Position numbers and translations under genes: made by a program
Shown: positions 1 through 64,000 of the stretch, one piece after another
Position numbering within the stretch: position 1 is the stretch's first letter
Layout: each line of letters begins with the position of its first letter
Virus record (IMG/VR): IMGVR_UViG_3300011008_000041
Location: 1 to 64,000 of that record
DNA from: a virus
Lineage: Duplodnaviria > Caudoviricetes
DNA length: 64,000 nucleotides
Direction: 5' to 3' (one strand)
Notes under the pieces: model-generated
Database searches by the model: none
Seen by the model: the letters and a program-made list of their open reading frames with translations, nothing else
Told to the model about the DNA's origin: nothing

Positions 1-243
1 CAGCGCCAGCACCCGTTTCAGATCCTCCGGCTGTTCCCGGAGGACGTAGAACAGATTGACGATGTTGCTGTCCAGATCGTTGATCGTCTCAACAGCGCCG
101 GGAGCCTTGTTGAAGAACACCGCGCCGGAACCGACGAAAGGTTCCAGGTACACCATCCGTTCATATCCTTCCGGGAAGTGGTCGATGATCCAGTTGGCTA
201 TCGACCACTTACTGCCGGGATAGCGGAAGATCGCTCTCACGGG

Positions 244-1737
244 TTATCCCTCGTTCACCTTGTCAAACAGCTCGTGCGTTCCCGTCCGCATCTGATCCTC
301 TTCCGTACTGCGTTTATAGCCAATACGATCCAGGAAGCGATAGATTTCATCGAGGTTTCGGTCTTCACGGTAGACGTTCTTGTAACATCCTTCCTCGCTG
401 CACCACTCCTGTTTGAAATAGCTGCCGGTTCTTCTTGCATCCACATCCCGGAAATACCACGCCATCAAAAACGCGGTCTTAACCGGGTTTTCCATTTTGA
501 GGGAGAGAAGTTCCGCTCGGTTCATGCTTCTGAATTCTTTGTCGTAGCTGATGCCAAGGAATTTGGCGAGACCCTCCGCGATATCATCGTTTCTGTAATA
601 CGAGAGGCTCCCCAATTCCATCAACGTATCAGTAACAAATTCAAGAACCTCGGCCTGTTTTGCCTTGTACTGGTCGAAGTCGAGGATGAAATCAAGCCGC
701 AACTTCCGATGTCTGTCAGTAATCTCGTTGAGCTGTTCCAGCCGCTTCTTCCGCTCCTCGGCCAGGCGATCCCTCTCCTGTTTCTCTCGGTCAGCCTCCG
801 CGTCGCGGCGGTGCTTTCTGTAAAGGTCGATCTGTGTCCGGGAGCTGTTGACCTTGTAAAAGAACGGACCGTCGCCGTCCGGCCTTACGACATCCTCATC
901 CTTGTCGTGGCTCCATGAACCGTAGTTGCGGATATAATCAATTTCCACTTTGCTCTTGCCACGGATGCCGTATGTCTTGCCGCCTTTCCATTCGGTATCA
1001 TCCAAGCTCGTCGCCCATTCCGAAATCTGCGCCTCCCATTTCTCGATGAGCTTGCGCTTCTTCTGATCAGACAGGGCAGAGGATAACTTGTTCTTGAAAT
1101 CATTCGTCCCCATGGCCGCGAGCAGTTCGTCTTTGACCTCGGGATCCTCGATCTTGTCCAGCTCGGCAAAATCAAACAGGGTAGCGCCTCGGTCAACCGC
1201 CTTTTTGAATTTCTTTTCATCCAACTCGGCGAGTTTGGCGCGGCGCCGAACAGTAGTTTCCGAGAAGCCTGCCATCTGTGCCACATCTGCCACGGTGCTG
1301 CCGAGGTCAAGCATCATCTGGAAGCCTTTCGCTTCCTCATACAGCGTCAGGTCTGACCGCTGCATATTCTCCGTGAGCATAGTGCCGATCTGCTCTTTCT
1401 CGGTCATTGCAACGACCACACAGGGCAGTTCCGTGAGACCTGCGAGCTTCGCGGCGTTGAAACGGCGGTGACCGATGATGATGGTATAGCCAGCCGGGGT
1501 AAAGGAATTTTCGCGATCATAGGACCCGATTGCATCCACCTTGGCAACGCCCTCGCGCTTCGCCATGTCCAGGTATTCGCTTTTTGTCATCCAATGCCCC
1601 GGAATGACTGTCAGTTACTGCAGGAGCCCGTTTGCTCTGAGGCTCTCGGCCAGCTCAGTCACATCCCCGATATCCTTACGTGGATTATCCGGGTGCTCGT
1701 AGAGTTCGTTGATAGGGATGATTTTCAGCTCGCTCAC
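244..1737 (-). pseudogene. ParB/Spo0J-family protein interrupted by an in-frame TAA at codon 41 (1615-1617)
   Basis: GTG at 1737 overlaps the upstream stop (GTGA). It gives MSELKIIPINELYEHPDNPRKDIGDVTELAESLRANGLLQ*LTVIPGHW, in frame with the 448-aa ORF containing IIIGHRRFNAAKLAGL and ENMQRSDLTLYEEA. Confidence 0.8.
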
Positions 1738-2132
1738 AGGTCATCCTCCCCGTACTCATACGCATCGTCGAACATCGACGCCTGGTCATCTTTGATTGGA
1801 ACCATAGCGAACGTGCCGGAAGATCTGTCCCATACCAGTTCCCAATCAGGACCACCGAGGACACCGGCTTTCTCGCTCTGCAGTTTCATGTTGGCGGTGA
1901 TCTTGTGCTTGATCATCGGGGCGACGAAAGACCGCTCGGCGGCGCTGTCAGGAGCGTTCGTATTGGGGTTGATGCCAGGGATCAGCGCGATCTCAAATTT
2001 TGCGGTGACCGTCGCCTTGTCGACGTCTTTTTCCTGCATGGTTTCGAACGTGTTGTTCAGGATGGTTTTGAAATCCTGTTTGAAGCCGTTGAATGCTTCG
2101 CTTTCCAACGAAAGGGAAATGCCTACGCTCAT
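1734..2132 (-). CDS. hypothetical phage protein
   Basis: ORF with RBS (ggagg) before MSVGISL; coupled to neighbours. Confidence 0.7.
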   Translation of the reverse strand: MSVGISLSLESEAFNGFKQDFKTILNNTFETMQEKDVDKATVTAKFEIALIPGINPNTNAPDSAAERSFVAPMIKHKITANMKLQSEKAGVLGGPDWELVWDRSSGTFAMVPIKDDQASMFDDAYEYGEDDL

Positions 2133-2557
2133 GTTGGGTTTACCTCCTTGATGTTTTCGATGGTGATCTCCACCCGCGGGGAGTCGGAGTAGAACTTCCG
2201 AACCATGCAATCGACGATCTGTGCATCGTCGCGAAAAGCCACGCCGTTTAGCGCATCAGCGACGATCTTCACGATGTTGTCCATGTCCGGCTTCTTCGTC
2301 GGGCGGATCACATTTGCCAGTTTTCTAAGAGTGGTTTTTGCGCTGTCTGATTTCGGGACTCCGAAATAAGCCTTTATTCGGAGATCGAGAGCACCGTCCG
2401 GGAATGCCAGTTCCGGATAGTGCAGGCGGTAGATGTCAGATATCTGTTTTTCGTACTTCTTTGTGTCGCTCGGGGTATATGCGCGACGGCTCCTGCTGTC
2501 GAACTTAGGTCGGGCTTTACCCTTCGGCTCGCCAGGGACGGTCAGAATGATCTTCAT
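2129..2557 (-). CDS. rusA: RusA-like Holliday junction resolvase
   Basis: GEPKGKARP N-terminus; KPDMDNIVKIVADALNGVAFRDDAQIV catalytic motif. Confidence 0.9.
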   Translation of the reverse strand: MKIILTVPGEPKGKARPKFDSRSRRAYTPSDTKKYEKQISDIYRLHYPELAFPDGALDLRIKAYFGVPKSDSAKTTLRKLANVIRPTKKPDMDNIVKIVADALNGVAFRDDAQIVDCMVRKFYSDSPRVEITIENIKEVNPT

Positions 2558-4305
2558 GTTGCCGGAGCCATCAGAGCGGGCATTTTCTGCGTCGGTTCGC
2601 TCAGATAGAACGAGGCGTTTGCCAGAACCTCCTCGTATGCCTGGGCACCGGAGCCCTCGGAGCCGTCGCCGTGGAAGCTGTCCACGACTGCCCGCTCCGC
2701 CGTGTCCATATTGGTGTAGGTGGATTTTCCGTAGTTGGGAGGCAGCCACCCCTTTTTCTGCGAGGCGTAGATGTTCAGGCGCTCAACCAAGGGCATGGCA
2801 TCCTCGAGGAATTTGATGTGCGTCGTGCCCTTCTTGAACACGTCGATCTTGAAGTAGGCAAGCTCGATGTTGCGTGTCTTCCCGCTCTGCTCGGCCCAAT
2901 TCAGTCTTGCGTTCAGGTCGTACCCCTCGGGACGCTTGCCGCCCAGGTAGTCAAAGGCTTTTTCCAGATCAGAGATCACCGCGTAAGCCTTGTGGATATC
3001 AAACTCCTGCCTGTTGGTTCCCCAGTTCAGCCGGAACATATCCTCGGGCACGATGCACTTTTTCCCGATCTTGTGAGCCTTGTTGGTGGCCCAACCGTTG
3101 TAGTAGTGCCGGTTGTTTGAGCACTCCGGATACCACGAATGTTCATAGGTCAGCTTGTCGAACAACTTCATGATGGCGTCTTCAACGCCGCTGGTAAGCG
3201 AGGCGTTCATTTCCACTAGCACCTGCCGGATGTTGAAGGCCGAGAACTCGTAGTTTGCCATCCGATCGACATTCTCCCGGAAGGTCTTCTGCAGATCGCT
3301 CGTCAGCCTCCCAATGAACTGCTGGTTGCTGAACAGCGCGTTCCAGTACTTCATGCGGACCGTGCGCATGTACTTGCGGTGATCAAAGCCGGTGAGGTAA
3401 TTATCATCACCCACCACGAGGTGCAGGATCGGGCCGGCGTCAAACTTATCTTTCGGATTAAGTCTGCACGACATATAGGGAACAAGGGCCCTGTACTGCT
3501 TCACAAGTTCCAGCGTCGCAGCGACCTCGGTGTTGTACAGCTGTATCGCCTGTTCGATGTAGTCGCCGGGGATCAGCGCGTTAAGTTCCGGGTCAGGTAT
3601 GTTCTGCGCCTCCTCGGCCTTCTTCATCCGCTCCCAGATTGTGCTCTCGTACTCCGCACGGGGGATGGACACCCGGATGATGGCCACGTCAACGCGTGCT
3701 GATCGCTCGGCGTCGGCGAAAGCGTCCTCCATGAAGGTGATCTCCGCATTCAGCTCGTGCATCTTCCTCGCGAGCTCCTCCCGGATGTAGGTGTAAGGGT
3801 TGCGGAGTGTCTCAGCGTTCAGCAGGCAGATCACCGTCCCGCCGTCCTTCTGCATATCCAACGCTTTCAGCAGATGCTTGTCCCCGTCCGCAAAAGGCGG
3901 ATTCATCAGAATCAGGTCGTAGTGCGCCCGGCCGCGGAAGGTCAGGAAATCGTCGTGGACGATGTGCAGCTCCACCTTGTCGATGTACTCATACTCCGGG
4001 CTGAACCGCCCGTACTCGTCGCTCAGCTCGCGCTTGCGCTGGTCGGAAAAGTTGTATTTCAGGATCTGCCGCAGGTAAGGATCGATCTCGCAGCAGTCCA
4101 CTTCCAGATCCCGCCCGTGACGATGGTGAACGACGTACTTCTCGGCGACGGCTCGGACGAGATCGCCCTTTCCGGCCGATGGCTCTAAAATGGTTTGGAT
4201 GTAATTCATATCCAGCCCGGCCAGCATCTTCTCGGCCACGTTCGGCGGCGTCGGGTAGAAGCCCTTGACCGCCTCCGGGGTGGATACGAGGTCAGTTGCA
4301 TTCAT
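2554..4305 (-). CDS. amino-methyltransferase (EPSAGxG, NPPF) with DUF4942-like C-terminal region
   Basis: SAM-binding ILEPSAGKG, catalytic LILMNPPF, C-terminal FKKGTTHIKF pattern. Confidence 0.8.
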   Translation of the reverse strand: MNATDLVSTPEAVKGFYPTPPNVAEKMLAGLDMNYIQTILEPSAGKGDLVRAVAEKYVVHHRHGRDLEVDCCEIDPYLRQILKYNFSDQRKRELSDEYGRFSPEYEYIDKVELHIVHDDFLTFRGRAHYDLILMNPPFADGDKHLLKALDMQKDGGTVICLLNAETLRNPYTYIREELARKMHELNAEITFMEDAFADAERSARVDVAIIRVSIPRAEYESTIWERMKKAEEAQNIPDPELNALIPGDYIEQAIQLYNTEVAATLELVKQYRALVPYMSCRLNPKDKFDAGPILHLVVGDDNYLTGFDHRKYMRTVRMKYWNALFSNQQFIGRLTSDLQKTFRENVDRMANYEFSAFNIRQVLVEMNASLTSGVEDAIMKLFDKLTYEHSWYPECSNNRHYYNGWATNKAHKIGKKCIVPEDMFRLNWGTNRQEFDIHKAYAVISDLEKAFDYLGGKRPEGYDLNARLNWAEQSGKTRNIELAYFKIDVFKKGTTHIKFLEDAMPLVERLNIYASQKKGWLPPNYGKSTYTNMDTAERAVVDSFHGDGSEGSGAQAYEEVLANASFYLSEPTQKMPALMAPAT

Positions 4306-4309
4306 TCGT

Positions 4310-4645
4310 TCATTCCTTTCTTTCGTACTGCGCCGGTCTCATGCGGTACACAGCCTCATAGAAACTATTGGCCGTATCAATAGATGGATTCTTCGCGAAC
4401 GCCACGGCAGCGGGTTCGATGCGCTTCCAGAGGAGCACGTTCCGTTCAAACGCTTCACACTCCGAATGGAAAGAGTTGACCGCCGTCTGCTTTTCCTCTT
4501 TTCCCTGAGCGACGCTCTTCACGCCAGACTCTACATCACGGTAGATATCTCTCAGCCTGTACCAAAGCAGCCACTCGTGGGGCAAGGCGCTTTCGGGTGG
4601 TTTGCCGCTATGCGCGAGCTTTGCGATGGTTTTTTCATCCATCAT
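4310..4645 (-). CDS. hypothetical protein
   Basis: Coupled ORF in operon. Confidence 0.65.
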   Translation of the reverse strand: MMDEKTIAKLAHSGKPPESALPHEWLLWYRLRDIYRDVESGVKSVAQGKEEKQTAVNSFHSECEAFERNVLLWKRIEPAAVAFAKNPSIDTANSFYEAVYRMRPAQYERKE

Positions 4646-5343
4646 CCATACAGCTCCGGGTTATCCGTCAGGCAGAAGTAGGTTTTTGTGTGTAGTGACC
4701 AGTCCGTGTAGGTCATGACCTCCCCGCCGCCTTGTTCAAACAAAGCCTGATACACGATCCTTGGATCATTCAGGACGCGCTCACCTTTCATCAGCCGAGC
4801 GGCCAATCTCAAATATCGCTCTTCTGGCTGTACCTGATCCCAACTTACCGCTTGCACCGGGGCGTACTGAGTTGGATTTGTCTGATGGAGCACCTCTATG
4901 ACGCTGTTCGGAAACTCTGGTGAGTCCACGCGGTTCAATACAACCTCGCCCAGGGCCATGATCATCATGTCCGGCCAGCCGACGCCGTCCTCCTCCTGCA
5001 TGATCTTCGCAAGGTCGATGAGGTCGAAGTATCGCAAGCCGTTGTCCAGGCCGTAGGAGATCATCTGTTCCTCCGTGCTGGTGCCTATGTAGGTGTTGCC
5101 CTCAACAGCCGCCTGGATGATGATTTCCTCCCAGTCGATTTCGTCAGCCGAAATGACGTGAGCCGTTTCTTCCAGAGCGTCAATATTGGCCTGTATGGTT
5201 TCCTCAGATACGGACGGCTCTTCACGCGTGCAACTGGTCGTAACAAGCATGATCAGGAGCGCCAGCAAGGCAATGGTCATTACAAGAGTGCAAATGAGCC
5301 GCCGCCTGTATCGCGCAAGTTGCCGTTTATTTACTTTATCCAT
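4642..5343 (-). CDS. membrane-anchored SleB-like cell wall hydrolase (Hydrolase_2)
   Basis: N-terminal TM helix; GEVVLNRVDSPEFPNSVIEVLHQ..QYAPV motif. Confidence 0.8.
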   Translation of the reverse strand: MDKVNKRQLARYRRRLICTLVMTIALLALLIMLVTTSCTREEPSVSEETIQANIDALEETAHVISADEIDWEEIIIQAAVEGNTYIGTSTEEQMISYGLDNGLRYFDLIDLAKIMQEEDGVGWPDMMIMALGEVVLNRVDSPEFPNSVIEVLHQTNPTQYAPVQAVSWDQVQPEERYLRLAARLMKGERVLNDPRIVYQALFEQGGGEVMTYTDWSLHTKTYFCLTDNPELYG

Positions 5344-5866
5344 CGGTTTTTCCTTTCTCGCTCAGCAAGGCATGATCCTTGCTGGTCAGCTGGTTTGATT
5401 GTCGGGCTAACGCCTTGTAGATTTTTCGGATTGTCTCGATCCTCCATATTTGGGTTGTCTGCCCGTTGAACTCATGCTCCTCAAACAGGTTTTGCGGTCC
5501 ACCCATAGCGTCGATAACCGCCTTGGTCTTACTATCCGCTGGGAGCTTCTCGTACATTTCTTGGGTAGAACCATACAAGCTGGTATATGACCGTATGTGG
5601 CCGAACACCGCATCCGCTCCTTGCTCGAGTTCTTTTGTTACATCTTGTGCGGCGGTCCGAAATTCTGCGATGCTTGGAGGAAATACACACTCCTTGCACA
5701 CGCGAATAACAGCCTGCTGGCCTGTCCAGAAATCAACATCATCTAGGCACGTCGCCCACAAGGAAATTGTTGGCCCGAGTTTCTGAATGCCGCCCTTAAA
5801 CATTTCTGCCCTCGGATAGGCAAGCATCAGAACAGAGAAGATCTCCGTTACTTCCTTCCTGGTCAT
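5336..5866 (-). CDS. helicase loader/inhibitor (G39P-like)
   Basis: LMLAYP..LWATCLDDVD..FPPSIAEFR pattern directly after the replication initiator. Confidence 0.7.
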   Translation of the reverse strand: MTRKEVTEIFSVLMLAYPRAEMFKGGIQKLGPTISLWATCLDDVDFWTGQQAVIRVCKECVFPPSIAEFRTAAQDVTKELEQGADAVFGHIRSYTSLYGSTQEMYEKLPADSKTKAVIDAMGGPQNLFEEHEFNGQTTQIWRIETIRKIYKALARQSNQLTSKDHALLSEKGKTDG

Positions 5867-6735
5867 TTGTCTTCCTCGTCAAACAGTTCATGGAGTTCCC
5901 TCAAATCGTCCATAGCATCGTGATCCTTTTGTGTGGAGCAGGTCGCCTGCTGACTTTGCCTGTCGTCGTAGTTGCCCTCGAGTACTTTGGGAAAATTGTT
6001 CGGTTTGACAAACCACTCAAACGTAATCATCCATCCGTCCCGGTTTTGCCCTTTTAGGAAGGAGCTATTTCTGATTTTTTCAATGGCGGACAGAACTGTA
6101 TCGACCCCGTATTCGTTCACGCGAGCCCTCAGCATACTGCCGCGCTTCGATTCACTCGTGACCTTGACCAGCTGTTGTAACCCGAGCGAATTCCATGCCT
6201 GTACAATGCGTCGGACATCCTTTGTCCGACAAACAAACCCGTCAGGGTTTGTAGAAACATCTTTCTCTTTCTCTGTATCTGTATCTATCTCTAACTCTTT
6301 ATCTATCTCTATATCTTGGGGACAACCGGGGGACAATCGGGGGACATTGTCCCCCGTATCGTCCAAACTGCGCTGTTCCCGTTTTCGCTTCGCCGCATAC
6401 GTCTCGCTGTCCAGAAGCTTTGCAACTTCGGACATGAACAGCGTCTTATCGTCGAAGACCTCAACCATGCCGAGTTCTTCAAAGAGCTTTAGCGCTGTGC
6501 GAACAACATCAACATTCGTCTTTGTCACGCTGGCCAGCATTTGCTCGTTGTATGGGATGGTATCGGAGAAACGAAGGGCACCTTCATGGTCAATGCTTTC
6601 GAGCATGAGCTTGAGATAGAACAGGACATAATCCTTGCCGTTTGGCATATCCTCGATCACGGTAATATCGTGGCGTTTGAAAAAATCCCGATGGAGCTTT
6701 AGCCAGTAATACCGTTCCTTATCGCGTGATGCCAT
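5863..6735 (-). CDS. phage replisome organiser/replication initiator
   Basis: RYYWLKLHRDFF..NGKDYVLFYLKLMLES N-terminal domain; ITFEWFVKPNNFPKVLEGNY C-terminal motif. Confidence 0.9.
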   Translation of the reverse strand: MASRDKERYYWLKLHRDFFKRHDITVIEDMPNGKDYVLFYLKLMLESIDHEGALRFSDTIPYNEQMLASVTKTNVDVVRTALKLFEELGMVEVFDDKTLFMSEVAKLLDSETYAAKRKREQRSLDDTGDNVPRLSPGCPQDIEIDKELEIDTDTEKEKDVSTNPDGFVCRTKDVRRIVQAWNSLGLQQLVKVTSESKRGSMLRARVNEYGVDTVLSAIEKIRNSSFLKGQNRDGWMITFEWFVKPNNFPKVLEGNYDDRQSQQATCSTQKDHDAMDDLRELHELFDEEDK

Positions 6736-6748
6736 AGCCTACCTCCGA

Positions 6749-7198
6749 TCAGAACGGCAGATCCTCGTCTTCGCCTTCGTCGGGCAATTCGGTAAACTGA
6801 CTGCCGCTGGGCTGCTGATACTGTCCGGTCGGGGGAGGTGCCGAAGATGTTGACCGCGGAGCGGTATCACCGTCTTTCTTACTGTCGCCAAAGTACATAC
6901 TGTCAACGACAACCTCGGCCGACCGCCGCTTGTTACCGTCGCGGTCCGTCCAGTCGCGCAGCTGCAACCTGCCGGACGCTACCGCCATGCGGCCTTTGGC
7001 GAAGTACTTCGCGGCGAACTCTGCCGTGGAGCGCCACGCCACGCAGTCGATGAAGTCCGTGGCTCGCTCGCCGGTGGACTTGTCGGCAAAGTCTCGGTCA
7101 ACCGCCAGGGTGAAAGAGGCCACCGGCGTCTGACTCTGCGTGTACCGCAATTCAGGATCGCGGGTCAGGCGTCCCATGATGACGATATGGTTAAGCAT
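6749..7198 (-). CDS. ssb: single-stranded DNA-binding protein
   Basis: MLNHIVIMGRLTRDPELRYTQ OB-fold; acidic DEDLPF tail. Confidence 0.97.
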   Translation of the reverse strand: MLNHIVIMGRLTRDPELRYTQSQTPVASFTLAVDRDFADKSTGERATDFIDCVAWRSTAEFAAKYFAKGRMAVASGRLQLRDWTDRDGNKRRSAEVVVDSMYFGDSKKDGDTAPRSTSSAPPPTGQYQQPSGSQFTELPDEGEDEDLPF

Positions 7199-7424
7199 CG
7201 GGCTCCCCCTTTGCTTCATCCTTGGTGAAGTCCATATCGCTGGGCCGATGTGCATCGTCTTCCAACTTGCGGATCAGTTCGATCAGCCCGCGATCAACAC
7301 GGTCGTAGTCGGTGTTGCTTGCCAGGATCAGCGTCAGCCGCGCCTCTGCGGTGATCAGCTCGTCGTACCTTTCCAGGGGGATGGTAACGGTATCATCAGC
7401 GATGATTACGATAGATTTTTCCAT
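7191..7424 (-). CDS. hypothetical protein
   Basis: RBS (gaaaggag) before MEKSIV; coupled. Confidence 0.65.
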   Translation of the reverse strand: MEKSIVIIADDTVTIPLERYDELITAEARLTLILASNTDYDRVDRGLIELIRKLEDDAHRPSDMDFTKDEAKGEPDA

Positions 7425-7791
7425 GAGTTTTTCTCCTTTCGCGTTGGCAGATATCAATGACCTGCTTGCATTGGTCCACATCGAACATGCCGATGTGCGT
7501 TTTCTCTTGCGGTAAGCCCATCTGTTCAGAGAGCCACCTGTACGCAGCGTTTCGCTGGTGCTTGAACTGTCCGACCTTCCAGAAAGGGTCAAAGAATGCG
7601 TGAGCCGTGCGTTTCCAGTGCCGGAGTTCGGCGTTTGCAAGCCGCCCAAGGGGGACGTCGGTTCCTTTATGAACGCCCACATAGGCGTCGCAGCGCTCAC
7701 ACAAATAGATCATTCCATAGCTGCGTCCATACACAGTTTTGCTGTCCACATATTTCGCAGGGAGACCACAATAGTCACATAGAACCTTCAT
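7396..7791 (-). CDS. DUF3268-like zinc-finger protein
   Basis: CDYCG..YLCERCDAYVGVHKGT..LGRLANAELR..AHAFFDPFW. Confidence 0.8.
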   Translation of the reverse strand: MKVLCDYCGLPAKYVDSKTVYGRSYGMIYLCERCDAYVGVHKGTDVPLGRLANAELRHWKRTAHAFFDPFWKVGQFKHQRNAAYRWLSEQMGLPQEKTHIGMFDVDQCKQVIDICQRERRKTHGKIYRNHR

Positions 7792-8293
7792 GCGAAGCCC
7801 TCCTTTGTGTTGCCCTGGTGTTCCGGTTTTGTTCCGCTCTGGTAGCCCATCTGCAATTTTGAGGACAATAGCCCATATCATTGTCGATTCGATCAATAGT
7901 CAAATCTTCCGAATATCCGCTTGATAGAGCCCAGTCCTTAAAGGTTGCAAAATCATTCATCCACTCGTTGCATACGGTTATCCCTCGTGCGCCGTAATTC
8001 TTCCAGTCCCGAGTATTCGGATCCGTACACCGCGTTTTCATAGCGCACCAGATGCGGTACAGACGGGTATTTCGTCCTCCGTGTTTGGTTGATCTTGCCG
8101 ACAGCAGTTCTCGTTGTAGACATCCACAACTCTTGGTTGTGCCATCCAGCAGACGCTTCCCGTTAATGACTACTTCTCGCCCACATGAGCATCGACATTG
8201 CCAAAGGACATCCCTGCTGGTAGATCTACGGCCAGAATCAGAGATCACGAGTAACCTTCCAAATCTCTGGTTAATAAGGTCATTTTTCATCAT
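7775..8293 (-). CDS. HNH-type (homing-like) endonuclease
   Basis: FGRLLV..WQCRCSCG..TKSCGC; LTIDRIDNDMGYCPQNCRWAT. Confidence 0.8.
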   Translation of the reverse strand: MMKNDLINQRFGRLLVISDSGRRSTSRDVLWQCRCSCGREVVINGKRLLDGTTKSCGCLQRELLSARSTKHGGRNTRLYRIWCAMKTRCTDPNTRDWKNYGARGITVCNEWMNDFATFKDWALSSGYSEDLTIDRIDNDMGYCPQNCRWATRAEQNRNTRATQRRASHEGSM

Positions 8294-8808
8294 CGACCCT
8301 CCATCATGGAGGCGAGTTCCTCCGGGGAAAGCGTCTCGATGCCGAGCTCTTTGCAATCCTGCACAATGGCGTCTATCAGCCGTGACATCCGCTTGGTGGA
8401 GTAAGTGCTGGAGCCGTAATAGGCACGGATCACAACATGATCTCCATCCGGGGCATAATCGACCTGCTCAGTCGGCCAGCCTGTACCGAGTTCATGCCAT
8501 GCGTACTGGAATGTGCGGGCCTCGTCTGCGGTCAGGGTGAAATCCTTGAACTGACCAAACTTCCGTATGTACTCGATATACAGGTCGTTTTTGTCGCGGC
8601 CCAGAGCCGCCGCCAGCTTGTCCAACAGGACCCACATATAAGAATTGGCCTCGCGGCTTCTCTTGTCGCGCCACTTCTTGAAAGAGGCGTCAACATCACC
8701 GCTGTACAGAGCGTCGTATTTCTCCCGGAAGTCCTCGTCGAGCTCCACGGTCACGCGCCACTTTCCGTTTCTGCCGCGGACCATTTCACCGACAAAACGC
8801 CCTCTCAT
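8290..8808 (-). CDS. NinB/Orf-like recombination protein
   Basis: RSREANSYMWVLLDKLA..GSSTYSTKRMSRLIDAIVQDCKELGIET. Confidence 0.75.
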   Translation of the reverse strand: MRGRFVGEMVRGRNGKWRVTVELDEDFREKYDALYSGDVDASFKKWRDKRSREANSYMWVLLDKLAAALGRDKNDLYIEYIRKFGQFKDFTLTADEARTFQYAWHELGTGWPTEQVDYAPDGDHVVIRAYYGSSTYSTKRMSRLIDAIVQDCKELGIETLSPEELASMMEGR

Positions 8809-9569
8809 GAACCAAACGCTCCCTGAAACACTTCCTCGGACATCCGCCGGGCTTCGCAATCCATAATCTTCTTGAATGCGGTATCAACGTCAGCCTCATC
8901 CTCAACCGCTGGCTTCTGCGGGAGCGATTTGAGTGTATCGGACTTTGGTCTGTCAGCCTCCCACTTCTCTTTGTAGAGATCGAGCAAGCCCATACTCTGT
9001 AAGGACTGAACGAAATCGCTGATAAAGTCGGCAATGTCCCGGGTCTCCTGCGGTATGTACCGCTCGGTGTACAGATCCTCGCCGTCGCTGACGAGATAGA
9101 TAAACTCGTGTGCTTCGGGAATGAGATAGAAGTATGTCGGATGCTGCGGGCTGTTCAGATAGTCGCCGGCAAGATCAAGGTCTTTGAAACTCTTGGCCTT
9201 ATACTTCACATCGAAGATTGTGCCGGCCTTGAGTCCATCCAGAATTCCGTAGACAAGGAACGTCATACCGGCAACCCTGATCTCTCGTGACGCCCGGACT
9301 TGCACCTGAGCGCCTTTCAGGTACGTTGCAACGCTCTCCACGCCGTTTTTCCACTTGCCGGGATATTCCCGCTTGCCCGTTCCGGCCAAAGCGTACACAG
9401 CGTTTTCAAATGCGATGCCGTCCCGCATGGCTTGGTTGGGCTCCTCGTGTTCTCTGTTGAGGGTTTTGAGGAAAGAGGCTTTCGCCTCTTCCTCGCCGCC
9501 CTCATAGCAGTCGAACATGTATGCCCACGAGCCGAGGAGAGATTGCGTTACGAGATAACGCGCCATCAT
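8805..9569 (-). CDS. PD-(D/E)xK-like exonuclease (recombination)
   Basis: YGILDGLKAGTIFDVKYK and QHPTY motifs; adjacent to Sak4-like ATPase. Confidence 0.65.
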   Translation of the reverse strand: MMARYLVTQSLLGSWAYMFDCYEGGEEEAKASFLKTLNREHEEPNQAMRDGIAFENAVYALAGTGKREYPGKWKNGVESVATYLKGAQVQVRASREIRVAGMTFLVYGILDGLKAGTIFDVKYKAKSFKDLDLAGDYLNSPQHPTYFYLIPEAHEFIYLVSDGEDLYTERYIPQETRDIADFISDFVQSLQSMGLLDLYKEKWEADRPKSDTLKSLPQKPAVEDEADVDTAFKKIMDCEARRMSEEVFQGAFGS

Positions 9570-10510
9570 GTAACCTCCGCGTTGATGTAGCAGCCCGCCT
9601 CCTTGCTCCACTTGAAGCCGAGGGAGGCAACCTTTTTCTTGAGCATTTCCGACGCCTCTTTCTTTGAGGTCAGCGCGTGGTCCAGTTCAGGCAGCGCTTT
9701 CGCGGCAGCGTCGGCGCTTTCGAGATCGTGGATGTTCTCAACGATCTCGGTGACCTCGACCATGACGTGCTCGTACTGTTCGCGGAGGGGGGCAAACGCC
9801 TCGTTCTCTGCGGCGATATTCGCCTTGGCCTCATCAAACAGGCGGGTCAGAAAGTCGTTCTTATCATTCGGGCCAATGGCCGGGATGGGCCGTCTGCCGA
9901 CAATGCCGTGACAGCCTTTTGCAAAGAACTCCTGTTCGGGGGTGAAGCAGATAACGCGCTGATCACCGATCATCTGAACGTAGCCACCGAAGTCACAGGG
10001 CGTCCATACGGTATTGCGGACGCTGCCCTCACAGACAAGGCGCTGGATGGGATTGCCGTCTTTGTCTGCGCCCTCATTGGAATGGAACACATAGATGATG
10101 TTCTTGTTGAGGCGGGTCTTCACATCCTCGGTAAAGCGGTTCCATTCCGACTTGACGAAACCGAAGCCTTTGAGCCCGTTGAACTCGCCGCTCTTGGTCT
10201 TCGCTCCTTTCTCGGTCATGGCCCAGTCTTTGAGGAACGTCACAAAGCTGCCGCCCGTGTCGATCACCACCGTCTGGTAGTCCCGCATATCGGGCGAGTT
10301 GATGTCCTGCAGAACTTCCAGATAGGTGTTGCAGAACGCGGTATCCTTGCGGTGGGCGGCAGACACGCGGGAAATGCCGCGGTCGAAGTCCAGCAGGATC
10401 GGATCAGGGGCAGACAGTGCCAGCGTGGTCTTGCCGACGCCGGGCGAGCCGTAGATGATCATGGAGAACTTCTTATCGGAAAAGTTCATATTCTCAGGCT
10501 TTACGATCAT
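9566..10510 (-). CDS. Sak4-like/AAA_24 ATPase (phage recombinase)
   Basis: Walker A GSPGVGKTT, LLDFDRG, Walker B TVVIDT. Confidence 0.85.
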   Translation of the reverse strand: MIVKPENMNFSDKKFSMIIYGSPGVGKTTLALSAPDPILLDFDRGISRVSAAHRKDTAFCNTYLEVLQDINSPDMRDYQTVVIDTGGSFVTFLKDWAMTEKGAKTKSGEFNGLKGFGFVKSEWNRFTEDVKTRLNKNIIYVFHSNEGADKDGNPIQRLVCEGSVRNTVWTPCDFGGYVQMIGDQRVICFTPEQEFFAKGCHGIVGRRPIPAIGPNDKNDFLTRLFDEAKANIAAENEAFAPLREQYEHVMVEVTEIVENIHDLESADAAAKALPELDHALTSKKEASEMLKKKVASLGFKWSKEAGCYINAEVT

Positions 10511-10524
10511 TGCTCCCGCTCCTT

Positions 10525-10908
10525 TCAGCCGAGTTCGGCCAGCAGCGCCAGCAGTTCATCCTCGGACTTATTCTGCAGAGAAGCATCCTGCTTCTGGGCA
10601 AGGATTTCCATGATGCGCTTCTTCTTGTCCGCGTTTTCCTTCGCCTGCTTCTTGGCGGCGATCTCCGCCTGCTTGACGTCGAAAACGTGCCGGACGATTG
10701 CCAGTTTGCGGGTGAGGGTCTTATCCTCGACGGTCTGAGAAGAAAGCAGGGACTCCTCGTCTGCCTTTTTCTTCTCCGCGTTCAGTGCCCGGAAGACCTT
10801 ATCCAGATCGGCGGGCGAGAGATCATAAAGATCCTCGGTGGTGATAACGCCGCGGAAGGGGAAGCGGTATTTGTTCGCCGCCGCAATCTCAAAGATGTTT
10901 TCGTTCAT
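10525..10908 (-). CDS. conserved coiled-coil phage protein
   Basis: KYRFPFRGVITTEDLYDL N-terminus; RBS. Confidence 0.75.
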   Translation of the reverse strand: MNENIFEIAAANKYRFPFRGVITTEDLYDLSPADLDKVFRALNAEKKKADEESLLSSQTVEDKTLTRKLAIVRHVFDVKQAEIAAKKQAKENADKKKRIMEILAQKQDASLQNKSEDELLALLAELG

Positions 10909-11000
10909 GAGTAAAAACTCCTTTCAAATTTGCATATTTGTGTTCGATAATGAAAATTTGGGGGCGTGTTCTTTAATTACCAGGCAATGCCGGGTGGTAA

Positions 11001-13043
11001 TTAAAAGAGGATTTTCATAATTCGTTCTGTGGCTCCTTTGACCTTAACCACCAGCGTATTCCGCTTGGTGGAGCTGAAGCCAAGTCCGGAGAGCTGGTCG
11101 GGCACGGTCTGAACAGCCATCTTGCCGCCGAGCGCCTCGAATACCCGCTTGTGTTCAGCAAGCTCCTGTTTCAGAAACTCGTTATAAAAGCCGTTGGGCT
11201 GTTCGGGGTTGACGCAGTCTTTGAGCATGAAGAAGTAGTGGCGATGGCCGATGCCTGTCTGAGCGTCCCAGTAATTGGGGGAATACATTGCTACAGTCAC
11301 GGGGACAAAGTTGTTGGTTTTCACGCCCCACAGATCAACCGATGCTGTATCGGCGGGAAGTTTGGTAACGATAGTGAACGTTCCATCCGGTTTCAGCTGG
11401 ACAGCGGCAACATCGACGTTTTCGCCCTGGCGGAGTTCTTTGCGGTAGTCGAACCGGAAGATTTGTCCATCGAATTCGATTTCTGCCCGAAAACCATCAC
11501 GCCCACCGCGATTGGCATACTGGTGTACGAAGAAGTTGTAAACACCGGGATACATGCGGCGCTTATCGGGCCAGGTGATGTTTTCTACCGCAGGAACTCC
11601 ATCAATTGGGTGGGTAATGTCCACGTCGAGGTTGCCTCCGTCAGAAACCCGCTTATGACCGAAGAAGATATGCTCATCCATCGGCGTTATACAATGCGCA
11701 TCGAGGTCGTTCCGGCTGTATTCGCCTGTATCATTCCACTGAATGGAAAAGCGCAGAACGCCATCCACCCGGCCACCGGCCGATTTGACATTTTCCTTCA
11801 CGTCGCTATCGGTGATGTTTCCGGAATAGGCCCAGGAAAACGAGTTGTTCCACTTGAACATGCTAGGCGCGTCGGCGTTCACCGGGGCGATAAGGGACAC
11901 CATGTTGGGAGCATGGCGGTTCTCCACATACACCTCCATTTCGGTCACGCAAGGGAGCACATCGGCAATGAACTTATTCACCGGGATTTCCTCGGCGCGG
12001 TCGAACCGCTTAGGTGTGGTTTTCGCCTCAGAGAGCATTTCGTCGAACACGGAGCCGCCAATTCTCTTGGAAGCGTCGCGATTGGAAAACAGGATGTTGT
12101 TCACGGTGATATCATCCAGGGTTGCGAAGCGCCGAGGCAGAGAATCCATATAGCCCAGATCGGTGATTTTCTGCTTAGCCTCCTCCAGCATCCTCGCGGT
12201 AAAGATAGCTTTAGGCCGCTTGTAGTTTGCCGGGGCAACGATCTTCTCGTAGCGTGTCACCGCGGCATTCAGATCCATACCCGAGGACACATCCGTCAGC
12301 AGGACGCCGATAGAATGATTGCGGATGCGCCCGATCACAGAACCAACATTGGGCGCCTCTTTCCACGCAAAGAGCGATTTCTTCTCTTCGGACAGCATGT
12401 CATAGACCTCTTTGCGGGATTTGAACGCCGCAAGAGGCTTTTTCCACTCCTCGCCCTTGTAGAGCGTATTGGATACGATCAGTTCCAGGATGGTGTCGAG
12501 GGCGACCATGCTGATTTCGTCCAGCGAGCGCTTGAATACGTTGCGAGTGTCCCGGCGCTGGCCACGCGCGGTATCGATAGTGTCTCGCGTAGTGTTCGTG
12601 AGATAGCCCGGAAGAAGCAGGTGGAAATGATCCCATGCCCTAATCTTTCCGTTGTCGTTCTCGTGAGAAACGTCAGTGCCTATATAGCGTTCTCTTGCGA
12701 TGTAGTAGCCCGTGATGTTGCATCCAGTCACATAGGCCGCAAGCGCATCCATGACAGGCTGGTAGGTGGTGCTCCCGGTGTCGAATTCAAAGATGCTGTG
12801 CATCGTCAGATCGTCATCGATGTACACAACGCCGCCAATTTCCTTGATGAAGTGGCGGCAGCAGGAACAGTCGTGTTCCCGGCGCTCCCGGAAGATTTCG
12901 TTTGTACCGGCAGGGAAACTGTCAAGGTACAGGTTCCAAAGGGCATCTTTATCGACATCCGTTTCAAACAACAGTCGTTCGGGATCCTCGACGGACCGTT
13001 TGAAATTTGCCAAGAGCTTGAGTTTCATTTCTTTGAAGCTCAT
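11001..13043 (-). CDS. 680-aa conserved phage protein with HDCSCC motif and YfaP/DUF2135-like domain
   Basis: HDCSCCRHFI; VLRFSIQW..NDLDAHC..GNLDVDI..AVENITW. Confidence 0.8.
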   Translation of the reverse strand: MSFKEMKLKLLANFKRSVEDPERLLFETDVDKDALWNLYLDSFPAGTNEIFRERREHDCSCCRHFIKEIGGVVYIDDDLTMHSIFEFDTGSTTYQPVMDALAAYVTGCNITGYYIARERYIGTDVSHENDNGKIRAWDHFHLLLPGYLTNTTRDTIDTARGQRRDTRNVFKRSLDEISMVALDTILELIVSNTLYKGEEWKKPLAAFKSRKEVYDMLSEEKKSLFAWKEAPNVGSVIGRIRNHSIGVLLTDVSSGMDLNAAVTRYEKIVAPANYKRPKAIFTARMLEEAKQKITDLGYMDSLPRRFATLDDITVNNILFSNRDASKRIGGSVFDEMLSEAKTTPKRFDRAEEIPVNKFIADVLPCVTEMEVYVENRHAPNMVSLIAPVNADAPSMFKWNNSFSWAYSGNITDSDVKENVKSAGGRVDGVLRFSIQWNDTGEYSRNDLDAHCITPMDEHIFFGHKRVSDGGNLDVDITHPIDGVPAVENITWPDKRRMYPGVYNFFVHQYANRGGRDGFRAEIEFDGQIFRFDYRKELRQGENVDVAAVQLKPDGTFTIVTKLPADTASVDLWGVKTNNFVPVTVAMYSPNYWDAQTGIGHRHYFFMLKDCVNPEQPNGFYNEFLKQELAEHKRVFEALGGKMAVQTVPDQLSGLGFSSTKRNTLVVKVKGATERIMKILF

Positions 13044-13064
13044 AAGGCGCTGTTCTCCTTTCTA

Positions 13065-13634
13065 TTAATCATAGGTTTCGCGGGCTTCCATCTGCTTTAC
13101 ACCGCCCTCCCAGCAATCGCGGCAGTATACACCGGCGAAGTACCGGCCCGCGATCTCGGCGGTGCTGATGATCTTCCCGCATTTTGAGCAGGGGATATAA
13201 CCCTCGCAAAACTGCTTGGTTTGCTCCTCGATCCACTCGATGAAGTCGTCAGTTGGCGGTTGGCTCATGCTACGGATCGTAAACTCACCGATATGTCGGT
13301 CGAAGTCATCCCACAAGGAAAACAGGCCAGCATCTAGCCGTATTCCTTTGTGCGTGTTGTGGTAAACGGAGAACTTGAACCGCTTGTTTTCTCGGATAAG
13401 GTAGAACTCGTGGTTGCCAAGGTTCATTTGCATGAGCTCGTTCCGCAGGGCGTGAACCTTGTCCAGCATTTCAACGCCCTCATCCCATGTCACCCCGCAG
13501 CGCTGCATTTCCCGAAACACATTCCTGGGATAGATCTGTTTCGTTACGGTGTTGAACCAGGGGTAAACAGGCAAGCCGACAAAGAGTTCCTGCCAGATAC
13601 TCTCGATCAGATTGGCTTGTTTAGTCCGCTCCAT
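13065..13634 (-). CDS. hypothetical protein with C-terminal Zn finger
   Basis: CSKC..CRDC; RBS before MERTK. Confidence 0.65.
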   Translation of the reverse strand: MERTKQANLIESIWQELFVGLPVYPWFNTVTKQIYPRNVFREMQRCGVTWDEGVEMLDKVHALRNELMQMNLGNHEFYLIRENKRFKFSVYHNTHKGIRLDAGLFSLWDDFDRHIGEFTIRSMSQPPTDDFIEWIEEQTKQFCEGYIPCSKCGKIISTAEIAGRYFAGVYCRDCWEGGVKQMEARETYD

Positions 13635-14193
13635 ACTTCGCCTCCATCTTCTCGATGAATGCATCGACCTGAGCGGTGACCCAGTCCTGGACGGTCTCAT
13701 AGCCCTCGGCCTCGATGTACCTCTGTAACCGCAGGAACTTGTCATCCGGGAGTCGCCCCGCAACACGGGCTGTATACCTATGTCTGCCGCTCCGGTGCTT
13801 TTTCGTCGGCGTGGAAGCGGTCTCATGAGGCGGCGCGGGTTCATCTTCAATGCGGGTCACTCCCGATCCTCCGCAGGGCGGGAGGGGTGGCGCCGGCTCT
13901 TCGGCTGGCACGTTGGCAATGTTGTCCCGAAGAATGGCAAAACCGCCAGGATGAAGTACACAGCCGTACAGGTTCGGCCGGGTGCATTTCGATACGACGG
14001 TTTTATCCAACTTCGGATAGTGTGATCGCAGAAGCCTCGTCGCGTCCTTGGGCGTCAGAGAAGCCGCGTTGATCGCGCCTCTCAGGTCATACCGTTTGAC
14101 AGCGGCATCGAACTCTGCTAAGATGTCTGTGGGTTTACTAGCCTTGGGGTCGTTGTGTGCCAGCACAGCGGCCTCGTTTTCTTTTGTGATCAT
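13621..14193 (-). CDS. hypothetical (possible DNA-binding) protein
   Basis: Coupled ORF; C-terminal RHH-like segment. Confidence 0.6.
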   Translation of the reverse strand: MITKENEAAVLAHNDPKASKPTDILAEFDAAVKRYDLRGAINAASLTPKDATRLLRSHYPKLDKTVVSKCTRPNLYGCVLHPGGFAILRDNIANVPAEEPAPPLPPCGGSGVTRIEDEPAPPHETASTPTKKHRSGRHRYTARVAGRLPDDKFLRLQRYIEAEGYETVQDWVTAQVDAFIEKMEAKYGAD

Positions 14194-14639
14194 GCGATAT
14201 TCTCCTGACTGATGTTGTCCATAGCCTCGAACACCGCGGCCAGCTCCGAGAGCGCCCGGTATTTCGCCTTGAATGCCTCAAGCTCTTCCAGCGCGTTCGT
14301 CAGAAGTGCCTTGCGCAGTTCCTCGTTGCTCATGGCCGCATAAAGGGTCGTGTAGCCCTTTTCCGCATGAACGAACTGTCGGACCGGCGTATCGTCCGCG
14401 GCCTCCTGGACAGTAATGTTTCGGATGATGTACTGTGCCTGCACAGTGCGAAATCGCTCCGCAGCGACACGATCATCCCACTCGAACAGAGCGTGAAGCG
14501 GAGCGTCCTCCGCACGGCTGGCATCAACCACCGCCTGCGGTGTCAGTGTCCCGTCCTTGCTCTGGTCCCTGATGCGGTTCAGCTCGGCGACCGCCGTTTG
14601 AACCGGTACCTTCATCGGGATCTTCCATTGATAGGTCAT
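14190..14639 (-). CDS. conserved protein immediately downstream of the GGY-NN array (putative accessory factor)
   Basis: Strong RBS (agaaaggagg); LTPQAVVDASRAEDAPLHALFEWDDRVAAERFRTVQAQYIIRNI motif. Confidence 0.8.
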   Translation of the reverse strand: MTYQWKIPMKVPVQTAVAELNRIRDQSKDGTLTPQAVVDASRAEDAPLHALFEWDDRVAAERFRTVQAQYIIRNITVQEAADDTPVRQFVHAEKGYTTLYAAMSNEELRKALLTNALEELEAFKAKYRALSELAAVFEAMDNISQENIA

Positions 14640-14678
14640 TGGGGTTTCCTCCTTTCTTTCAGATTTGCTCTTCACGGC

Positions 14679-15819
14679 GCGCCTAAACTAGCCGTGCCTC
14701 GGCGACCCAAACCACGCCTGCCCATCCGCTCCGGACCGCACCACAACGCATCATTCCAAACCACGCCTGCCAAACCGAACCCTTCCGATCCCATCCGCAC
14801 CGGACCTAACCTTGCCTGCCATACCACGTCCACCCTCGGCTCTACCGACCTCGCCATCCATGCCTGCCAGCCTTGCCATTCCGTACCGCGCCGAACCTTG
14901 CGTCAACGCGCCATGCCGAGCCGCGCCTGCCATAACGTTCCCTTCCGGGCCCAACTCTGCCTTGACAAGCCATGCCAGCCAGTCCACACCTGAGCATGCC
15001 GTTTCCCACCGGAACTGACCTCGCCTTGCCCGCCATGCCTCACAGATCCAAAGCGAACACTACCGAAGCCAACCATGCCCGCCGCGCGTAGCCACCTCGT
15101 ACCGTAACTAGCCTCAGCAAACCGGGCCTGCCATGCCCAGCCATGTCCCGCCTTGACGTTCCGAACCTGAACGGACCATGACTGCCAAACCGCCCGTGCC
15201 GTACCGGGCGCAGCCTACCCGGACCATGCCAGCCGTACCGTACCAAAGCCCACCACAACAAGCCGTGCCATGTCACACCGGAACTGCCTTGCCTGGACGT
15301 GCCTGACCTCGCGTCGACTTTCCACGCCTAGCCTAGCCTGGCAAACCGTACCGAAGCTCATCCAACCGGAACCAACCGAGCCCCGCCTAAACCCGCCTGT
15401 CATATATGTACCGAGCCCAGCCCCGCAAAGCCGTTCCACAACTGGCCCTTCCTTGCCTGCCGCACCGAGCCTTTCCAGACCGTGCCTAGCCCCAGCGAAG
15501 CATGCCCCGCCTGCCGCACCGAGCCGAACCTTGCCAAACCCCGCAAGACCCAGCCTAAACAGAGCGAACCGTGCCTTGCCTGCCTTGCCGGACCTAGCCG
15601 GGACAAACCGGGACTTGACACACCTAGCCTGCCGGGCCATTCCACGCTCTGCCACGACGCACCGCTCAGGACCACGCCATTACGTGACTTGCCTTGCCTG
15701 CCAGTCCATGCCATAACGAGACGCGCCAAGCCCCGCCATCCTTACCCTGACCGCCGTACCGAACCAATCCAGAACGGGCCCAGCCAAACCGGAACATGAC
15801 TTACCCAGCCGTGCCTGTC
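14679..15819 (-). ncRNA. array of about 21 putative guide RNAs built from GGY-NN pentamers (VIPR-like)
   Basis: Strict 5-nt periodicity (plus strand NN+RCC-like triplet), broken every 8-13 pentamers by a 4-nt unit (tgcc/agcc/cgcc; GGCAGGC on minus). Starts 7 nt after the RAMP stop; no credible ORF. Confidence 0.85.
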
Positions 15820-15825
15820 GCGGAA

Positions 15826-16494
15826 TTACTCGATATGAAACATTCCTGACTGCCCGGATTTCTCGACACGCCACTCACCGATGCCGCAGACCATCCCGGC
15901 AGCGTTGATCATGTTCACGATATTCTCCAGGGAATACTGGCCGTTCTTGTTGTATTTCAGGATCACGTCTGTGCTCCAATTGCGGAACTCGCCGCGGTAA
16001 CGGAGATCGGCGGTGCCAAGGCCGACTTTGACCATATCCTCGCGCATGATCGGGGGGTCGCTAATGATCTCCAGCATGTCGAGGCCGCTATCCCCGAGTT
16101 GGCCGACGCCGTACAGGAAGAACGCACCCTGCAGGGAGACCTTGTCCTTCGACCACCCCATACGATAGGCGGCGCTTATCGCAGCCTTTTTGAGTCCGAC
16201 CACAGGGAAACCAAACCGGGCACCCTTGGCGATGGCCTCCTCAAACGCCTCCTCGGTCATTTCCGTGGGCTTCTCGGTGAGCCAGTACATGGAGTTGATG
16301 AAATCCTCGACGGGGTTCTTTACGGGCTTCTTCTTGCCCTTCGCGAGGCCCATCTGCGCCTCCAGCATCTGCCGCTTGGCCTTCTCGCTCCAGCAGTGGA
16401 CGATCAGGGGCGTGTCACCGACGATATGAAGGGTGACCTGGGCCATGTCCAGAGGGCGAACTTCAACGATCTCATCATTCTTCTTGGTTGCCAT
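15826..16494 (-). CDS. stand-alone Cas7/RAMP-like protein (Vipr-like), 222 aa
   Basis: RBS+ATG at 16494; VTLHIVGDTPLIVH strand, FGFPVVGLKKAAISAA helix (cf. IPGSSLKG), C-terminal Gly loop GMVCGIGEWRVEKSGQSGMF. No other cas genes in the window. Confidence 0.8.
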   Translation of the reverse strand: MATKKNDEIVEVRPLDMAQVTLHIVGDTPLIVHCWSEKAKRQMLEAQMGLAKGKKKPVKNPVEDFINSMYWLTEKPTEMTEEAFEEAIAKGARFGFPVVGLKKAAISAAYRMGWSKDKVSLQGAFFLYGVGQLGDSGLDMLEIISDPPIMREDMVKVGLGTADLRYRGEFRNWSTDVILKYNKNGQYSLENIVNMINAAGMVCGIGEWRVEKSGQSGMFHIE

Positions 16495-16523
16495 TTGCAA
16501 TTTCCTTTCTGCCGTGCTATAAT
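16495..16523 (+). promoter_or_regulatory. sigma70-type promoter TTGCAA-17-TATAAT with extended -10, antisense to the early operon
   Basis: ttgcaa 16495-16500, tgc+tataat 16515-16523. Confidence 0.6.
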
Positions 16524-16552
16524 GACGGCGCAACAAAATATTTTTGGTGTTT

Positions 16553-16591
16553 GCCGCTTCGGATGTTCCAGCATCCGGGGCGGCGCTTTTT
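16553..16591 (+). terminator. GC hairpin plus T-run
   Basis: gccgcttcggatg-ttccag-catccggggcggc-gcttttt. Confidence 0.55.
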
Positions 16592-16835
16592 ATTCCTGTT
16601 CTGGAACAGAAATCTCGATCTCGCCATCCATGGCATTCAGCTTGTCGATTGTGATCCCTGCGGCTTCAAGTTCCTTGCCTTTCCTCTCGTACATCCGCAG
16701 GGTGTACATCTGCTGTCGGCGTCGGTACCGAATTCGCTCTTCCTTTTTGGCGAGCTTCACATGCGGCGACGCTTGGAGGCGTCTGATTTCCTCCTCGACC
16801 TCGGCATCCGTCATGCACCGCTTACCTTCTGCCAC
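16590..16835 (-). CDS. hypothetical protein
   Basis: Short ORF with RBS. Confidence 0.65.
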   Translation of the reverse strand: MAEGKRCMTDAEVEEEIRRLQASPHVKLAKKEERIRYRRRQQMYTLRMYERKGKELEAAGITIDKLNAMDGEIEISVPEQE

Positions 16836-16989
16836 TTTTCTTCACCTCCTTCTCAGCGATTCGGACGCAGATACCCGCGACGGCTATGGAGCCAATCGCC
16901 CAGAGCGGACGGGTTTCGATCAAGGCCGGGCCGACAATAAAGATCATCAACGCTGCCGTGCTGTAGAAAATGTTCTGTGCCTTGTTCAT
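16822..16989 (-). CDS. small membrane protein (55 aa; not in ORF track)
   Basis: MNKAQNIFYSTAALMIFIVGPALIETRPLWAIGSIAVAGICVRIAEKEVKKSGRR; RBS aggggtga. Confidence 0.55.
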   Translation of the reverse strand: MNKAQNIFYSTAALMIFIVGPALIETRPLWAIGSIAVAGICVRIAEKEVKKSGRR

Positions 16990-17141
16990 ATTGGTTCACC
17001 CCTTTCGTCATGCGTTTTGGCCCATTCCTCATATTCCCGTTTTAGCTCTGGATCGCTCAGCGCCAGTCGAACACTGTCATTCAGCGCTCGGCATGAAGCC
17101 TCCCATACGCTTTCAGGAATTAGTTTTGGATCGATGCCCAT
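16986..17141 (-). CDS. hypothetical protein (51 aa)
   Basis: RBS agaaagga before MGIDPKLIP. Confidence 0.6.
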   Translation of the reverse strand: MGIDPKLIPESVWEASCRALNDSVRLALSDPELKREYEEWAKTHDERGEPI

Positions 17142-17162
17142 AAATGGATCCTTTCTTCTGCC

Positions 17163-17462
17163 TATCCGCTCCACGGTGCCAACACAGGGTTGTCGTACTT
17201 GGAACCCCACAAGACAGACATTCAGACAGACAGTGTAATCGTGTGTTCGTGTTGGCACTATGGAACGGATAAGTAGTTTGGCGTACTTGGTCGTTCGATC
17301 TATCCGCTCCACGGCACCGCCATCCTCCGATAAGGTCAGAAAGGAGATATGTCACAATGGCAGCAGTCATCCGCATGAAGGGGTAGCGCAGCGCGCTCGC
17401 TCTTGGCCATCAAGCGGCTCGATGGAGCAAGAGTAAAGAATGGCGGCACGGTGGAACGGATA
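17163..17462 (-). ncRNA. two tandem structured RNA units closed by homologous 23-bp stems
   Basis: TATCCGTTCCA..TGCC...GG(C/T)(A/G)CCGTGGAGCGGATA brackets at 17301-17462 and 17163-17271, with compensatory changes. Confidence 0.55.
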
Positions 17463-17479
17463 ATCCTTAGTGGCTCATT

Positions 17480-17707
17480 TTAGGCGCATTTATGCGACTT
17501 TTGAGACAAAAAAATAGCGATTGCTTCATCCGTGGTCAGATCCAGAACTTCGCACATCTTATGTATGTCCCTTATCTGTAGGCGACCGGAATTCAGGCGT
17601 CTCCTTAAAGTTGCGCGATCAATGCCCAATTCTTCTGCCAAGACCTCTTGAGTGATTCCACATTCAACGATTTTTGCCTGCAATTTCTTTATATCGATTT
17701 GATACAT
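17480..17707 (-). CDS. Cro-like HTH regulator
   Basis: ITQEVLAEELGIDRATLRRRL HTH; divergent from the repressor. Confidence 0.85.
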   Translation of the reverse strand: MYQIDIKKLQAKIVECGITQEVLAEELGIDRATLRRRLNSGRLQIRDIHKMCEVLDLTTDEAIAIFLSQKSHKCA

Positions 17708-17723
17708 CGGTTCCTCCTTTCCA

Positions 17724-17840
17724 GTAGCATTTTTGCTACTTCTTGGTTAAACATTACACCACAGCGAAACAAAAGTCAATACAAATGTCGCAATTTTGCA
17801 ATATCAAAATGTTGCAATTTTGCCCCACGCCTGTTATACT
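17724..17840. promoter_or_regulatory. lysis/lysogeny switch: divergent promoters and three GCA(A/T)TTTTGC operators
   Basis: Minus TTGACT-17-TAATGT (17779-17751); plus TTGCAA-17-TATACT (17812-17840); palindromic boxes at 17727, 17790, 17814. Confidence 0.7.
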
Positions 17841-17870
17841 ATATACAACATGCACGGGGTGGTGTTACTT

Positions 17871-18206
17871 ATGACTACAGGCGAACGGATCAGAGAGCGA
17901 AGAAAGGCTATAGGTATGTCGGCAGATACTCTTGCCGAGAAGATCGGTCTGTCAAGGTCTACCATTTTCCGTTACGAGAACGGTTTCATTGAGAAAATGC
18001 CAATAGAAAATCTGGTGCCAATAGCGCGAGCCCTCCGAACGACTGTTGGCTATTTAATGGGATGGGAAGAAGAAGCACCCATCACCGGCGCCGATGATGA
18101 GTGCGAAAAAGAAGCTATGCAATATTTTGAGGCTCTTTCAGAGACTCGCAAGGCCGAGGCTCTGAATTACCTTCGATATCTTGCAGTGAACGAAGATAGA
18201 AAATGA
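17871..18206 (+). CDS. CI-like XRE repressor (no obvious S24 peptidase domain)
   Basis: MTTGERIRERRKAIGMSADTLAEKIGLSRSTIFRYENG. Confidence 0.9.
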   Translation: MTTGERIRERRKAIGMSADTLAEKIGLSRSTIFRYENGFIEKMPIENLVPIARALRTTVGYLMGWEEEAPITGADDECEKEAMQYFEALSETRKAEALNYLRYLAVNEDRK

Positions 18207-18431
18207 ACTCATCCCGCTCAGCAGATGTCAAAAGCATATAGAGGCCCCTTATGTCCGCCCATGTCATATTATACATTTCGGTACGCCTCCAATTTGTGAT
18301 GATCTGCCAGCAGTAAATCAATTATATCACACTATATGTTACTTTTGTTACTTTTGCAGAAAGTTTACGTATGCCCGTAAGACTGTTACGCAAAGCGAAA
18401 ACTAAATTCATAGTAAGGAAAGGTTGTAATC

Positions 18432-19505
18432 ATGCGACGACTTTTTTCTATAGTTCTTGCCTTGCTTATGATTTGCGCTGCCGGGTGCAACTCATCAGGA
18501 AAAAGCGGTTCTGTGATGAAGGATTCATTATCTTTCGATACTCTTCCGTCTGTGATCTCATGCGGTGAATATTCGTTTGAAATTACTGACGTTTCTTTTT
18601 CCCAAACCAAAACAGACTCCAGCTATACCGGATATATTATCGTTGCATTTGATCGTTCTGCATTATCCGATGATGACGTGTTTGATCTGTTCTATAGCAA
18701 GGAAGATCGATATACGGAAAAGATGGACGTAAACGCTTATCTGAGCGGATCTGATTCAGAGTCCATTGATTGCATTGGCTCGAATTATGACGATCAATAT
18801 GTGTACTTCGCGTTTCAGACCAACACGCAGGAAGATCCATTGTCAAACAGCAGGTTCTCTATACAGATTGTTTCCGCTCCTGATGGCAACATTCTTGATG
18901 ATTCTACAATTTATTACTATTACCGTTTCCAATTATCCGATGATGAAGATTATAGTTCAACTACACTTGATCGGAATGAGTATACCGCTTTGTCAAGGAT
19001 AATCGACCAGAATGAAGTCGACAAAGCATGGGCTTCTTCGCAATGGACGGTCGAGCACTTTGTTGACGAGTTTGGTGACGAAACAGAGAACATGTATGTC
19101 CGTAGTAAAATGATTTCTGGGTATTTCAGCAACACTGCAACAAGTCATTCTGAATTAACTGTTTACGTCTATTATGAAAAAGGGGACTATATTAAGTTTA
19201 GGCTTCTTGAATATGGGAACCACAAGGCAACGCATTTATCATCCGACAAAATAACCTTGAGATTCAAAATAGATGGCGAAACATACAGCATGACGTTGAA
19301 AGGTGGTTCTGATTTGTCTGGCGACGTCTATACTTCAGCTACGATGAACGAATATGATAAAAAAGATTTTTCCATTTTAAAAGACGCCTTGTTGTCAGGG
19401 GAAGTATTTCCCTGCTACATAAAAATTGGTAATTCTTCTGAATATCATTTTACCGTAGATGGGCTTGGTTTTGCTCTTGCTCTCGACGAAATAGGTATAA
19501 GTTGA
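18432..19505 (+). CDS. AT-rich lipoprotein moron
   Basis: Signal peptide with lipobox-like AAGC; visibly lower GC than flanks. Confidence 0.75.
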   Translation: MRRLFSIVLALLMICAAGCNSSGKSGSVMKDSLSFDTLPSVISCGEYSFEITDVSFSQTKTDSSYTGYIIVAFDRSALSDDDVFDLFYSKEDRYTEKMDVNAYLSGSDSESIDCIGSNYDDQYVYFAFQTNTQEDPLSNSRFSIQIVSAPDGNILDDSTIYYYYRFQLSDDEDYSSTTLDRNEYTALSRIIDQNEVDKAWASSQWTVEHFVDEFGDETENMYVRSKMISGYFSNTATSHSELTVYVYYEKGDYIKFRLLEYGNHKATHLSSDKITLRFKIDGETYSMTLKGGSDLSGDVYTSATMNEYDKKDFSILKDALLSGEVFPCYIKIGNSSEYHFTVDGLGFALALDEIGIS

Positions 19506-19526
19506 CGAAAACTGGAGGATAAGACT

Positions 19527-19688
19527 ATGACAGATCAAAAAGCATCCGCCATTGCATTTGAAAAGGATCCAGTCAAGCGCGATGCAATGATCGACGAACT
19601 GACCGCTGACGAGGTAAAGGAACTGCTGAAGCTGACGCTCCGGGTTGTCAACTTCGACGAGCAACGCAAGGCACGAGGGGAGATATAA
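19527..19688 (+). CDS. small hypothetical protein (53 aa; not in ORF track)
   Basis: ggagg RBS; MTDQKASAIAFEKDPVKRDAMIDELTADEVKELLKLTLRVVNFDEQRKARGEI. Confidence 0.55.
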   Translation: MTDQKASAIAFEKDPVKRDAMIDELTADEVKELLKLTLRVVNFDEQRKARGEI

Positions 19689-19799
19689 AAAGAACCGTCC
19701 CCGGCGTTGGAAGCACCGGGGGGCGGCATAGAGGTCAGACCGCTTTGAGAGAGTCGTGTCTGCTCTCTGATCATAGCATAGATCGGAGGAAAGCACAAG

Positions 19800-21395
19800 G
19801 TGAAGGTGCAGCCACCGTCAACTGAACAGGAGAAGGGCGTTATTTACGCCCGCTATTCCTCTGCCGGTCAGCGAGATGAGAGCATCGAGGGACAGCTCCG
19901 TGACTGCCATGCATTCGCGGAGCGGTTCGGCATCCGCATCGTAGGCGAGTACTGTGACCGCGCTCTGACTGGAACGTCGGATAAGCGCCCGGAGTTCCAG
20001 CGCATGATAAAGGACAGCGCCAAGGGACAGTTCTCCGTCGTGATATGTTGGAAGAACGACCGCTTCGCCCGCTCGCGATACGACAGTGCGATATACAAGG
20101 CCCGGCTCAAGCAGAACGGCGTCAAAGTGCTGTACGCGAAAGAGAGTATACCGGACGGCCCGGAGGGGATCATCCTCGAATCCGTCATGGAGGGCTTTGC
20201 GGAATACTACTCAGCCAACCTATCCCAGAACGTGAAGCGGGGCAACTATGACAGCGCTCTCCAGCGGCAGACGCTTGGCCAAACTGTGTATGGCCTTCGA
20301 AAAGGACCTGACAAGAGGTTTGAGTTGGACCCGGCCACCGCCCCCGTTGTGCGACGTATCTTTCAAGAATATGCCGATGGCAGGCCCATGAAAGAGATAT
20401 ATGCCGATCTGAACCGTGAGGGATATCGTACAAGCAGAGGGAACCTCTTCAACAAGAATTCCCTGCGGCGCATTCTTCAGAACAAGAAATACATGGGCGT
20501 ATACGAGTACGCAGATATTTATGATGAGAACGGTATACCGCCGATCGTTGACAAAGACTTGTTTGAGAGGGTGCAGAAAATGCTTGACCTTCATCATGAG
20601 GCTCCTGCGCTAAAGAAGATAGACGGTGGTTTTTTGCTCACAGCCAAACTGTTCTGTGGCGAGTGCGGTAAGCCGATGACCGGCGACGGCGGCACCGGCA
20701 AGAGCGGAAAGGTATATGCCTATTACACCTGCAAAGGCAGACGCGAGCATAAATGCAAAAAAGAACGCGCAGCGAAAGAGTGGATCGAAGATATCGTTGT
20801 CCAGGCGCTCGCCAACATCGTCAACGACGATGATATGATACAGGACTTTGCAGACCGATTCATGGAATGGCAAGAGCGGCAGAACAATGACGACGTGCTG
20901 GATGGTCTGGAAAACCAGCTGCGCCAGGTTGAGACTGCTATCAAGAACAATCTCAACCTGATAAACACCGGCTTCATCACCGACAGTGTCAAAAGTAATC
21001 TGATGGAGTTGGAAAGCCAGAAGGCCGCGATCGAGGTCGGCATAGCAAAGGAAAAGTTGGAAGGTAGCGCCCCCCAAATTCCGCGAAAGTCCATCGTTTG
21101 GTTCATGAAACGCTTCCGAACAAAGGACACTTCTGATATCAGGTGGAGGATTCACATCATCGACACCTTCCTCAAGGCGGCATATCTCTACGACGACGGA
21201 CGCCTGATACTCCATTTGAATTTCAGCGGTGACAAGAGCGCGGTATCGCTGAAAATCGCGGAGGCAGCGATTGCAGAGGGCGAGGCTCTGTGTTCAGATT
21301 TCGCGCCGCCCGGCGTACCAAATGGCGCGAATTTGAACACCCGAGTTTACTTCCATAACGGAGTACTCGCGGCTCTTGTTTTCGCGCAAAATTGA
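19800..21395 (+). CDS. large serine recombinase (integrase)
   Basis: VIYARYSS catalytic motif, recombinase domain, CGECGKPM..YYTC..C Zn ribbon, coiled coil. Confidence 0.95.
   Translation: MKVQPPSTEQEKGVIYARYSSAGQRDESIEGQLRDCHAFAERFGIRIVGEYCDRALTGTSDKRPEFQRMIKDSAKGQFSVVICWKNDRFARSRYDSAIYKARLKQNGVKVLYAKESIPDGPEGIILESVMEGFAEYYSANLSQNVKRGNYDSALQRQTLGQTVYGLRKGPDKRFELDPATAPVVRRIFQEYADGRPMKEIYADLNREGYRTSRGNLFNKNSLRRILQNKKYMGVYEYADIYDENGIPPIVDKDLFERVQKMLDLHHEAPALKKIDGGFLLTAKLFCGECGKPMTGDGGTGKSGKVYAYYTCKGRREHKCKKERAAKEWIEDIVVQALANIVNDDDMIQDFADRFMEWQERQNNDDVLDGLENQLRQVETAIKNNLNLINTGFITDSVKSNLMELESQKAAIEVGIAKEKLEGSAPQIPRKSIVWFMKRFRTKDTSDIRWRIHIIDTFLKAAYLYDDGRLILHLNFSGDKSAVSLKIAEAAIAEGEALCSDFAPPGVPNGANLNTRVYFHNGVLAALVFAQN
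21292..21338. other. candidate attP inside the 3' end of the integrase
   Basis: Imperfect inverted arms gttcagatttcgcgcc / ggcgcgaatttgaac around gcccggcgtaccaaat. Confidence 0.5.
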
Positions 21396-21441
21396 AAAGA
21401 GTAGCAACCATGTTATAATATTGCATGGTTGCTACTCTTTT
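21395..21441. terminator. perfect 18-bp inverted repeat after the integrase
   Basis: aaaagagtagcaaccatg...catggttgctactctttt followed by a T-run. Confidence 0.75.
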
Positions 21442-21567
21442 TTTTACTTTATACGCGCTCCACCTTTACGCTTGCTGTCACATATCCGACGCACGTCTGG
21501 AAAGTTTCGACAAATCACAGCAGAATACGGAAAAATGTGCTATACAAGCGTAAAGGAGTAACGCGCT

Positions 21568-21810
21568 ATGATTAAAATTTTACTGTCAGCCCGCCTCGGC
21601 GAAAGGCGGATGACGCAATCCGCAGTAGCCCAGGCCGCGAACATCAGACCGGCAACGGTAAGTCACATGTACAACGAGTTCTGCGACCGTATCATGCTTG
21701 CCCACCTCAACAACCTCTGCAAGGTCCTCAACTGCACTGTCGGTGATCTACTCGAATACGTCCCCGACGAAGAAGATGAGGAAGAGATCGGCAGCAAGAA
21801 AAAAGGCTAA
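21568..21810 (+). CDS. XRE/Cro-type HTH regulator
   Basis: MTQSAVAQAANIRPATVS..LNCTVGDLLEYVPD. Confidence 0.85.
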   Translation: MIKILLSARLGERRMTQSAVAQAANIRPATVSHMYNEFCDRIMLAHLNNLCKVLNCTVGDLLEYVPDEEDEEEIGSKKKG

Positions 21811-21834
21811 GCGGTGCTCCTCTGCCCCGGATGC

Positions 21835-22089
21835 TTATGCGTCCGGGGTTTTTCTATATTCCTCGCGTAGATCATCCTGCGTCAGTGGTATCACAGTTCC
21901 GTCCGGATATGTGAATTGCAACCGCGCACCTGTTAGACTGGCGATCTGTATCAGCTCGTCTGCTGTGAAGCGATTCAAGCGGAGCTTATTGCTCAAACTC
22001 GCATCGCTGGTAACGCCGAGCACTTCTCCAAGATCCGACCTTGTCTTCCCGGCCAACTCAAGCAGAGCTTTGACTTTATCTGAGACCAT
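21835..22089 (-). CDS. small HTH-like regulator
   Basis: KTRSDLGEVLGVTSDASLSNKLRLNRFTADEL. Confidence 0.7.
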   Translation of the reverse strand: MVSDKVKALLELAGKTRSDLGEVLGVTSDASLSNKLRLNRFTADELIQIASLTGARLQFTYPDGTVIPLTQDDLREEYRKTPDA

Positions 22090-22176
22090 GGTATCCCTCC
22101 TTCCTGTTTACACCATACTAACACCGAAAAGATGAAAAGTCAAACTAGAAAAATTAAATTTTTTCTCAAAAAGGTG

Positions 22177-22205
22177 TTGACTTTTTCATCATATAGGTAT
22201 AATAT
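22177..22205 (+). promoter_or_regulatory. promoter for the small-gene cluster
   Basis: AT-rich UP element, TTGACT-17-TAATAT with overlapping TATAAT. Confidence 0.65.
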
Positions 22206-22256
22206 ATCACCAGAAAGATAAAGAAATACACCGAACCGATTAGGGAGGAGTCTCCA

Positions 22257-22454
22257 ATGAAAAAAGGTCTTGAAGCGATCTCGGCCAGAACCGAAAAGCT
22301 CTGGAACGAAGTAGTCAAAAAGTACGGCCCCCACACCTACGTCCTCGCGGTGAACGGACTGGATGAGGTAGTTCTCTCCAAGGGTTACACGAAGGACATC
22401 GCCAAAGGCAACCGCGAAGTACAGAGAGTTCTCAAAGAACTCTTGAACGCCTGA
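22257..22454 (+). CDS. small early protein
   Basis: RBS ggaggag. Confidence 0.7.
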   Translation: MKKGLEAISARTEKLWNEVVKKYGPHTYVLAVNGLDEVVLSKGYTKDIAKGNREVQRVLKELLNA

Positions 22455-22473
22455 CTGATAGGAGGATCCAGAA

Positions 22474-22770
22474 ATGAAGATCGTTAAAACAGACTTCCAC
22501 ATGAACGTGAACAGCTCCAGCAGTTGGATCGTTTACATCACAAAAAGCCAGGAAGACTACAGATCCATCTACAGCATGGAAATGACGAAGCGGGAACTGC
22601 TTCACGATCAGCTCGGCTGGTACTACAGCGTTGGCGGTCGAGACACCATCCAAAGTGATTGCCGCGCGCCAGAATTCTTTCACGGCGACGAGTTCAAAAT
22701 GGTTGCCGTCGAGCATAACAACGGGGATTGGAACCTTGCCCCAACCTACACCCTGTACATCGTAACGTAA
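22474..22770 (+). CDS. small early protein
   Basis: RBS aggagga. Confidence 0.7.
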   Translation: MKIVKTDFHMNVNSSSSWIVYITKSQEDYRSIYSMEMTKRELLHDQLGWYYSVGGRDTIQSDCRAPEFFHGDEFKMVAVEHNNGDWNLAPTYTLYIVT

Positions 22771-22821
22771 GAACTCACACGCCGAGCCGGGGCGGCTAAT
22801 CCCCGGCAGAAAGGATCGGCA

Positions 22822-23004
22822 ATGGAACGAGAGGAGATCATGGTCTGTGTCGCTGAATACTTCGGCATCGAGCCTGACGAGAACGGTGAGCACGACATCA
22901 ATGATTACGACTGGCAGGCCGGGTGCTACATCGGCAGCGACGGGCGGTTCCTGTCCCTCGCGGAAGTCGTGAAGTGCATCGAGAGTTTCATCTACGATAT
23001 CTGA
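22822..23004 (+). CDS. small acidic early protein
   Basis: RBS agaaagga after a hairpin. Confidence 0.7.
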   Translation: MEREEIMVCVAEYFGIEPDENGEHDINDYDWQAGCYIGSDGRFLSLAEVVKCIESFIYDI

Positions 23005-23019
23005 TAGGAGGATTGAATC

Positions 23020-23466
23020 ATGAAAAACAACTTTGCAGAAGAGTATGCCCGGGACATGGCGATCCACAACGCATATGACGCGGCCCGCGATGCGAACGAC
23101 GAGGCCGGAAAGGAAAAGGCCCGTGCGGACCACAAGGAGTTTGACAACGATCTGATGCTGAAAGGCAACTCCTACTGCCGGCTGTACGACCTCTACAAAC
23201 TGGCCCGCGACGCTGGGAACGAGTACATCGACTTCTCCGACGTCATCTGGGACAAGGATGTTCCAGCAAAGATCGAGAGCCTCCGCGAGTGCGGGATCGA
23301 GAAGTTCACTTTCTCCTCCACCTGGAGCAGCGCCGTCGAAACGGCGTGGCTGTTCCTGCAGAACGGATGCTCCCTGGAAGGTCTGGTTCAGATCAACAGC
23401 CGGTTCAACAAGTTCATGAGCGAAGATCGGGAACGGATCCCGGCTTACCTCTTCGCAGTCAATTAA
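23020..23466 (+). CDS. conserved hypothetical protein
   Basis: RBS; IEKFTFSSTWS..GCSLEGLVQIN. Confidence 0.75.
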   Translation: MKNNFAEEYARDMAIHNAYDAARDANDEAGKEKARADHKEFDNDLMLKGNSYCRLYDLYKLARDAGNEYIDFSDVIWDKDVPAKIESLRECGIEKFTFSSTWSSAVETAWLFLQNGCSLEGLVQINSRFNKFMSEDRERIPAYLFAVN

Positions 23467-23478
23467 GGAGGAAGCAGA

Positions 23479-23718
23479 ATGAGAACCACCGTAAAGATGG
23501 ACGCACAAGCACTTCGTTCCCTCATGGGCGAAAACTTCGACTACGACGAGTATGAGAAAGGCCGCAAGGACGCGAGAGACCTTTTCCGCAAAAGCCCGGA
23601 GATCCGAGAGGGAAAAGTCGAGGAGGTAAAACAGGTCATCGAAAGCGGCGAGTACCGCCACCGTCCCGGCCCGTCCTACTGGATCGGATGCCTGACAGAA
23701 GCAGATTTCACTTGGTAA
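23479..23718 (+). CDS. small early protein
   Basis: RBS aaggagg. Confidence 0.7.
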   Translation: MRTTVKMDAQALRSLMGENFDYDEYEKGRKDARDLFRKSPEIREGKVEEVKQVIESGEYRHRPGPSYWIGCLTEADFTW

Positions 23719-23726
23719 AGGAGGAA

Positions 23727-24014
23727 ATGAAAATGCTGTACCCGCAAATCACCCGCACCCCTCATTGGAGCGTAAGCGACGTCCGCGAGGCTTGCATCAG
23801 AAACAGCCTCTATACCCGCGGAACCAATGAGGAATACATGAAGATGTTCAATATGGTGAGTCGGGTTCCCAACCCGTCTGACATCGGCATCTGGCAGGTA
23901 GCCAAGGACATCGCCGAGCACAGCGCCGGCCAGACCGTCACGAACGTGATGTTCATCCTCGCAAATGAGGCGGTCAAGTACACCTTCGAGCTCGACGGCA
24001 ACGACGACATCTGA
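23727..24014 (+). CDS. small early protein
   Basis: RBS aaaggagg before MKMLYP. Confidence 0.7.
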   Translation: MKMLYPQITRTPHWSVSDVREACIRNSLYTRGTNEEYMKMFNMVSRVPNPSDIGIWQVAKDIAEHSAGQTVTNVMFILANEAVKYTFELDGNDDI

Positions 24015-24063
24015 ACCATATACGCCCTCCCGGCCGGGCAATAGACCGGGAGAAAGGAACAGC

Positions 24064-24309
24064 ATGAAGGCCGCTACTCTTATGGATCTGGCAATCAACC
24101 GCATACGCCAGTATCTACCAGAAGATCATGAAATCGACGACATTAACTGCGAGGACAACATTTTCCAGATCTGTGTGTTCGACGTGGCAAAATTCCCTGG
24201 GCGCCTCGTTGATCGTTTCCGCTTTGAGATCAGAGCCAGCGAAACGGAACTGGAAACCTACGACCGTTTCAATGACACACTCTGCAAATTCGTCGAAAGT
24301 TGGAGGTAA
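24064..24309 (+). CDS. small early protein
   Basis: RBS agaaagga after a hairpin. Confidence 0.65.
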   Translation: MKAATLMDLAINRIRQYLPEDHEIDDINCEDNIFQICVFDVAKFPGRLVDRFRFEIRASETELETYDRFNDTLCKFVESWR

Positions 24310-24313
24310 CAAC

Positions 24314-24496
24314 ATGAAATTCTACTTCTACCCTACCCACGGCGGCAAACGCCGGGAGCTGACGGAGGATGAGGTGCGCGAGCACCTCTCCGCCGCCCAG
24401 ATCGAGGAGGCCATTGAAGCCAAACGCGCTGATCCGTTGGAGGAGGTCAGCTATATGAGCGAAGGAGGTTTCATTCACTGTGAATCTTCTGAATGA
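24314..24496 (+). CDS. small early protein
   Basis: RBS ggagg before MKFYFY. Confidence 0.65.
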   Translation: MKFYFYPTHGGKRRELTEDEVREHLSAAQIEEAIEAKRADPLEEVSYMSEGGFIHCESSE

Positions 24497-24938
24497 TGAA
24501 AGAGCTGTGACCGAGTATAAAGTCCAATTCAAACTCGGCCAGGCTATGACAGAATATATAGATGCATTCGTATGGGAAACTGTCAAAGATGGTTCACTTA
24601 CCTGGCACAGGAAAAGAGAGATTGGCGCATGCAAATCACTTAAAGAGGCGTCTGATATAGCCGAAAGGATGGCAAAAAGTTGGCCCGACAAAGCAAATCC
24701 TCTTCAGGCAACGCGGATTGTGTCTCGTGTAAAAATCGTTACCGATTGGGATCCGGAAGAGGGGAGCGAAAAACAATTCCTTGAGCCCATTCGCAGAAGC
24801 GAACTGTGGCCAAGACTTGTAGAAGAGAGAAAAATAAGGGAGCAAACAAAACTTGAAACAGTTGCAGCCCAAATAAATTCTGCCAACACCACCGAAGAAG
24901 TCCTTTCCATCTTGCGCGATTTCAAATACGCTTATTAA
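24480..24938 (+). CDS. AT-rich hypothetical protein
   Basis: RBS aaggagg; overlapping start. Confidence 0.6.
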   Translation: MNLLNDERAVTEYKVQFKLGQAMTEYIDAFVWETVKDGSLTWHRKREIGACKSLKEASDIAERMAKSWPDKANPLQATRIVSRVKIVTDWDPEEGSEKQFLEPIRRSELWPRLVEERKIREQTKLETVAAQINSANTTEEVLSILRDFKYAY

Positions 24939-24949
24939 GGAGGTACACC

Positions 24950-25243
24950 ATGAACACAATCGAGAGGATCAATATGGTCAAGGCCATGGAGTACATCTGT
25001 CGAAACATCAACGATGAAGAGGTTGTCATGACATGGCTTGCCTGCGGCGTCGCTGACGGCGACATCATTTACGGGGACCTTGGCACAAAGGGAACCGACC
25101 CAGAGGAACTAGAATACTACATTGAGGATAAAACGTTTGCTGACCTCATGGACACATTCCTTCGCTGCATGAAACGCGCCTGCAAATCTGGCGGGCTGTA
25201 TTGCGACAGCGTGGTCAGCAAAGCGGATAAAGGGAGTGAATGA
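24950..25243 (+). CDS. hypothetical protein
   Basis: RBS aaggagg. Confidence 0.7.
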   Translation: MNTIERINMVKAMEYICRNINDEEVVMTWLACGVADGDIIYGDLGTKGTDPEELEYYIEDKTFADLMDTFLRCMKRACKSGGLYCDSVVSKADKGSE

Positions 25244-25246
25244 CAC

Positions 25247-25639
25247 ATGACGATAGGTGAAAGAATCAGGTCCGTACGAGAAGCGGCGGAAATGTCGCAG
25301 CAGGAACTGGCTGAACGTGTAGGTGTTCTTTACCAAGCCATCAGTCAGTGGGAACGTGGAGTGCGGTCACCAAAATATCAATCACTACTAAAAATCGCGG
25401 ACGCTCTCGATATTGACGTAACGGAACTAATTACAGGAACAAAATCCGATCTGCATCCGCAATCCGATCAGCGCCCGTGTGCAATTTGGCAGGGCCACAA
25501 CGTAATCGGCTACATCGGTCTGACCAAACTTCAACGTGACACACTCAACGCCATACCGGGCATCGGCTGCTATTTTGGTAGCGACCCGTTGACCAATCCG
25601 GAGATGTATAGCAATACAGATGACACCATGGAGGATTAA
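25247..25639 (+). CDS. XRE-family HTH protein
   Basis: MTIGERIRSVREAAEMSQQELAERVGVLYQAISQWERG. Confidence 0.85.
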   Translation: MTIGERIRSVREAAEMSQQELAERVGVLYQAISQWERGVRSPKYQSLLKIADALDIDVTELITGTKSDLHPQSDQRPCAIWQGHNVIGYIGLTKLQRDTLNAIPGIGCYFGSDPLTNPEMYSNTDDTMED

Positions 25640-25642
25640 CAC

Positions 25643-25855
25643 ATGACCAAACCCACCATCCACTTCAACAGCCGCGGGGAGAGCGGCAATATCTTCTGGA
25701 TCCTGGGGGCGGTCAAAACCGCCCTCCACAAACAGCGGAGGATCACCGACTATAACAACCTGCGCGACCGTGTGACTGCCTCCGGCTCCTACAACGAGGC
25801 CCTGTCTATCATCCGGGAATACGTCGATTTGGTAGACGATGACAGCGAAGTGTGA
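25643..25855 (+). CDS. small conserved protein
   Basis: GESGNIFWILG..SYNEALSIIREYV. Confidence 0.7.
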   Translation: MTKPTIHFNSRGESGNIFWILGAVKTALHKQRRITDYNNLRDRVTASGSYNEALSIIREYVDLVDDDSEV

Positions 25856-25987
25856 CAGACACCTCCTGATTACCCTCTCTCGCCCTCTCCGTTGCGTTGC
25901 AACGGCGTTCTTCGAGACTTCCCCTATAGTTACATGGTATGGAAGAAAAGCACGAGGGAACGCAAAGAAACGACACAAAACGAAAAA

Positions 25988-26023
25988 ACACCCCTCCCGA
26001 TCGCAATTGATCGAGAGGGGTGT
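25988..26023. terminator. hairpin between the convergent early and lysis transcripts
   Basis: acacccctc..cgatc..gatcg..gaggggtgt preceded by an A-run. Confidence 0.6.
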
Positions 26024-26106
26024 AGTCATAGGAGCCTCGTAATTATTTTACGAGGCTGTTGCGAGGTCGTTACGAGGTTGCAAGGTTGTTGCAAGGTTTT
26101 GAAAGG

Positions 26107-26244
26107 TTAATCGCTGATACCGCTACCGCCGTCTTTGTGCTTCCAATAGACAAGCAGACACACAATCCCGAACACAGCTGCCAAAGCCACGACGCAGCCG
26201 ACAAAGCCGCCGATCAGGAACGCCCACCATGACCACGGGCTCAT
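26107..26244 (-). CDS. small single-TM protein after the endolysin (45 aa; not in ORF track)
   Basis: MSPWSWWAFLIGGFVGCVVALAAVFGIVCLLVYWKHKDGGSGISD. Confidence 0.5.
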   Translation of the reverse strand: MSPWSWWAFLIGGFVGCVVALAAVFGIVCLLVYWKHKDGGSGISD

Positions 26245-26246
26245 GA

Positions 26247-27746
26247 TCAGAACCCAAGCTTGGCGAACTCGCCGCGCGTCTGATCTCCGACGATGCCGTC
26301 CACCGTGATGCCACGAGCCGCCTGGAAGCGCTTGACCGCGTCACTGGTGTCTGTGCCGTACTCGCCGTCGATCCCGTAGGACCCCACGGAATAGCCGAGG
26401 GCCTCCAGTGCGTACTGGATAGCCTTCACGCCGTCATGCCGCTTGCCGTAGCGAACAAGGCCCGTGGTGGCGCTGGCACGGCCATAAGGATAGACCACCA
26501 CAGGGACGACAATAGCTTCGACCTGAGCAACCGTCAGGCCATTGAGACCAGCGTTCAGCATAATCGCCGGATAGTCCTTGTACGCCAGATCCATGTCGCA
26601 GTTGCCGGCGATGCCAGCGACCTTACCCGTGCTGCCATACTGCCAGATACCGCAGCTCTTGGACGGTGCGGACACGCCCCAATGAGCGAGCCAGAGGTCG
26701 AACTGCGTCAGCTTGGAGAAGCCGCGGTTCAGGTAGTCCCAGTTGGTGTAGTTTACGGCGTAATAGCCGCGCTGCTCCACACGGGCGAGGAAAGTGTCAG
26801 CAAGGGCCACGATGTCGGGCGAATACCCAGCGGCCTTGGACTTGACATCAGAGTCATACTCGTAGTCAAAAGCCAGAGGGAACGTGACGGGCAGTCCAAG
26901 GCTCTCCACAGCGTCGCAGAGGTAGTCTGCCTCAGCACGAGCCATGTCCTTGGTATAAGCATAGGAGAACCAGTAGAAGCCCACATGGACCCCAGCCTTG
27001 ATAGCTCCTAGCGCATTGGCCTTGAACTGCTGGTCGATATGGCCCACACCATAGCCGGCGCGGATCATAGCGAACGCCACGCCGTCGGCCTTGGCCTTCT
27101 GCCAGTCGATAGTACCCTGCCAAGTGGACACGTCCACGCCCTTCGCGGGCAAAGCCAGCACCGCGTCGGCAAGGTCCTGAGTCAGCGACTCCGTGGCAGG
27201 CTCCGCCTCCGCAGTCTCCTCGTCCTCCCACATGGGGCGCCCGTAATCGGCGATGTAAGGATCCCAGCGGGAATAGGTGCAAACCTGAACGCGGTTGCCT
27301 TTGTTGCCCTCGATGATCGTTACGGTGGCGTCATCGACAGCTACCACGCCGCCAGTATGGACGATGCTGCCACCCTGCTGGAAGAAAGCCTGATCGCCCA
27401 CCTCCGGCGTGGTATACAGCCGCCCGTGGTCACGGTAGTAGCCACGGCTCCACGGGCAACCAGCGCCGTATAGAGTGCCGATCTGGAACTGCATCGTCTG
27501 AGCCTTATCGGCGTCGCCGCCGCAGGCCTGAAGCAGGCACCAGTCATAGAACATATCGCACCATTCAAAGCCCTGCTTGGACGCCTGGTAGTAACCAGCC
27601 TCGGCCAGATCTCTGGCGTACTTGGTGTAATTGTTGGAGCCGGCGTTCGCGGCCTTGTCGTCTAGGTATGCGTTGGAGGCCTTCTCGTAGTAGCCGACCT
27701 CACCCTGCATAACCGCGACCATCTTCTTCGCAGTCACCTTACTCAT
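26247..27746 (-). CDS. endolysin: CHAP + GH25 muramidase + peptidoglycan-binding domain
   Basis: EWCDMF..HTGGV..IIEGN (CHAP); GVDVSTWQG..FDYEY (GH25); VKAIQYAL..DGEYG..AVKRFQ..DGIVG (PG_binding_1). Confidence 0.9.
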   Translation of the reverse strand: MSKVTAKKMVAVMQGEVGYYEKASNAYLDDKAANAGSNNYTKYARDLAEAGYYQASKQGFEWCDMFYDWCLLQACGGDADKAQTMQFQIGTLYGAGCPWSRGYYRDHGRLYTTPEVGDQAFFQQGGSIVHTGGVVAVDDATVTIIEGNKGNRVQVCTYSRWDPYIADYGRPMWEDEETAEAEPATESLTQDLADAVLALPAKGVDVSTWQGTIDWQKAKADGVAFAMIRAGYGVGHIDQQFKANALGAIKAGVHVGFYWFSYAYTKDMARAEADYLCDAVESLGLPVTFPLAFDYEYDSDVKSKAAGYSPDIVALADTFLARVEQRGYYAVNYTNWDYLNRGFSKLTQFDLWLAHWGVSAPSKSCGIWQYGSTGKVAGIAGNCDMDLAYKDYPAIMLNAGLNGLTVAQVEAIVVPVVVYPYGRASATTGLVRYGKRHDGVKAIQYALEALGYSVGSYGIDGEYGTDTSDAVKRFQAARGITVDGIVGDQTRGEFAKLGF

Positions 27747-27939
27747 GATCGTCAACCTCCGGCAGTCCCGCCACGCTCGTCAGCAGAGACAGGACGCCCG
27801 CCAGCACCGCGGCGCTCGCCACGTTGATCCAGTTCACGTCCCCAAGCAGGGCAGACGTGCCGATCATGGCCACAGCGGTCTGGGCGACGGTCTTGATAGC
27901 GCGGACACCCGCAGCCTTGATCCAAGTGGTTTTCTTCAT
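27739..27939 (-). CDS. holin (r1t family)
   Basis: WIKAAGVRAIKTVAQTAVAMI..SLLTSVAGLPEV. Confidence 0.9.
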   Translation of the reverse strand: MKKTTWIKAAGVRAIKTVAQTAVAMIGTSALLGDVNWINVASAAVLAGVLSLLTSVAGLPEVDDHE

Positions 27940-27940
27940 A

Positions 27941-28234
27941 TCAATCGTTCCTTTCTTTCCGGCCTTCCAGCCGGTCAATTCTATGGTGAGCCTGATTCGC
28001 AGAGGATTCCACGGAGGCCAGGCGCTCCCGGATCTCCGTGTTCATCTGCCGCTGATCCTTCTGCTCTGCTTTGATGTCGTCGATGCCGGACTTGATATAC
28101 CCAAGTTCTGTCATGACGGTCCCGGACTCCCGGCCTTCGGCCTTGTTTTCCTTCTTGGTGCTCAGGCGATGACCGGCATACGCAACCAGCAACGCGAGCA
28201 ACGCGCAGAGTGCACCGATTTCAACATTCGTCAT
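27941..28234 (-). CDS. TM plus coiled-coil lysis-associated protein
   Basis: N-terminal TM; LGYIKSGIDDIK..ERLASVESSANQAHHRID. Confidence 0.7.
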   Translation of the reverse strand: MTNVEIGALCALLALLVAYAGHRLSTKKENKAEGRESGTVMTELGYIKSGIDDIKAEQKDQRQMNTEIRERLASVESSANQAHHRIDRLEGRKERND

Positions 28235-28632
28235 TCGGCCTCGCCCTCGCTCTCCTCGGTGGCGTTCTCCGGCTCACCCTCGTCTTCCTGAACAGCACCG
28301 GAATCATCCTCCGGATCCTCTGGCTCCGGGAACTCGTCGCTCTCATCGAGGTTGACGAAGTACTGGGAAACGCCGCCATCCATATAGAAGTGGCCGATCA
28401 TAGTCCCGTCAGGCAGATTGTGGGTCTGCGTTCCGGTGATGTACATTCCCTCCACCGTTTGGTAGAGTTCGCCGTCATCCATGATCTTCACTTCTGCAAG
28501 GTTGGCCTCCGTGAGCTTTCCCCAAATCCTCTGAAACGCCGTTTTACTGGCACAGGACACAACAAGATGCCTGTCCCCGATCGACTCCGGCATAAGATCG
28601 ATCACAGTTTCATCCACAAGAATCATCTGCAT
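28231..28632 (-). CDS. hypothetical protein with acidic tail
   Basis: RBS aggggg; coupled. Confidence 0.65.
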   Translation of the reverse strand: MQMILVDETVIDLMPESIGDRHLVVSCASKTAFQRIWGKLTEANLAEVKIMDDGELYQTVEGMYITGTQTHNLPDGTMIGHFYMDGGVSQYFVNLDESDEFPEPEDPEDDSGAVQEDEGEPENATEESEGEAE

Positions 28633-28784
28633 GGTAACTATCCCCCTGTTCCTTTAAAATTGAATTGTGGTGGTATTACAGGAACTTCTTCATGGCGCTC
28701 ACCTCCAAAAAGAAAAGCCCGTGGTCACCCACGAGCTTCGGTTTATATATGGCTGCAACAAAAAAGGAGCCGCCGCAGCGACCC

Positions 28785-28979
28785 CTATATCGGGATGTCA
28801 TCAGGTAATTCATCCGCGCCGATAATGCGCGAATAGGCATCCTCGACGCCCTTGACCGCCTCCCTCTCAGCATCGTCCAGGCTTTCCACCTGTGCCAGCT
28901 TCTCCGAGAGGTTCCGAACTAGCCTGATTTGCCGCTCCACCAGATAGCAGAGTTCCTCGATCAGTTGCAGGTTTGACAT
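28785..28979 (-). CDS. 64-aa helical protein directly downstream of the DGR RT
   Basis: RBS taggagg 10 nt after RT stop; followed by a terminator-like hairpin at about 28761-28790. Confidence 0.7.
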   Translation of the reverse strand: MSNLQLIEELCYLVERQIRLVRNLSEKLAQVESLDDAEREAVKGVEDAYSRIIGADELPDDIPI

Positions 28980-28989
28980 GGCGTTCCTC

Positions 28990-30060
28990 CTATGCGGCTT
29001 TCGGCATGGCCATACTGTGTTCCCTCACAACATCTTTCAGCACCTTCGCACTTATTGGGTCGAAATACTTCACCCGGATATTGTAAGAGTTGCAATGCTT
29101 GAGCTGCCCCGCACGGGATAGGAGCCCTGACGCAGAGTGGAAGGGTATCTTCCTGCCCTCGTCGATCATGCGCTGTACGCGCCGGCACTGCTGGGCATAG
29201 CGAAGGAAGTTCCTGCGGCGGAGTGTTGTATGGGAATGGTAGAACCGGAATCCGACAAAATCAATGCCGCGGGCATCGACCGGGAACACCTGCCAGTTTT
29301 CTTTCAGGCGCAGGCCGAGGCCAGAGAGGAACGCGGCTATGGACTTCCTGGCCTTGTGGAGCAGCTTTTTGTTCGGCCCCATCAAAACCATATCGTCCAT
29401 GTTCCGAGTGTAGTATTTCACCCCTGGGAGCGTGCAGATATGACGATCCAGCGGTTCCAGATAGAAGTTCGCCAGCCATTGGTTGATATAGAAGCCAATG
29501 GCGAGCCCGCCGTCTGAATTGGAGGTCATGATATCGTACACGGTTTTCAGGAATAGCTTATCCTTGATCTTCCGGGCCAGCGCCCAGATCAGACGCCGTG
29601 GCGAGATTGAAGGATAGAAGTGCTTGATGTCCATCTTCAAGCAGTATTTTGTGCCCTTATGGTCATTCCGCAGGGCACGGCGTACATAGTTCATGGCGCA
29701 TTTGTTCCCGCGTCCGGGGATGGATGCGCAGGACCAGCGGTACATACCACGCATGAGGATGTCTTCCATGGCCATTACGCAAAGTTGGTGCATAAGACCG
29801 TCAGGATAAAACGGTACGATCTGTATCGTTCTCTCCTTCATGCAAGTACGATCAAATATCACCTTTGATCGAGGCGTGGTTGGGATATAGGAGCGTGTCA
29901 TCAGCATTTCATAGGCTTGATCGACATAGCTTTCCTCGTCGGCCAGCACGATCTTTACATCCCAGCGATTACGCTTTCCTCGTGTCCCTTCGCGGATAGC
30001 GGCGCGGATCATGTCCTTGTCACACATCCGCTCATAGATGTGGCCCACTCTATGGGGCAT
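28990..30060 (-). CDS. DGR reverse transcriptase (356 aa)
   Basis: RBS aggagg before ATG 30060; CLKMDIKHFYPSI, GLAIGFYINQWLAN, YYTRNMDD, GIDFVGF. Confidence 0.95.
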   Translation of the reverse strand: MPHRVGHIYERMCDKDMIRAAIREGTRGKRNRWDVKIVLADEESYVDQAYEMLMTRSYIPTTPRSKVIFDRTCMKERTIQIVPFYPDGLMHQLCVMAMEDILMRGMYRWSCASIPGRGNKCAMNYVRRALRNDHKGTKYCLKMDIKHFYPSISPRRLIWALARKIKDKLFLKTVYDIMTSNSDGGLAIGFYINQWLANFYLEPLDRHICTLPGVKYYTRNMDDMVLMGPNKKLLHKARKSIAAFLSGLGLRLKENWQVFPVDARGIDFVGFRFYHSHTTLRRRNFLRYAQQCRRVQRMIDEGRKIPFHSASGLLSRAGQLKHCNSYNIRVKYFDPISAKVLKDVVREHSMAMPKAA

Positions 30061-30180
30061 AGGGCATTCCTCCTTGTTTGCCTCAAGGCCGTTCGAGAGT
30101 GAACCTACTAAGCCCTGTCCTGACGGCAAGATTTTTACCGAGCGGTATGGACTTATCTGCGCACGTGTGCGTGAGAAAAC

Positions 30181-30317
30181 AAGGTGTCGGGAGCCGAGGT
30201 TCGCGTTGGTGTTCGAGGCCGCGTTGTTGGCGTTGAAGTAGAAGAAGCCATAGTTATCGTTGCTGTTATAGTTGCCGCCAACGTTCAGCGCTTGGTCGCC
30301 GGTGTTCGAGTTGACGT
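30181..30317 (-). repeat. DGR template repeat (TR), 137 bp
   Basis: Aligns without gaps to 30574-30710; AAC-rich; 15 of 16 mismatches are at TR adenines. Confidence 0.95.
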
Positions 30318-30533
30318 GAACACCCAGCAGAACGGGCTCGCATGGCGCAAATAATCCCGCAGGGGATGATAGCACACATTCTGCTGGTACGCTTGAAAAT
30401 GGAAAAGGTTTACACACAGGTGTCGGTGTATTACGCCAAGCGTAATTTTTGAATTTTATAAAACGTGGGGCTCCGCCCCACACCCCGGTTAAGGGGTGCA
30501 TACGAGGACGGAGCCACAGCGTTTTAACGAACC

Positions 30534-30555
30534 TCCGGGGGTTGCGACCCCCGGA
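30534..30555 (-). other. DGR target-recognition hairpin downstream of VR/IMH
   Basis: 9-bp stem tccgggggt-(4 nt)-acccccgga a few nt after the target stop. Confidence 0.8.
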
Positions 30556-30561
30556 CCCCCG

Positions 30562-33500
30562 TTAGGGGATATAAAGGAGTCGGGAGCCGAGGAACGCGCT
30601 GGTGTACGAGGCCGCGTAGTAGGCGCTGAAGAAGAAGAAGCCAAAGTTATCGTCGCTGAGATAGACGCCGCCAACGTTCAGCGCTTGGTCGCCGGTCTTC
30701 GAGTTGACGTAGTCTGGGACATACGTACTCGCAGAGCCTCCCGACGCTGCATCAGGAATGAAGGCGTACGGGCACTCTTCGCTGTAACCAAAGCCAGTAA
30801 TATACTGTGAAGACGGGAGTGTAATACCCGTCTCAACGAGTGCACTCTTGTTATCGGCAAACGAGGCATTGTCCAGACTGGTGTATACCGCTCTGCTGGA
30901 TGCCATAAAGCCATCCACCCAGTCACGCACGTTACTGAACGGATCCTCGACCCATCGGTACTGGTTATGTGCGCCATTGAGTTTCAGCGTGTGATACGCC
31001 GCGCCGGTCGTGCCGCCGCAGTTGCTGATCGAACCCGTATTCCAGCCCGTTCCAAGAGTATTCTGGCTATGGAAGTTGGCAAACTCGACCAAGTAGAGCA
31101 TCTGCAGAGCCGACCACGAGGCAATGTCCAGCATGTACCAATTCGTACCCTTGTTATGGGAGTAGGTGCGGAAGTTGGTACGGGTGGTGTTCACCAACAG
31201 TGCCGCACCGGATTTGGAATAGACCGCCGAGGAATCACCGGAAGTATGGAAGCGGCCAATATACCGCCCGGAGCCGGGATGCTTCACAAAGCCGGTCTTT
31301 GCAGTCGGCGAGATTGCCCACATCCACTTGCTGTTTGCGGTGTCCTTATAGGCGGTGTAGTAGAACTCCGGGATGTAGACCACGGTATCGTAGTCCGTTT
31401 CCGAGAAGCCTGCGTCATCTTCGGAATAGGAGATTGCACCGTCGATGACGTTGTACCGCTTCATGCCGCTCCACGGCAGGATGTTGTCAAACGGAGAGGA
31501 GCCGGATCCAGCAAGGGACGTGGCCGGCGAAGGATCGGAGAACGAGGCCGCAAGGCCGAGCCTTGTGAGGGCGGGGCTGGAATTGGCGTAGTTCCATTCG
31601 ACGCCGTATGCGCCGTCTGCGCTGGTGGCGGTGGGAACCTCCACATTGCTTGCCGCCTTGAACTGCGCGTAGCAGGATGTATTGGCGGTGATGTTGGTGT
31701 TGCTGGGGTTCCAACCGATGAACGTGCCACCGTTGGGGTCAACAGGGGTCTCTCCGGTATAGTTTGCGGTGCCTCCCGAAGTGACGCCCGTAACGGTCTG
31801 CAAAAGGGTCGTGCCATTGTAGAAATAGACCGTGTACGTCACGATGTACGACGCTGTGTAGGTGGCGTTGCCAGTAACTGTGGTGACTGTCGGTGTCCAC
31901 CCCTGGAACGAACCGCCGCCCGACACCGGATTCTGAGGCGTGGAGCCGTTATAGGTGGGCGTCGCACCATACGGGACGTTGGTATCGGTCTCAAGCGTGG
32001 TGCCGTCGCTGTTCTTCCAAGTAATCGTGTACGTCCGCACCGTCCAGGAATAGGCCGCGTAAACGGTACGATCCTCCAGGACGTTGGTCGTGCACCCGCT
32101 TTCCGCTGTCTGCTGGTCCTGCTGAGTGTTCCAGCCAACAAACGAATAAGAGTACTGCGCAGTCGAACTTCTGGTGGGGGCGGTCGGCGCGCTCTCCTGC
32201 GGGACGCCATCAATGCAGGTGACAGTCTTCAGCGTCGAGCTGCCGTCATAGGTCTTGTAGGTCAGGTAACTTGTGGTGTGATCAGCCGTCACGGACAGAT
32301 AGGGATAAGCCTCAAGTCTGGTGTTGATCGCGGCGAGTTCGGCTCCTGTGAGGGAGCTGGTATGAATGGTGCCGGACACCTGGGCCGTGTCCATGTTGTT
32401 GCCATATTCATCCAAGCCGCGCATTACATCGAGCTTGTCGAGCAGGGCGTTGATCTCCGTAGCACCCGCCGCTTCCCACGCAAGCCCAATCAGACGCACA
32501 CGGGAAGCCGCAGGGATCGCGTTCAGGATTGCCTTGCTGTTAACCGCCGAGCTGACGTTCTCCAGCCACAAAGTAGAGATATTGGAGTAAGACGGGATGG
32601 TAAAATCCGCAATCGCCGTCTGATTGCGGATGGTCAGGTTGGTGATCGTAGAAGGAAGATGCAGCACTTTCAGAATGCCGCCGTTCGGAAGATCAATACC
32701 GGTGATGACCGTGCCGTCGAAGTACACGTTCTCGATGTTGGCGCAACCCGAGATATCCACCGACTTCATATCGCCAGTGCCAAGGCCGGCGCAGTTACGC
32801 ACATCCAGCGTGCGGAGCAGGGTGTTATTGCCAAGGTACAGCTCTTTGAGGTTGCCGTTGGAGTAGGATCCGGAACTATCGCCGAGCTTGATGCTCTGCA
32901 ACTTTGTGGCCATGCTGAAATCAGCAAAGCCGACTTTCAAACCAGAGAGGTCACCCACGGCCGCAAGCTGAGACGCAGAGTAGATGTAGATTTCGGTATC
33001 GTTCACGTTATCCAGCGGGCAGATAAGCGTGTATGCCTGATTGCGCGTGGCGCGGGTCTGCACGAGGTAAGAGCCGTACTTCACCGAGGCGTACACGTCA
33101 GCATACGGGGTAACGGTGATGTTCGACTTCGCGTAGCCGCGGAGCTGGATCACGTCGCTCTGTGCGTCGCCGGCGTTGTACTTCGAGTCGATGTAGCGGA
33201 AGCGGTTGTAGAGCCACCATTTGCGCTGTTCGGCCTTCGAGCCCTGCAGCATGGCGAGATACGCGCCGGAGCCGTCCTCGACCAAAGGTGCAAGGTATTT
33301 GAACCAGGCGTCTTCATTGAAGACTGCCTCGCCCCATTTCTCCTGGTGTTCCTCAAACGCGGTCTCGACCCTCGCATACGACAGCGCCCCGCTCGAGCGA
33401 AGCGTCTGATACATAGCCTTGATCTCGTCATAGAAGGCCTGACGCATGTTGATCCAGAGGACAGACTGCTGACCATTGAAGACATCTGCGCCGCCCGTGA

Positions 33501-36500
33501 TGGTGTCGATATCCTCCAGGTTGTAGGAGAAAACGAGAGCGCCCTCGTTGTTGATACCAAGGGCGGTATCGAAGTCGTAGGGGAGCCAGCACCATTTATC
33601 GCCGCTGAGCTGGGACGGGAAAGCGTTCTTTGCGCGGCTGTCGACCATCAGGAAGAGCTCGGTGAACAGGTAGTAGAAAATCGTACTGTCCATCTCCATA
33701 TGATCTGCGGCCTCGGCCTTAAACTTCGCCAGCCGGTACGCCGCTGTATCATTGGTGTAGGTAACGGCATCATCGCCGGTTCCGTAGGTAACAGCGCTCG
33801 GCAAGGCGTTGCCGGTCGCCGCGCTCTGATCGGTGGATTTCAGCCACGTTGCTAGTGCAGAGAGCTTTGTTGCGTCGGTATAGGCCGGGTCGGTATCAGG
33901 GTAGCGAGCCTCGAAGTCATTGAGCCATCCATCCCCCGTGTAATCATCACTCTTCCAGAGTACGCGATCGCTGGTGTTGTTCTTGATCTCCCACGACTCG
34001 TCGCCGGAAATAAATCCGAACACTTCTTCGGTGCCCTTATCATTATTGAAGTTGTATTTGCCGAGGAACGTTGTGGTTTCGCCGTTGCTCCAGAAGATGA
34101 CGCACGGGAAGCCGTCGATGCCTTGCCTGACGGCACTGTTCTGCTCCTGTGGCGGCGTCTTGTACGGACAGGCGTCGTTGTAGAGGATCGCCAGCTCGAC
34201 GTTGTTAGCGCCCTCAGAGCTTGCCACGTCAGCTTTCATACAAAAAGCGTTGGTAGCAATAGCGCCCGGGCGCAGGGAGTATGCGCTTGCCAGAGTGCCG
34301 CTGTTCAGCAGGAAGCCGCCCTTGAATTTCAACTTATAGTTCTTCCGGGCGTAGTACTGCGAGGACGTACCTTGGACATCAGCCTGGACATTCGTGGCCG
34401 TGAAGCTCTTGGAGGGAGTGACCGGGTCAACATAGGTAACAGCTACCGTCCGTTTATCGCCCTTGTACTGCGGGAGCTCGTCGCACTCGATTATCATGTA
34501 AGGAAGATCGCTGGGAAGCTGTGCGATCACCACATTCCCATAGGCATCGTAGATGCTGTTGCGGTTATACCGCGCAATCATGTCATCCACGTTCTGGCTG
34601 TCGGCAATCCAGTTTTCAAGCACCTGATAGCGAGTCAGGTCGTTGTCATAGATGCGAATGCGGTACACGTCGATGGTGCAGTCATTGGAGCCGATGGAAA
34701 TGCCGACCGGGGTGGTCTGTGCGAAGTCATCCGAGGCCGGATACTGAACCACGCCGCTCATGATGCCGTTCACATAGATATACAGCAGGCGGTTTTCGCT
34801 GCGCTTCTCAGCCACGAAAGCCAGCCGGACGTGCTCGTTCTCCTTATACTGCATGCTGATCTCCGACTGCTCGGAGGTCAGCGTCGCTTTCTGTGCCGTC
34901 ATGGACAGGCCACGACCACCGGAGAGACAGGACAGGATCACGGCATCGTAATTCATGACGTCCCGCGTGGCAAATTCGACCTCGATGGTCTTGCCGGTTC
35001 CGCGGAAGTCGGAGCCGAAGATCTGATAGGGAATCGTGACGCGGGCGTCGCCCGCCACACGCAGGACGGTAACGCCGTCCTCGTCAAGCAGCCAGCCGTC
35101 CGAGGAGAAGTTGAAGCCCGTCATGGTGGCAGCAATGTTGTTGTCGCCGTCCGTCCATGTGCCGGGATTTGCCTCGTTGTTACTGCGTCCCACACTGGAC
35201 AGATGAAGCACAAGGTTCTGGGTTTCAGCTTCTACGTTGATATCGCTCTCGGTGATCGTTACCGTGATGGTCTTCCGCGCGGTTCCGGATGCAATAACAA
35301 CCGTCAGGCTCCCCGCCGTGTCTGCGCGATATGCGAACACCTGTTCCGTGCGGTCTACCGTCTGCTGGGAGACCTGAGAACCGTTCACAGAGATCGTTGC
35401 AACCGCCGTCAAGGACGTTGGATCATACACGGTATATCCGATGTTCAGCGTACTGTACTGGATTGCTGTGCTCTTGTTGAACGAGGATACGATGATCGGA
35501 GTATTGTTCAGCGCTTCAAGGCAGATGATCTCGTAATACAGGTGGTTGGACTCAACCGACTCACCGTTGATTACGCAGTCGAAATAGCACTCAAGGGTGT
35601 GCGCTCCGTGGGACTGCTGCGGGATCGTGTAGGTCATCTGTCTGCCGGATACCGAGGTTGACGCGGTTCCGATCTCCCTGCCGTCCAGCAGGAAGCGCAC
35701 TGTCTTCTGCACCTCGCCAACCGGCGTGTACGGGAAGCTGATCGCGCCCTGATACGGCGTGGAGGCGTCAAAGGTCGAGCTGATCGAAACAGCGACCACC
35801 GTAACGGAGAAGTTGATGGTCCGGCTGTTGTCGTATACGTCGCTGATTGTGACCTTGATCACGTTGGCGCCGGAGGAACAGTATGCAGCAAGGTCGATGT
35901 TGACCGTGCCCTGCTGGATGTTCAGCATGGCCTTGACCGCGCCGTTTACGGTGATCTTCGCCGTTCCGTCACCCGTGGGCATACCGTCCTCCTCGGAGGA
36001 CCAGACAACCGTGATGGGAGCTGTGCCATCCTCGGCAATGGTCTTCGAGAGCCAGCCGGTGTTGTTGGTGACGCTGAGGGACGCGGTATTCCCGGATGAC
36101 CCGCCGCCACCACCGCCAGAGCCCGAGAAGGGGCCAAGAGGACCGGCCACGACTTCGCCATTCGACGTCAGATAGAGGTAACCGTTATCGACATAGGCAT
36201 CATCGACCTTGCCCTCGATCACCAGCTGCATAGCCGCGTCGCTGCGCCGAAGGGCGGCAACAGCGTTATTCAGTTCGGCAACCTCGTTCTCCGCGTTGTT
36301 TGCCGCGGACAACGCCTGTGCTGCCTTGGTATTTGCGTCAGTCGTGATGTTGGCGATTGCCTGCGCCTTCTCATCGATCTGCTCAATGGCATCGTCAATC
36401 TTCTGATCGAGAGACGTTTCTTTTCTCTCGATATAGACAATGGCGGCATTCTTTGCCGCTACAGCATCGTCCGCAGAGCCCTCCGCGTTTGATGCAGCTG

Positions 36501-36987
36501 TCTCCGCACGGGTAGTCAGCGCCGCGATATCCGCGACCGCGTCCTCTGCCTGCTGACCAGCGGCAATGATTTCGGCGGAATTATCCAGCACGTTCACGAG
36601 CTCGCGGATGACGGACTCCGACGCGAGGGTATCCTTATCCAGCGCGGCGCGTTCGATATGCAGGACGAAATTGGCGGTGTTCAGCTCCTTCCCGTTGTTG
36701 AACAGGGTGAGTTCAAAAACGCCGTGCCCCGCAGCCGCCGTCATCTGCTGATCACCGGTAACGGTGACTATGGCGTTGGCCACATCCACCGTGGCATTGA
36801 CGGAATACCCGTTGCCATCCGGCTTTGTGCCTCGGATTTGAGCCGTGGTTCCACTCTGGATTGTGAAATTCCCCTGACGGGAAACCAAATGAATACGGAG
36901 GCTGAAATCACTGTCGTACTGATTCAGCCTCCGCTCCACTTTCGCCCCGCCCGGAACCATGTCCAGGTCAAATGCGTGAATGATCAT
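30562..36987 (-). CDS. 2141-aa tail fibre/receptor-binding protein, DGR target
   Basis: BppU-like N-terminus, CotH-kinase-like middle, LRR-like segment, InlB-B-like repeats, C-terminal C-type-lectin-like domain carrying VR. Confidence 0.9.
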   Translation of the reverse strand: MIIHAFDLDMVPGGAKVERRLNQYDSDFSLRIHLVSRQGNFTIQSGTTAQIRGTKPDGNGYSVNATVDVANAIVTVTGDQQMTAAAGHGVFELTLFNNGKELNTANFVLHIERAALDKDTLASESVIRELVNVLDNSAEIIAAGQQAEDAVADIAALTTRAETAASNAEGSADDAVAAKNAAIVYIERKETSLDQKIDDAIEQIDEKAQAIANITTDANTKAAQALSAANNAENEVAELNNAVAALRRSDAAMQLVIEGKVDDAYVDNGYLYLTSNGEVVAGPLGPFSGSGGGGGGSSGNTASLSVTNNTGWLSKTIAEDGTAPITVVWSSEEDGMPTGDGTAKITVNGAVKAMLNIQQGTVNIDLAAYCSSGANVIKVTISDVYDNSRTINFSVTVVAVSISSTFDASTPYQGAISFPYTPVGEVQKTVRFLLDGREIGTASTSVSGRQMTYTIPQQSHGAHTLECYFDCVINGESVESNHLYYEIICLEALNNTPIIVSSFNKSTAIQYSTLNIGYTVYDPTSLTAVATISVNGSQVSQQTVDRTEQVFAYRADTAGSLTVVIASGTARKTITVTITESDINVEAETQNLVLHLSSVGRSNNEANPGTWTDGDNNIAATMTGFNFSSDGWLLDEDGVTVLRVAGDARVTIPYQIFGSDFRGTGKTIEVEFATRDVMNYDAVILSCLSGGRGLSMTAQKATLTSEQSEISMQYKENEHVRLAFVAEKRSENRLLYIYVNGIMSGVVQYPASDDFAQTTPVGISIGSNDCTIDVYRIRIYDNDLTRYQVLENWIADSQNVDDMIARYNRNSIYDAYGNVVIAQLPSDLPYMIIECDELPQYKGDKRTVAVTYVDPVTPSKSFTATNVQADVQGTSSQYYARKNYKLKFKGGFLLNSGTLASAYSLRPGAIATNAFCMKADVASSEGANNVELAILYNDACPYKTPPQEQNSAVRQGIDGFPCVIFWSNGETTTFLGKYNFNNDKGTEEVFGFISGDESWEIKNNTSDRVLWKSDDYTGDGWLNDFEARYPDTDPAYTDATKLSALATWLKSTDQSAATGNALPSAVTYGTGDDAVTYTNDTAAYRLAKFKAEAADHMEMDSTIFYYLFTELFLMVDSRAKNAFPSQLSGDKWCWLPYDFDTALGINNEGALVFSYNLEDIDTITGGADVFNGQQSVLWINMRQAFYDEIKAMYQTLRSSGALSYARVETAFEEHQEKWGEAVFNEDAWFKYLAPLVEDGSGAYLAMLQGSKAEQRKWWLYNRFRYIDSKYNAGDAQSDVIQLRGYAKSNITVTPYADVYASVKYGSYLVQTRATRNQAYTLICPLDNVNDTEIYIYSASQLAAVGDLSGLKVGFADFSMATKLQSIKLGDSSGSYSNGNLKELYLGNNTLLRTLDVRNCAGLGTGDMKSVDISGCANIENVYFDGTVITGIDLPNGGILKVLHLPSTITNLTIRNQTAIADFTIPSYSNISTLWLENVSSAVNSKAILNAIPAASRVRLIGLAWEAAGATEINALLDKLDVMRGLDEYGNNMDTAQVSGTIHTSSLTGAELAAINTRLEAYPYLSVTADHTTSYLTYKTYDGSSTLKTVTCIDGVPQESAPTAPTRSSTAQYSYSFVGWNTQQDQQTAESGCTTNVLEDRTVYAAYSWTVRTYTITWKNSDGTTLETDTNVPYGATPTYNGSTPQNPVSGGGSFQGWTPTVTTVTGNATYTASYIVTYTVYFYNGTTLLQTVTGVTSGGTANYTGETPVDPNGGTFIGWNPSNTNITANTSCYAQFKAASNVEVPTATSADGAYGVEWNYANSSPALTRLGLAASFSDPSPATSLAGSGSSPFDNILPWSGMKRYNVIDGAISYSEDDAGFSETDYDTVVYIPEFYYTAYKDTANSKWMWAISPTAKTGFVKHPGSGRYIGRFHTSGDSSAVYSKSGAALLVNTTRTNFRTYSHNKGTNWYMLDIASWSALQMLYLVEFANFHSQNTLGTGWNTGSISNCGGTTGAAYHTLKLNGAHNQYRWVEDPFSNVRDWVDGFMASSRAVYTSLDNASFADNKSALVETGITLPSSQYITGFGYSEECPYAFIPDAASGGSASTYVPDYVNSKTGDQALNVGGVYLSDDNFGFFFFSAYYAASYTSAFLGSRLLYIP
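30574..30710 (-). repeat. DGR variable repeat (VR) at the 3' end of the tail fibre gene
   Basis: VNSKTGDQALNVGGVYLSDDNFGFFFFSAYYAASYTSAFLGSRLL vs TR VNSNTGDQALNVGGNYNSNDNYGFFYFNANNAASNTNANLGSRHL. Confidence 0.95.
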
Positions 36988-37005
36988 GTCGTATCACTCC
37001 AATCC

Positions 37006-37359
37006 TTATGTAGTCTCACGAGCCGCCCGCTCGAAGTTGATGAAGAAGTTGGCGGTATTGAGTTCCTTGCCGCTATGGGTAAGCGTCAGCTCGAAAACGC
37101 CCTGCCCGGCCGCAGACGTCATATCCGCGTCTCCGACTACGGTCACGGTCGTACCATTGAGCGTCGCGGCCTTTGTGTACGCCGTCCCGTCCGGCTTGGT
37201 GCCGTTGATTGCGACAGTGGTGCCGCTCTCGATCGTCAGCTCTCCCGTTCTGGCAAAGAGATTGAAGACAAGAGTGTAATTCTCGTCGTTCTGGCTCAGC
37301 CAAAGAGTTTTCGGCTGCTTATCGGGGACAACATCGAGATCCAGTGTGTGCGTAATCAT
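37006..37359 (-). CDS. BppU-like baseplate protein (paralogue of the tail fibre N-terminus)
   Basis: Shares GTKPDG..MT.AAG.GVFELTL...KELNTANF...ERAA with residues 1-115 of the next gene. Confidence 0.8.
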   Translation of the reverse strand: MITHTLDLDVVPDKQPKTLWLSQNDENYTLVFNLFARTGELTIESGTTVAINGTKPDGTAYTKAATLNGTTVTVVGDADMTSAAGQGVFELTLTHSGKELNTANFFINFERAARETT

Positions 37360-37673
37360 GTCTCATCCTCCGTTTTCTCTCCCTCGGCGGGAGGCGTTTT
37401 CTTGAGTTTTTCCTGCCATCTTTCAAAGTCTCTCTGATACTCCACAGCTGCCGCCGCACGGAGCTGACGGAGAACATCGTCGATCACAGGAATGATGCAG
37501 AAGTTCGGGAGCCCACACCTGTTGATGAGATCAACGAGCTTCTGGCTGAACTCTTCATATAGAACAGACGCTGGTTTGGGGATTGGCTTCGAGGTGGCAT
37601 GAAGTGCACAGGCATTCATTTCGTCGCGAAGTTCCTCAACACTTCCGGTTCGTTCGATCTTATCAGCTTTCAT
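37356..37673 (-). CDS. hypothetical tail-region protein
   Basis: Coupled ORF. Confidence 0.6.
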   Translation of the reverse strand: MKADKIERTGSVEELRDEMNACALHATSKPIPKPASVLYEEFSQKLVDLINRCGLPNFCIIPVIDDVLRQLRAAAAVEYQRDFERWQEKLKKTPPAEGEKTEDET

Positions 37674-37881
37674 CTTGACTTTCCCCTCCCGGCTTGAAAT
37701 ATTGGCTCATTGGCTCTGCGTTGGATACCTCTGCTTGTACATCCAGCACCTCAGTTTCCACCTCGTCTTCGATCTTGTAGACGGAATAGCCCTGCAAGGT
37801 ATATTTAGGGATATGATGAGCCTGGATATACCGCGAAATACCGTTCTTTTCTGCTCTGTAAGAAACCATCTCTCCCTCCAT
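37663..37881 (-). CDS. hypothetical tail-region protein
   Basis: Coupled ORF with RBS. Confidence 0.6.
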   Translation of the reverse strand: MEGEMVSYRAEKNGISRYIQAHHIPKYTLQGYSVYKIEDEVETEVLDVQAEVSNAEPMSQYFKPGGESQDES

Positions 37882-37884
37882 TCC

Positions 37885-40512
37885 TTAACTTATGTCACTT
37901 ATCATAAGGCCGTTTTTGAAATATATTGTCCAGTTAGTCCATGACATTGATCCGTCACTATTCGATCTCAAATCTGTGCAGAATGTTAAATGACCCGAAC
38001 CGCCCTCATCTCCAGTAAAACTTCCGCCATCCTGATATGATCCGGTGAGCAAATGCGGAGTCATAAGACAGAGACAACCTTTTCCAGCTACGCGAGTACC
38101 GTATACGCCTTGATACGTACCGCCGCCGTTCCAATAGTTATTGAAATCAATATAGCCGGTCTTAGTCCCGTATCCTCCACTGAACTGTGCATCTGCTATC
38201 TCGCCATATAGCGACCCTGACGAATTCTTGATTGTCGCGCTTCTTGCGACAAGATTGCCGCTTGCATCAACCGAAAACGGGTAAACCCCGTTTGTCGGAG
38301 TCCCATTTCGAATGGCGATAGACGTCATAGTTCCGGTTCCGATGTACGTTGCATTGATGTACAATTTCCCATCATTGAGGTAAATACCTTGTGTCTGACC
38401 GTTGTTGGTCAGGCGGTTAAATACCTTTTGTTGTGTGAGCGTGTCATCGTAACTATCAACTGCATCATCTATCGCAGAGGCGTAGTCTGTTTGTTTCGAC
38501 CATGCCGAGCCGGTCCATTTATAGGTGCATCCAGTATAGCTGTCAACCAAGTAGTCACCGGTCTCGGCTGCGGTGAACCTTGTCCACGTCGGCGTAGAAA
38601 CATCAGTGCAGATGTATGTATAGCCGCTGTAATAACGAAAATCACCAACAGCAAGCGCTTTTGTCGTACTGTTCGGAGTGTAGTTGCTGGCTGATCCCGT
38701 TCGATATGTACCGTAAAAAATCGTAGATTTTCCGTCCGCGAGATCAAACAGGTTATCAGACGTGGAGGAGTATGCCGACCACACGGGTGAGCCAGAATTG
38801 TAATTGTACTGATATACACCTTGCGGCTTTATCGTGACACCACCCACAGTAATACTTGACGTTCCGGTATAGAGCCAGAGATCTCCGTCGTGCTTCTGCC
38901 GTATTGCGTTGGTCGTCCACGCGGAAGCCGGATTTGTGCTTTGCGCCCAGGTCTCGACCTTTGCATCGATCTGCGTTTCCAGCGTTGTTTGAAGGGCGCT
39001 TGTTGCATCAGAAATGAGTGAGGGGATGGTGTCAGTCGTTCCGGAAGCCCCAATTTTGGTATTTGACGCAAGCCGGAACTCGCCGGTCTCCATATCCCAA
39101 TAGTTCGTGCCAAGAACATCCTGCAGAACGCCGGCGCGAACCAGGTTGGCGTCCAGAACACCCGTTCCGATGAAGTTCGCAGAAAAAACACCGTCAATGG
39201 TCCAGCCTGTGTTATAGGTCACGCCGCCATTCGTTGAAAACGCGATGCCGTTCTTATTGAACCGCATGATGTTGGTGGCAGTATCCTCGCTTTGGGTGTC
39301 CATAATGAGCATTTCTTCCGGGAGTCCGTCCGCATTGTAGTTGAACACAATGTAGCCGCCCTTGCCGCCTGTGATCTTCTCAGTCACATAGTTGATATAG
39401 GCCTCCAACATACTTTTGGAGTCTTTGATCTTCTGATTGGTGATTTCACTCTGAGCGACAATAGTTTTCGCAAGAGTTGACCTCGTGTTTCCGATGTCAA
39501 TCGAGCGATACCTTTCACGGAGAACATCAAACACGGTTTTCACAACTTTCGCCTGTGCTGAAATACCAAGTTTCTCGAACACCACCGTTACAGTATCGCA
39601 AAGGTTTACTCTCTCAAGATTTGCCGTGTTCGCATACTCCGCTGACTGCCAAAGCGAAATAAATGCCATGTTGATGGTCACATCCGGAACACCTATGTTG
39701 TTTGTGCTGATATAGTTGTTCCCCGCTTCACGCAGTTGAGTATCAGTAGGCTCTTCCTCGAAGTCGTCAGAGAAATCTACAGGCACCGTTCTCTTATAAG
39801 GGAAATTGCCGGCCCGACTGCTCCATAGGACTTTCTCGGGCAATGTCTTACAATCACCTGTTCCGCGGTCTACCCAATATGGGCATATACCTGTGATCGT
39901 ATTTGCTATATTCTCTTCTTGTTTGAGATCGGTGATATTCTTTCCGTACCGCAGGACAACGCCCCGATCCACGCCGCGGTTGACATGGGCCTTGACAACA
40001 TATTTATCGAATTCGTACTCTGCCGTTCCGAAAGCATCAAGCAACGACCCTTCCTGCCCGCCAAGTAGCGAGCGAAAAGAGGTAGGAACCGAAACCTCAA
40101 ATTCTCCGGTGGTTGTTTTATCGGTCCAGACTGTGAACGGACAGGTTTCGGCGGCGTTATTCACAAGGCCGGAAAGGGCTGCTGTAAAACTACGCGCCGA
40201 AAACGGCATAACCGGGATGTGTGAGAGCTGATAACTGATATGCCGGGCATAGATCATGCAACGTCCATTCAACGGTTTGCTGATTCGATATATCCGAAAC
40301 GGCTGAGGATCCTTCCCGTCTGCCGGCTTCGCATAGATGATACGTGAATGAGAAATATCGCCCCAATGGATACCGTCAACGGGATATTCAAGTTCCAATT
40401 CATATTGGCCGTTTCGTTCCTCGGTGACGATACAATCAAGAGCCCCGGACAACCGTCCGAGGCCCTGCGTCGTAAAAGATGTTTCATTTTCAGGGTAAAG
40501 AATCGGGATCAT
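37885..40512 (-). CDS. tail-associated hub/endopeptidase-like protein (Tal)
   Basis: IVTEERNGQYELELEYP..QPFRIYRI..LRYGKNITDL..VNLCDTVTV; follows Dit. Confidence 0.85.
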   Translation of the reverse strand: MIPILYPENETSFTTQGLGRLSGALDCIVTEERNGQYELELEYPVDGIHWGDISHSRIIYAKPADGKDPQPFRIYRISKPLNGRCMIYARHISYQLSHIPVMPFSARSFTAALSGLVNNAAETCPFTVWTDKTTTGEFEVSVPTSFRSLLGGQEGSLLDAFGTAEYEFDKYVVKAHVNRGVDRGVVLRYGKNITDLKQEENIANTITGICPYWVDRGTGDCKTLPEKVLWSSRAGNFPYKRTVPVDFSDDFEEEPTDTQLREAGNNYISTNNIGVPDVTINMAFISLWQSAEYANTANLERVNLCDTVTVVFEKLGISAQAKVVKTVFDVLRERYRSIDIGNTRSTLAKTIVAQSEITNQKIKDSKSMLEAYINYVTEKITGGKGGYIVFNYNADGLPEEMLIMDTQSEDTATNIMRFNKNGIAFSTNGGVTYNTGWTIDGVFSANFIGTGVLDANLVRAGVLQDVLGTNYWDMETGEFRLASNTKIGASGTTDTIPSLISDATSALQTTLETQIDAKVETWAQSTNPASAWTTNAIRQKHDGDLWLYTGTSSITVGGVTIKPQGVYQYNYNSGSPVWSAYSSTSDNLFDLADGKSTIFYGTYRTGSASNYTPNSTTKALAVGDFRYYSGYTYICTDVSTPTWTRFTAAETGDYLVDSYTGCTYKWTGSAWSKQTDYASAIDDAVDSYDDTLTQQKVFNRLTNNGQTQGIYLNDGKLYINATYIGTGTMTSIAIRNGTPTNGVYPFSVDASGNLVARSATIKNSSGSLYGEIADAQFSGGYGTKTGYIDFNNYWNGGGTYQGVYGTRVAGKGCLCLMTPHLLTGSYQDGGSFTGDEGGSGHLTFCTDLRSNSDGSMSWTNWTIYFKNGLMISDIS

Positions 40513-41222
40513 AGTGTCCACCACCTTGGAGTGATTATCACCCTTGTAACCGAGCCACCCAGCGTTATGTTGTTGATGCCGGCTTTCAACGTCGGATATT
40601 CGCTCCCGGAGAGGGTAATATAGCTGTTTGCGTTCGTGCTCCCGTAGTACGCATCTTGAATATCACAGTCCAGATCGATGTAACTCAGACTGGAATGCTG
40701 GGCGATTGTTATGGTGTCGCTCCCGATTTTAAGCGTTCCATACCCGTAGACGCGGAGAAGCGGCTTCGCTGGGTAAAGCGTCGGATTTGTGATATTTCCA
40801 CTTGCTGTCAGCGTGGTGGTGGTATTGCCGGCAGTCAGAAACCTTTGAGGCTTGCAGTTGAATTCCACTTTGAATTTACCTGCTCGCTGTGCGACAAGCA
40901 TTTCAGGATCCAGCCCGTTAATCGGCATGCCGAGCCTGTATTCACCGGGATGGTAAGAGTCTTCTATTCGGCAATATCCGGTATGACTCAACAGCCATGC
41001 CCGGAATTCATCCATTTGATCGTCGTCATTCACAAGGCCACATTCATATGAGACAACAACATTCTCATACCGCCCTTCGTCAAAAAGCACGTCGCCATTC
41101 TTTCCTGGGACAGATATGGATTCATAAACACGGGCAGGGGCGTTGTATGCCCCCGCCTTCGATATAAGGACGCCGTATGCCGTCGATCTTACATAGTCCA
41201 GAGCAAAGTAATTCACGCCCAT
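40509..41222 (-). CDS. distal tail protein (Dit)
   Basis: Position after TMP; VEFNCKPQRF..NPTLYPAKPLLRV..ITPRWWTL. Confidence 0.85.
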   Translation of the reverse strand: MGVNYFALDYVRSTAYGVLISKAGAYNAPARVYESISVPGKNGDVLFDEGRYENVVVSYECGLVNDDDQMDEFRAWLLSHTGYCRIEDSYHPGEYRLGMPINGLDPEMLVAQRAGKFKVEFNCKPQRFLTAGNTTTTLTASGNITNPTLYPAKPLLRVYGYGTLKIGSDTITIAQHSSLSYIDLDCDIQDAYYGSTNANSYITLSGSEYPTLKAGINNITLGGSVTRVIITPRWWTL

Positions 41223-44200
41223 GCCGCATCCTCCTTCCCGACGTTATCATTGATTAAAGCAGCAAGCTCTTGAGCAAGTACACGTTCATCCTGACCCTCT
41301 CTGGGGTATACATTGATGATCGTGTCGCCTCTGGTGATTGTTGTAGTGCTGGAGGCGTTTTCTTTTTCGCTCGGAGATTTAACGTATGTAGCCGTCAGGT
41401 CTCGGTCGTTTATGGATGTCATCTTGTCGGAAATATCATTCTTCACATCTACATCCATAGCCGACTCGACCACTGACTGCATCTTATCCTCCAACGCCTT
41501 GCGCCGGTTCTCAATGCCGACGATCATGCCCTCGCCGACGTACTCAAAGATTTCCGTGGTCTTCTTCGATGGCGAGGCCACCGCCGCCGCAGCTCGCGCC
41601 CGTGCAATCGCGCTATTTACGACATAGCTGATTGCGTAATACAGAGAGCCGGAGGCCCCGTATATGCCGTTGGTCATGCCATAGACGATTTGTGCGCCTA
41701 TGTCGTACATGTAACTCGGCAAGGAACTTACGCCGCTCTCGATGGCACTTCGCAAAGAGTTTATCTGTTGTGCGGTCTTATCTACGATCTGACTAAATTC
41801 AGAATCGAACGATTCAACAGCCCTTTTAGCGCCGTCCTCCATTTCTTGGTTGACATCGTCGGCCATATCCGTCACAGAGGAAACCACCGTGTCGGCGTCA
41901 CCGTCGATACCCTCGACCAATCCTTCATCCAGGTTCCGGCCGATTTCTTCAAAGACCTTCGAAGGGGATTGCGTTTGGAAAGTAGACTTTGTACCGTCCG
42001 TGACTTCCTCTGCCATACTCTCGGCAGAACCGCGAGCGGTGTCAGTGCTACCTTCGATGCCCGTTGACAACCCAAGACCAAGGTTGTTGCCGATGGTTTC
42101 ACCATCAAGACCGACGTTCGCAAACGCATCGTTGAAAGCCTGCGTGAAACCGTCAAAATTCACCGCCGCCGCTTCTGTTTCAAGGGCTGTGATGGTGTCG
42201 GTGAAATCAGTCTGTATTGCAGCTGCTGTCTCAGCAAAGGATTCTTTCGCCTGCTCTGTTTCCGCAAAGGAGGCATTGAAATCCTCGACAAACGCCGCTG
42301 CATCCGTGCTCATTCCCTCGGTGCTTCCACCAAGTTCTTCGATTTTGCCGATAATAACGGCAAGATATGCCGCTGACTCCGCAGAACCATCGGAGAGCGA
42401 CGCCACAAGGCCGTCATCCAAGCCATACTGTCCGGCCAGTTTCAGATTCTCGGTGTATTCGGAAAGTGCCGCCGTCTGATCAGCCCAGCGCTGCATCATT
42501 TCCTCGACAGTATCAACGTCCTCGCTGATTTCTGCCGCAAATTCACCGAACAAACCAACCTGTCCGCTGATGCTGGAATACGCAGAATCGTATGCATCCT
42601 TGTACGCCTGGGCTAGTTCGTCGAGATCGTCCCGAATTTGCTGCACTGCAGCAGCATTGGTCGTTGTTGCTTCGGTGTGTTCATCAGTGGCTGCGGCCCC
42701 AGCTTCCTGGGCGGAGGTAAGGTTGTCGATAGCCTCCTCCATAAGAGCTATCTCTTCCTCTGCTGCGGAAACGGCATCTGTATCGTCTTCGATTGCCTCC
42801 TGGTAATTCTCTACGGTATCTTCCGCTGTAATTACCTGGTCATTCAGCGATCCAAGAGAATTATAAAGATCCCAGTATTCTTGTGTAAGCCAGTCCGTGG
42901 CCCCTGTTAATTGCCCCGTTTCTTCATACCACTCGTCGGCTTTAACTTGTGCCTCGCCCATGATTTCGTCCATGCGCGCAATAGCATCATTCTGAGCCTG
43001 TTGAGCAGTCGCAAGGTCATCCTGGGCCTGAGTGAGTTTAATGCTGTTTTTTTCTGCTTCTATAAGGACGTCGGCGTGTTTTTCGATAAGTTCATTAAGG
43101 CGCTCTTGATAAGCCTGCTGTTCGGCATTTTTCTTCCACGCTTCGGTATTCGCACGCAAAGCCTCCGTACCGCCGTCAATACTGTCGGTTTCCAGATCGA
43201 TGTAACTAGACAGCTCCGGGATGAGATTGCACAGCATCACAAGCGTGTTGTGATACTCTTTCTGCTGCTCTTCCGTTTTCAGCCCCGTCGCTTCAAGTTC
43301 CTCGAGTTTTGTAATATATCTATCTGCAACATCCGCAACCGCTTGGGTATCCTCTAGGCTTTGGGATAAAGCCTCTCCCGAATCTTCGAGAGAGCCCTGC
43401 ATCTCCTGAGCCGCTTCCGTGAGATCCTTTACAGAAGGCACAGCTCCGTCAGTGGTGGCAACAAGAACAGCTATCCCCGCAGATAAGGCGGCAATCGCGC
43501 TCACAGCAAGAAAAATCGGGTTTGTTTTGAGAATCGCTGTAAACAATCCGGCCGCAGCTGCCGCCAACTTTGTCACAGCTGTATAACCAACAATAGCCGC
43601 CGCCAGGACACCAATGGCAGTTGCAGCAGCCGTTATCGTTGGCACAAATGCATCACTTTTGGATATCGCATCTGCCATCCACGAAAGGCCATCTGTGGCC
43701 GCAGATGCAAGGTTCTTCAGAGTCGGCGTCAGCTTTTCACCGATCGCGATCTTTACCGCGTCGAACGCCGACTGCATAAGGGTGACCTGGCCCGTCAGGT
43801 TATCCATGCGGGTATCGGCCATCGTTTTGGCCGCTCCCGTACAATCCTCAATGGCAGAGGTCAGACTTGCATAGTCGGCTTCGGTAGTATTCAGAATGGC
43901 GAGCAGTCCTGCATAGGCACGAGTGCCAACGAGGGCCTGCGCATTATTAACCTTCTCCGCTTCGGTCATCTGCCCGAAGTACAACTTGAGCTCGTCAAGC
44001 GTTTCGGAGAAGTCTTTCATGGTGCCATCGGAATTCTGTGCCGTCAGCGTGACCTCTCCAAAAGCAGCCGCCGAAAGTTTTACATCGCCAGTCAGCGCAG
44101 AGAACATATTTCGGAGCGATGTACCTGCCATGCTGCCTTTAATGCCGTTGTTCGCCATGAGGCCCATTGCAACAGCAACATCCTCGACGGAATAGCCCAG

Positions 44201-45298
44201 AGCACCGGCGACCGGTGCGGCGTACTTGAACGCCTCCCCAAGCATGGAAACGGTGGTGTTGGAATTGGTCGCAGCGGCCGCGAGAACATCAACGAAATGG
44301 CCGGAGTCAGATGCGGAAAGGCCAAACGCGGTAAGCGCGTCGGTCACAATATCAGAGACGCGAGCAAGATCCTCACCGGAGGCTGCGGCAAGCGAAATGA
44401 CGCCATCTACACCGGCCAGCATTTCCTCTGCTGACCAACCGGCAAGGGCCATATACGAAAGGGCCTCGCCAGCTTGCTGTGCGGTGTACATGGTGCCGGC
44501 GCCAATTTCCTTTGCCTTGGCATTCAGTTTCTCCATGTCCTCGGAGGACGCGCTGGAAATTGCCGCGACGGAGCTCATGGTATACTCGAAGTCAGCCGCC
44601 GAATTAACGCAGGCCTCAAACGCCTCGGCGGTTTTCTCCAATGCAGCAATAACGCCGGCCGAGACAAGAGCTTCTTTCAACTCACTTGCCTGGTCGGCGG
44701 TTTCCTGTATTCTGTCCCCAAAACGATCGATGGATGTCGCACAGCCGTCTGCACTGTTTTTCGCTTCGCCCAAATACTCATTGTTGAGCTGGATTTCAGC
44801 GTCCAGATCATTCAGTTTGATTTCTGCATTATTGAGCTGAGTCTGCCAGGAGTTGACGCCCTTCTCCGCGGCAGTGAGATTGGCATCGCACTTATCGAGC
44901 TGCTCGTTCAGAGCCTTGTTCTCTTCGGTGAGAGCCTTTTCCTCTTTCGAGGTATCGCCGGTCGTGTTTTTGAGGGCTTCGAGCTTTTTGTTGTTCTCCT
45001 CGATCTTTGCAATCAGCGCGGCTTTCTGCTGTGCATATTCCTCCTCGGCCTTCTTCGCATTATCGAGGGCAGATTTCAGGGCCTCAACCTTCTGCTGTTG
45101 TGCCTTGTATAGATTGGACAATGCCTCCCCTTTGGCGGTGAGGGCCTGCATAGAGTTGGCATTTGTCTGGTACTGGCTTTCCGTCAGCTTGAGAGAAGAC
45201 TGCAGAGTCTTGATCTCTGTGTTGATCTTCGATAGTGCTGCTCTGTATTCGGACTCGCCGTCAATGGCAAGTTTTGTCGATATAGTCCTCGTCGCCAA
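41213..45298 (-). CDS. tape measure protein (TP901 family)
   Basis: TTG start with ggagg RBS; FEYTMSSVAAIS..TMYTAQQAGEAL core; Ala-rich helical repeats. Confidence 0.95.
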   Translation of the reverse strand: MATRTISTKLAIDGESEYRAALSKINTEIKTLQSSLKLTESQYQTNANSMQALTAKGEALSNLYKAQQQKVEALKSALDNAKKAEEEYAQQKAALIAKIEENNKKLEALKNTTGDTSKEEKALTEENKALNEQLDKCDANLTAAEKGVNSWQTQLNNAEIKLNDLDAEIQLNNEYLGEAKNSADGCATSIDRFGDRIQETADQASELKEALVSAGVIAALEKTAEAFEACVNSAADFEYTMSSVAAISSASSEDMEKLNAKAKEIGAGTMYTAQQAGEALSYMALAGWSAEEMLAGVDGVISLAAASGEDLARVSDIVTDALTAFGLSASDSGHFVDVLAAAATNSNTTVSMLGEAFKYAAPVAGALGYSVEDVAVAMGLMANNGIKGSMAGTSLRNMFSALTGDVKLSAAAFGEVTLTAQNSDGTMKDFSETLDELKLYFGQMTEAEKVNNAQALVGTRAYAGLLAILNTTEADYASLTSAIEDCTGAAKTMADTRMDNLTGQVTLMQSAFDAVKIAIGEKLTPTLKNLASAATDGLSWMADAISKSDAFVPTITAAATAIGVLAAAIVGYTAVTKLAAAAAGLFTAILKTNPIFLAVSAIAALSAGIAVLVATTDGAVPSVKDLTEAAQEMQGSLEDSGEALSQSLEDTQAVADVADRYITKLEELEATGLKTEEQQKEYHNTLVMLCNLIPELSSYIDLETDSIDGGTEALRANTEAWKKNAEQQAYQERLNELIEKHADVLIEAEKNSIKLTQAQDDLATAQQAQNDAIARMDEIMGEAQVKADEWYEETGQLTGATDWLTQEYWDLYNSLGSLNDQVITAEDTVENYQEAIEDDTDAVSAAEEEIALMEEAIDNLTSAQEAGAAATDEHTEATTTNAAAVQQIRDDLDELAQAYKDAYDSAYSSISGQVGLFGEFAAEISEDVDTVEEMMQRWADQTAALSEYTENLKLAGQYGLDDGLVASLSDGSAESAAYLAVIIGKIEELGGSTEGMSTDAAAFVEDFNASFAETEQAKESFAETAAAIQTDFTDTITALETEAAAVNFDGFTQAFNDAFANVGLDGETIGNNLGLGLSTGIEGSTDTARGSAESMAEEVTDGTKSTFQTQSPSKVFEEIGRNLDEGLVEGIDGDADTVVSSVTDMADDVNQEMEDGAKRAVESFDSEFSQIVDKTAQQINSLRSAIESGVSSLPSYMYDIGAQIVYGMTNGIYGASGSLYYAISYVVNSAIARARAAAAVASPSKKTTEIFEYVGEGMIVGIENRRKALEDKMQSVVESAMDVDVKNDISDKMTSINDRDLTATYVKSPSEKENASSTTTITRGDTIINVYPREGQDERVLAQELAALINDNVGKEDAAWA

Positions 45299-45340
45299 CG
45301 TCCGCACCTCCAATATGGCAAGAACATCGGCACTCAGGCA

Positions 45341-45502
45341 CTACTTGTCGCTCGTTTTCTTGATCACTATTTCAAAGACCTTCCCGCATTGTCGGCCTTT
45401 ACACTTGATGTATAGACCGTGGCTCACTGCGGTTACGGGGTCATACCAAACCGGCATTTCATAACCACAGAAAGGACAGGTCACTTTCCGCTTGTTGGTC
45501 AT
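45341..45502 (-). CDS. 53-aa Cys4 zinc-ribbon protein (not in ORF track)
   Basis: MTNKRKVTCPFCGYEMPVWYDPVTAVSHGLYIKCKGRQCGKVFEIVIKKTSDK. Confidence 0.7.
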   Translation of the reverse strand: MTNKRKVTCPFCGYEMPVWYDPVTAVSHGLYIKCKGRQCGKVFEIVIKKTSDK

Positions 45503-45870
45503 TTTTTCTTTTTCCCATTCTGGGTAAGTTTTGCGGATACCTCGCGGCGATGCGCGGCTGTGTGTTCCTGGAATACACTCGCGAGAAACACGCAGATATC
45601 CGCCATGTCATCCGTGCGCACTTCACGCCCTTCAAAAATTGCGGCCGTCGCCCCCTCGCCGAGAAGGTGGTCGATGATCTCGGTATAAACGCCGATAATA
45701 TCAGCCTCCGTCTTCTCACCCTCCATGAGCTTCTCAGAAAGCTCAGTCAGAACGTTTCCCTGCTGGCCGATGTATTCGCCGGTCTTGGTAGTACAGTCAA
45801 TCGCATAGGTCTTACCGGCGATTTCCACTTCAACTTCATGATTTGCGAACTCAAACTTGCGAATGCTCAT
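45499..45870 (-). CDS. tail assembly chaperone-like/hypothetical protein
   Basis: RBS ggagg; position before TMP. Confidence 0.7.
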   Translation of the reverse strand: MSIRKFEFANHEVEVEIAGKTYAIDCTTKTGEYIGQQGNVLTELSEKLMEGEKTEADIIGVYTEIIDHLLGEGATAAIFEGREVRTDDMADICVFLASVFQEHTAAHRREVSAKLTQNGKKKK

Positions 45871-45879
45871 AGTAGCCTC

Positions 45880-46439
45880 CTAATCAATGTTGGTCCCTAA
45901 GTTTGGGGCGCGATCATTATGTATCTGCACCATATCGTAGAACAAGCCGGGGTTCATTCGGTAAAACTCGCGCCGTGTCAGGTGCAAATGAACAACAGCG
46001 TCGTAATTATGCCGCGCTCTTAGTCCCCGGCCTTTGCTTTTTTTGCACGTAATTCCTCCAAACCAAGATCAATCTCCTGGTTCTCATCTGCGGTCTCTCG
46101 CATATACCCCTTGTTGATTGCGTCAACAATAGCCGATTTCAACACGGCATATTCCAGCGGGGACATTCTGAGCGATATATCCTCCTCTTTCAGCATGGGA
46201 AGATGATCGTAACCAGCATCCCTGCGGTACAGTTCCGCATCGTTCACCATGCTGACCAAAAACCAGCGCATGGCCTCAAACGACGCTTTATCCTCACCGG
46301 ATAGGACATCCAGCGCCGCCCGAATGTTGCCAAACTTCTCCGTCATGTTAAACATGACTTCCACAGAGTAATTCAGGCAGCGTTCCTCGCCGTTTACCAT
46401 CACGGTTATCATTCTGTCCACGGCATACAACTCCTTCAT
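45880..46439 (-). CDS. tail assembly chaperone G (46020-46439) with -1 frameshift product GT (to 45880)
   Basis: A AAA AAA slippery run at 46038-46044; -1 frame open to TAG at 45880. Confidence 0.75.
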
Positions 46440-46534
46440 TATTTGGGCGGTTGCAACGCCCATACATCGTAGAAAAGCCCCACGGGGTATATAGGAATAC
46501 CCCGTGAGGGAAAAACTCGTTCGAGGCGCTTGGA

Positions 46535-47065
46535 TCAGGAAGTGATGGTGCACTTCGTATTGACGTATGCGATAGCGTCAGCGACGTTCTCGAACGTCTT
46601 GGTCTTTCTCCAATCGCCGTTGTCATCGGTAAACACCGTGAATGTGGTGTTTGCCGTCTGGAAGGTGATGGAACTGCCGCGCGTCTGGGCGTTGTCGTTA
46701 CCAAGCGCCGCCCGAACACGGGGATAGTAGAACGCTTTGTAATACTTCACGCCGTTACGCAGAAGCACCTTGTAATAGGCAAGAACGCCCTCCGGGGGCG
46801 TGTCTTCCTTGTTATAGGTGACTTCGCCTCCGCTGACCGTGCAGCCATAGATCGCGCTGGCGCTGGCATCCACCAGATCGTCAGTCTCCATGGCGAGGGA
46901 ACCGGAGGCGAATTCGGAAATCTGCTCCGCAAGACCGTCATCCGCAAACAGCTCGCCGGAGGCAAGGTTTACGGTCAGGTTGGCGGATACGAGCTTGCCG
47001 ATCACAACGCCGGTTACGGCATCGTTGGCTTTGAAGCAAGGGTAGTTGGCGCCAAATTCAGCCAT
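46535..47065 (-). CDS. major tail protein
   Basis: LFADDGLAEQISEF..YKAFYYPRV..TRGSSITFQT; position. Confidence 0.85.
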   Translation of the reverse strand: MAEFGANYPCFKANDAVTGVVIGKLVSANLTVNLASGELFADDGLAEQISEFASGSLAMETDDLVDASASAIYGCTVSGGEVTYNKEDTPPEGVLAYYKVLLRNGVKYYKAFYYPRVRAALGNDNAQTRGSSITFQTANTTFTVFTDDNGDWRKTKTFENVADAIAYVNTKCTITS

Positions 47066-47082
47066 TGAAGTTCATTCCTTTC

Positions 47083-47499
47083 TTACAGACCCTTTGAGGT
47101 CAGGTATTGATCATAGACGCGGGCAGCGGCGTCAACCGCTTCCTCCGCATAACGCTCGTTTGCTTCGCGGATGAATTGTCTCGCCGGTTGCCCGTGTTTT
47201 CCGTATTCGTTGATAAAGGCGATCTCTGCAATACGGTTTCCGTGTTGAGAGCCCTCGAAGGTCACATACATGGTCGCGTTGCCGGCATTCCGCTTGTATT
47301 TCCCGAGCCTTATACCTGAAACAACTCCGCCCCTGTAATACGGACCTTGAAGCATACTCGCCGCTGTTTGGCTTTGGCCGCGTTTGATAACCTCTCCCTC
47401 GGCCTGCAGCATCGCTTTCAGAACCGTATCCGGCAAGGTTGCCAGTTCCTTGAAACTGAAAGCGTATTCATCAAGCCCCGTTATCGTCATCGACGCCAT
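47083..47499 (-). CDS. HK97 gp10-like tail component
   Basis: IAFINEYGKHGQPARQFIR. Confidence 0.85.
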   Translation of the reverse strand: MASMTITGLDEYAFSFKELATLPDTVLKAMLQAEGEVIKRGQSQTAASMLQGPYYRGGVVSGIRLGKYKRNAGNATMYVTFEGSQHGNRIAEIAFINEYGKHGQPARQFIREANERYAEEAVDAAARVYDQYLTSKGL

Positions 47500-47830
47500 C
47501 TGTATCAACTCCTTCGGCTATCTCGCACTCGAACACGATGTGGCGGCTGTTCTCATCCGAGGCGTCCGTAATGGACGGCCAGGTGAATCCGGCAGCGTAC
47601 AACCTCTGCCTCACGCTCTTTTTAAGCCTCGTGATATTCACGTTCAGAGGGCAGAAAAAATGCACCTGCACGAGATATCGCTCGTGGCAAGGTGCATCAT
47701 CGGCAAAGTCTGCCGGGATAACAGTATAGTTGAATGCGAAATAGGTCTTGTTTTTGGTGAAACTCACCCCATTTGCCACGTCATACGAGAACGGATCCAG
47801 GGCGGTTACGATCTTGGAATCAACACTCAT
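47471..47830 (-). CDS. tail terminator/completion protein
   Basis: Synteny; YLVQVHFF..LYAAGF. Confidence 0.7.
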   Translation of the reverse strand: MSVDSKIVTALDPFSYDVANGVSFTKNKTYFAFNYTVIPADFADDAPCHERYLVQVHFFCPLNVNITRLKKSVRQRLYAAGFTWPSITDASDENSRHIVFECEIAEGVDTDGVDDDNGA

Positions 47831-48189
47831 CGTGCCGCCTCCCTTCGTCTCACTTTGATCTCCAGCCAGGCATTTCGCTCCTCAACATTGTCGATGGTCT
47901 CGATCTCATAAGGCTCTTCGTCCGATCCTTTGTAGATCAGGCAATCAGGTTTTATAAGGGGCGAATACCGGCAGGTGATCGTGGCGGGCTCCCGTACCTG
48001 CATCTGCATGGCGATATAGGCGTCGGAACCATGGGCATTTACCCATTTGCACATGACGGCCGTGCCTTCGCCAAAAACGTTCACTTCCGGGCGCACTGGG
48101 TATCCTTCGCTATCGGTTTTGTTGCCTTCGGTGATCTTCATGACGTAGATCGCCGTCCGCAGTTCGCCGGGGTTTGCGGATTTACTCAC
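47827..48189 (-). CDS. head closure/head-tail adaptor (SPP1 gp16-like)
   Basis: NPGELRT..TITCRY..YEIETIDNVEERNAWLEI. Confidence 0.85.
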   Translation of the reverse strand: MSKSANPGELRTAIYVMKITEGNKTDSEGYPVRPEVNVFGEGTAVMCKWVNAHGSDAYIAMQMQVREPATITCRYSPLIKPDCLIYKGSDEEPYEIETIDNVEERNAWLEIKVRRREAAR

Positions 48190-48500
48190 CCTGTATCACC
48201 GGTCCCCTCTGAAACACCGTCCTCTGCGAACCGAAGTTCCAGTACGAAACTGTTGATAAGCTTACGGGCGTTTTCTTCGGCGGTAGCCTGATAGGAGCCA
48301 GAGAACGACATTCCGCGGTTCTCGTAATACAAAGAGGCCAACGCCATGATGAACAGGTCATACATGGCGTTGTTCTCAAAATCAGGTATTCCCGCAGTCT
48401 TTGCTTTGGCTTTCGCCGCCGCAAGATATGGTTCGAGGTTTTCGGTGCTGTCGGGTGCAATCCGCAAATACTCTTTGAGGTTGGAGGTTGTAACCGACAT
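48186..48500 (-). CDS. head-tail connector (gp6/gp15-like)
   Basis: LKEYLRI..LASLYYENR. Confidence 0.85.
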   Translation of the reverse strand: MSVTTSNLKEYLRIAPDSTENLEPYLAAAKAKAKTAGIPDFENNAMYDLFIMALASLYYENRGMSFSGSYQATAEENARKLINSFVLELRFAEDGVSEGTGDTG

Positions 48501-48516
48501 ACGATCACCCGCCCTT

Positions 48517-48825
48517 TCAGGACTTGGTGACCGTTACGGTGTAAACCGTTTCATCCTCTCCGTTCGTCACCGTAATGGTGAGCGTGTTTTCACCCGCCTC
48601 CCATGTCGGGGACGAACCGTTTTCGATCGCCGTTTCGCCGAGCAGGATCGTGACCGTTGCGTTTTCATCCTCTGTGGTCACGGTGACCTTGTTCTGACCA
48701 TTCGTGGTGCTCACGGCATACTCAAGCGTTCCGGGATCGAAAGTCGGCGTAAGGGATAGCGCGCCGATAGTCAAGCCCGAGAGCTTCGGGCCTCCCTCAT
48801 CGGGACTATCGGCCGTTATTCCCCC
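48517..48825 (-). CDS. cadherin/Ig-like domain probably appended to the capsid protein by -1 frameshift
   Basis: No own RBS/ATG; -1 frame open from GGGGGAA (48819-48825) into LSGLTIGALSLTPTFDPGTLEY..YTVTVTKS. Confidence 0.7.
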   Translation of the reverse strand, partial: GGITADSPDEGGPKLSGLTIGALSLTPTFDPGTLEYAVSTTNGQNKVTVTTEDENATVTILLGETAIENGSSPTWEAGENTLTITVTNGEDETVYTVTVTKS

Positions 48826-49976
48826 GAGACTACCGCCAGGCGGAACGCGCTCTTGAGACGGATCTGCTGATCTCCCCAGGCGGTGAAGATGAAGTAGTAC
48901 TCGCCCTTCTTGCCGTCCTTGTCGGTCTCATACACAGCGCCGATATCGTAGTTGATACCGTAGTACTGGAAGTCGCCCACAACAGGAGTCTCGGCCTTGT
49001 CGCAGAACACGACAGGATAGCCGAGGATGGACGCAGGCTTGGAGCCGAACAGCGCCTCGCTGTCGTTGGTGAGCGTCTGGATCATCTCATAATAATCAGA
49101 CTTCTTCATGACAACGCGGGCGTTGGCAGCGAAGTCATCAGCGAGGTCGGCAAGCGCGGCCACGATGGCAGCGTACATGGTGGCACCGGTCTTCTCGGTG
49201 ATGGCACCGTCCTTGTAGAAGCTCATGTGCGCATGAGCGGTATCGGTGCCGCAGGCCGTCGCGGAGAGGAACGCATAGTGCTTCTCGCGCTTGGCAAGCG
49301 CAGAACGCAGAGCGCTCTCGACAGCGGTCACGACATCGAGGTCGGTGCCATACATGACGGTGTCCTTCAGGGTGGCGGTGACCTTCATCTTCATGCGGCC
49401 GTATGCGATGGAATCGCCCTCCATCTCGATCTCGTTTGCGGTCTGCTTGTCGGTCACATCCGCGATGTCGGTATCCTCGATGGTGAAGCCGAGCTTGGGC
49501 TCCTCCAGGCCGGTGATGTTGGTGACCCGGCAAATGGTGCGCAGGGGATTGACCTCAACAGGCTCAAGCACGAGCTGGCTGCTGAGGTTGGTGGGCAGGA
49601 GCTTATCGCCGCTGCCGAGATCGGCGTTCGCCGCAGGGATGCCGCCGAGGCCCTCATAGGCCTTGGACACGTCGCCGCCCAGGATAGCCGCACGATAGAA
49701 GTCAGCCTTCGCCTTGATGCGGACCTGCTCCTCGTTCATGCCGGCGCCGGAGCCGTTCTTCAGGGCAAGACGCTTGCGCTGGGCTTCCTCCTCCTCGGCG
49801 ATGTTGCCGTCGATGATGGAGATACGGTTCTTCAGGTCCTCGGCCTTTTTCTGGCGTTCCTGAAGATCCTCGGTGCTGACGGTGGGGTCGGCAGACTTGT
49901 TGAGGATGTCTTCCTTCACCGTGGACAGTTCCTGCTCAAGCTGGAACTTCTTTTCCTTCATTTCAAACAGAGTCAT
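48816..49976 (-). CDS. major capsid protein (HK97 fold)
   Basis: N-terminal coiled-coil delta domain; ILGYPVVF..VVGDFQYY..WGDQQI. Confidence 0.92.
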   Translation of the reverse strand: MTLFEMKEKKFQLEQELSTVKEDILNKSADPTVSTEDLQERQKKAEDLKNRISIIDGNIAEEEEAQRKRLALKNGSGAGMNEEQVRIKAKADFYRAAILGGDVSKAYEGLGGIPAANADLGSGDKLLPTNLSSQLVLEPVEVNPLRTICRVTNITGLEEPKLGFTIEDTDIADVTDKQTANEIEMEGDSIAYGRMKMKVTATLKDTVMYGTDLDVVTAVESALRSALAKREKHYAFLSATACGTDTAHAHMSFYKDGAITEKTGATMYAAIVAALADLADDFAANARVVMKKSDYYEMIQTLTNDSEALFGSKPASILGYPVVFCDKAETPVVGDFQYYGINYDIGAVYETDKDGKKGEYYFIFTAWGDQQIRLKSAFRLAVVSGE

Positions 49977-49994
49977 TTTCAGTTCGTCCTTTCG

Positions 49995-50807
49995 TTAAAA
50001 ATTTTCTTCCGCATATTTGCGGATGGCTTCACGTTTTGCACGTTCGTCGGCAGACAGCATCGCCGTCTGCAAGTGTTTGATGACCGCCTCGTTTGCTTCG
50101 GGATACTCGGCCAATTCCTCGACGGACATTTTCATAATCGTCTCGTGAATGTCGATCCCGGCGCATTTCAGGCTCTTTGTGGCTCCCGCCCCTCTCTGAG
50201 CGGGAACAGCGACAAAGGAGAATTCATAGGCGTCCCCAGGGTCTCTCAGTTCGCCAATGCACCGAACACCGTCGTAGAGTTCGCCCAAGACGTGATCGTT
50301 TTTGCACTTGCGACGCCCGGTGGCCCAACTGAAAAAGAGTTCTTCACCACAAAGGGAGCAGTGTGCGCGGCTCTTGGTGGCGAAGCCCACCGAGACTTCC
50401 TTCACAATGCCGCCCTCGATTGCCTCGATCATGGCCTTGTTATCATCGTTGCACAGCATGTAGGCGCTACCGTGCAGACGTTTGAGCGGCTGACCCAAAC
50501 TGTTCTTCTCCTTTGTGGTCTGCACTTCGACGCGATAGAGCCGCGCGACCTGGTTATTTGCCGTCCAGTTATGATCCTTGATACCGGTCTTGCCGACGAA
50601 CAGTTCAGCAAGGGTATCAAGCGCCTCGTCTGTAAAGCGTTCCAGATCACGGTCTACCTCGTTGTCGCAGAGCACGACGTTGAAACAGAAAACGTCATCA
50701 GCGGTAAGCTCCTTCAAGCTGTACTGATTGATCAGGTCGATATCGGCCTCGGCGTTGGCTTTCGTGATGGAATTCGATTTGTATTTCAGTTCAATTTCCA
50801 AGCTCAA
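49995..50807 (-). CDS. prohead maturation protease
   Basis: TTG start with aaggagg RBS; DRDLERF..KEVSVG..YEFSFVAVPAQ. Confidence 0.85.
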   Translation of the reverse strand: MSLEIELKYKSNSITKANAEADIDLINQYSLKELTADDVFCFNVVLCDNEVDRDLERFTDEALDTLAELFVGKTGIKDHNWTANNQVARLYRVEVQTTKEKNSLGQPLKRLHGSAYMLCNDDNKAMIEAIEGGIVKEVSVGFATKSRAHCSLCGEELFFSWATGRRKCKNDHVLGELYDGVRCIGELRDPGDAYEFSFVAVPAQRGAGATKSLKCAGIDIHETIMKMSVEELAEYPEANEAVIKHLQTAMLSADERAKREAIRKYAEENF

Positions 50808-50859
50808 ATCCTCCTTTCCTCGAAGATTTCCGCGTGAGAGGTATGAAAAAACCGGCGCC

Positions 50860-51003
50860 TCATTTGGCGTCGGTTGCGGACTGGTTTTTCGCCCTGGCAA
50901 TATCCCTGCACAAGGCATCATCCCGCTTATCGGGAGGGAGAAGGTAATACATCGAGGCGTTGATGCCGAGGGCCTCAGCCTCTTTCATCAACTCCTCATT
51001 CAT
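50860..51003 (-). CDS. 47-aa protein between portal and protease (not in ORF track)
   Basis: MNEELMKEAEALGINASMYYLLPPDKRDDALCRDIARAKNQSATDAK; overlaps the portal stop. Confidence 0.5.
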   Translation of the reverse strand: MNEELMKEAEALGINASMYYLLPPDKRDDALCRDIARAKNQSATDAK

Positions 51004-52300
51004 CGGCCGTTTCCTCCGGCTTTTTGGGTTCCTCTGACTCTTCCGTCTTTGTCGGCGGCGTTTTTCCCGCCGCCAAAACCTTCGGCTTGTCGTTGACGGT
51101 ATAGTCCAGCGTTGCCAGATCCTGCGAGACGAGCGCCTTACTTCCTACGCCGCCCGGAAGAGCCGGAAGATTGCGGGAGGCACGTATCTCATCGACTGTT
51201 TTCCAGCCGGAACGCACAGCCTTGTAGTCAACCTCGGCCTGCGTCGAGGCGTCCGCCCGCAGTACGGCGTCCATATCGAACTTGAAATGAAAACCGCGGC
51301 GCCGAAGCTCCGCGGTCAGTAATTTACGATTCAGTTCTTGCTCATAGGCGGTGACAATGGGCAGCATCGTCATGGTCAGGAATTCAAGCATCTGCTGCTC
51401 CTGATTGCCAGAGCCGCCCTCGGAATAATCACCGAGAAGATGCGGCGGGATGTTATAGACCATCGCCACCTTAGATCTTGTGATCTTCTCCACCTCGAAC
51501 AACTTGGTATCAACCGGCGACAGGTTCAGCGTGGATGCTTTTACGCCAGATTCCAGAAGCAGGATATTGCCCGATGTCTCCCGATAAGTCTCCATAAAGG
51601 ACTCAATCATGGCTTTCTTCTGCGAGTCGCCCAGATTGGCAGGAGCCTCGAGGACAATAGCGGAATTCACGCCCTGTTCCAACAGTTCCTTTTGGAAGGT
51701 CTGGATTTTGTCGCTATATCCCAAGGTATCAAACAGCACCCTGACAGGGTTCACGCCGATGTATCCGTTTGTGGAGATAAACGGCACATGAAGCATATAG
51801 AAATTGTGGATGTAGTAGTCGTTCCCGTGTTCAGGCCTGACCCTATACCACAATTCCTGAGATTCCACTTCCATAATCGGGGTGACACGCAAAGGGTCCA
51901 GAATATCAAGGCGCGATAGAATACCGTGTACGTCGTAGACTTTCAGAGCGTAGGCATTGCCGGACGTAGAGCGGCATGCTTCCATCGTCTTGAAGAAATT
52001 ACAGCTCGTCATGCTTGGATTTGGGGAAAATCCAACCATATCGCTAAGCGCATTGTTGTACAACTTCGCGCCCTTGTACAGGTGAACGGGCATAGCGGAG
52101 AGCGAATTTGCTATCCTGGACACAGCGGAGAAAATCAATTCGCTGTTCTCCAGCGTGTAGTCGCCGCGTCGTTTGAACAGTTGATCTCCGCGATCCAGCC
52201 GCCAGCGGCTTGGCACGGTCAGACCTTCCGCGATAGCCGCCTTGATGATCCTGTTCCGGCGACGCTGCTTTCGCCTTTCTTTAAAAGTCAAGTGCATCAA
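50996..52300 (-). CDS. portal protein (HK97 family)
   Basis: SGNAYA..FEVEKITRSKVAMVYNIPPHLLG..TVDEIRASRNLP. Confidence 0.95.
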   Translation of the reverse strand: MMHLTFKERRKQRRRNRIIKAAIAEGLTVPSRWRLDRGDQLFKRRGDYTLENSELIFSAVSRIANSLSAMPVHLYKGAKLYNNALSDMVGFSPNPSMTSCNFFKTMEACRSTSGNAYALKVYDVHGILSRLDILDPLRVTPIMEVESQELWYRVRPEHGNDYYIHNFYMLHVPFISTNGYIGVNPVRVLFDTLGYSDKIQTFQKELLEQGVNSAIVLEAPANLGDSQKKAMIESFMETYRETSGNILLLESGVKASTLNLSPVDTKLFEVEKITRSKVAMVYNIPPHLLGDYSEGGSGNQEQQMLEFLTMTMLPIVTAYEQELNRKLLTAELRRRGFHFKFDMDAVLRADASTQAEVDYKAVRSGWKTVDEIRASRNLPALPGGVGSKALVSQDLATLDYTVNDKPKVLAAGKTPPTKTEESEEPKKPEETADE

Positions 52301-52325
52301 GCCTCCTTTGTTCGTTCCAAAGCCA

Positions 52326-54056
52326 TCACGACAGCTTTATCACGGTTGTCAGTTGTTTATCTTCCGGGATATACGTCGGGTGTTTACGCAAATACTCGGT
52401 ATGAGCGTCTAAAAACGCCGCAAAACCGTCAATTTTGCGATATTTTGACTGTTTTGTGGGCAAATAGGTCGCATTTGCCGACCTTTTCGTGAGTTTCACG
52501 TTGCCCAGATACCAGTTGAACATGGCGTTATTGTTGTGGATGATCTTTCCGTCCAGAAAACGCTCTTTGAGGTTATCCAGCGGCGCGGTCAGAGTAAGCT
52601 CGCCCTGCCGGACTTCATTCATAACGAATCCCGTTTCTTTCATTTTCTGAACCATCATGAACGCCTTTGCCGGGTCATAGCCGATAGAGTCAATGCGGTA
52701 GATTTTCCGCATATCCTCAAACCACTGATAGACGAGCATGTAATCCACATATTCGCCCTCGCAGATCGTGAGCAGATCTTTCTTCACAAGCGTCTGCCAA
52801 TCTAGCTTTTCGTGATCGATCTCGACCTTCTTTTGAGGCACCCAAGTGTGCTCCAAAACGAAAAAATAGTTGTCTCGAAGGGGGAATTCGAGGCATGCGG
52901 AGGTAAAATCCTCGGTTTCTGCGAGGTCAAAGCCCCCGTAGCAGAGCTCTCCGCGCAGCGATTCGATGTCGATTTCCTTATTGTTCTTCCTTATCGTTTT
53001 GACGTCGAGGAAAGAAAGTTCATCGACCATCGTAAACACATTGAGTTGCTTGTTGATGAAGTTGGAGCGTTCGGCAGGAATGGACTTCACCCGCTCCCAC
53101 TCGTCAATCAGATCATCCAGATCAAGGAGAGCGCCAAGGGATGGGTTGGCCTTGGCCCAGCAACTTGTATCATTCGGATCGTCATCCTCGTCGATCTCGT
53201 CGATATATACGAACATTCGATCTGCGGCTCTCTGCGAAATAGCGCCTGTATCGTCCAAAATCTGGCTTCCAAGCACGTAAAAGTCCATCAAAGGGCCGTC
53301 TATGACCGTTCCGAGGGTCGAAATATAGATAATCAAGGGCTGTTTTCGCTTTTTCAGCTTGCCCTTGATGACGTTTATGAGCTTGTAGTCCCGAAACTCG
53401 TGGATCTCGTCGAACACGCCGATGTGCACGTTGCGCCCGTCGAGGTTTTTGCTTTCCGAAGACAGCGGTTCAAACTTGGAATTCTTGAAGTACATTCCGT
53501 CGCGCCGAACCTCAATGTGCTTCGAGAGGATCTTACTCCCGGATACCTGTGCGGAGCATTCATCAAAAATGATGCGGGCCTGTTCACGGGAGTTCGCGAG
53601 ACAATAGATCTCTGCGCCTCTCTCGCCGTCCTTTGTGAGTCCGTATGAACCGTTTCCGGCGATCATAGTGCTCTTTCCGTTGCCTTGTCCGACCAGAATC
53701 AGGGCCTCCCGGAAGCGCCGATAGCCTGTTTTTCGCGAAATCCAACCATAGAGATTGGCTTCCACGAAGTGTTGCCATGGCAAAAGCTCCATGCGGCTGT
53801 AAGCACCTTTTGTCGGCGTCAAAAACCGCTCCATGAAATCAATGGGGCGGTAGGCTTTTTCGATGTCAAATTCCCAGGGGTATTGAGGGTCAGTCGCCGA
53901 CTTTTCCAGCTCGTTCACAAATCTTATGCAGGATTGTTGGCGTTTCTTGCCGGACACGATTTTCCCGTCAAGAACGTCAACGCAAAACTGGAACGCTTTG
54001 GACGCCTGAATGATACTCGCGATATGGAGTTCCGGGTATAGTTCCTTAAAAGACAT
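52326..54056 (-). CDS. terL: terminase large subunit
   Basis: Walker A VGQGNGKS, Walker B FDEIHE, GGFDLA, KIDGFAA nuclease motifs. Confidence 0.95.
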   Translation of the reverse strand: MSFKELYPELHIASIIQASKAFQFCVDVLDGKIVSGKKRQQSCIRFVNELEKSATDPQYPWEFDIEKAYRPIDFMERFLTPTKGAYSRMELLPWQHFVEANLYGWISRKTGYRRFREALILVGQGNGKSTMIAGNGSYGLTKDGERGAEIYCLANSREQARIIFDECSAQVSGSKILSKHIEVRRDGMYFKNSKFEPLSSESKNLDGRNVHIGVFDEIHEFRDYKLINVIKGKLKKRKQPLIIYISTLGTVIDGPLMDFYVLGSQILDDTGAISQRAADRMFVYIDEIDEDDDPNDTSCWAKANPSLGALLDLDDLIDEWERVKSIPAERSNFINKQLNVFTMVDELSFLDVKTIRKNNKEIDIESLRGELCYGGFDLAETEDFTSACLEFPLRDNYFFVLEHTWVPQKKVEIDHEKLDWQTLVKKDLLTICEGEYVDYMLVYQWFEDMRKIYRIDSIGYDPAKAFMMVQKMKETGFVMNEVRQGELTLTAPLDNLKERFLDGKIIHNNNAMFNWYLGNVKLTKRSANATYLPTKQSKYRKIDGFAAFLDAHTEYLRKHPTYIPEDKQLTTVIKLS

Positions 54057-54408
54057 CGAATTCATCCCCCTCGTCGCCATCATTGGACAGCGGCTGGACG
54101 ATGTATCTGAGCAAAAGCTGGGCTGTCCGGTCTGCTGCCGCCGCCGTTGCGTTGTAGGCGTTCACGGCAGGGTGGACATAGATGTTCTGACGGCCCTTGA
54201 CGTACTCTTTCGTCACCATGAGGCCGTCTTCGCTTATGGATTTCTGGAGCTCGGCAAGGTGGCCTATCAGCTCCTGATACCGTTTGAACGCCGTCACGAA
54301 CATGAAACTGTGCTCCACACCTTTGGCGGTTGCCTTTTCAAGGATTTCCATCGCCTGAGCGTTGAGGTCCACCCGGATTACGTTCTGCTTTTCCTTTGCC
54401 ACACTCAC
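54046..54408 (-). CDS. terS: terminase small subunit (P27 family)
   Basis: DGLMVTKEYVKGRQNIYVHPAV. Confidence 0.9.
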   Translation of the reverse strand: MSVAKEKQNVIRVDLNAQAMEILEKATAKGVEHSFMFVTAFKRYQELIGHLAELQKSISEDGLMVTKEYVKGRQNIYVHPAVNAYNATAAAADRTAQLLLRYIVQPLSNDGDEGDEFDVF

Positions 54409-54419
54409 AACCTCCTTTC

Positions 54420-54555
54420 CAAAAAAACGTTACGCATAACTCGCGGTGAAAAGGTATAAGGGCGCGCGGTTACATACGGCCCCTGTTTCGGCTCGAAGGG
54501 TAGGGGGGTATCATCGCCCGACAAGGCCGGGCACCCCATCCGATCGTGATGATGA
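54420..54555. other. probable cos region
   Basis: Non-coding gap between HNH and terS with TACCCCCCTACC and CGCGCGCCC motifs on minus, the usual position in HK97-like cos phages. Exact cut site not determinable. Confidence 0.5.
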
Positions 54556-54558
54556 CAA

Positions 54559-54921
54559 TCAATCGAGCTCGCTGCCATCAGTGATCTTGATGACCTTCAC
54601 TCCTGACGGAACGCTCACAGACTTCCGTCCGTGAGACTTCGTCTGCTCATGACAATCCCAACAAAGCGATTGAAGGTTCGAGAGATCCAACGCAAGAGAA
54701 GGAAAGTCTTCAAGTGGTTGAATGTGATGAACTTCTGTCGCTTTCGTGAACCGATGGTTTTTCAGACAGGCTTGGCAGAGGTAATGATCACGCTGGAGGG
54801 CCATCTGCCGAATCCGTCGCCATGCGCTTGTGTGATAAAAGCCCTGGCTTTTTAGGCTATCCTTTTTCCCCTCCCCCGTTTTTAGGGCCGGGTGATAGCC
54901 AGGGCGTTTTTCAGTGGCCAT
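54559..54921 (-). CDS. HNH endonuclease (HK97 gp74-like packaging cofactor)
   Basis: RDHYLCQAC..EVHHI..NLQSLCWDCH. Confidence 0.92.
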   Translation of the reverse strand: MATEKRPGYHPALKTGEGKKDSLKSQGFYHTSAWRRIRQMALQRDHYLCQACLKNHRFTKATEVHHIQPLEDFPSLALDLSNLQSLCWDCHEQTKSHGRKSVSVPSGVKVIKITDGSELD

Positions 54922-55087
54922 ATTTATTTTTGCGGCGCGTCTTCTCCCACTGGTCGAACTTGTCCCGCGTCACGGTATCCCTCACGCATGAGGCCTTGCC
55001 GCACCCCTTATACCCGGCATGACAAATACAGACGGTGCGTCCTTTCCTTACGTCGATGTATACAGGGATTTTCTCAGTGGTCTGCAC
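54911..55087 (-). CDS. small Cys-rich protein
   Basis: GTG start with ggagg RBS; CICH..C..C. Confidence 0.5.
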   Translation of the reverse strand: MQTTEKIPVYIDVRKGRTVCICHAGYKGCGKASCVRDTVTRDKFDQWEKTRRKNKYGH

Positions 55088-55202
55088 AGCGCCGTCCTCC
55101 TCTCGTGGTGGATATAATAAATGCCGGACTTTCACCGGCGCGGTTTGTCGCATCTCAACGCAGTATTGCGCAGCCGCCGTGGAGCGTATTTTCAGGAGGT
55201 GC

Positions 55203-55730
55203 CTACACGTTCTTATAGACCACTGCCCGGCTATACCCGGTGACATCTTCTGTCATCAGCGCGAGGAACTCCTCACGGGTGAAGCCGGACAGTCGGAACA
55301 CTTCCTCTGGTCTCATGCCGAGCTGCTTGCCGATCTCCTGCACAGACTTCCCCTCGTCGAGGAGCTTTTTTACGATGGCCTTCATCGGCTCCAAGAGGTG
55401 CTGCCCCCTTGCGCGATTATGGGTAATCGTGCCGTACACGTCGGCGCTTTCGTCGCCGGCGTGGTCTACCACGACAACGGGAACCTTGCCGCCCAGCATA
55501 GAAAGAAGCGGCTCCCTGCCGCTGACTGTCCAGCGGTGGAAGCCGTCGATGATGGTATAATCAGGGCGCACCACAATGGGAAGCGTCCAGCCGTTGGTGA
55601 GAATGGATTGTGTGAGGAGCTTCAAGTTCTCCTCGCTGACCTTGTTCGGGTTATATGAATTGGGTATGACCTTGTCACGATCCACCCACTGCAACGACGC
55701 CAGCGGCGCGAAGATGTTCATGTCAGCCAT
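55203..55730 (-). CDS. ParB/Srx-domain protein (IbrB-like)
   Basis: PNSYNPN..GWTLPIVV..IIDGFHRW..TITHNRARG. Confidence 0.88.
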   Translation of the reverse strand: MADMNIFAPLASLQWVDRDKVIPNSYNPNKVSEENLKLLTQSILTNGWTLPIVVRPDYTIIDGFHRWTVSGREPLLSMLGGKVPVVVVDHAGDESADVYGTITHNRARGQHLLEPMKAIVKKLLDEGKSVQEIGKQLGMRPEEVFRLSGFTREEFLALMTEDVTGYSRAVVYKNV

Positions 55731-56865
55731 GAGCGTTCTCCTTCCGCGCCTGATCCGCGTAGTCGTTGAAGATGGTGGAGAACAGGATGCGGTACACCCT
55801 CAGCTTCGGATCACCGTACAGCACGCCCTCGTACATCTTCCGATATATGTCGTTGCCGGCGATGCCATAGCTTTTGATAAACAGTCGCCGCCACAGGTTG
55901 ATTTTTTTGCGGGTGTCGCTCGGAATTGTGTACCGTTCGGGGTGTAGGAAAAGAAGATCCTCGCACATGGCGCGGTAATCCTTCTGCGGCTCGCCGCTCT
56001 CCAACTCCCGCCGCTTCTCAGAGGTGCGCCGGAACATTTCACTGTCCCAGTACAGCAGCACAAGATAAGCGTTCGGCTCCCTTCGTTCGATCCTCTGCCA
56101 AAGGTCGTTGTCCGTCTCGGCGATCCACCGCAACCCCTGCGTAGACATATCCCCGAAGAAACAGCAAAGGCGTAGTTGGCGCTTTGAAACGCCTGCCTCA
56201 TATAACCTCATGTAGATTTCAGGGAACGCAAGCCCTCGCTCCTTGATGTAGAGCCAGACGTCATTGTCCTTCCAGTCGTAGATCGGATAAAAAGGACCGC
56301 CCGGACGAATGTGCTGCATATCCATCCGTGCGACCGCTTTCAGCCTCGTGAGGCTTTCCGCCGTCCGCAGGCCGATCATCTGAATGCCGTCGTCAAAAGC
56401 AATCCGGCAAAACGTCTGGTAGTTCATCTGACCAGGATATTTCAGCGTATCACTCTGCATGATGGCGAAAGGCGGCGGCTCGCGCATCCACACGTCCTCC
56501 TTGCCCGGTTCCCAGGTGATCCAGCTCTCGGACGCGGACAGATGGTTGATCACGCACACCTGTTTGAACGGTAGGCAGAACCAAAGAAACTCGGCTCCGA
56601 TGGACAGGAATTTCTTTCGCCAGCGCAGCGCCGCCTCGACCATCGAGGGGTACAGCCCTTCCTCGTCAATGAATATGACGGTCAGACGCTTCGGGTCGAT
56701 CTCCCCGACGACAGCCAGGTCATAGGTGAGGCTGGACAGCACAAGCGAATCCTTCCCTGCGGAAAAGCTCAGGTAGACCTTGCACCCATTGGAGAAAACG
56801 TTCCGGATCCGGATTTTCGCCGCGTCCAGAACGTTCATAGTGCTCTCAAGTTTTTTCACCGGCAT
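55723..56865 (-). CDS. PAPS-reductase/PP-loop family protein (IbrA-like)
   Basis: YLSFSAGKDS PP-loop; IGLRTAESLTR; YPIYDW; MRLYEAGV. Confidence 0.88.
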   Translation of the reverse strand: MPVKKLESTMNVLDAAKIRIRNVFSNGCKVYLSFSAGKDSLVLSSLTYDLAVVGEIDPKRLTVIFIDEEGLYPSMVEAALRWRKKFLSIGAEFLWFCLPFKQVCVINHLSASESWITWEPGKEDVWMREPPPFAIMQSDTLKYPGQMNYQTFCRIAFDDGIQMIGLRTAESLTRLKAVARMDMQHIRPGGPFYPIYDWKDNDVWLYIKERGLAFPEIYMRLYEAGVSKRQLRLCCFFGDMSTQGLRWIAETDNDLWQRIERREPNAYLVLLYWDSEMFRRTSEKRRELESGEPQKDYRAMCEDLLFLHPERYTIPSDTRKKINLWRRLFIKSYGIAGNDIYRKMYEGVLYGDPKLRVYRILFSTIFNDYADQARKENAHG

Positions 56866-56866
56866 A

Positions 56867-57517
56867 TCAGACGCCTCCCAATAAGATGCGTTCTCCGCAC
56901 CTCGGGCAAATGACATACCGTCCGGTCGGTTCGTCTTCCGGCCCGTTTCCGGCGTTTCCCTCGTGTTTTTCCCCGGTGATAGGGTTCGATATGGGTGCGG
57001 GTGGGGAATACGCAGGAACACCCGTTGCAACGCCCTCTGTATGGTTTTCGGGCGGTCTGGCCTGTATCCGTTCTACCTCATCCGGTTCAAACGAGCCGTA
57101 ACCACTGATATAGTCATCCACTTCCGTGAATGACATGGACAGCATTTCCAGCATGGAGGAGTCGTAACCAGGGATATCGAAATCCGTACCAAGATCCTTC
57201 AAGATATCCTCAAAGGCGTCCGTGTCAGTGATCCCCAGTTCGAACACTTTGTTGTCCGCCAGCATGAGCTTTTTCTTCTGCGCTTCCGTCAGCCCGGAGA
57301 CGACATAGCACTCTGCTGTATCTCGCCCCATTCGGACAAGGGCATCATACAGTCCGTTTCCCGCAATGATCTCCCCGGCCTCATCCACCACCAGCGGACG
57401 TATCTGACCGAACATTTCCAGCGAGCGGACGTACTCCTCCAACTGCTTGGCGGTGTGGAGGCGGACATTCTTCTCGGGCTTTCGCAGCTCCGAGAGCTTC
57501 TTCACCGTGATCTTCAT
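56867..57517 (-). CDS. ParB N-terminal-domain protein with C-terminal Zn ribbon
   Basis: FGQIRPLVVD..IIAGNG..LMLADNK; CPRCG. Confidence 0.85.
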   Translation of the reverse strand: MKITVKKLSELRKPEKNVRLHTAKQLEEYVRSLEMFGQIRPLVVDEAGEIIAGNGLYDALVRMGRDTAECYVVSGLTEAQKKKLMLADNKVFELGITDTDAFEDILKDLGTDFDIPGYDSSMLEMLSMSFTEVDDYISGYGSFEPDEVERIQARPPENHTEGVATGVPAYSPPAPISNPITGEKHEGNAGNGPEDEPTGRYVICPRCGERILLGGV

Positions 57518-58296
57518 GCGCCCACCTCCTGCAGGAAGTGACGCGCAGAGGGAATGTGCTTTGCCGCCTCGATGATGATTGAAGGATCGATGTCGTATAC
57601 TTCCCGATACCCCTGATCGAGCGTATCGCAATAATCCCGCTCCGGCCATGCGTGGGTGCCCTGGACATATCCGTCCTTCCACCCGTAAATCGGCGGGAGC
57701 GCCAGATCGTGGTAATGGATATAGCCAAGCAATGCCTCGTGCGGCCAATCGTACAAAGGATTGAACCGAACCTCACCGGATTTCTTGCGGATAAAACCTT
57801 CTGCTCCGCACACGTTCCCATCAATGACTCGATGTCCCAGAACCAGGATATCGAGGCCATTGCCGAAGAACATTTCTGTAAACGGACCCCTCTGGCTGAT
57901 CTGGTGCCAGCGCTGCCCGACGAGGCCAGTCGCAAAAATAAGCTCCTGGTGCTTGGCGAGCCATTCCAGGTCGTACCCTGTGTGCATCATCTTCACGCCA
58001 TCAGGCTTATTCGCATTCACCCAGCGGATGAATTCAGGATAATCCAGATCGCAGTATGCAAAATAGCCCTCGGAGACACCCTGCTTTTCGAGGATGTCCG
58101 CGAGGACTATACTATCTTTCCCGCCCGACCACGCATAAGCGGCTTTTTTTCCGGCGCACACCTTTCGGATACGCTCCGCTGCCTGCGCCGCGAATATCTC
58201 CACCTCTTCCGGGGAGATCAGCTCCTCTATGTGCTCCACAGCATCCAGCCAGTCGGCATTTGAGCTGGAATGCTTTCGGCCAAGAACCTTTTTCAT
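57514..58296 (-). CDS. second PAPS-reductase/PP-loop family protein
   Basis: YAWSGGKDS; VLGHRVIDGN; NPLYDW. Confidence 0.85.
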   Translation of the reverse strand: MKKVLGRKHSSSNADWLDAVEHIEELISPEEVEIFAAQAAERIRKVCAGKKAAYAWSGGKDSIVLADILEKQGVSEGYFAYCDLDYPEFIRWVNANKPDGVKMMHTGYDLEWLAKHQELIFATGLVGQRWHQISQRGPFTEMFFGNGLDILVLGHRVIDGNVCGAEGFIRKKSGEVRFNPLYDWPHEALLGYIHYHDLALPPIYGWKDGYVQGTHAWPERDYCDTLDQGYREVYDIDPSIIIEAAKHIPSARHFLQEVGA

Positions 58297-59291
58297 GCCG
58301 CCGCCCTCCGTTTCTCAACGAAGTGCCATATCAGCGCGGCAATAATGGCGCCGGCCACAAAGTATATGCGCACCGAGGCCATGAGCGTCCACATCCCCAT
58401 CACGCCCAGCGGGATGAGGAACTGCCATCCGAGGATCAGACCGCCGTTTACGGCGAGCCCAGCTTTTTTCCCAAACGCGATGTAGATCGAGTACATGGAG
58501 CTGGAGAGCGTCGATGTGCCGATGATGGTGATGAGGATGGCCTTGAGCGTGTTCAGAAAGGGAGTGAACTGCACCCAGGCCAGCAGGAAGGTGATGAGCA
58601 TATACACACCGAAGTACACGCCGCCCATCGTGAACGCTTCCTGCACATCGATCTTTTGCGTCCCGTCCTCGTTCCCGTCGTTATAGGACAGAATCTCGAA
58701 GAAGTACGGGTAGGTGAAAGGACCCGGCAGAAGTAAGATCGCTTTCCAGATGCCGGTTTTCAATGCGCCCTCTCCGGCGATGGCCGGGATGACTTTGAAG
58801 CTGTCCTGTGAGTGGATCGCCGCCGCCACGGTCACGCCGTAGGCGAGGATATACACGATAATCCAGCCGAAACCATCTGTCAGCACGTTCCGTATCATTC
58901 CCCGCTTGATCAGGATGACCAGGAACAGTACCGCCAGCGTGTAGGCGACAATGGTGCCGCCGAGGGAGCCGATGGGCGTGTCCGCAAACACCGACTGCAT
59001 ACCGTTCATGCTGAGCCACGCCTGGAACACGCACATGATGGCGCAGATCCATTTCATGATCCTGGTGTTGAATACCTCGCGCACCTTCGGGATCTTCATT
59101 GCCACCGCGCCGAACAGGATACAGGCGAGCACATTGCCCAGCACCCAAATCGCGGAGGGCACAAAGCCGTAGGTCTGCGTCATGGTGACGCCGTTCATCA
59201 GCGAGCCGATGCCGGCCCACGTCGCACAGATGGAGAGCGCGTAATAGATCTTCGGGTCTTCCCGGAATCTCGTTTTAATCTTTGAAAACAC
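58293..59291 (-). CDS. polytopic membrane transporter (sodium:solute-symporter-like)
   Basis: About 10 hydrophobic segments; SICATWAGIGSL..YG..W N-terminal pattern. Confidence 0.7.
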   Translation of the reverse strand: MFSKIKTRFREDPKIYYALSICATWAGIGSLMNGVTMTQTYGFVPSAIWVLGNVLACILFGAVAMKIPKVREVFNTRIMKWICAIMCVFQAWLSMNGMQSVFADTPIGSLGGTIVAYTLAVLFLVILIKRGMIRNVLTDGFGWIIVYILAYGVTVAAAIHSQDSFKVIPAIAGEGALKTGIWKAILLLPGPFTYPYFFEILSYNDGNEDGTQKIDVQEAFTMGGVYFGVYMLITFLLAWVQFTPFLNTLKAILITIIGTSTLSSSMYSIYIAFGKKAGLAVNGGLILGWQFLIPLGVMGMWTLMASVRIYFVAGAIIAALIWHFVEKRRAAA

Positions 59292-59489
59292 TTTTGTTTT
59301 CCTCCTTTATATGCTGGCCCATGACCGTCGTTGCGGCGAACATCGTCGGTATAGGTCGCTGATAAAACGGGTCTGCCAAGGAGTAAAACAGGCCCGGAAT
59401 CCTCCTTTCTTCGGATATGCAAAACTCCCGATCTTCATAGGCCTCAGCCTCAAAGATCGGGAGTTCCGGCGTCTGATTAAAATTTTACA

Positions 59490-59545
59490 TCTGCGATTGT
59501 ATCACGGACGTATTGACATAGCAATGAAAGGTTTTTGACATCAGC
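59490..59545 (-). promoter_or_regulatory. putative late promoter
   Basis: TGTCA x2 and TGATACAAT (-10) right after the activator gene. Confidence 0.5.
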
Positions 59546-60098
59546 CTTTCTTGATCCCATCAATGCCGAAGATCAGCGCCGCAATCCGCTCACATGCGAT
59601 ATCCACGTCCCGGTAAATGGTCCGTTCTGTCACAAAGTGATCATTGGCGAGCTGCCGGACGGTGGCCGCAGGTTCGTCCATATACAGTCCCTTGATGACT
59701 TCCCACCGCCGCGATTCTTCCGGGTTGCCGCAGTTGAAACAGTATGCCTCGTACAGATGTAGCATCGTTTCCACATGGGTCACAATCGTCACCGTCCGGG
59801 CTACGGACTGTTTGATACTCTCGACAAATACCTCGCTGTCCTGCCAGCGGTCCGACATGAGATCAATGATATCATAGGCATCCTCGTCGATTTGTTCGGC
59901 GTCGTATACGGCGTTTTCTGCATGAGCCTTGAACATCCGGTAATTGCGGAGGAGGAGCTTTGTATTCCTCAGTCGGCGGTCAACTCTCTCGGTTTTTGTC
60001 CTGGTCATTTCAGCGTCAAAAGTCTTGAGGGCCGTCTTCGCGGCAACCTCAGCCGCCAACTTGATAATGTGATCCTTGTCTTCGCGTTTGTTGCTCAT
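59541..60098 (-). CDS. ArpU/RinA-like late transcriptional activator
   Basis: TKLLLRNY..VIKGLYM..VTERTIYRD HTH; position before the packaging operon. Confidence 0.8.
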   Translation of the reverse strand: MSNKREDKDHIIKLAAEVAAKTALKTFDAEMTRTKTERVDRRLRNTKLLLRNYRMFKAHAENAVYDAEQIDEDAYDIIDLMSDRWQDSEVFVESIKQSVARTVTIVTHVETMLHLYEAYCFNCGNPEESRRWEVIKGLYMDEPAATVRQLANDHFVTERTIYRDVDIACERIAALIFGIDGIKKG

Positions 60099-60312
60099 TT
60101 TCTCCTCCTTCCTCCGCATCAAAGAAATAGCACTCCTTGACGCCGCAATCAAATGTCACCTGATACCATCTGTGGGATGGATGTATGTATGTTACCGTGC
60201 CGTTCTGCAACGGTCGTAACTCGATAAAGCCTTTGGCTTTCTTTTCAGCGAGTCCGGAACCAAAGGTTTCCGGGATCATCCGAACTCGATCACCCAGCCG
60301 AATCTCCGCCAT
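60049..60312 (-). CDS. hypothetical protein
   Basis: GTVTYIHPSHRWYQVTF. Confidence 0.6.
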   Translation of the reverse strand: MAEIRLGDRVRMIPETFGSGLAEKKAKGFIELRPLQNGTVTYIHPSHRWYQVTFDCGVKECYFFDAEEGGENEQQTRRQGSHYQVGG

Positions 60313-60640
60313 TCTCCACCATCACTTTCAGACAAGTGGTTTCCTCGGCGATAGCCAGCTCGACATCAGAAGCGTTCCCGAACATGATCTCCATCTGCCG
60401 AAGCATGATATAGACCTTGGCCATTTTCTTTGTGATGTGTTCACGGTCCCCGTGCCCTCGGAGTTGCTTTGCTAGTTCTTTCGTTAGCTCAGACATTTCC
60501 TCCATGGAAACGACAATCTGATTAGCCTGTCCAAAGCAAGTGAGCGCCGCGCAATATACACGGTCAGATGCATCCATTTCCCGACTGGCAAGAAGGCCCT
60601 CGGCGTACCCCCGCTGATAGTCCTTGGTTTCCGCTTCCAT
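60290..60640 (-). CDS. MazG-like protein with degenerate second acidic motif
   Basis: EEMSELTKEL intact; HITKKMAKV where HIxEEIADV is expected. Confidence 0.65.
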   Translation of the reverse strand: MEAETKDYQRGYAEGLLASREMDASDRVYCAALTCFGQANQIVVSMEEMSELTKELAKQLRGHGDREHITKKMAKVYIMLRQMEIMFGNASDVELAIAEETTCLKVMVENGGDSAG

Positions 60641-60643
60641 GGA

Positions 60644-60856
60644 TCAGCCCTCCTGGTGTTTGGCGATTTCCTTGACCGCACCGCTCTGCTGAGGGGTCTT
60701 TCGATGGAGAAACGCCGCCATACGGCCAAAGATGTTCATGTTATGGTTATCGTAGGCCGTTCGATAGAACGCCTGGCGGCTGGACGCCTTGAACGCCGCA
60801 CCCTTGATCTGCTCCGAATAGCGGGAACGCTTCTTGTGGTTCATTTTGCTGCTCAT
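60644..60856 (-). CDS. small basic protein
   Basis: Coupled ORF. Confidence 0.55.
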   Translation of the reverse strand: MSSKMNHKKRSRYSEQIKGAAFKASSRQAFYRTAYDNHNMNIFGRMAAFLHRKTPQQSGAVKEIAKHQEG

Positions 60857-61134
60857 GATATATCCTCCGTTTCGAGATAGTTTTTTCCGAATTGGTAAAT
60901 GAAATCGTCAACGCTCCAACCATGCTCTTTCATGAGCTGACGTTGGAACGTAGCTTTGAGCCAGTCGTCGGCCTCTTGGTCGAAATGGACGCCACCAGGC
61001 GGCTCGTTGTGGCAATAGTGGCAGAGATTTACAACAGCACCGTATTTCTCCGACTTCTTCCGAAGCGCCCCGTTGAAAACGTGATGCCGTTCGAGCTCGG
61101 CGTACTTTCCGCATATATAGCACTCGCCGGTCAT
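60853..61134 (-). CDS. HNH-like zinc-binding protein
   Basis: CYICG..ERHHVF..LCHYCH. Confidence 0.75.
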   Translation of the reverse strand: MTGECYICGKYAELERHHVFNGALRKKSEKYGAVVNLCHYCHNEPPGGVHFDQEADDWLKATFQRQLMKEHGWSVDDFIYQFGKNYLETEDIS

Positions 61135-61433
61135 TGACTGTCTGCCTCACCAGTCGAATTTCTCAGACCAAGGAATTTTCGCCGGCGCTTCTCACGAGAG
61201 ACTACGTTGCCGTCCTTGTCCTTGACTTCGTGTATGTACTCCTCCAGCGGGATCTTCTTCCGGCGCTCCGCCTCGACCGTATTCCATCCGCAGTGCTCGC
61301 ATCCGCCTGTGCCGGATACGCACGACGGGTTCAGGCACATTACACCACCTTCGCGCTTGACCTGGGTGTGAGTGCCCTTGTGATACTCCCTGTAATTCTT
61401 AGTCTTGGGTTCTTCCATTTCATCCTCCATCAA
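61131..61433 (-). CDS. hypothetical protein
   Basis: Coupled ORF, Cys cluster. Confidence 0.55.
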   Translation of the reverse strand: MMEDEMEEPKTKNYREYHKGTHTQVKREGGVMCLNPSCVSGTGGCEHCGWNTVEAERRKKIPLEEYIHEVKDKDGNVVSREKRRRKFLGLRNSTGEADSQ

Positions 61434-61642
61434 TGAGTAATTACGCCACCGATCGGCGTCGGGCGCTGAATGGGTGAATGAGGCTCATCATCAATTTCGA
61501 TTTCCTCGAAGATCTCATTATCGGCATACAAGCCCACGGTTCTTTTGTGGTGCTTTTTCTTCCTGCCGTATTCCGTCCCGCAGTATTCGCAGACGCAACC
61601 CGTCAGCGGGGCCCCGCAGTTCACGCAGTTGGTTGTGGTCAT
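61430..61642 (-). CDS. zinc-ribbon protein
   Basis: CVNCGAPL..CEYCG. Confidence 0.65.
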   Translation of the reverse strand: MTTTNCVNCGAPLTGCVCEYCGTEYGRKKKHHKRTVGLYADNEIFEEIEIDDEPHSPIQRPTPIGGVITH

Positions 61643-61944
61643 ATCATCACCTTCCCTGTGATCTGGATGAACTCGCGGCGAGAGTAGGGAATGCCACGGC
61701 CACCCTTATGGTTGATATGCCTCGTGATATTCTCGATAGTGTCGTGCGTCATAAGGTCCACGGCCTTTACCGTGTCCCGGTCGCAGCAGTCGTTCCAGAG
61801 CATATAGAGCTTGTCCCCGGTGATACCGTTATCCTGCATTCTCCGGAACGCTGGTTCGGCCCTGCTCGGGGTACACACCGTGTATGCTCCGATCATGAAG
61901 CTGATTGCTCCAGGGTTGCCCTCGCAGATAGTCAGACTTACCAT
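61639..61944 (-). CDS. conserved hypothetical protein
   Basis: CEGNPGA..ITGDKLYMLWNDCC. Confidence 0.65.
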   Translation of the reverse strand: MVSLTICEGNPGAISFMIGAYTVCTPSRAEPAFRRMQDNGITGDKLYMLWNDCCDRDTVKAVDLMTHDTIENITRHINHKGGRGIPYSRREFIQITGKVMI

Positions 61945-62539
61945 CCTTGATCCTCCTTTCGATCTCTTCCGTGAGCTTCTTCCAGAAGGTAGCCCACTGC
62001 TTTCTGTCGCATTCGTCGCCCCAGTACTCAAACGACCCGATCCGCTCGGCCCGTTCAAGCTCGCTCTCGATGTCCTGCCACATGATACCCAGGCACCAGT
62101 CGGAGAGACGGGGCAGGAGCCCGCCGATGTATGAGCAGGTATCGCTCACGATGTACGTTCGCCGCCCGAAGGCATACCGCTCAGCGCTGATGATCATCTG
62201 CTCCAGCTTCTCGCACAGCGGGACGGCGCCTTTCAACTTCTCCATCGCAGCATCGCGCTCTTGTGCTGCTTTGGAATAAAGCGCCTGGTAGTTCTGCGCC
62301 TGCTCTTTGATATCGCCGCAGGTGACACAGACCCCCGCATCAAGAGGATCTTCTGCTTTGAGAACGTAGCCCCGAACCTCCATCGCCCGAATGATCTCGC
62401 CGATACTCTGCTTCCCGAGGTTCCTGATCCTGCGAAGATCGTCTTCCGTCCTCTCGCTCAACTGCTCTATGGTATCTATGCCGACACGCTTGAGGCAGTT
62501 ATAGGACCGGACGGACAGGTCCATTTCCTCTATTTTCAT
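61829..62539 (-). CDS. protein with N-terminal RNA polymerase alpha-CTD-like domain
   Basis: IEEMDLSVRSYNCLKRVGIDTIEQL..IRNLGKQSIGEI. Confidence 0.8.
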   Translation of the reverse strand: MKIEEMDLSVRSYNCLKRVGIDTIEQLSERTEDDLRRIRNLGKQSIGEIIRAMEVRGYVLKAEDPLDAGVCVTCGDIKEQAQNYQALYSKAAQERDAAMEKLKGAVPLCEKLEQMIISAERYAFGRRTYIVSDTCSYIGGLLPRLSDWCLGIMWQDIESELERAERIGSFEYWGDECDRKQWATFWKKLTEEIERRIKDGKSDYLRGQPWSNQLHDRSIHGVYPEQGRTSVPENAG

Positions 62540-62796
62540 TTGCTTCTCCTTCTCAGATCCCGCCCGCACTCCGGGCAGAAATTCAGTTTGTAGCCGATGC
62601 CGCGGTAACGGTAGTCGGTTATTCGCGTTGCATGCCTTTTACCGCGGTCCTTGTTCCATGTTCGGATCACAATGGCAACCGTGTATTCGTGCTTAATGCC
62701 TTTATCCGACTCGTCGCCGTGATCACGCAGGAAATCGTTGATATTCTTGTGCGATTTCAGCTCCCGGCAGAACACACATTCGTTCTCGCCCGTCAT
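62536..62796 (-). CDS. zinc-binding hypothetical protein
   Basis: CVFC..LNFCPECGRDL. Confidence 0.65.
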   Translation of the reverse strand: MTGENECVFCRELKSHKNINDFLRDHGDESDKGIKHEYTVAIVIRTWNKDRGKRHATRITDYRYRGIGYKLNFCPECGRDLRRRSK

Positions 62797-63038
62797 CCAG
62801 AGATCAGCACCGCGTCTGTGCTGTGGACCAGATATGTAACGCCGTCGATGGTGATCTGGAGCTGATCTCCATCCTCGAAATCCCGCCAGCTTTCGACCGT
62901 CCCCTCGACAGTCTCATCGTTGGGGAGCAGGATGATCGCGCGGTCAAACTTGTACTTCAGATCGATCATCTGCCGGTTGCAGGCGCAGAGCGCCGCCAGC
63001 ATGAACAGGGTAATGAGAATTGTAATTACTTTTTTCAT
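62793..63038 (-). CDS. small phage lipoprotein
   Basis: Lipobox LCAC; NRQMIDLKYKFDRAII. Confidence 0.75.
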   Translation of the reverse strand: MKKVITILITLFMLAALCACNRQMIDLKYKFDRAIILLPNDETVEGTVESWRDFEDGDQLQITIDGVTYLVHSTDAVLISG

Positions 63039-63226
63039 TTGAATTTCCTTTCTTTGTTTGCGCCCGGTTTATACGGGCAGTAAGTTGGAGGCGTCATGAT
63101 GATCGTTCCGTCAGCTTTGCACTGGTCTATGAACTCGCCGGCGCTGTACTGCACCCCTCGCAGCGGGCAGTTCTCGCACAAGCATGGGCGAGGCCAGTCA
63201 TGCGCTTTGGGCTTATGACGTTTCAT
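63035..63226 (-). CDS. small Cys-rich protein
   Basis: Coupled ORF. Confidence 0.5.
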   Translation of the reverse strand: MKRHKPKAHDWPRPCLCENCPLRGVQYSAGEFIDQCKADGTIIMTPPTYCPYKPGANKERKFK

Positions 63227-63582
63227 AGATCGACCGCTCCTTCCTTCGGTTTCACCAGGCGGATTATCCCCCGGTATTCTGTTGCTCCCTCATATAGACA
63301 AGGCTCACTCCAAAGTTCCATAAACTCAGGAGAAGAAATGAGATCGACCATCTCGCGCCCAAGCATTTTCCGCAAGTCTTCCTCGCTTCTCGGCCACCGC
63401 TCCTGCACATATCGATCAATCTTTAAGGCTGACTGGACTTTTACCACATCGGTAGGAAACACGATCTGATTGACCATCGTGACAGGGCAGGGTATCCATT
63501 CAAAGACTGTCCCGCAATACTCACATTTCGGGGAGTAACCAATGGGAGCTCCGCAGTTCGGGCAGTTGTATCTTCTTTTCAT
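63223..63582 (-). CDS. zinc-ribbon protein
   Basis: CPNCGAPI..CEYCG. Confidence 0.65.
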   Translation of the reverse strand: MKRRYNCPNCGAPIGYSPKCEYCGTVFEWIPCPVTMVNQIVFPTDVVKVQSALKIDRYVQERWPRSEEDLRKMLGREMVDLISSPEFMELWSEPCLYEGATEYRGIIRLVKPKEGAVDL

Positions 63583-63920
63583 ATGACCCCCTCCTCAACC
63601 GCAGCAGAGAATCCATCTGCAAAGCCCTGCGCCCATCTTTGGCCCCTCATGTCAGCGCCACAATCTGGGCAAAAATCTGAATTAGAATTACCATTCCCGG
63701 TTTTGTCTCCACACTCGGAGCATTTGTAGACATGCGGATGCAGTCTAATCCAGTAACCGGTTTTTCGTTCGCTCACATCAGCGGCAGGCTCTGTTTCCAG
63801 AGCCATCAAAAACTGCCCCTTGGCATAGTTGAATAGTGGATGGCACTGATCTCCTTTTGTGAATGGAGGAATTCTATCTATCCTTTCACGGAATTTTTCG
63901 CAGTCTATGTATTTACGCAT
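63579..63920 (-). CDS. zinc-ribbon hypothetical protein
   Basis: YKCSECG..FCPDCGADM. Confidence 0.65.
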   Translation of the reverse strand: MRKYIDCEKFRERIDRIPPFTKGDQCHPLFNYAKGQFLMALETEPAADVSERKTGYWIRLHPHVYKCSECGDKTGNGNSNSDFCPDCGADMRGQRWAQGFADGFSAAVEEGVI

Positions 63921-64000
63921 CCCACATCCCCCCATCTTTGAGAATAATCACATTCTTTATTGCATTGAATGGCACCCCACACCAAGGACAGAAATTGTAT

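Follow-up and report, generated by a model that had tools for sequence, protein, structure and literature searches.

The locus considered here lies in a window of 64,000 nucleotides, the whole stretch of phage DNA that was analysed, where a gene for a stand-alone RAMP-like protein, a G-rich pentamer array and a small accessory gene follow one another; it raises the question of whether the phage carries an RNA-guided system directed against its competitors. An earlier note made from the sequence alone had suggested a match with VIPR (Viral Interference Programmable Repeat) systems. Such systems were first described in 2026, in three preprints (bioRxiv 10.64898/2026.04.26.720920, 10.64898/2026.04.26.720927, 10.64898/2026.10.15.759431), and the protein encoded here is homologous to the Vipr of phage SUSP1, in agreement with that suggestion. 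The vipr gene, the vrRNA array and the vap gene very probably form a phage-borne VIPR system. As a kind, VIPR is already published; the present locus adds an unusually guide-rich member and leaves the concept unchanged. The features of the locus are collected in Table 1.

Table 1. Positions of the locus parts, the guides with putative targets, and neighboring elements in the window.
Feature	Position	Strand	Description and basis
15-bp GC-rich hairpin	16552..16585	.	separates vipr from the 81-aa ORF upstream of it; consensus scan
vipr, 222-aa stand-alone RAMP	15826..16494	-	phrog_4652; homology and predicted fold
Vipr features			predicted RRM core; thumb hairpin at residues ~149-170 with R165/R167; G-loop CGIGEWR at 203-209
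Guide 0 self site	15833..15867	-	own vipr C-terminal codons (VEKSGQSGMFHI); 19/24 match
Staggered vrRNA array	14680..15815	-	~20 guides of 8-14 GGYNN pentamers; periodicity and phase analysis
Guide 0	15753..15815	-	NN antisense to vipr C-terminal codons V-E-K-S-G-Q-N-G-M-F-H-V
Guide 2	15631..15699	-	putative target: SNF2-family helicase gene at GLGITLTAA[GS]TMVF[YF]S, Helicase_C region
Guide 3	15582..15630	-	putative target: AAA_24 (Sak4-like) ATPase gene at FGYGKGFTY
Guide 8	15232..15285	-	putative target: 5' end of Enc34-type ssDNA-binding protein gene (xxNPTKVITG)
Guide 13	15032..15080	-	probable second family-A polymerase site LSD[NT]ELKQI, 246 nt from motif A
Guide 16	14867..14928	-	putative target: motif A (IVADFSAIEA) of family-A DNA polymerase genes
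vap, 149 aa	14190..14639	-	motif APLHxxFEWDDxxAAExYRxxQA; phrog_15946; RBS directly after the array

The Vipr protein and its genomic context

The RAMP hallmarks first noticed by eye (GDTPL, FPVVGLKKA and GIGEWR...GQSG) are all contained in the single 222-aa ORF on the minus strand (16494..15826), which belongs to a family of 2596 representatives at E ≤ 1e-3. The protein matches the PDB entry 36pp, 'SUSP1 Vipr protein', with an E value of 2.9e-5 in a single-sequence phmmer search and 3.2e-14 with a profile, and hhalign against the SUSP2 Vipr gives a probability of 98.6% in an alignment confined to ~70 C-terminal residues. Within this region, the residues that contact GGY in SUSP1 align with counterparts in the present protein (R138 with R167, D177 with E207, W178 with W208, R179 with R209, and C173 with C203), and both R167 and R209 are invariant, the former in 68 homologues. 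The N-terminal two thirds show no sequence alignment to SUSP1, and the contacts H17 and K33 fall there. Judged by these alignments, Vipr is homologous to the structurally solved SUSP1 Vipr.

Structure prediction followed by a Foldseek comparison with Cas7 and Csm3, the check that the earlier note had proposed, returned a RAMP fold. The AF2 model has a pLDDT of 95, and of its 48 PDB matches at E ≤ 1e-3 the highest ranked are Csm3/Cas7; in the VIA structural comparison, Z scores of 10.9, 10.7, and 10.7 to Csm3 and Cmr subunits extend over 141–149 residues, and CRISPR RAMP entries fill 31 of the 32 top rows. We are therefore confident in the predicted RAMP fold. The backbone proteins of class 1 CRISPR systems (Csm3, Cmr4, Cas7; best Z 8–11) share the RRM core, the thumb, and the glycine-rich loop with Vipr, at a sequence identity of 9–14%. 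It is reported in the literature that they polymerize along the guide with periodic base flipping, as is also proposed for VIPR; however, their period is 6 nt with one base flipped, whereas here it is 5 nt with three bases sequestered. The RAMP fold alone is held in common, and the repeat-spacer array and cas gene set of class 1 systems are absent here. The lack of cas1 and CRISPR repeats that had been remarked on was borne out, with no Cas1 and no other cas gene seen in the 72-kb genome and the window free of CRISPR-like interspaced repeats.

The window is part of a complete 72-kb phage record that includes terminase, portal, tape measure, integrase, and a cI/cro pair. This Clostridia phage is temperate, as its cro-like and cI-like genes and its integrase indicate. 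All three parts of the locus are on the minus strand. The hairpin upstream of vipr is a possible terminator or operon boundary, and a promoter scan detected no minus-strand promoter for vipr. A search for the same three-part locus in other phages had been suggested, and among 37 related loci, gathered with a single-protein query, 34 keep the order vipr-array-vap with a vap homologue downstream of the array. The array stands directly after vipr and on the vipr strand in 31 of the 37, with none elsewhere in the ~10 kb flank.

The AF2 model of the Vap protein has a pLDDT of 94.5. Its residues 1–104 show a weak winged-helix/forkhead-like resemblance (VIA Z 5.5–5.7), the best VIA score (Z 6.4) is confined to the helical hairpin at the C-terminus, and Foldseek gave no matches at E ≤ 1e-3. 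No similarity to the Vap1 of SUSP2 was found, so that vap is not vap1.

Periodicity and grammar of the vrRNA array

The array had been placed directly after the vipr stop codon at a distance of 7 nt; the adjacency stands, but the first GGC lies at 15815, 10 nt past the TAA. From there the array extends over 1136 nt to ~14680, where it is followed by the vap RBS and ATG (14639). The description of the tract as a 1.14-kb non-coding GGY-NN array agrees with its strong 5-nt G period, conserved GGY, and free NN. G makes up 43% of the array bases. Its autocorrelation at lag 5 reaches 0.457, far above chance (2000 shuffles give 0.00 ± 0.03; z 15.3), and does not exceed 0.109 elsewhere in the window. 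FFT peaks at periods of 4.87–4.97 reach ~39 times the mean power. Over 209 pentamer units, G occupies the first position in 94% and the second in 78% (T in 14%), Y the third in 85%, and the N4 and N5 positions are near uniform. On each strand, ORFs of 109–148 aa run across the array; they were ruled out as genes, since a 5-nt period is incompatible with coding.

The guides are bounded by a 4-nt junction, GGC-A-GGC, at which the phase shifts by -1. Twenty-five related arrays follow this grammar, with the -1 shift at 130 of their 137 boundaries. The junction base is A in 69% of 132 junctions, unit lengths are 5k-1, and none of the 26 arrays compared is longer than the present one (~20 guides, 1.14 kb). 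Besides GGC-A-GGC, no conserved sequence between guides and no structured 3' tail was found, no significant RNA fold occurs at the array end, and no Rfam family, hammerhead included, was detected (E ≤ 1). Tandem Repeats Finder reports only three short fragments of the array, since NN varies from unit to unit and the register slips every ~50 nt. Non-repeat units break up the segment 15458..15343. Some units are degenerate, and some guides, given the T at the second position in 14% of pentamers, may be decayed.

Guides, targets, and alternative readings

When the NN bases were read with one skipped base between pairs, five guides (0, 2, 3, 8, and 16) could be clearly matched to targets, probably together with a sixth, guide 13, whose match is weaker. 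The best in silico matches of the five cover 92–100% of the NN bases at skip 1, and readings at skip 0 or skip 2, shuffled or reversed, gave no targets. These results are consistent with the gapped NN recognition code proposed by the earlier note. The sites are in codon register, with the skipped base at the wobble position. Across the clade, matches of ≥90% of NN in competitor loci were found for 29 of 135 guides and for 0 of 135 shuffled guides.

The 20-base NNx pattern of guide 16 has at least 112 exact matches in IMG/VR against ~0.2 estimated by chance. The sites are all in codon register in ORFs of ~650 aa, the three ORFs scanned are PF00476, and the matches reach 24/24 over 12 NN. Guide 13 probably targets a second site in the same gene: eight of its ten matches at ≥15/18 share one polymerase position, though the shuffled controls are noisy and the matches mutually homologous. 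In the loci of these polymerase phages, guide 8 gives 24 matches of ≥17/20 (maximum 19/20) at skip 1 and none at skip 0, at skip 2 or with shuffled guides; every site lies at the N-terminus of a PF10991 ORF, 1.7–2.5 kb from the polymerase site. Its 10 NN have no exact match in IMG/VR, and near matches were found in the polymerase-phage loci. For guide 3, 16 exact 18/18 matches were found in IMG/VR, and the 14 in register fall at residue ~110–124 of ~370-aa PF13479 proteins. Guide 2 has seven matches with at most 3/26 mismatches (best 25/26) in six of 301 Clostridia-order genomes, all in codon register within PF00176+PF00271 ORFs, and its reversed control has none in the same genomes.

Guide 0 would be directed at vipr itself. 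It matches 23/24 NN bases in the vipr of one related locus (L022), 20/24 in seven other relatives, and 19/24 in the phage's own gene, against a chance maximum of 15–16/24; an exact 24/24 target (12 NN) was absent from IMG/VR and metagenomes in exact NNx scans. A serine codon, TCC in place of the AGY expected by the guide, accounts for two of the five mismatches to the own gene.

For about a dozen guides, no target was found in the collections searched. Guide 4 has none in IMG/VR (exact) or in 251 genomes at ≤3 mismatches, guide 14 has no exact match in IMG/VR or in five MAGs, and guide 5 has none in metagenomes. Several candidates were left unassigned: the two exact 18-base matches of guide 20 share no flanking homology and fit a chance expectation of ~3; the seven matches of guide 15 at ≥15/18 encode similar peptides (controls 0–1) but lie at inconsistent positions in ORFs without a Pfam family; and the matches of guides 1, 12, and 14 in AAA_24 loci appear to be due to chance.

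It is quite improbable that this VIPR-type RNP acts mainly on RNA, that is, on the mRNAs of rival replication genes, and not on dsDNA. The nearest structural relatives, Csm3, Cmr4, and Cas7-11, are RNA-targeting RAMPs, and all six assigned guides run antisense to the target coding strand (two-sided probability of ~0.03 under random orientation). However, six guides are a small sample, and a general rule that all guides are antisense was rejected, since related arrays also carry sense guides against the same gene families, such as that for ANVWEPKSI in the SSB gene. The published system, moreover, binds dsDNA as an R-loop triplex and silences from either strand (10.64898/2026.04.26.720920, 10.64898/2026.04.26.720927). 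The uniform orientation seen here could mean that guides are acquired from mRNA, or that they act on mRNA too. Less probable still is a decayed or orphaned array of VIPR descent, in which most guides have lost their function and the long repeat tract is drifting, as might be read from the dozen or so guides without a target, the T at the second position, and the broken segment. Against such decay, both genes, vipr and vap, remain intact and conserved, the GGY positions stand at 94/78/85% with NN free, and the best matches of five guides retain a level of NN identity that drift would erode. Degenerate repeat units have also been reported for active vrRNAs (methods, 10.64898/2026.04.26.720920), and a real target with 1–3 mismatches would escape an exact-match scan.

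A regulator that tunes the phage's own vipr through guide 0, or host genes, is about as hard to credit as decay. The self site lies only 18 nt from guide 0, and satellites are reported to direct Vipr onto host decoy sites (10.64898/2026.10.15.759431). Yet guide 0 fits a foreign vipr allele better than its own, the serine codon-family switch in the own gene looks like avoidance, and no self-target at ≥80% of NN was found for this or any other guide anywhere in the phage's 72-kb genome. The genome lacks a family-A polymerase, Enc34 SSB or SNF2 gene, and its own AAA_24 homologue (9566..10510) has diverged at the guide 3 site. The least credible reading, and one with next to no probability, is that the pentamers are structural or regulatory DNA, such as iterons, an origin or a G-quadruplex tract, and that the protein is an unrelated RNA binder. 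G-rich periodic DNA may serve other roles; here, however, the tract follows vipr on its own strand in 31 of the 37 related loci, the protein is homologous to one solved in complex with such RNA, and NN specify conserved phage-gene codons only at one-base spacing, target matches by which this reading is effectively refuted.

Proposed mechanism and place among VIPR systems

A phage-borne VIPR system would thus act as follows. A single transcript from the early operon, immediately beyond the cro-like gene, probably spans the vipr gene, the array, and vap, as is suggested by gaps of only 10 nt and ~40 nt between the parts. By homology with SUSP1 Vipr, one protomer would bind each GGYNN of this transcript, with the thumb Arg and the E-W-R of the G-loop sequestering GGY and leaving NN exposed, and the protomers would polymerize into a helical filament. 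The suggestion that each subunit grips a GGY and presents NN agrees with published cryo-EM and reporter work, in which one protomer occupies each repeat, GGY is sequestered, one base is skipped, and silencing proceeds without cleavage (10.64898/2026.04.26.720920, 10.64898/2026.04.26.720927). The GGC-A-GGC junction may break the pentamer register every ~50 nt and so delimit the ~20 guides without tails or ribozymes. The filament would then recognize dsDNA with NN pairs one skipped base apart, the skipped base falling on the codon wobble. The guides appear to be aimed at invariant coding motifs in the family-A polymerase, Enc34 SSB, AAA_24 ATPase, and SNF2 helicase genes of rivals, and guide 0 at the vipr gene of rival VIPR phages, and the phage itself lacks these genes or has diverged at the sites. 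Catalytic cores and rival vipr genes have been reported as wobble-aligned targets (10.64898/2026.10.15.759431). With no nuclease present, binding probably blocks transcription of the rival replication module, which may give an advantage in co-infected or poly-lysogenic cells; the nuclease-free blocking foreseen in the earlier note appears to agree with the published silencing. The blocking may be enhanced by Vap, perhaps a DNA-binding winged-helix protein, as it is by Vap1 in SUSP1. More speculative, and rather unlikely to hold as a whole, is the proposal that the array is self-delimiting, with a filament register break at each junction and a 5-nt ruler in place of nuclease, tail or ribozyme, that it forms a broad anti-replication arsenal in which each guide addresses an invariant catalytic or structural motif common to entire Firmicutes phage families, and that the own vipr is shielded by the serine codon-family switch.

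Among published systems, the closest appear to be the staggered vrRNA arrays, as far as the legend of fig. S18 describes them (10.64898/2026.04.26.720920). Like the present locus, these are phage-borne and combine a stand-alone Vipr RAMP with vap. According to that legend, their GGY/NN guides comprise 9–16 repeats (8–14 pentamers here), adjacent guides overlap by one nucleotide, equivalent to the -1 phase slip here, and tails and ribozymes are lacking. The preprint gives no RNA sequencing confirmation for staggered arrays (10.64898/2026.04.26.720920). The experimentally characterized systems are the Type II VIPR of Escherichia phage SUSP1/SUSP2 and of a Pseudomonas fulva prophage. The homologous C-terminal half of Vipr, including the thumb Arg and the G-loop, is common to SUSP1/SUSP2 and the present locus, and the characterized Type II systems also share with it the one-base-skip code, wobble-aligned coding targets, anti-vipr guides, and absence of a nuclease. 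In contrast, the order in SUSP2 is vrRNA - vipr - vap1 - vrRNAs, whereas the array here lies between vipr and vap. Type II systems carry vap1 and a conserved 3' tail/pseudoknot on each vrRNA, neither of which was found here, and they target a satellite recombinase or lysogeny regulators, whereas the guides here appear to target replication genes of other phages. The host of the present phage also differs, being of a Gram-positive anaerobe lineage.

VIPR has so far been characterized in phages of Enterobacteria and Pseudomonas, and the present locus extends the kind to uncultured gut/anaerobe Clostridia phages. It is a clean example of the staggered-array architecture, which lacks experimental verification in the discovery paper, and its ~20 natural guides are suited to the study of tail-less array cutting and guide turnover. 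The guides can be read directly and point to the polymerase, SSB, AAA_24, and SNF2 genes of a replication module that is widespread among prophages, as well as to rival vipr genes, so that they provide concrete targets for reporter assays and reveal which phage families compete in these communities.

The Vipr protein, its array and Vap

In a phmmer search of PDB sequences, the sole significant match of the 222-aa protein was chain 36pp_D, "SUSP1 Vipr protein" (E 2.9e-5), which improved to 3.2e-14 with a profile from 68 homologues, and hhalign against the SUSP2 phage gene reached a probability of 98.6%. The family is large (2596 representatives at 50% clustering). The alignment with Vipr of these Escherichia phages covers the thumb and G-loop. 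Residues R138, D177, W178, R179 and C173 of SUSP1 Vipr are reported to hold two guanines and a pyrimidine (10.64898/2026.04.26.720927); they align with R167, E207, W208, R209 and C203 of the phage protein, and R167 and R209 are invariant across the 68 homologues. AlphaFold models the protein confidently (pLDDT 95), and the matches of this model in two independent structure searches are nearly all CRISPR RAMPs, which bears out the RAMP-like protein proposed in the earlier note. The Foldseek comparison suggested there for 15826-16494 ranked Csm3 and Cas7 of types VII/III-E highest (E about 1e-5), and VIA gave Csm3 at Z 10.9 and Csm/Cmr/Cas7/Cas6/Cas5-type entries in 31 of the first 32 rows. Judged by its sequence and modelled fold, the protein is a Vipr.

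Features of the VIPR locus and targets assigned to its guides
Feature	Position	Strand	Description or target
vipr ORF	16494..15826	minus	222 aa, stop TAA
GGYNN array	15815 to ~14680	minus	G-rich tract, begins 10 nt past vipr TAA
vap ORF	14639..14190	minus	149 aa; strong RBS directly after array
Guide 0	15815..15753	minus	last 12 sense codons of vipr genes
Guide 2	15699..15631	minus	Helicase_C region of SNF2 helicases
Guide 3	15630..15582	minus	FGYGKGFTY of PF13479 AAA_24 ATPases
Guide 8	15285..15232	minus	N-terminal codons (NPTKVITG) of PF10991 Enc34-type SSB genes
Guide 13	15080..15032	minus	probably a second polymerase site; controls noisy, matches mutually homologous
Guide 16	14928..14867	minus	motif A (IVADFSAIEARV) of family-A DNA polymerase

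The periodic GGY-NN tract followed by the 149-aa gene is present as the earlier note described, except that the gap after vipr is 10 nt rather than 7. The tract has a G content of 43% and a lag-5 G autocorrelation of 0.457 versus 0.00 +/- 0.03 in 2000 shuffles (z 15); elsewhere in the window, this value peaks at 0.11. A five-phase Viterbi parse yielded ~22 segments, 18-20 of which qualify as guides (at least 7-8 pentamers). Inside segments, G1 is 94%, G2 78% and Y3 85%, with N4 and N5 unbiased, and each boundary carries a GGC-A-GGC motif at which the pentamer phase slips by -1. One 116-nt segment (15343-15458, minus) is broken by two non-repeat units (ATATA TGACA) and represents either two guides fused via a damaged junction or an internal element; the skip-rule scan of competitor-phage loci found no targets for either half.

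Neither protein matched Pfam, both fall in PHROGs families of unknown function (one each), and no Rfam family matches the locus. Vap was modelled with confidence (pLDDT 94.5) and has no clear structural relatives in Foldseek and VIA searches; residues 1-104 weakly resemble winged-helix/forkhead folds (Z 5.5-5.7), and a helical hairpin spans residues 100-149 of the model. Vap and the Vap1 of SUSP2 are unrelated. The way the preprint describes vap genes makes a role as a DNA-binding helper plausible by analogy.

Related loci and guide turnover

A search of IMG/VR and GTDB genomes returned 37 related loci, whose Vipr proteins show 34-68% identity. They lie on viral contigs or in MAGs of Clostridia, Eubacteriales, Acutalibacteraceae, Lachnospiraceae and Oscillibacter. 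The same three-part locus, proposed for a search in other phages, recurs: a simple GGY..GG density scan placed an array directly after vipr, on its strand, in 31/37 loci, and a vap homologue lies downstream in 34/37, the remaining three ending at contig edges. Other neighbours are not conserved. The scan detected no opposite-strand array in any of the 37 loci, and their flanks hold no further arrays save two just upstream of vipr (L031, L033).

The array grammar is common to all arrays compared. In the related arrays the phase shifts by -1 at 130 of 137 guide boundaries, the junction logo reads G.91 G.77 C.73 A.69 G.93 G.61 C.54, and unit lengths cluster at 44, 49, 54, 59 and 64 nt. The vipr-vap spacer of the phage is the longest (1186 nt versus 85-825 nt in relatives). 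Near-identical vipr genes in L012, L010 and L011 are followed by 1, 5 and 8 guides, respectively, implying rapid, cassette-like guide gain or loss; the first and last units are common to these three arrays.

In nine relatives (L001, L002, L005, L009, L010-L012, L015, L037), the array ends in a 5-bp mini-hairpin after the last GGCA junction, just before the vap RBS (e.g. L015:6046-6059). It shows compensatory changes (GGCUU-GGA-AAGCC, GGCAU-GGAA-AUGCC, GGUAU-GGAU-AUACC), with folding energies not significant taken alone, and may cap the last guide. No counterpart is evident in the window.

Guide targets and genome context

VIPR, described by one group in three 2026 preprints (10.64898/2026.04.26.720920, 10.64898/2026.04.26.720927, 10.64898/2026.10.15.759431), recognises dsDNA through NN dinucleotides, skipping one target base that in most cases is the wobble position (VIPR preprints, 2026). 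Scanning both strands with guide NN pairs read as NNx assigned targets to six of ~20 guides (0, 2, 3, 8, 13 and 16), guide 13 only probably; about a dozen guides yielded no assignable target in the collections searched. The 20-base pattern of guide 16 has at least 112 exact IMG/VR matches versus about 0.2 by chance (our own estimate), the best match reaching 24/24; the matches listed are all in codon register in ORFs of roughly 650 aa, and PF00476 was found in 3/3 ORFs scanned. Within these polymerase-target loci, guide 8 has 24 matches at 17/20 or better, all 1.7-2.5 kb from the polymerase site, and zero when guides are shuffled or read with skip 0 or 2. One target phage, G005 (L161-L162; an IMG/VR contig with inverted terminal repeats), has two genes for family-A polymerase, at 6333..8378 and 31283..33310 of its contig, each with a guide 13-like site. 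Guide 3 has 16 exact 18-base matches in IMG/VR, 14 of them at the FGYGKGFTY site, and guide 2 has 23-25/26 matches in 6/301 Clostridia-order genomes, where its reversed pattern has none. All six assigned guides are antisense to the target mRNA; sense guides occur in relatives' arrays. Across the clade, 29/135 guides match the competitor set (1.86 Mb) at 90% or more of NN bases versus 0/135 shuffled guides, in line with the gapped recognition code that the earlier note had postulated.

Guide 0 matches the vipr gene of relative L022 at 23/24, seven others at 20/24 and the phage's own gene at 19/24 (79%), the best self match; two of the five own mismatches stem from serine encoded as TCC, not AGY. 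Within the phage's own genome (72 kb), every guide match stays below 80% of NN bases, and the only perfect self match, at skip 3, is the array itself, as expected. Polymerase A, Enc34 SSB and SNF2 genes are absent from this genome; it does encode a distant AAA_24 homologue, which is diverged where guide 3 would match.

The record, 72,096 bp with direct terminal repeats, is a complete phage genome with genes for terminase, portal, major head protein, tape measure, a 2141-aa tail protein, endolysin, a large serine integrase and a divergent cI-like/cro-like pair. Within the early operon on the cro side, the third unit is the VIPR locus, followed by genes for a 680-aa protein of unknown function and Sak4-like, DnaD-like, methyltransferase and ParB-like proteins. 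The 680-aa gene (11001-13043, minus; phrog_1735, E 1.9e-261), just downstream, is overlain by an almost full-length antisense ORF (11151..13187) and is not kept beside vipr in relatives. A diversity-generating retroelement was also observed (28990-30710 and 30562-36987, minus). Its 137-nt template repeat (30181..30317) lies beside the reverse transcriptase ORF (28990..30501, phrog_1423), the variable repeat (30574..30710) is located at the C-terminus of the 2141-aa tail protein, and 15/16 differences between the repeats fall at template adenines.

Relation to published VIPR systems

Published VIPR comprises a stand-alone RAMP, Vipr, and acts by transcriptional silencing (10.64898/2026.04.26.720920, 10.64898/2026.04.26.720927); its vrRNAs have 9-16 YNNGG repeats each, and seven types and six vap families are reported (VIPR preprints, 2026). 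In fig. S18 of one preprint, adjacent vrRNAs of "staggered arrays" overlap by 1 nt (10.64898/2026.04.26.720920). This overlap equals the -1 slip of the present array, since the last pentamer, GGCAG, lends its G to the next guide's first GGC. According to the same preprint, RNA sequencing confirmed the ribozyme and single-guide variants only. The locus adds a new member to the published VIPR kind, one with a staggered array and unusually many guides; the likeness to VIPR stated in the earlier note is correct. The observation in that note is confirmed and its interpretation supported.

The proposed mechanism has its observed basis in homology, fold, array grammar, synteny and skip-rule-specific target matches. 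Vipr, array and vap would be co-transcribed, and the 4-nt junction would act as a register break fixing the guide ends. In published VIPR, one protomer binds per repeat with the GGY sequestered, and an R-loop triplex forms on dsDNA, resulting in silencing (10.64898/2026.04.26.720920, 10.64898/2026.04.26.720927). In this phage, rival replication modules would probably be silenced in co-infection or co-induction. Anti-vipr guides have already been published for other VIPR systems (10.64898/2026.10.15.759431), and our analysis reproduces both this targeting and the one-base-skip and wobble logic on independent data. The decodable guides of the phage are anti-replication and anti-VIPR.

What the first reader, a model, noticed from the sequence alone, without database searches (positions are those of the whole stretch)
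14679..15819. Array grammar: about 21 units of 8-13 GGY-NN pentamers delimited by a 4-nt phase slip
On plus the text parses as NN+(acc/gcc/tcc/aac/gac...) pentamers, e.g. gtacc gaacc aatcc agaac gggcc cagcc aaacc ggaac atgac ttacc cagcc gtgcc. At about 20 positions the register is broken by one 4-mer (tgcc/agcc/cgcc/tgtc), i.e. GGC-N-GGC on the transcribed strand (14719, 14768, 14817, 14865, 14928, 14977, 15031, 15080, 15129, 15183, 15231, 15285, 15339, 15398, 15458, 15512, 15581, 15630, 15699, 15752, 15816). The NN strings differ in every unit, unlike a VNTR. Here the constant part is interleaved with the information, unlike CRISPR repeat-spacer arrays. The slip could be the processing or filament-boundary signal.
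Basis: seen in the sequence. Interest (0 to 1): 0.9.

Follow-up and report, generated by a model that had tools for sequence, protein, structure and literature searches.

The report
Phage VIPR guide-RNA array
This 1.1-kb stretch is a string of about 21 guide RNAs belonging to a phage VIPR system, a CRISPR-like silencer first described in 2026 and apparently aimed at rival phages; it is a real and large example, but of a kind already published.

Summary
Window 14679-15819, read on the minus strand, is a strict 5-nt array of GGY-NN pentamers (lag-5 z = 14; the signal occurs nowhere else in the window). It is cut into about 21 units, mostly 5k+4 nt long, by a 4-mer slip, usually GGCA followed by GGC.

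It is the vrRNA array of a VIPR system (bioRxiv 10.64898/2026.04.26.720920). It lies between a Cas7-like vipr gene (15826-16494) and a co-conserved accessory gene (14190-14639) in the early operon of an uncultured 72-kb temperate phage. That paper describes the slip as "staggered arrays" (its fig. S18).

Read with the published code (NN pairs, every third target base skipped), four guides hit foreign genes far above chance:
- family-A DNA polymerase motif A: eight perfect 22/22 matches
- the N-terminus of an Enc34-type SSB in the same rival replication module
- SNF2 helicase motif V: 25/26
- the 3' end of rival vipr alleles: 23/24, against 19/24 for the phage's own vipr

Matches span whole units. 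Close relatives gain, lose or swap whole units at the junctions.

RNA ends could not be tested, and 17 guides have no target yet. This scan has already noted VIPR loci in more than 100 other genomes. Verdict: new member of a known kind.

The parts
15826..16494 (-). vipr: 222-aa Cas7/RAMP-like protein, predicted to polymerise on the guides with one protomer per pentamer
   Evidence: phmmer to PDB 36pp_D 'SUSP1 Vipr protein' gives E 3e-5, and the A1 profile gives 1e-7. The RNA-contact residues line up: SUSP1 H17, R138, C173, D177, W178, R179 correspond to H33, R167, C203, E207, W208, R209, of which all but W208 are invariant in A1 and W208 is nearly so. The AF2 model (pLDDT 79, pTM 0.75) matches Csm3, type VII Cas7, Cas7-11 and Cmr4 in Foldseek (E down to 2.5e-5, prob 1.0). 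Homologues are 215-222 aa, so the true start is the ATG at 16494.
14679..15819 (-). Staggered vrRNA array: about 21 guides of 7-13 GGY-NN pentamers, separated by a 4-mer slip (mostly GGCA, then GGC) with no tail, hairpin or ribozyme between them
   Evidence: No Rfam family covers it. No minus-strand promoter-like or terminator-like site lies inside it.
14190..14639 (-). vap: 149-aa Vipr-accessory protein, with a GGAGG ribosome-binding site directly after the last guide
   Evidence: tblastn finds a homologue next to vipr in 123 of 137 Vipr loci. It belongs to phrog_15946. The AF2 model is confident (pLDDT 92). The N-terminal domain only weakly resembles winged-helix nucleic-acid binders, and a C-terminal helical hairpin follows (Z at most 6.2); this is inconclusive.
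15756..15815 (-). Guide u01 (12 pentamers): predicted anti-vipr guide
   Evidence: Under the NNx rule it matches the last codons of vipr in other phages: 23/24 in L003, L105 and L119, 22/24 in L008, 21/24 in L001.
15833..15867 (+). Site in the phage's own vipr that guide u01 matches only 19/24
   Evidence: Two whole dinucleotides are broken. One break is a Ser AGC to TCC codon-box switch, the other an Asn to Ser change relative to L003.
15634..15698 (-). Guide u04 (13 pentamers): predicted target is SNF2 helicase motif V
   Evidence: It matches 25/26 in a 71,205-bp IMG/VR phage (L138, L141, L143). Seven of the 8 positions not used in the search also match. The target ORF carries SNF2-rel_dom plus Helicase_C. 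This guide is absent from the relatives L001 and L003.
15235..15284 (-). Guide u10 (10 pentamers): predicted target is the N-terminus of an Enc34-type ssDNA-binding protein (PF10991)
   Evidence: A 9-dinucleotide sub-pattern hit 46 IMG/VR contigs, where five other guides gave 0, 0, 0, 1 and 1. All hits fall on the VNPTKVITG codons a few codons from the gene's start, scoring 18-19/20.
14873..14927 (-). Guide u18 (11 pentamers): predicted target is family-A DNA polymerase motif A (DFSAIE)
   Evidence: It hits 30 of the 46 loci that were fetched through u10 alone at 18/22 or better. Eight are perfect 22/22 even though the skipped wobble bases vary. DNA_pol_A is confirmed by Pfam.
17480..18206 (.). 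Context: divergent cro-like (17480-17707, minus) and cI-like (17796-18206, plus) repressor genes that head the early leftward operon containing vipr, the array and vap
   Evidence: PHROG transcriptional repressor and regulator families.

Best explanation
The stretch is the guide-RNA (vrRNA) array of a VIPR system (Viral Interference Programmable Repeat) carried by an uncultured 72-kb temperate phage of gut Clostridia.

Inferred from gene order: vipr, the array and vap are transcribed leftward as one early operon.

By analogy with the SUSP1 cryo-EM structures: Vipr protomers bind one GGY each, flip it out and present the NN dinucleotides. Each guide then pairs with double-stranded DNA that reads NN-x-NN-x, skipping every third base. 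This forms a silencing filament on the target gene.

Inferred here: the 4-nt step (GGCA then GGC) puts the next GG one base out of the 5-nt register. One filament, and so one guide, ends there and the next begins. No tail, hairpin or ribozyme is needed.

Shown computationally here: units behave as independent cassettes, and at least four of them spell conserved codons of genes this phage lacks or carries in a diverged form. Three lie in a rival replication module (Enc34-type SSB N-terminus, PolA motif A, SNF2 motif V). One lies in rival vipr alleles.

The array is therefore most likely a multi-target weapon against competing phages.
For: 1. Protein. Vipr homology to SUSP1 Vipr, with all GGY-contact residues conserved, and a Cas7-type fold.

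2. Grammar. G1 93%, G2 76%, Y3 86%, and NN near maximal entropy.

3. Linkage. 43 of 50 genome loci with a Vipr homologue carry a same-strand period-5 G array next to it. vap co-occurs with vipr in 123 of 137 loci.

4. Family-wide junction. In 110 arrays with 508 junctions, the 4-mer is GGCA in 84%, and unit lengths are 44, 49, 54, 59, 64, 69 or 74 nt.

5. Code.
- u18 gives eight perfect 22/22 matches in loci that were selected only by u10. Shuffled guides give none.
- u10 gives 46 hits, against 0-1 for five other guides.
- u04 matches 25/26.
- u01 matches 23/24.
- In all four, the skipped base is the codon wobble position.

6. Targets are foreign. The 72-kb genome has no PolA, Enc34-type SSB, DUF2800, D5 primase or SNF2 gene. 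No guide matches the phage's own genome above shuffled-guide level except u01 at 19/24, with u22 marginally above at 15/18.

7. Cassette behaviour. Relatives with 98%-identical Vipr differ by whole units at junctions.

8. Selection. Between orthologous units, substitutions fall on Y3 (9.7%) and G2 (6.2%). N4 (2.4%), N5 (3.4%) and G1 (0.7%) are kept.

9. Literature. The grammar, the skip rule, phage-versus-phage targets, guides against other VIPR systems and 'staggered arrays' are all described in 10.64898/2026.04.26.720920 and 10.64898/2026.04.26.720927.
Against: - No RNA data: expression, processing sites and Vipr binding are all untested for this locus.
- The authors did not confirm staggered arrays by sRNA-seq either.
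- 17 of 21 guides have no convincing target in the collections I could search.
- The host, and whether the predicted rival phages share it, are unknown.
- Some units are irregular: four spacings are 3 mod 5, and three guides have only 7 pentamers. They may be decayed.
- The vap fold gave no clear match.
- All four predicted targets here lie antisense to the coding strand, so these hits alone do not exclude mRNA pairing.
Confidence: 0.9

Rival explanations
1. It is a VIPR array, but the 4-nt slip is not itself the boundary signal. Guides would be cut out by a sequence-specific nuclease that recognises GGCAGGC, or they would overlap and be used from alternative registers of an uncut transcript.
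For: The junction is strongly sequence-conserved (GGCA in 84% of 508 junctions, with the next pentamer biased to GGC-R). That is more than a pure register shift would need. [quoted passage not shown]
Against: The minimal operon encodes no nuclease. Variant 4-mers (GGCT, GGCG, GACA, GCCA) occupy the same positions. The 5k+4 length rule holds across phyla.
Confidence: 0.25
2. Guide u01 is an autoregulator of the phage's own vipr, through partial pairing at 19/24, rather than a weapon against rival vipr alleles.
For: Its best match in the phage's own genome is exactly the homologous site in vipr and exceeds all shuffled-guide controls (19 against a maximum of 18). It is the guide nearest the gene.
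Against: Rival alleles match much better (23/24, 22/24). The own site is broken at two whole dinucleotides, one through a synonymous Ser codon-box switch. L001's version of the guide matches the window's vipr 22/24 but its own only 18/24; I counted this by hand from the parses and sites printed. The first guides of four other arrays hit other loci's vipr at 90% or more and their own at 65-77%. The published threshold for a hit is 80% or more.
Confidence: 0.12
3. The guides act on mRNA, as an antisense RNP, rather than on DNA.
For: All four predicted targets of this array are complementary to the coding strand. SUSP1 Vipr can pair its guide with ssRNA in vitro.
Against: In the same clade, the first guides of L090, L009, L011 and L095 match the sense orientation of vipr genes. 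The published systems hit both strands and silence transcription. Complete filaments needed a DNA third strand. Four of four in one orientation has p of about 0.125.
Confidence: 0.08
4. It is a translated low-complexity or pentapeptide-like ORF.
For: GC-rich sequence gives open runs of up to 182 codons.
Against: Every frame on both strands has 3-14 stop codons. There is no period-3 signal (lag 3 = 0.19, lag 5 = 0.46). The 4-nt slips and the unit indels of 49, 59 or 64 nt between 98%-identical relatives would break any frame. Gene callers leave the gap empty in all relatives.
Confidence: 0.01
5. It is a DNA-level or structural element with no guide function, such as a two-tetrad G-quadruplex tract, a replication origin or iteron field, a Rho-loading C-rich tract on the other strand, or a protein-sponge RNA.
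For: (GGNNN)n could form two-tetrad quadruplexes. The plus strand is 43% C and 21% G.
Against: None of these ideas predicts NN strings that spell foreign genes at 22/22, 25/26 and 23/24 with a skipped wobble base. None predicts NN being more conserved than Y3 between orthologous units. None predicts the strict linkage and co-orientation with a Cas7-like gene.
Confidence: 0.02

Closest known systems
VIPR 'staggered' vrRNA arrays (fig. S18 of bioRxiv 10.64898/2026.04.26.720920)
   Same: A lone Vipr RAMP gene plus a vap gene in a phage. Guides are GGY-NN pentamers that follow one another directly, with the end of one marking the start of the next at a 1-nt offset.
   Different: Only the legend is available to me, so neither the VIPR type nor whether this clade is the one figured can be stated. 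The paper says this architecture was not confirmed by sRNA-seq. At 1.15 kb and about 21 guides, this array is the longest of the 110 arrays of the clade I compared (median 302 nt).
Type II VIPR of Escherichia phage SUSP1 and the Pseudomonas fulva prophage (PDB 36pp; 10.64898/2026.04.26.720920, .720927, 10.64898/2026.10.15.759431)
   Same: A homologous Vipr with the same GGY-contact residues, and 9-16-repeat guides. The 1-nt-skip code falls on codon wobble positions. Targets lie in competing mobile elements, including other VIPR systems. It is a two-gene operon.
   Different: SUSP1 vrRNAs are separate transcripts of about 100 nt, each ending in a roughly 40-nt conserved tail with a pseudoknot that caps the filament. 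Here there is no tail at all, and the guides form one uninterrupted tract between vipr and vap. Sequence similarity to SUSP1 Vipr is confined to the thumb and G-loop region (E 1e-7 with a profile). The vap is a different, unassigned family.
Class 1 CRISPR-Cas backbone filaments (Cas7 family: Csm3, Cmr4, type VII Cas7, Cas7-11)
   Same: The protein fold is the closest solved match by Foldseek. A protein filament assembles on a guide RNA with a thumb that flips bases at a fixed period.
   Different: There are no CRISPR repeats or spacers, no Cas6, Cas5, large subunit or adaptation genes. The period is 5 with three bases flipped, not 6 with one. The guide information is non-contiguous. Variation between relatives is by whole-unit exchange, and no acquisition machinery is visible.

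Membership tests
VIPR system | Vipr protein: a stand-alone minimal RAMP (RRM core, thumb, G-loop) homologous to described Viprs | tested here: met
   Profile E 1.1e-7 to PDB 36pp_D SUSP1 Vipr. H17, R138, C173, D177, W178 and R179 equivalents are conserved. The AF2 model matches Cas7-family RAMPs with Foldseek prob 1.0.
VIPR system | vrRNA made of tandem pentamers with conserved GGY alternating with hypervariable NN, 9-16 repeats per guide, on the vipr strand | tested here: met
   G1 93%, G2 76%, Y3 86%, NN entropy 1.94-1.96 bits, units of 7-13 pentamers on the same strand as vipr. Three units are short, at 7 pentamers.
VIPR system | Minimal locus with a vipr-accessory (vap) gene, no cas genes and no CRISPR array, in a virus or provirus | tested here: met
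   The layout is vipr, array, vap, with vap co-conserved in 123 of 137 loci. The record is a 72-kb virus with cI/cro-like regulators, a serine recombinase, an endolysin and a DGR. No Rfam CRISPR family is found.
VIPR system | Guides specify targets through NN pairing with a one-nucleotide skip, typically on codon wobble positions | tested here: met
   u18 22/22 eight times, u04 25/26, u01 23/24, u10 19/20 in 38 loci. The skipped base is the wobble position in all four. Shuffled guides and five other guides gave 0-1 hits. This is computational only, and 17 guides remain unassigned.
VIPR system | vrRNAs are expressed as discrete small RNAs that co-purify with Vipr, and the RNP represses targeted promoters or genes | not testable with these tools
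No expression data were available for this uncultured phage.
VIPR type II (SUSP1 / P. fulva clade) | Each vrRNA ends in an invariant 3' tail of about 40 nt with a conserved fold (a pseudoknot in SUSP1) | tested here: not met
   Consecutive guides are separated only by a 4-mer, with no conserved non-pentamer segment between units. The locus therefore works like type II but is not a type II member.
VIPR staggered-array architecture | Adjacent vrRNAs abut with a 1-nt offset, so the end of one guide marks the start of the next | tested here: met
   Fifteen of 20 spacings are 4 mod 5. Family-wide unit lengths are 5k+4 and the junction is GGCA then GGC. Target complementarity ends at the junctions. 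Which of types I and III-VII this belongs to is unknown, because the supplement is not held.
CRISPR-Cas | Direct repeats of 20-40 nt alternating with contiguous spacers, plus cas operon genes including adaptation genes | tested here: not met
   No such repeats are found. The only Cas-like gene is the lone Cas7-like vipr. PADLOC has no match for vipr or vap.

The most novel reading that the evidence does not exclude
The array may be a self-punctuating polycistronic guide tract. A single missing base per unit, with no tail, ribozyme, hairpin or Cas6-like enzyme, would be enough to end one Vipr filament and start the next, so about 21 guides mature from one mRNA lying between two ORFs.

In addition, the first guide of such arrays may act as an allele-specific anti-vipr guide, with the owner's gene recoded to escape (for example by the Ser AGC to TCC switch). 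Related phages would then disarm each other's VIPR systems in a heteroimmunity-like pattern.
Probability: 0.35. Interest if true: 0.55.

Novelty: new member of a known kind. Interest (0 to 1): 0.3.

Why it matters
The finding shows that reading raw sequence alone can recover the grammar of a new class of RNA-guided system.

For VIPR biology, this locus is a convenient natural test case for the tail-less 'staggered' architecture, which the discovery paper did not verify by RNA sequencing. It has about 21 guides in one tract. Four have clear predicted targets: three in one rival replication module and one in rival vipr alleles. There is also a built-in comparison between the phage's own vipr site (19/24) and rival sites (23/24) for measuring the mismatch tolerance of the gapped code.

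The pattern of substitutions between orthologous guides is direct evolutionary evidence that the NN letters carry the function: NN is kept while Y3 and G2 drift.

None of this changes the published picture; it extends it to uncultured gut Clostridia phages.

Tried and rejected
**Database searches that found nothing**
- Rfam found no family on the array.
- Tandem Repeats Finder saw only fragments, because the units are not sequence repeats.
- Pfam and PADLOC have no model for vipr or vap. PHROGs gives only families of unknown function.
- blastn against GenBank phages found nothing related.

**Ideas considered before the PDB hit and then dropped**
- A TRAP-like ring wrapping 11 triplets, two-tetrad G-quadruplex tracts, and a Rho rut site on the C-rich strand. 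None predicts the decoded targets.
- The minimum-free-energy fold of the whole array has no shuffle control at that length, so I did not use it.

**Target hunts without a convincing result**
- u06: one IMG/VR hit, 22/26, at chance level.
- u09, u13 and u16: no IMG/VR hit.
- u09: nothing within 2 mismatches in 401 genomes of one Oscillospirales family, and a single 19/22 hit in five host-candidate genomes.
- u17: one exact 18/18 hit, but out of codon phase in a zinc-ribbon ORF, so I treated it as chance.
- Summed over all guides, hits at 85% or more in the 2-Mb local set did not exceed shuffled-guide controls. Only u01 and u18 stood out there.

**Other steps that led nowhere**
- Weak clusters for u23 and others in the PolA module were not above expectation.
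- vap fold: Foldseek found nothing at E of 0.001 or better. VIA-align gave Z of at most 6.2, below that tool's noise level. Winged-helix-like rows recur but prove nothing.
- VIPR type (I-VII) could not be assigned, because the supplement is not held and the text gives no vap definitions.

Full report
**1. The observation**

Window 14679-15819 lies between two minus-strand genes and has no ORF spanning it. Every frame on both strands carries 3-14 stop codons.

Base identity peaks at lag 5 and its multiples, and shifts to lags 49, 54, 59, 64 and 69 at longer range. The lag-5 value is 0.464 against 0.294 +/- 0.012 in dinucleotide-preserving shuffles, z = 14. Strong period-5 power occurs nowhere else in the 64 kb.

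On the minus strand the text parses into pentamers with G1 93%, G2 76%, Y3 86%. Positions 4 and 5 are near maximal entropy at 1.96 and 1.94 bits.

Thirteen read GGCA, three GGCG, two GGCT, two GACA and one GCCA, and 17 of the 21 are followed by GGC. Fifteen of the 20 spacings are 4 mod 5.

**2. Context**

The record is a single 72,096-bp virus contig. The array sits in the early leftward operon of a temperate phage:
- cI-like gene (17796-18206, plus strand) and cro-like gene (17480-17707, minus strand)
- small ORFs
- a 222-aa gene (15826-16494)
- the array, starting a few bases after that gene's stop codon
- a 149-aa gene (14190-14639), whose GGAGG ribosome-binding site directly follows the last unit

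No minus-strand promoter-like or terminator-like site lies inside the array, so one transcript is the simplest reading. This is an inference.

**3. Identification**

The 222-aa protein has no Pfam or PADLOC match. It does hit PDB 36pp 'SUSP1 Vipr protein' (E 3e-5, or 1.1e-7 with a profile). That hit led to three 2026 preprints on VIPR systems.

These papers describe:
- a lone Cas7-like RAMP (Vipr), usually with an accessory gene (vap), mostly in phages
- guide vrRNAs of 9-16 pentamers with conserved GGY and hypervariable NN
- one Vipr protomer per repeat, which flips out GGY and presents NN
- target double-stranded DNA read as NN-x, skipping every third base, usually the codon wobble position
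- transcriptional silencing of competing mobile elements, including other VIPR systems

The SUSP1 residues that hold G1, G2 and Y3 are H17, R138, C173, D177, W178 and R179. They align with H33, R167, C203, E207, W208 and R209 here, all invariant or nearly invariant in 25 homologues. An AlphaFold2 model (pLDDT 79, pTM 0.75) finds Csm3, type VII Cas7, Cas7-11 and Cmr4 as top solved folds.

The family is large: 4,603 90%-identity clusters at E of 0.001 or better.

**4. Linkage and family-wide grammar**

Of 50 bacterial or MAG loci with a Vipr homologue, 43 carry a same-strand period-5 G array beside the gene. The downstream 149-aa gene has a homologue next to vipr in 123 of 137 loci, so it is the vap of this clade.

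Two layouts exist. The order is vipr, array, vap in Clostridia and gut phages. It is vipr, vap, array in Proteobacteria, Actinobacteria and others.

In 110 distinct arrays with 508 junctions, the 4-mer is GGCA in 84% and GGCT in 8%. Unit lengths are almost all 5k+4: 44, 49, 54, 59, 64, 69 or 74 nt. The paper calls this architecture 'staggered arrays', with vrRNAs at '1 nt overlapping positions', and notes that, unlike two other architectures, it was not confirmed by sRNA-seq.

The window's array, at 1,150 nt, is the longest of the 110; the median is 302 nt.

**5. Are the units guides?**

I decoded each unit's NN string with the published rule and scanned fetched loci and IMG/VR.

- **u18 (14873-14927)** reads, antisense, as the motif-A peptide of family-A DNA polymerases. 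It first hit three prophages at 19-20/22.
- **u10 (15235-15284).** A 9-dinucleotide sub-pattern gave 46 IMG/VR contigs. All fall on the VNPTKVITG codons a few codons from the start of an Enc34-type SSB gene (PF10991). Equivalent sub-patterns from five other guides gave 0, 0, 0, 1 and 1 hits.
- **u18 again.** In those 46 loci, chosen only through u10, u18 hits 30 at 18/22 or better. Eight are perfect 22/22 although the skipped bases differ between loci. Shuffled guides gave none. The two sites lie about 2 kb apart in a DUF2800, SSB, PolA, D5-primase, SNF2 module.
- **u04 (15634-15698)** matches SNF2 helicase motif V at 25/26 in an unrelated 71-kb phage. Seven of the 8 positions not used in the search also match.
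- **u01 (15756-15815)** matches the last codons of vipr in other phages at 23/24 (L003, L105, L119), 22/24 (L008) and 21/24 (L001). It matches the window's own vipr only 19/24 (15833-15867). The own site is broken at two whole dinucleotides, one by a Ser AGC to TCC switch.

In all four cases the skipped base is the wobble position. Complementarity runs from the first pentamer after a junction to the last before the next, and does not extend further.

The phage itself has none of the targeted replication genes. No other guide matches its own genome above shuffled-guide level, although u22 is marginal at 15/18 against a shuffled maximum of 14.

**6. Evolutionary behaviour**

Metagenomic relatives whose Vipr is 98% identical (L001-L005) share most units but differ by whole units at the junctions:
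- the first unit is replaced in L003
- u03, u04, u22 and u23 are private to the window
- L001 has three extra units

Between orthologous units, substitutions concentrate at Y3 (9.7%) and G2 (6.2%). N4 (2.4%), N5 (3.4%) and G1 (0.7%) are kept. So the NN letters vary freely between guides but are conserved within a guide lineage, as expected if they carry the specificity.

In four other arrays, the first guide matches another locus's vipr at 90% or more and its own at 65-77%, in the sense orientation. Anti-vipr first guides therefore recur, and both target strands are used in the clade.

**7. Mechanism**

Shown by computation here: the grammar, the linkage, the cassette behaviour, the decoded targets, and the low match to the phage's own genome.

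Taken from the SUSP1 and P. fulva structures: one protomer per pentamer. G1 and G2 are held by one protomer and Y3 by the next. NN pairs with the target, with one target base flipped out.

Inferred: neighbouring protomers share each GGY at a fixed 5-nt step, so a 4-nt step cannot be bridged. A filament should end at GGCA and a new one should start at the next GGC. This would replace the pseudoknot tail that caps type II guides.

Unknown: whether cleavage occurs, by what enzyme, and whether the constant GGCA(G) acts as a handle.

**8. What is missing**

- No RNA evidence.
- 17 guides have no convincing target.
- The host is not identified. The nearest Vipr homologues, at about 67% identity, are in Acutalibacteraceae and Oscillospiraceae MAGs.
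- The vap fold is inconclusive.
- The VIPR type cannot be assigned from the text I could read.

**9. Novelty**

The system, its code, its phage-versus-phage role, guides against other VIPRs and the staggered layout are all in print. A later preprint recovers 99 VIPR-like array clusters from sequence alone.

This scan has itself noted VIPR-like loci in at least 107 other genomes. First-stage notes on this same genome already proposed the u01, PolA and SSB decodings. I reached these decodings independently before reading those notes, and verified them against databases.

This is a new and unusually large member of a known kind.

Noticed in passing
window 28990-36987 (minus strand): A diversity-generating retroelement. 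The reverse-transcriptase ORF is 28990-30501 (RVT_1), and an RT-18 RNA (Rfam RF03021, 72.9 bits) lies at 30070-30147. A 137-nt template repeat at 30181-30317 is 88% identical to a variable repeat at 30574-30710, at the 3' end of a 2141-aa ORF (30562-36987). Fifteen of the 16 mismatches sit at template adenines.
   Followed up: partly
L090, L009, L011, L095 (first guide of each array) against the vipr genes of L069, L060, L127: The first guide of four other arrays matches another locus's vipr gene at 90-92% under the NNx rule, but its own vipr at only 65-77%. These matches are in the sense orientation and at a different site from u01. Anti-vipr first guides may therefore be common in this clade.
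   Followed up: partly
L006-L137 (Vipr loci): The same vipr/vap pair occurs in two gene orders. The order is vipr, array, vap in Clostridia and gut-phage loci, and vipr, vap, array in Alphaproteobacteria, Actinobacteria, Planctomycetes and others. Both use the GGCA junction.
   Followed up: partly
window 14679-15819 against L001:6586-7775 and L003:7944-8917: Between orthologous guides, Y3 (9.7%) and G2 (6.2%) change more often than the 'variable' N4 and N5 (2.4% and 3.4%). G1 almost never changes (0.7%).
   Followed up: yes
window 15398-15410 (minus-strand text ATATAT followed by GACA, then GGC): One junction is preceded by an A/T hexamer that keeps the 5-nt phase (spacing 60, which is 0 mod 5). 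The 4-mer is GACA here, but GGCA in L003 and L001. This may be a point-mutated junction or an internal signal.
   Followed up: no
window 11001-13043 (minus strand): A 680-aa protein matches phrog_1735 end to end (E 2e-261). The 680-aa gene at the same place in relative L003 carries Pfam DUF8224, although the Pfam scan run here found nothing for the window's copy. It sits three genes downstream of vap in the window and in L003, and is absent from L001. Its function is unknown.
   Followed up: no
window 19800-21395 (+), 26247-27755 (-): A large serine recombinase (Resolvase, Recombinase and Zn_ribbon_recom domains) and an endolysin with CHAP, GH25 and PG_binding_1 domains. Both are ordinary temperate-phage genes of Gram-positive hosts.
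   Followed up: no
window 9160-9185 (+): Guide u22 matches the phage's own genome 15/18, slightly above the shuffled-guide maximum of 14. The site lies inside the minus-strand ORF 8805-9611. This is probably chance.
   Followed up: no

What the first reader, a model, noticed from the sequence alone, without database searches (positions are those of the whole stretch)
15756..15867. First guide decodes to the RAMP gene's own C-terminal loop, with apparent self-avoidance
Unit 15756-15815 has plus-strand NN string GT GA AA AG GG CA AA GG AT TT CA GT, which as NNx reads V-E-K-S/R-G-Q-N/K-G-M-F-H-V. The adjacent gene (15832-15867) encodes GTC GAG AAA TCC GGG CAG TCA GGA ATG TTT CAT ATC = V-E-K-S-G-Q-S-G-M-F-H-I. 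9/12 dinucleotides (19/24 nt) match when every third base is skipped. My binomial estimate is about 3e-9 per position, about 7e-3 over all guides and both strands. One mismatch is the synonymous Ser swap TCN vs AGY. This supports a pair-2/skip-1 code that ignores the wobble base. Inference: the guide targets homologous genes of rival phages while the own copy has diverged.
Basis: partly seen in the sequence, partly recalled or inferred. Interest (0 to 1): 0.93.

Follow-up and report, generated by a model that had tools for sequence, protein, structure and literature searches.

The report
Phage VIPR guide aimed at rivals' vipr
The first guide RNA of this phage's VIPR system (a CRISPR-like, RNA-guided DNA silencer described in 2026 preprints) matches the last codons of the vipr gene of related phages almost perfectly but its own copy less well, so it is a real, well-supported new example of a known kind of phage-versus-phage weapon.

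Summary
Unit 15756-15815 is 12 pentamers (NNRCC on +, GGYNN on the transcribed - strand). Its NN string matches the phage's own gene at 15832-15867 in 9/12 dinucleotides (19/24 nt). That is the best site in the 72-kb genome, and none of 2000 shuffled guides equalled it.

The reading is essentially right but already published. This is a VIPR system (bioRxiv 10.64898/2026.04.26.720920 and 10.64898/2026.10.15.759431), made of a Vipr RAMP protein, GGY/NN guide RNAs that read targets by a "1-nt skip" rule aligned to the codon wobble base, and an accessory gene. Here the array is of the "staggered" form. This scan has already met VIPR loci on at least eight other genomes.

New detail found here:
- The guide scores 20-23/24 on the homologous site of every relative examined, and lowest (19/24, under the published 0.8 cut-off) on its own gene.
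- No perfect 24/24 target was found.
- A phage whose Vipr is 98% identical carries the same guide changed at two dinucleotides, which are exactly this phage's allele (22/24 on this phage, 18/24 on itself). Targeting therefore looks reciprocal.
- Substitutions at codon positions 1-2 between these genes pile up in the 36-nt footprint.
- One mismatch is a synonymous serine codon-family switch (AGC to TCC).

Function is inferred, not shown.

The parts
15826..16494 (-). vipr gene (222 aa plus stop), a stand-alone RAMP/Cas7-like protein. The TTG at 16536 listed by the ORF finder is an over-extension; homologues start at the ATG at 16494.
   Evidence: Profile hit to PDB 36pp_D 'SUSP1 Vipr protein', E 4.8e-11. 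AF2 pLDDT 84.5 with top Foldseek hits Csm3/Cas7 subunits. 4603 homologues, typically 215-222 aa. phrog_4652.
15832..15867 (-). Own-gene site homologous to the guide-1 target: codons V210-I221 (VEKSGQSGMFHI), just after the G-loop motif GIGEWR. It has 5 mismatched informative nt (TCC vs AG, TCA vs AA, ATC vs GT).
15756..15815 (-). First vrRNA guide of the array: 12 GGYNN pentamers on the - strand. The NN string in sense orientation is GT GA AA AG GG CA AA GG AT TT CA GT.
   Evidence: Target scores.
15752..15755 (-). 4-nt punctuation (GGCG here, GGCA in most units) that ends guide 1 and shifts the pentamer register by -1. This is the mark of a staggered array.
   Evidence: Legend of fig. S18 in 10.64898/2026.04.26.720920.
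14681..15815 (-). Whole vrRNA array: about 210 pentamers in about 20 units of 8-14 pentamers, with start-to-start spacings of 49/54/59/69 nt.
   Evidence: Period-5 autocorrelation and position composition (pos 3 is 85% purine, pos 4-5 are C). The array is conserved directly downstream of vipr in 19 of 23 IMG/VR loci.
14190..14639 (-). Candidate vap accessory gene (149 aa plus stop), conserved directly after the array.
   Evidence: phrog_15946. Synteny in L001-L020 and L137-L146. AF2 pLDDT 92 but only weak forkhead/winged-helix-like fold hits.
14873..14927 (-). Guide unit matching family-A DNA polymerase motif A (FIVADFSAIEA) of other phages. Used here as an independent test of the code.
15235..15284 (-). 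Guide unit matching the N-terminus (V-I/V-NPTKVITG) of PF10991 Enc34-type ssDNA-binding proteins encoded about 1.8 kb from those PolA genes.

Best explanation
The locus 14190-16494 (- strand) is a phage VIPR system: vipr (a RAMP protein), a staggered array of about 20 vrRNAs built of GGYNN pentamers, and a vap-like accessory gene.

By the published mechanism, Vipr subunits hold the GGY of each pentamer. The NN dinucleotides pair with double-stranded DNA while skipping one target base per unit, so a guide reads codon positions 1-2 and ignores the wobble base. The bound complex represses transcription.

The first guide (15756-15815) is directed at the last 12-13 codons of the vipr genes of related, competing phages (consensus VEK-S/G-GQNGMFHV). 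A complex parked there sits about 15-30 bp ahead of the rival's own guide array and vap. It would therefore act as a roadblock that cuts off the rival's guides and accessory protein.

The carrier phage is spared because its own site differs at five informative bases:
- a synonymous Ser switch to TCC,
- Asn to Ser (TCA),
- Val to Ile.
This puts its score at 0.79, below the level seen for natural targets.

Shown here: family membership, the code, the target scores, the reciprocity and the clustering of substitutions. Inferred: that the RNA is made, that it binds, that 19/24 is too weak to bind, and the roadblock effect.
For: VIPR membership:
- Vipr profile hits solved SUSP1 Vipr, E 4.8e-11.
- Csm3/Cas7 fold.
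- GGY/NN pentamers with GGCA punctuation.
- Conserved vipr-array-vap synteny in 19 of 23 IMG/VR loci and in Logan/ENA contigs.

Code:
- The PolA unit has more than 112 IMG/VR hits, all in frame in ORFs of about 660 aa; 45 of them match at the full 22/22.
- The SSB unit matches at 19/20 against a null maximum of 16.

Guide 1 scores:
- Own gene 19/24.
- L137 21, L140 22, L138/L139 23, L144 23, L141 23, L017 23, L143/L145/L146 21, L147 20, L001-type 20.
- The shuffled null over all vipr genes reaches at most 0.83.
- Both relaxed-pattern collection scans hit only vipr C-termini.

Reciprocity: guide 1 of L137 (Vipr 98% identical) differs from this one only at two NN, TC for AA and AT for GT. Those are this phage's own codon states. 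It scores 22/24 on this phage and 18/24 on itself.

Footprint-focused divergence at codon positions 1-2:
- Versus L137: 4/24 substitutions inside the footprint against 2/420 outside (p = 9e-5).
- Versus L138: 6/24 against 3/420 (p = 1e-6).

Against:
- The own-site score of 0.79 is only just under the bioinformatic 0.8 cut-off, which is not a measured binding threshold, so self-sparing is unproven.
- No perfect 24/24 target was found.
- Protein C-termini often vary anyway, which could inflate the clustering statistic.
- Only two arrays out of 25 loci examined carry an anti-vipr guide, so reciprocity rests on one pair.
- The vap fold is not significantly assigned.
- No promoter was detected upstream of vipr by the sigma-70 scan.
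Confidence: 0.72

Rival explanations
1. Autoregulation. The partial match (19/24) lets the phage's own Vipr-guide-1 complex bind weakly at the end of its own vipr gene. This would throttle read-through into the array and vap as negative feedback.
For: The site lies directly upstream of the array in the same operon. The own site is the best match in the phage's genome. A score of 0.79 is only marginally below 0.8. This possibility was also raised in the scan note e1-5794747.
Against: A feedback site should co-vary to keep its match. Instead, in both phages that carry the guide, the own gene scores lower than foreign alleles (0.79 vs up to 0.96, and 0.75 vs 0.92). The two guide differences track the other phage's allele. 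In published surveys no self hits of at least 0.8 were seen.
Confidence: 0.12
2. Relic or drift. The guide once targeted a relative or an ancestor of the own gene. The present own-gene mismatches and the differences between alleles are ordinary C-terminal drift, without current selection or function.
For: The last residues of the protein vary across the family. No perfect target was found. Three of the 12 pentamers in guide 1 have a degenerate GT scaffold and one has GGA.
Against: The crossed pattern (each guide carries the other's allele at both variable codons) is not expected from drift. The Ser AGC/TCC switch needs two or three substitutions while keeping the residue. All three differences between the two guides fall in NN positions and none in 36 scaffold positions. 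Codon position 1-2 changes are about 40-fold enriched in the footprint.
Confidence: 0.12
3. Chance resemblance, or a cis RNA structure. In the second case the 3' end of the vipr mRNA would pair with the adjacent guide to form a hairpin, terminator or processing signal.
For: The two segments are adjacent and antiparallel in one transcript, and the MFE fold pairs parts of them.
Against: The fold is not better than shuffles (z = -0.65; 47 of 200 shuffles fold as well). A 3-nt against 5-nt register cannot form a regular helix. Chance is excluded by 0/2000 shuffles and by 23/24 hits in four unlinked lineages.
Confidence: 0.02

Closest known systems
VIPR systems with staggered vrRNA arrays (bioRxiv 10.64898/2026.04.26.720920, text and fig. 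S18 legend)
   Same: A phage-borne stand-alone Vipr RAMP protein, guides of 9-16 GGY/NN pentamers, the 1-nt skip rule aligned to the wobble base, an adjacent vap gene, and targets in competing phages. Consecutive guides abut with a 1-nt overlap; here that is the tetramer GGCA followed by G, giving a -1 register shift.
   Different: Vipr is only distantly related to the characterised type II SUSP1 protein; the profile match covers only the C-terminal 80 residues. There is no roughly 40-nt pseudoknot tail between guides. The gene order is vipr-array-vap. The VIPR type (I-VII) could not be assigned because the paper's tree and figures are not available to the tools.
[quoted passage not shown]
   Same: [quoted passage not shown] They are wobble-aligned and proposed to cut off vipr/vap expression of rivals. 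In the same work, vrRNA-targeting vrRNAs have lower self than non-self scores.
   Different: There the carriers have lost vipr, so they have no self-targeting problem at that gene. Here the carrier keeps its own vipr and must differ from its own guide. Two near-identical VIPR-positive phages carry guide alleles matching each other's vipr allele.
[quoted passage not shown] S15)
   Same: VIPR-positive prophages carrying guides against other VIPR loci ('sword and shield').
   Different: Details of site, allele specificity and escape are not given in the text available to me. The clade and array architecture are different.
Class 1 CRISPR Cas7 backbones (type III Csm3/Cmr4, type I Cas7)
   Same: RAMP fold, with Foldseek top hits 9ash_F, 9g9g_D and 8do6_E. 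There is periodic interruption of guide-target pairing by a thumb.
   Different: No CRISPR repeats and no other cas genes. The period is 5 nt of guide to 3 nt of target, instead of 6 to 6. The scaffold sequence (GGY) lies inside the guide.

Membership tests
VIPR system | Vipr protein: stand-alone RAMP homologous to characterised Vipr | tested here: met
   An hmmsearch with a profile of 28 homologues hits PDB 36pp_D 'SUSP1 Vipr protein', E 4.8e-11, aligning the G-loop region CGVGEWRP to CGVGDWRP. The AF2 model (pLDDT 84.5, pTM 0.78) has Csm3/Cas7 chains as top Foldseek hits, E 2e-5, prob 1.00.
VIPR system | vrRNAs made of tandem GGY/NN pentamers (9-16 per guide) with a conserved scaffold and hypervariable NN | tested here: met
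   210 pentamers. On the + strand, position 5 is C in 195/210, position 4 is C in 160/210, position 3 is a purine in 178/210, and positions 1-2 are variable. Units have 8-14 pentamers. Guide 1 has 12.
VIPR system | Guide boundary element: an invariable 3' tail (type II) or a staggered 1-nt-overlap junction | tested here: inconclusive
   No tail or pseudoknot lies between units. Instead a 4-nt GGCA shifts the register by -1 every 49-69 nt, which fits the wording of the fig. S18 legend. The figure itself and RNA ends could not be inspected.
VIPR system | Targets obey the 1-nt skip rule, with the skipped base at the codon wobble position | tested here: met
   Guide 1: 23/24 in frame at vipr C-termini. 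PolA unit: 22/22 in frame, more than 112 hits. SSB unit: 19/20 in frame in a PF10991 gene.
VIPR system | Adjacent vap accessory gene with a predicted DNA-interacting fold | tested here: inconclusive
   A conserved 145-168-aa gene follows the array in nearly all loci. Its confident model (pLDDT 92) gives only weak forkhead/winged-helix-like matches (E 0.7-4). There are no Pfam, NCBIfam or PDB sequence hits.
VIPR system | No self-target at or above 80% NN identity on the source contig | tested here: met
   The best self score of guide 1 is 19/24 = 0.79, and the next is 18/24. Other units reach only null-level scores on the genome. The margin is small.
VIPR system | vrRNAs expressed, bound by Vipr, and the RNP binds dsDNA and represses transcription | not testable with these tools
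No biochemical tool is available.
CRISPR-Cas (class 1) | CRISPR array of direct repeats separated by spacers, plus further cas genes (cas1/2, large subunit, Cas5/6) | tested here: not met
   The repeat search finds only the pentamer families. There is no Rfam hit. Neighbouring ORFs have no Cas Pfam families.

The most novel reading that the evidence does not exclude
Closely related VIPR-positive phages form incompatibility 'types'. Each carries, as the first guide of its array, an allele-specific guide against the other type's vipr 3' end, and keeps its own allele mismatched. Escape from a wobble-blind guide proceeds partly through the only synonymous route open at codon positions 1-2, namely switching between the two codon families of a six-fold-degenerate residue (Ser AGC to TCC), plus substitutions at tolerant C-terminal residues. 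This would be a directly observable guide/target arms race within one gene family and a natural measure of the mismatch tolerance of VIPR.
Probability: 0.45. Interest if true: 0.5.

Novelty: new member of a known kind. Interest (0 to 1): 0.35.

Why it matters
The system and its gapped code are already published, so the finding does not open a new field. It does three useful things.

First, it confirms without wet-lab data that the VIPR code holds in a distant, uncultivated, staggered-array clade. That clade is large: 4603 homologues in the protein collection.

Second, it gives a clean natural pair for testing how many mismatches VIPR tolerates. The available alleles score 19, 21, 22 and 23 of 24, and there is a reciprocal guide scoring 18 against 22.

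Third, it shows how a VIPR-positive phage can aim at its own gene family without autoimmunity. It also shows that six-fold-degenerate codons are a loophole in 'wobble-proof' targeting, which matters both for understanding phage-phage conflict and for designing programmable VIPR guides.

Tried and rejected
- blastn of 13000-17500 against the phage collection gave no match.
- Rfam gave no family for the array.
- Pfam and NCBIfam gave nothing for vipr or vap.
- The exact-pattern scan for the guide with position 4 freed found only the L017 contig in IMG/VR. With positions 4 and 11 freed, JGI metagenomes gave only L141 and the same L017 contig.
- Reading the pentamers as true codons (NNR translated) was rejected. 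The third base is a purine regardless of the target codon (TTG for Phe, GAA for Asp, ATG for Ile in the PolA unit), so only NN carries information.
- A cis RNA hairpin between the gene end and the guide was rejected (z = -0.65).
- All 163 units of 23 arrays were scanned against all vipr genes. Only this guide and its L137 homologue exceed the null.
- The other window units were scanned against the own genome and the vipr loci, with null-level scores only.
- The 'SNF2 motif V' unit (15634-15698) found nothing above the null in the 112 PolA-flanking loci (18/26 against a null of 19). It was not scanned against a whole collection, so that claim remains untested.
- The sigma-70 promoter scan found no - strand promoter upstream of vipr.
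- The vap fold search gave no significant match.

Full report
**What is there**

The window is most of a 72,096-nt phage genome. Between two - strand genes lies a 1.14-kb non-coding stretch, 14681-15815. It has a strict 5-nt periodicity: the autocorrelation of C peaks at 5, 10, 15 and so on.

On the + strand the unit is N-N-R-C-C, which is GGYNN on the - strand shared with the flanking genes. Among 210 pentamers, position 5 is C in 195, position 4 is C in 160, and position 3 is a purine in 178. Positions 1-2 are variable, with a composition like codon positions 1 and 2.

A 4-nt element, mostly GGCA on the - strand, interrupts the run every 49, 54, 59 or 69 nt. It shifts the register by -1 and divides the stretch into about 20 units of 8-14 pentamers. 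The finding's unit, 15756-15815, is the first unit after the stop codon of the upstream gene and has 12 pentamers.

**The observation**

They agree at 9/12 dinucleotides, 19/24 nt.

This is the best site for this guide in the whole genome on either strand; the runner-up has 6/12 dinucleotides. None of 2000 guides with shuffled dinucleotide order reached 9/12 anywhere in the genome. At the nucleotide level, 4 of 500 shuffles reached 19/24.

**What it is**

A full-text search found that the system is already described. It is the Viral Interference Programmable Repeat (VIPR) system, reported in bioRxiv 10.64898/2026.04.26.720920, with a follow-up in 10.64898/2026.10.15.759431.

According to those papers:
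- A stand-alone RAMP protein, Vipr, binds vrRNAs built of 9-16 GGY/NN pentamers.
[quoted passage not shown] - The complex represses transcription.
- Natural targets are competing phages and satellites.
- There are array variants, including 'staggered' arrays in which neighbouring vrRNAs overlap by 1 nt.

I tested membership directly.

- Protein. A profile of the 222-aa protein (15826-16494) and 27 homologues hits the solved SUSP1 Vipr protein (PDB 36pp_D) at E 4.8e-11, across the G-loop region. Its AlphaFold model (pLDDT 84.5) retrieves Csm3/Cas7 subunits of type III and type VII CRISPR complexes as top structural matches.
- Synteny. In 19 of 23 IMG/VR loci with a homologue, the gene is followed at once by a GGYNN array with GGCA punctuation and then by a homologue of the 149-aa gene at 14190-14639. 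That gene is presumably the vap. Its model is confident (pLDDT 92) but matches only forkhead/winged-helix domains weakly, so I leave its fold open.
- Array dynamics. Arrays differ in unit number between near-identical phages, for example L010 against L013.

**Independent test of the code**

I did not rely on the papers for the code.

- Unit 14873-14927. My rough estimate of the number expected by chance is about two. All hits are in frame in ORFs of about 660 aa, at family-A polymerase motif A (FIVADFSAIEARV). In 45 of the 112, the two further dinucleotides also match, giving 22/22.
- Unit 15235-15284. This matches the N-terminus (VINPTKVITG) of a PF10991 Enc34-type ssDNA-binding protein at 19/20. 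That protein is encoded next to those polymerases. The shuffled-guide maximum was 16/20.
- Third position. The third pentamer base is a purine whatever the target codon is.

**The first guide and its target**

The 36-nt site lies in the last 13 codons of vipr, just after the G-loop motif GIGEWR. Scores of the window's guide 1 on the homologous site are as follows:

| Allele | Score (of 24) |
|---|---|
| Own gene | 19 (0.79) |
| L147 | 20 |
| L001-type | 20 |
| L137 | 21 |
| L143 | 21 |
| L145 | 21 |
| L146 | 21 |
| L140 | 22 |
| L138/L139 | 23 |
| L144 | 23 |
| L141 | 23 |
| L017 | 23 |

More distant family members score 13-18. The best score of one shuffle of each of 163 guides against all vipr genes was 0.83.

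The own gene is thus the worst match within its subclade, and the only one below the 0.8 identity used in the papers to call natural targets.

Scans with one or two positions freed returned only 23/24 sites, all in vipr genes.

**Evidence for self-avoidance beyond a single score**

- Clustered protein differences. The Vipr of contig L137 is 98% identical to the window's: 5 residue differences, 4 of them in the last 7 residues.
- Clustered nucleotide differences. Substitutions at codon positions 1-2 are concentrated in the footprint. Against L137 there are 4 of 24 inside and 2 of 420 outside (Fisher p = 9e-5). Against L138 there are 6 of 24 inside and 3 of 420 outside (p = 1e-6).
- Reciprocal guides. 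L137 carries the homologous first guide. It is identical in all 36 scaffold positions and differs only at two NN: TC instead of AA, and AT instead of GT. Those are exactly the window phage's own codon states (Ser TCA, Ile ATC), while the window's guide carries L137's states (Asn AAC, Val GTC). The L137 guide scores 22/24 on the window's vipr and 18/24 on its own. Targeting is reciprocal and allele-specific.
- Serine codon switch. The serine at footprint position 4 is AGC in L138, L145, L146 and L147, which matches the guide. It is TCC in the window, L137, L140 and L143. This is a synonymous change between the two serine codon families. It is the only kind of synonymous change visible to a guide that ignores the wobble base.

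**Mechanism**

Most likely (confidence about 0.7), guide 1 directs the Vipr complex to the 3' end of rivals' vipr genes. In this clade's gene order (vipr-array-vap), that site is immediately upstream of the rival's guide array and vap. A transcriptional roadblock there would disarm the rival. The follow-up paper proposes the same logic for end-of-gene vipr guides. The carrier is spared by five mismatched informative bases.

What is shown here is membership, the code, the scores, the reciprocity and the substitution clustering. Expression, binding, the threshold and the roadblock are inferred.

Rival explanations:
- Autoregulation of the phage's own operon through the partial match. This is disfavoured because own scores are lower than foreign scores in both carriers.
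- A relic with ordinary C-terminal drift. This is disfavoured by the crossed guide/allele pattern and the Ser switch.
- Chance, or a cis RNA hairpin. These are excluded by the shuffles and by a fold z-score of -0.65.

**Novelty**

The kind is known. The scan itself has already reported VIPR loci on at least eight other genomes. Guides against vipr, including its 3' end, and lower self-scores are in the 2026 preprints.

What I could not find in the text of the two preprints I read:
- A VIPR-positive phage aiming at its own gene family while carrying a diverged copy.
- A reciprocal pair of guide alleles in 98%-identical systems.
- The six-fold-codon escape route.

These are increments, and they rest on one pair of phages, so I rate this a new member of a known kind with modest interest.

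**Limits**

- No RNA or binding data could be obtained.
- The 0.8 cut-off is a bioinformatic convention.
- The VIPR type could not be assigned.
- The host is unknown. The nearest cultured carriers of this Vipr clade are Gordonia and Mycobacterium phages at 28-38% identity.

Noticed in passing
The phage's own genome has no such site.
   Followed up: yes
window 15235-15284; L133:7720-8277 (-): A guide unit matching at 19/20 the first codons (VINPTKVITG) of a PF10991 Enc34-type ssDNA-binding protein. That protein is encoded about 1.8 kb from the targeted PolA gene on the same strand. Two guides therefore converge on one replication module of other phages.
   Followed up: yes
window 15635-15752: A 118-nt insertion relative to the L137 array. 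That guide found no target above the null in the PolA-flanking loci. Arrays of near-identical phages differ by whole units (also L010 with 8 units against L013 with 1).
   Followed up: partly
window 15343-15457: An apparent 23-pentamer unit with a broken middle (ATATA TGACA on the - strand). In L137 the counterpart is split by a normal GGCA. It is probably two guides with a decayed junction.
   Followed up: no
window 11001-13043 (-) and 11151-13187 (+): A 680-aa ORF (phrog_1735; its L138 homologue is tagged PF26675 DUF8224) is overlapped almost completely by a 678-aa open frame on the opposite strand. This is probably a codon-bias artefact, but the antisense frame is unusually long.
   Followed up: no
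phage records NC_031249.1 32729-33319, MN234179.1, MW534375.1, NC_051648.1 37379-37963 and 29 others: Cultured Gordonia phages (UmaThurman gp39, Pipp, ODay) and Mycobacterium phages (Donkeykong, Quico, Florinda and others) encode homologues of this Vipr at 28-38% identity, annotated 'hypothetical protein'. They are possible tractable models for this clade.
   Followed up: no
window 16552-16585: A 15-bp-stem hairpin sits between the upstream gene (16590-16835, -) and vipr. It is followed by a T-run on the + strand. Its role is unknown; it could be a bidirectional terminator or an operator.
   Followed up: no
L021:3920-5487: In a distant relative (38% identity) the order is vipr-vap-array instead of vipr-array-vap, so the position of the array relative to vap is not fixed in this family.
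   Followed up: partly
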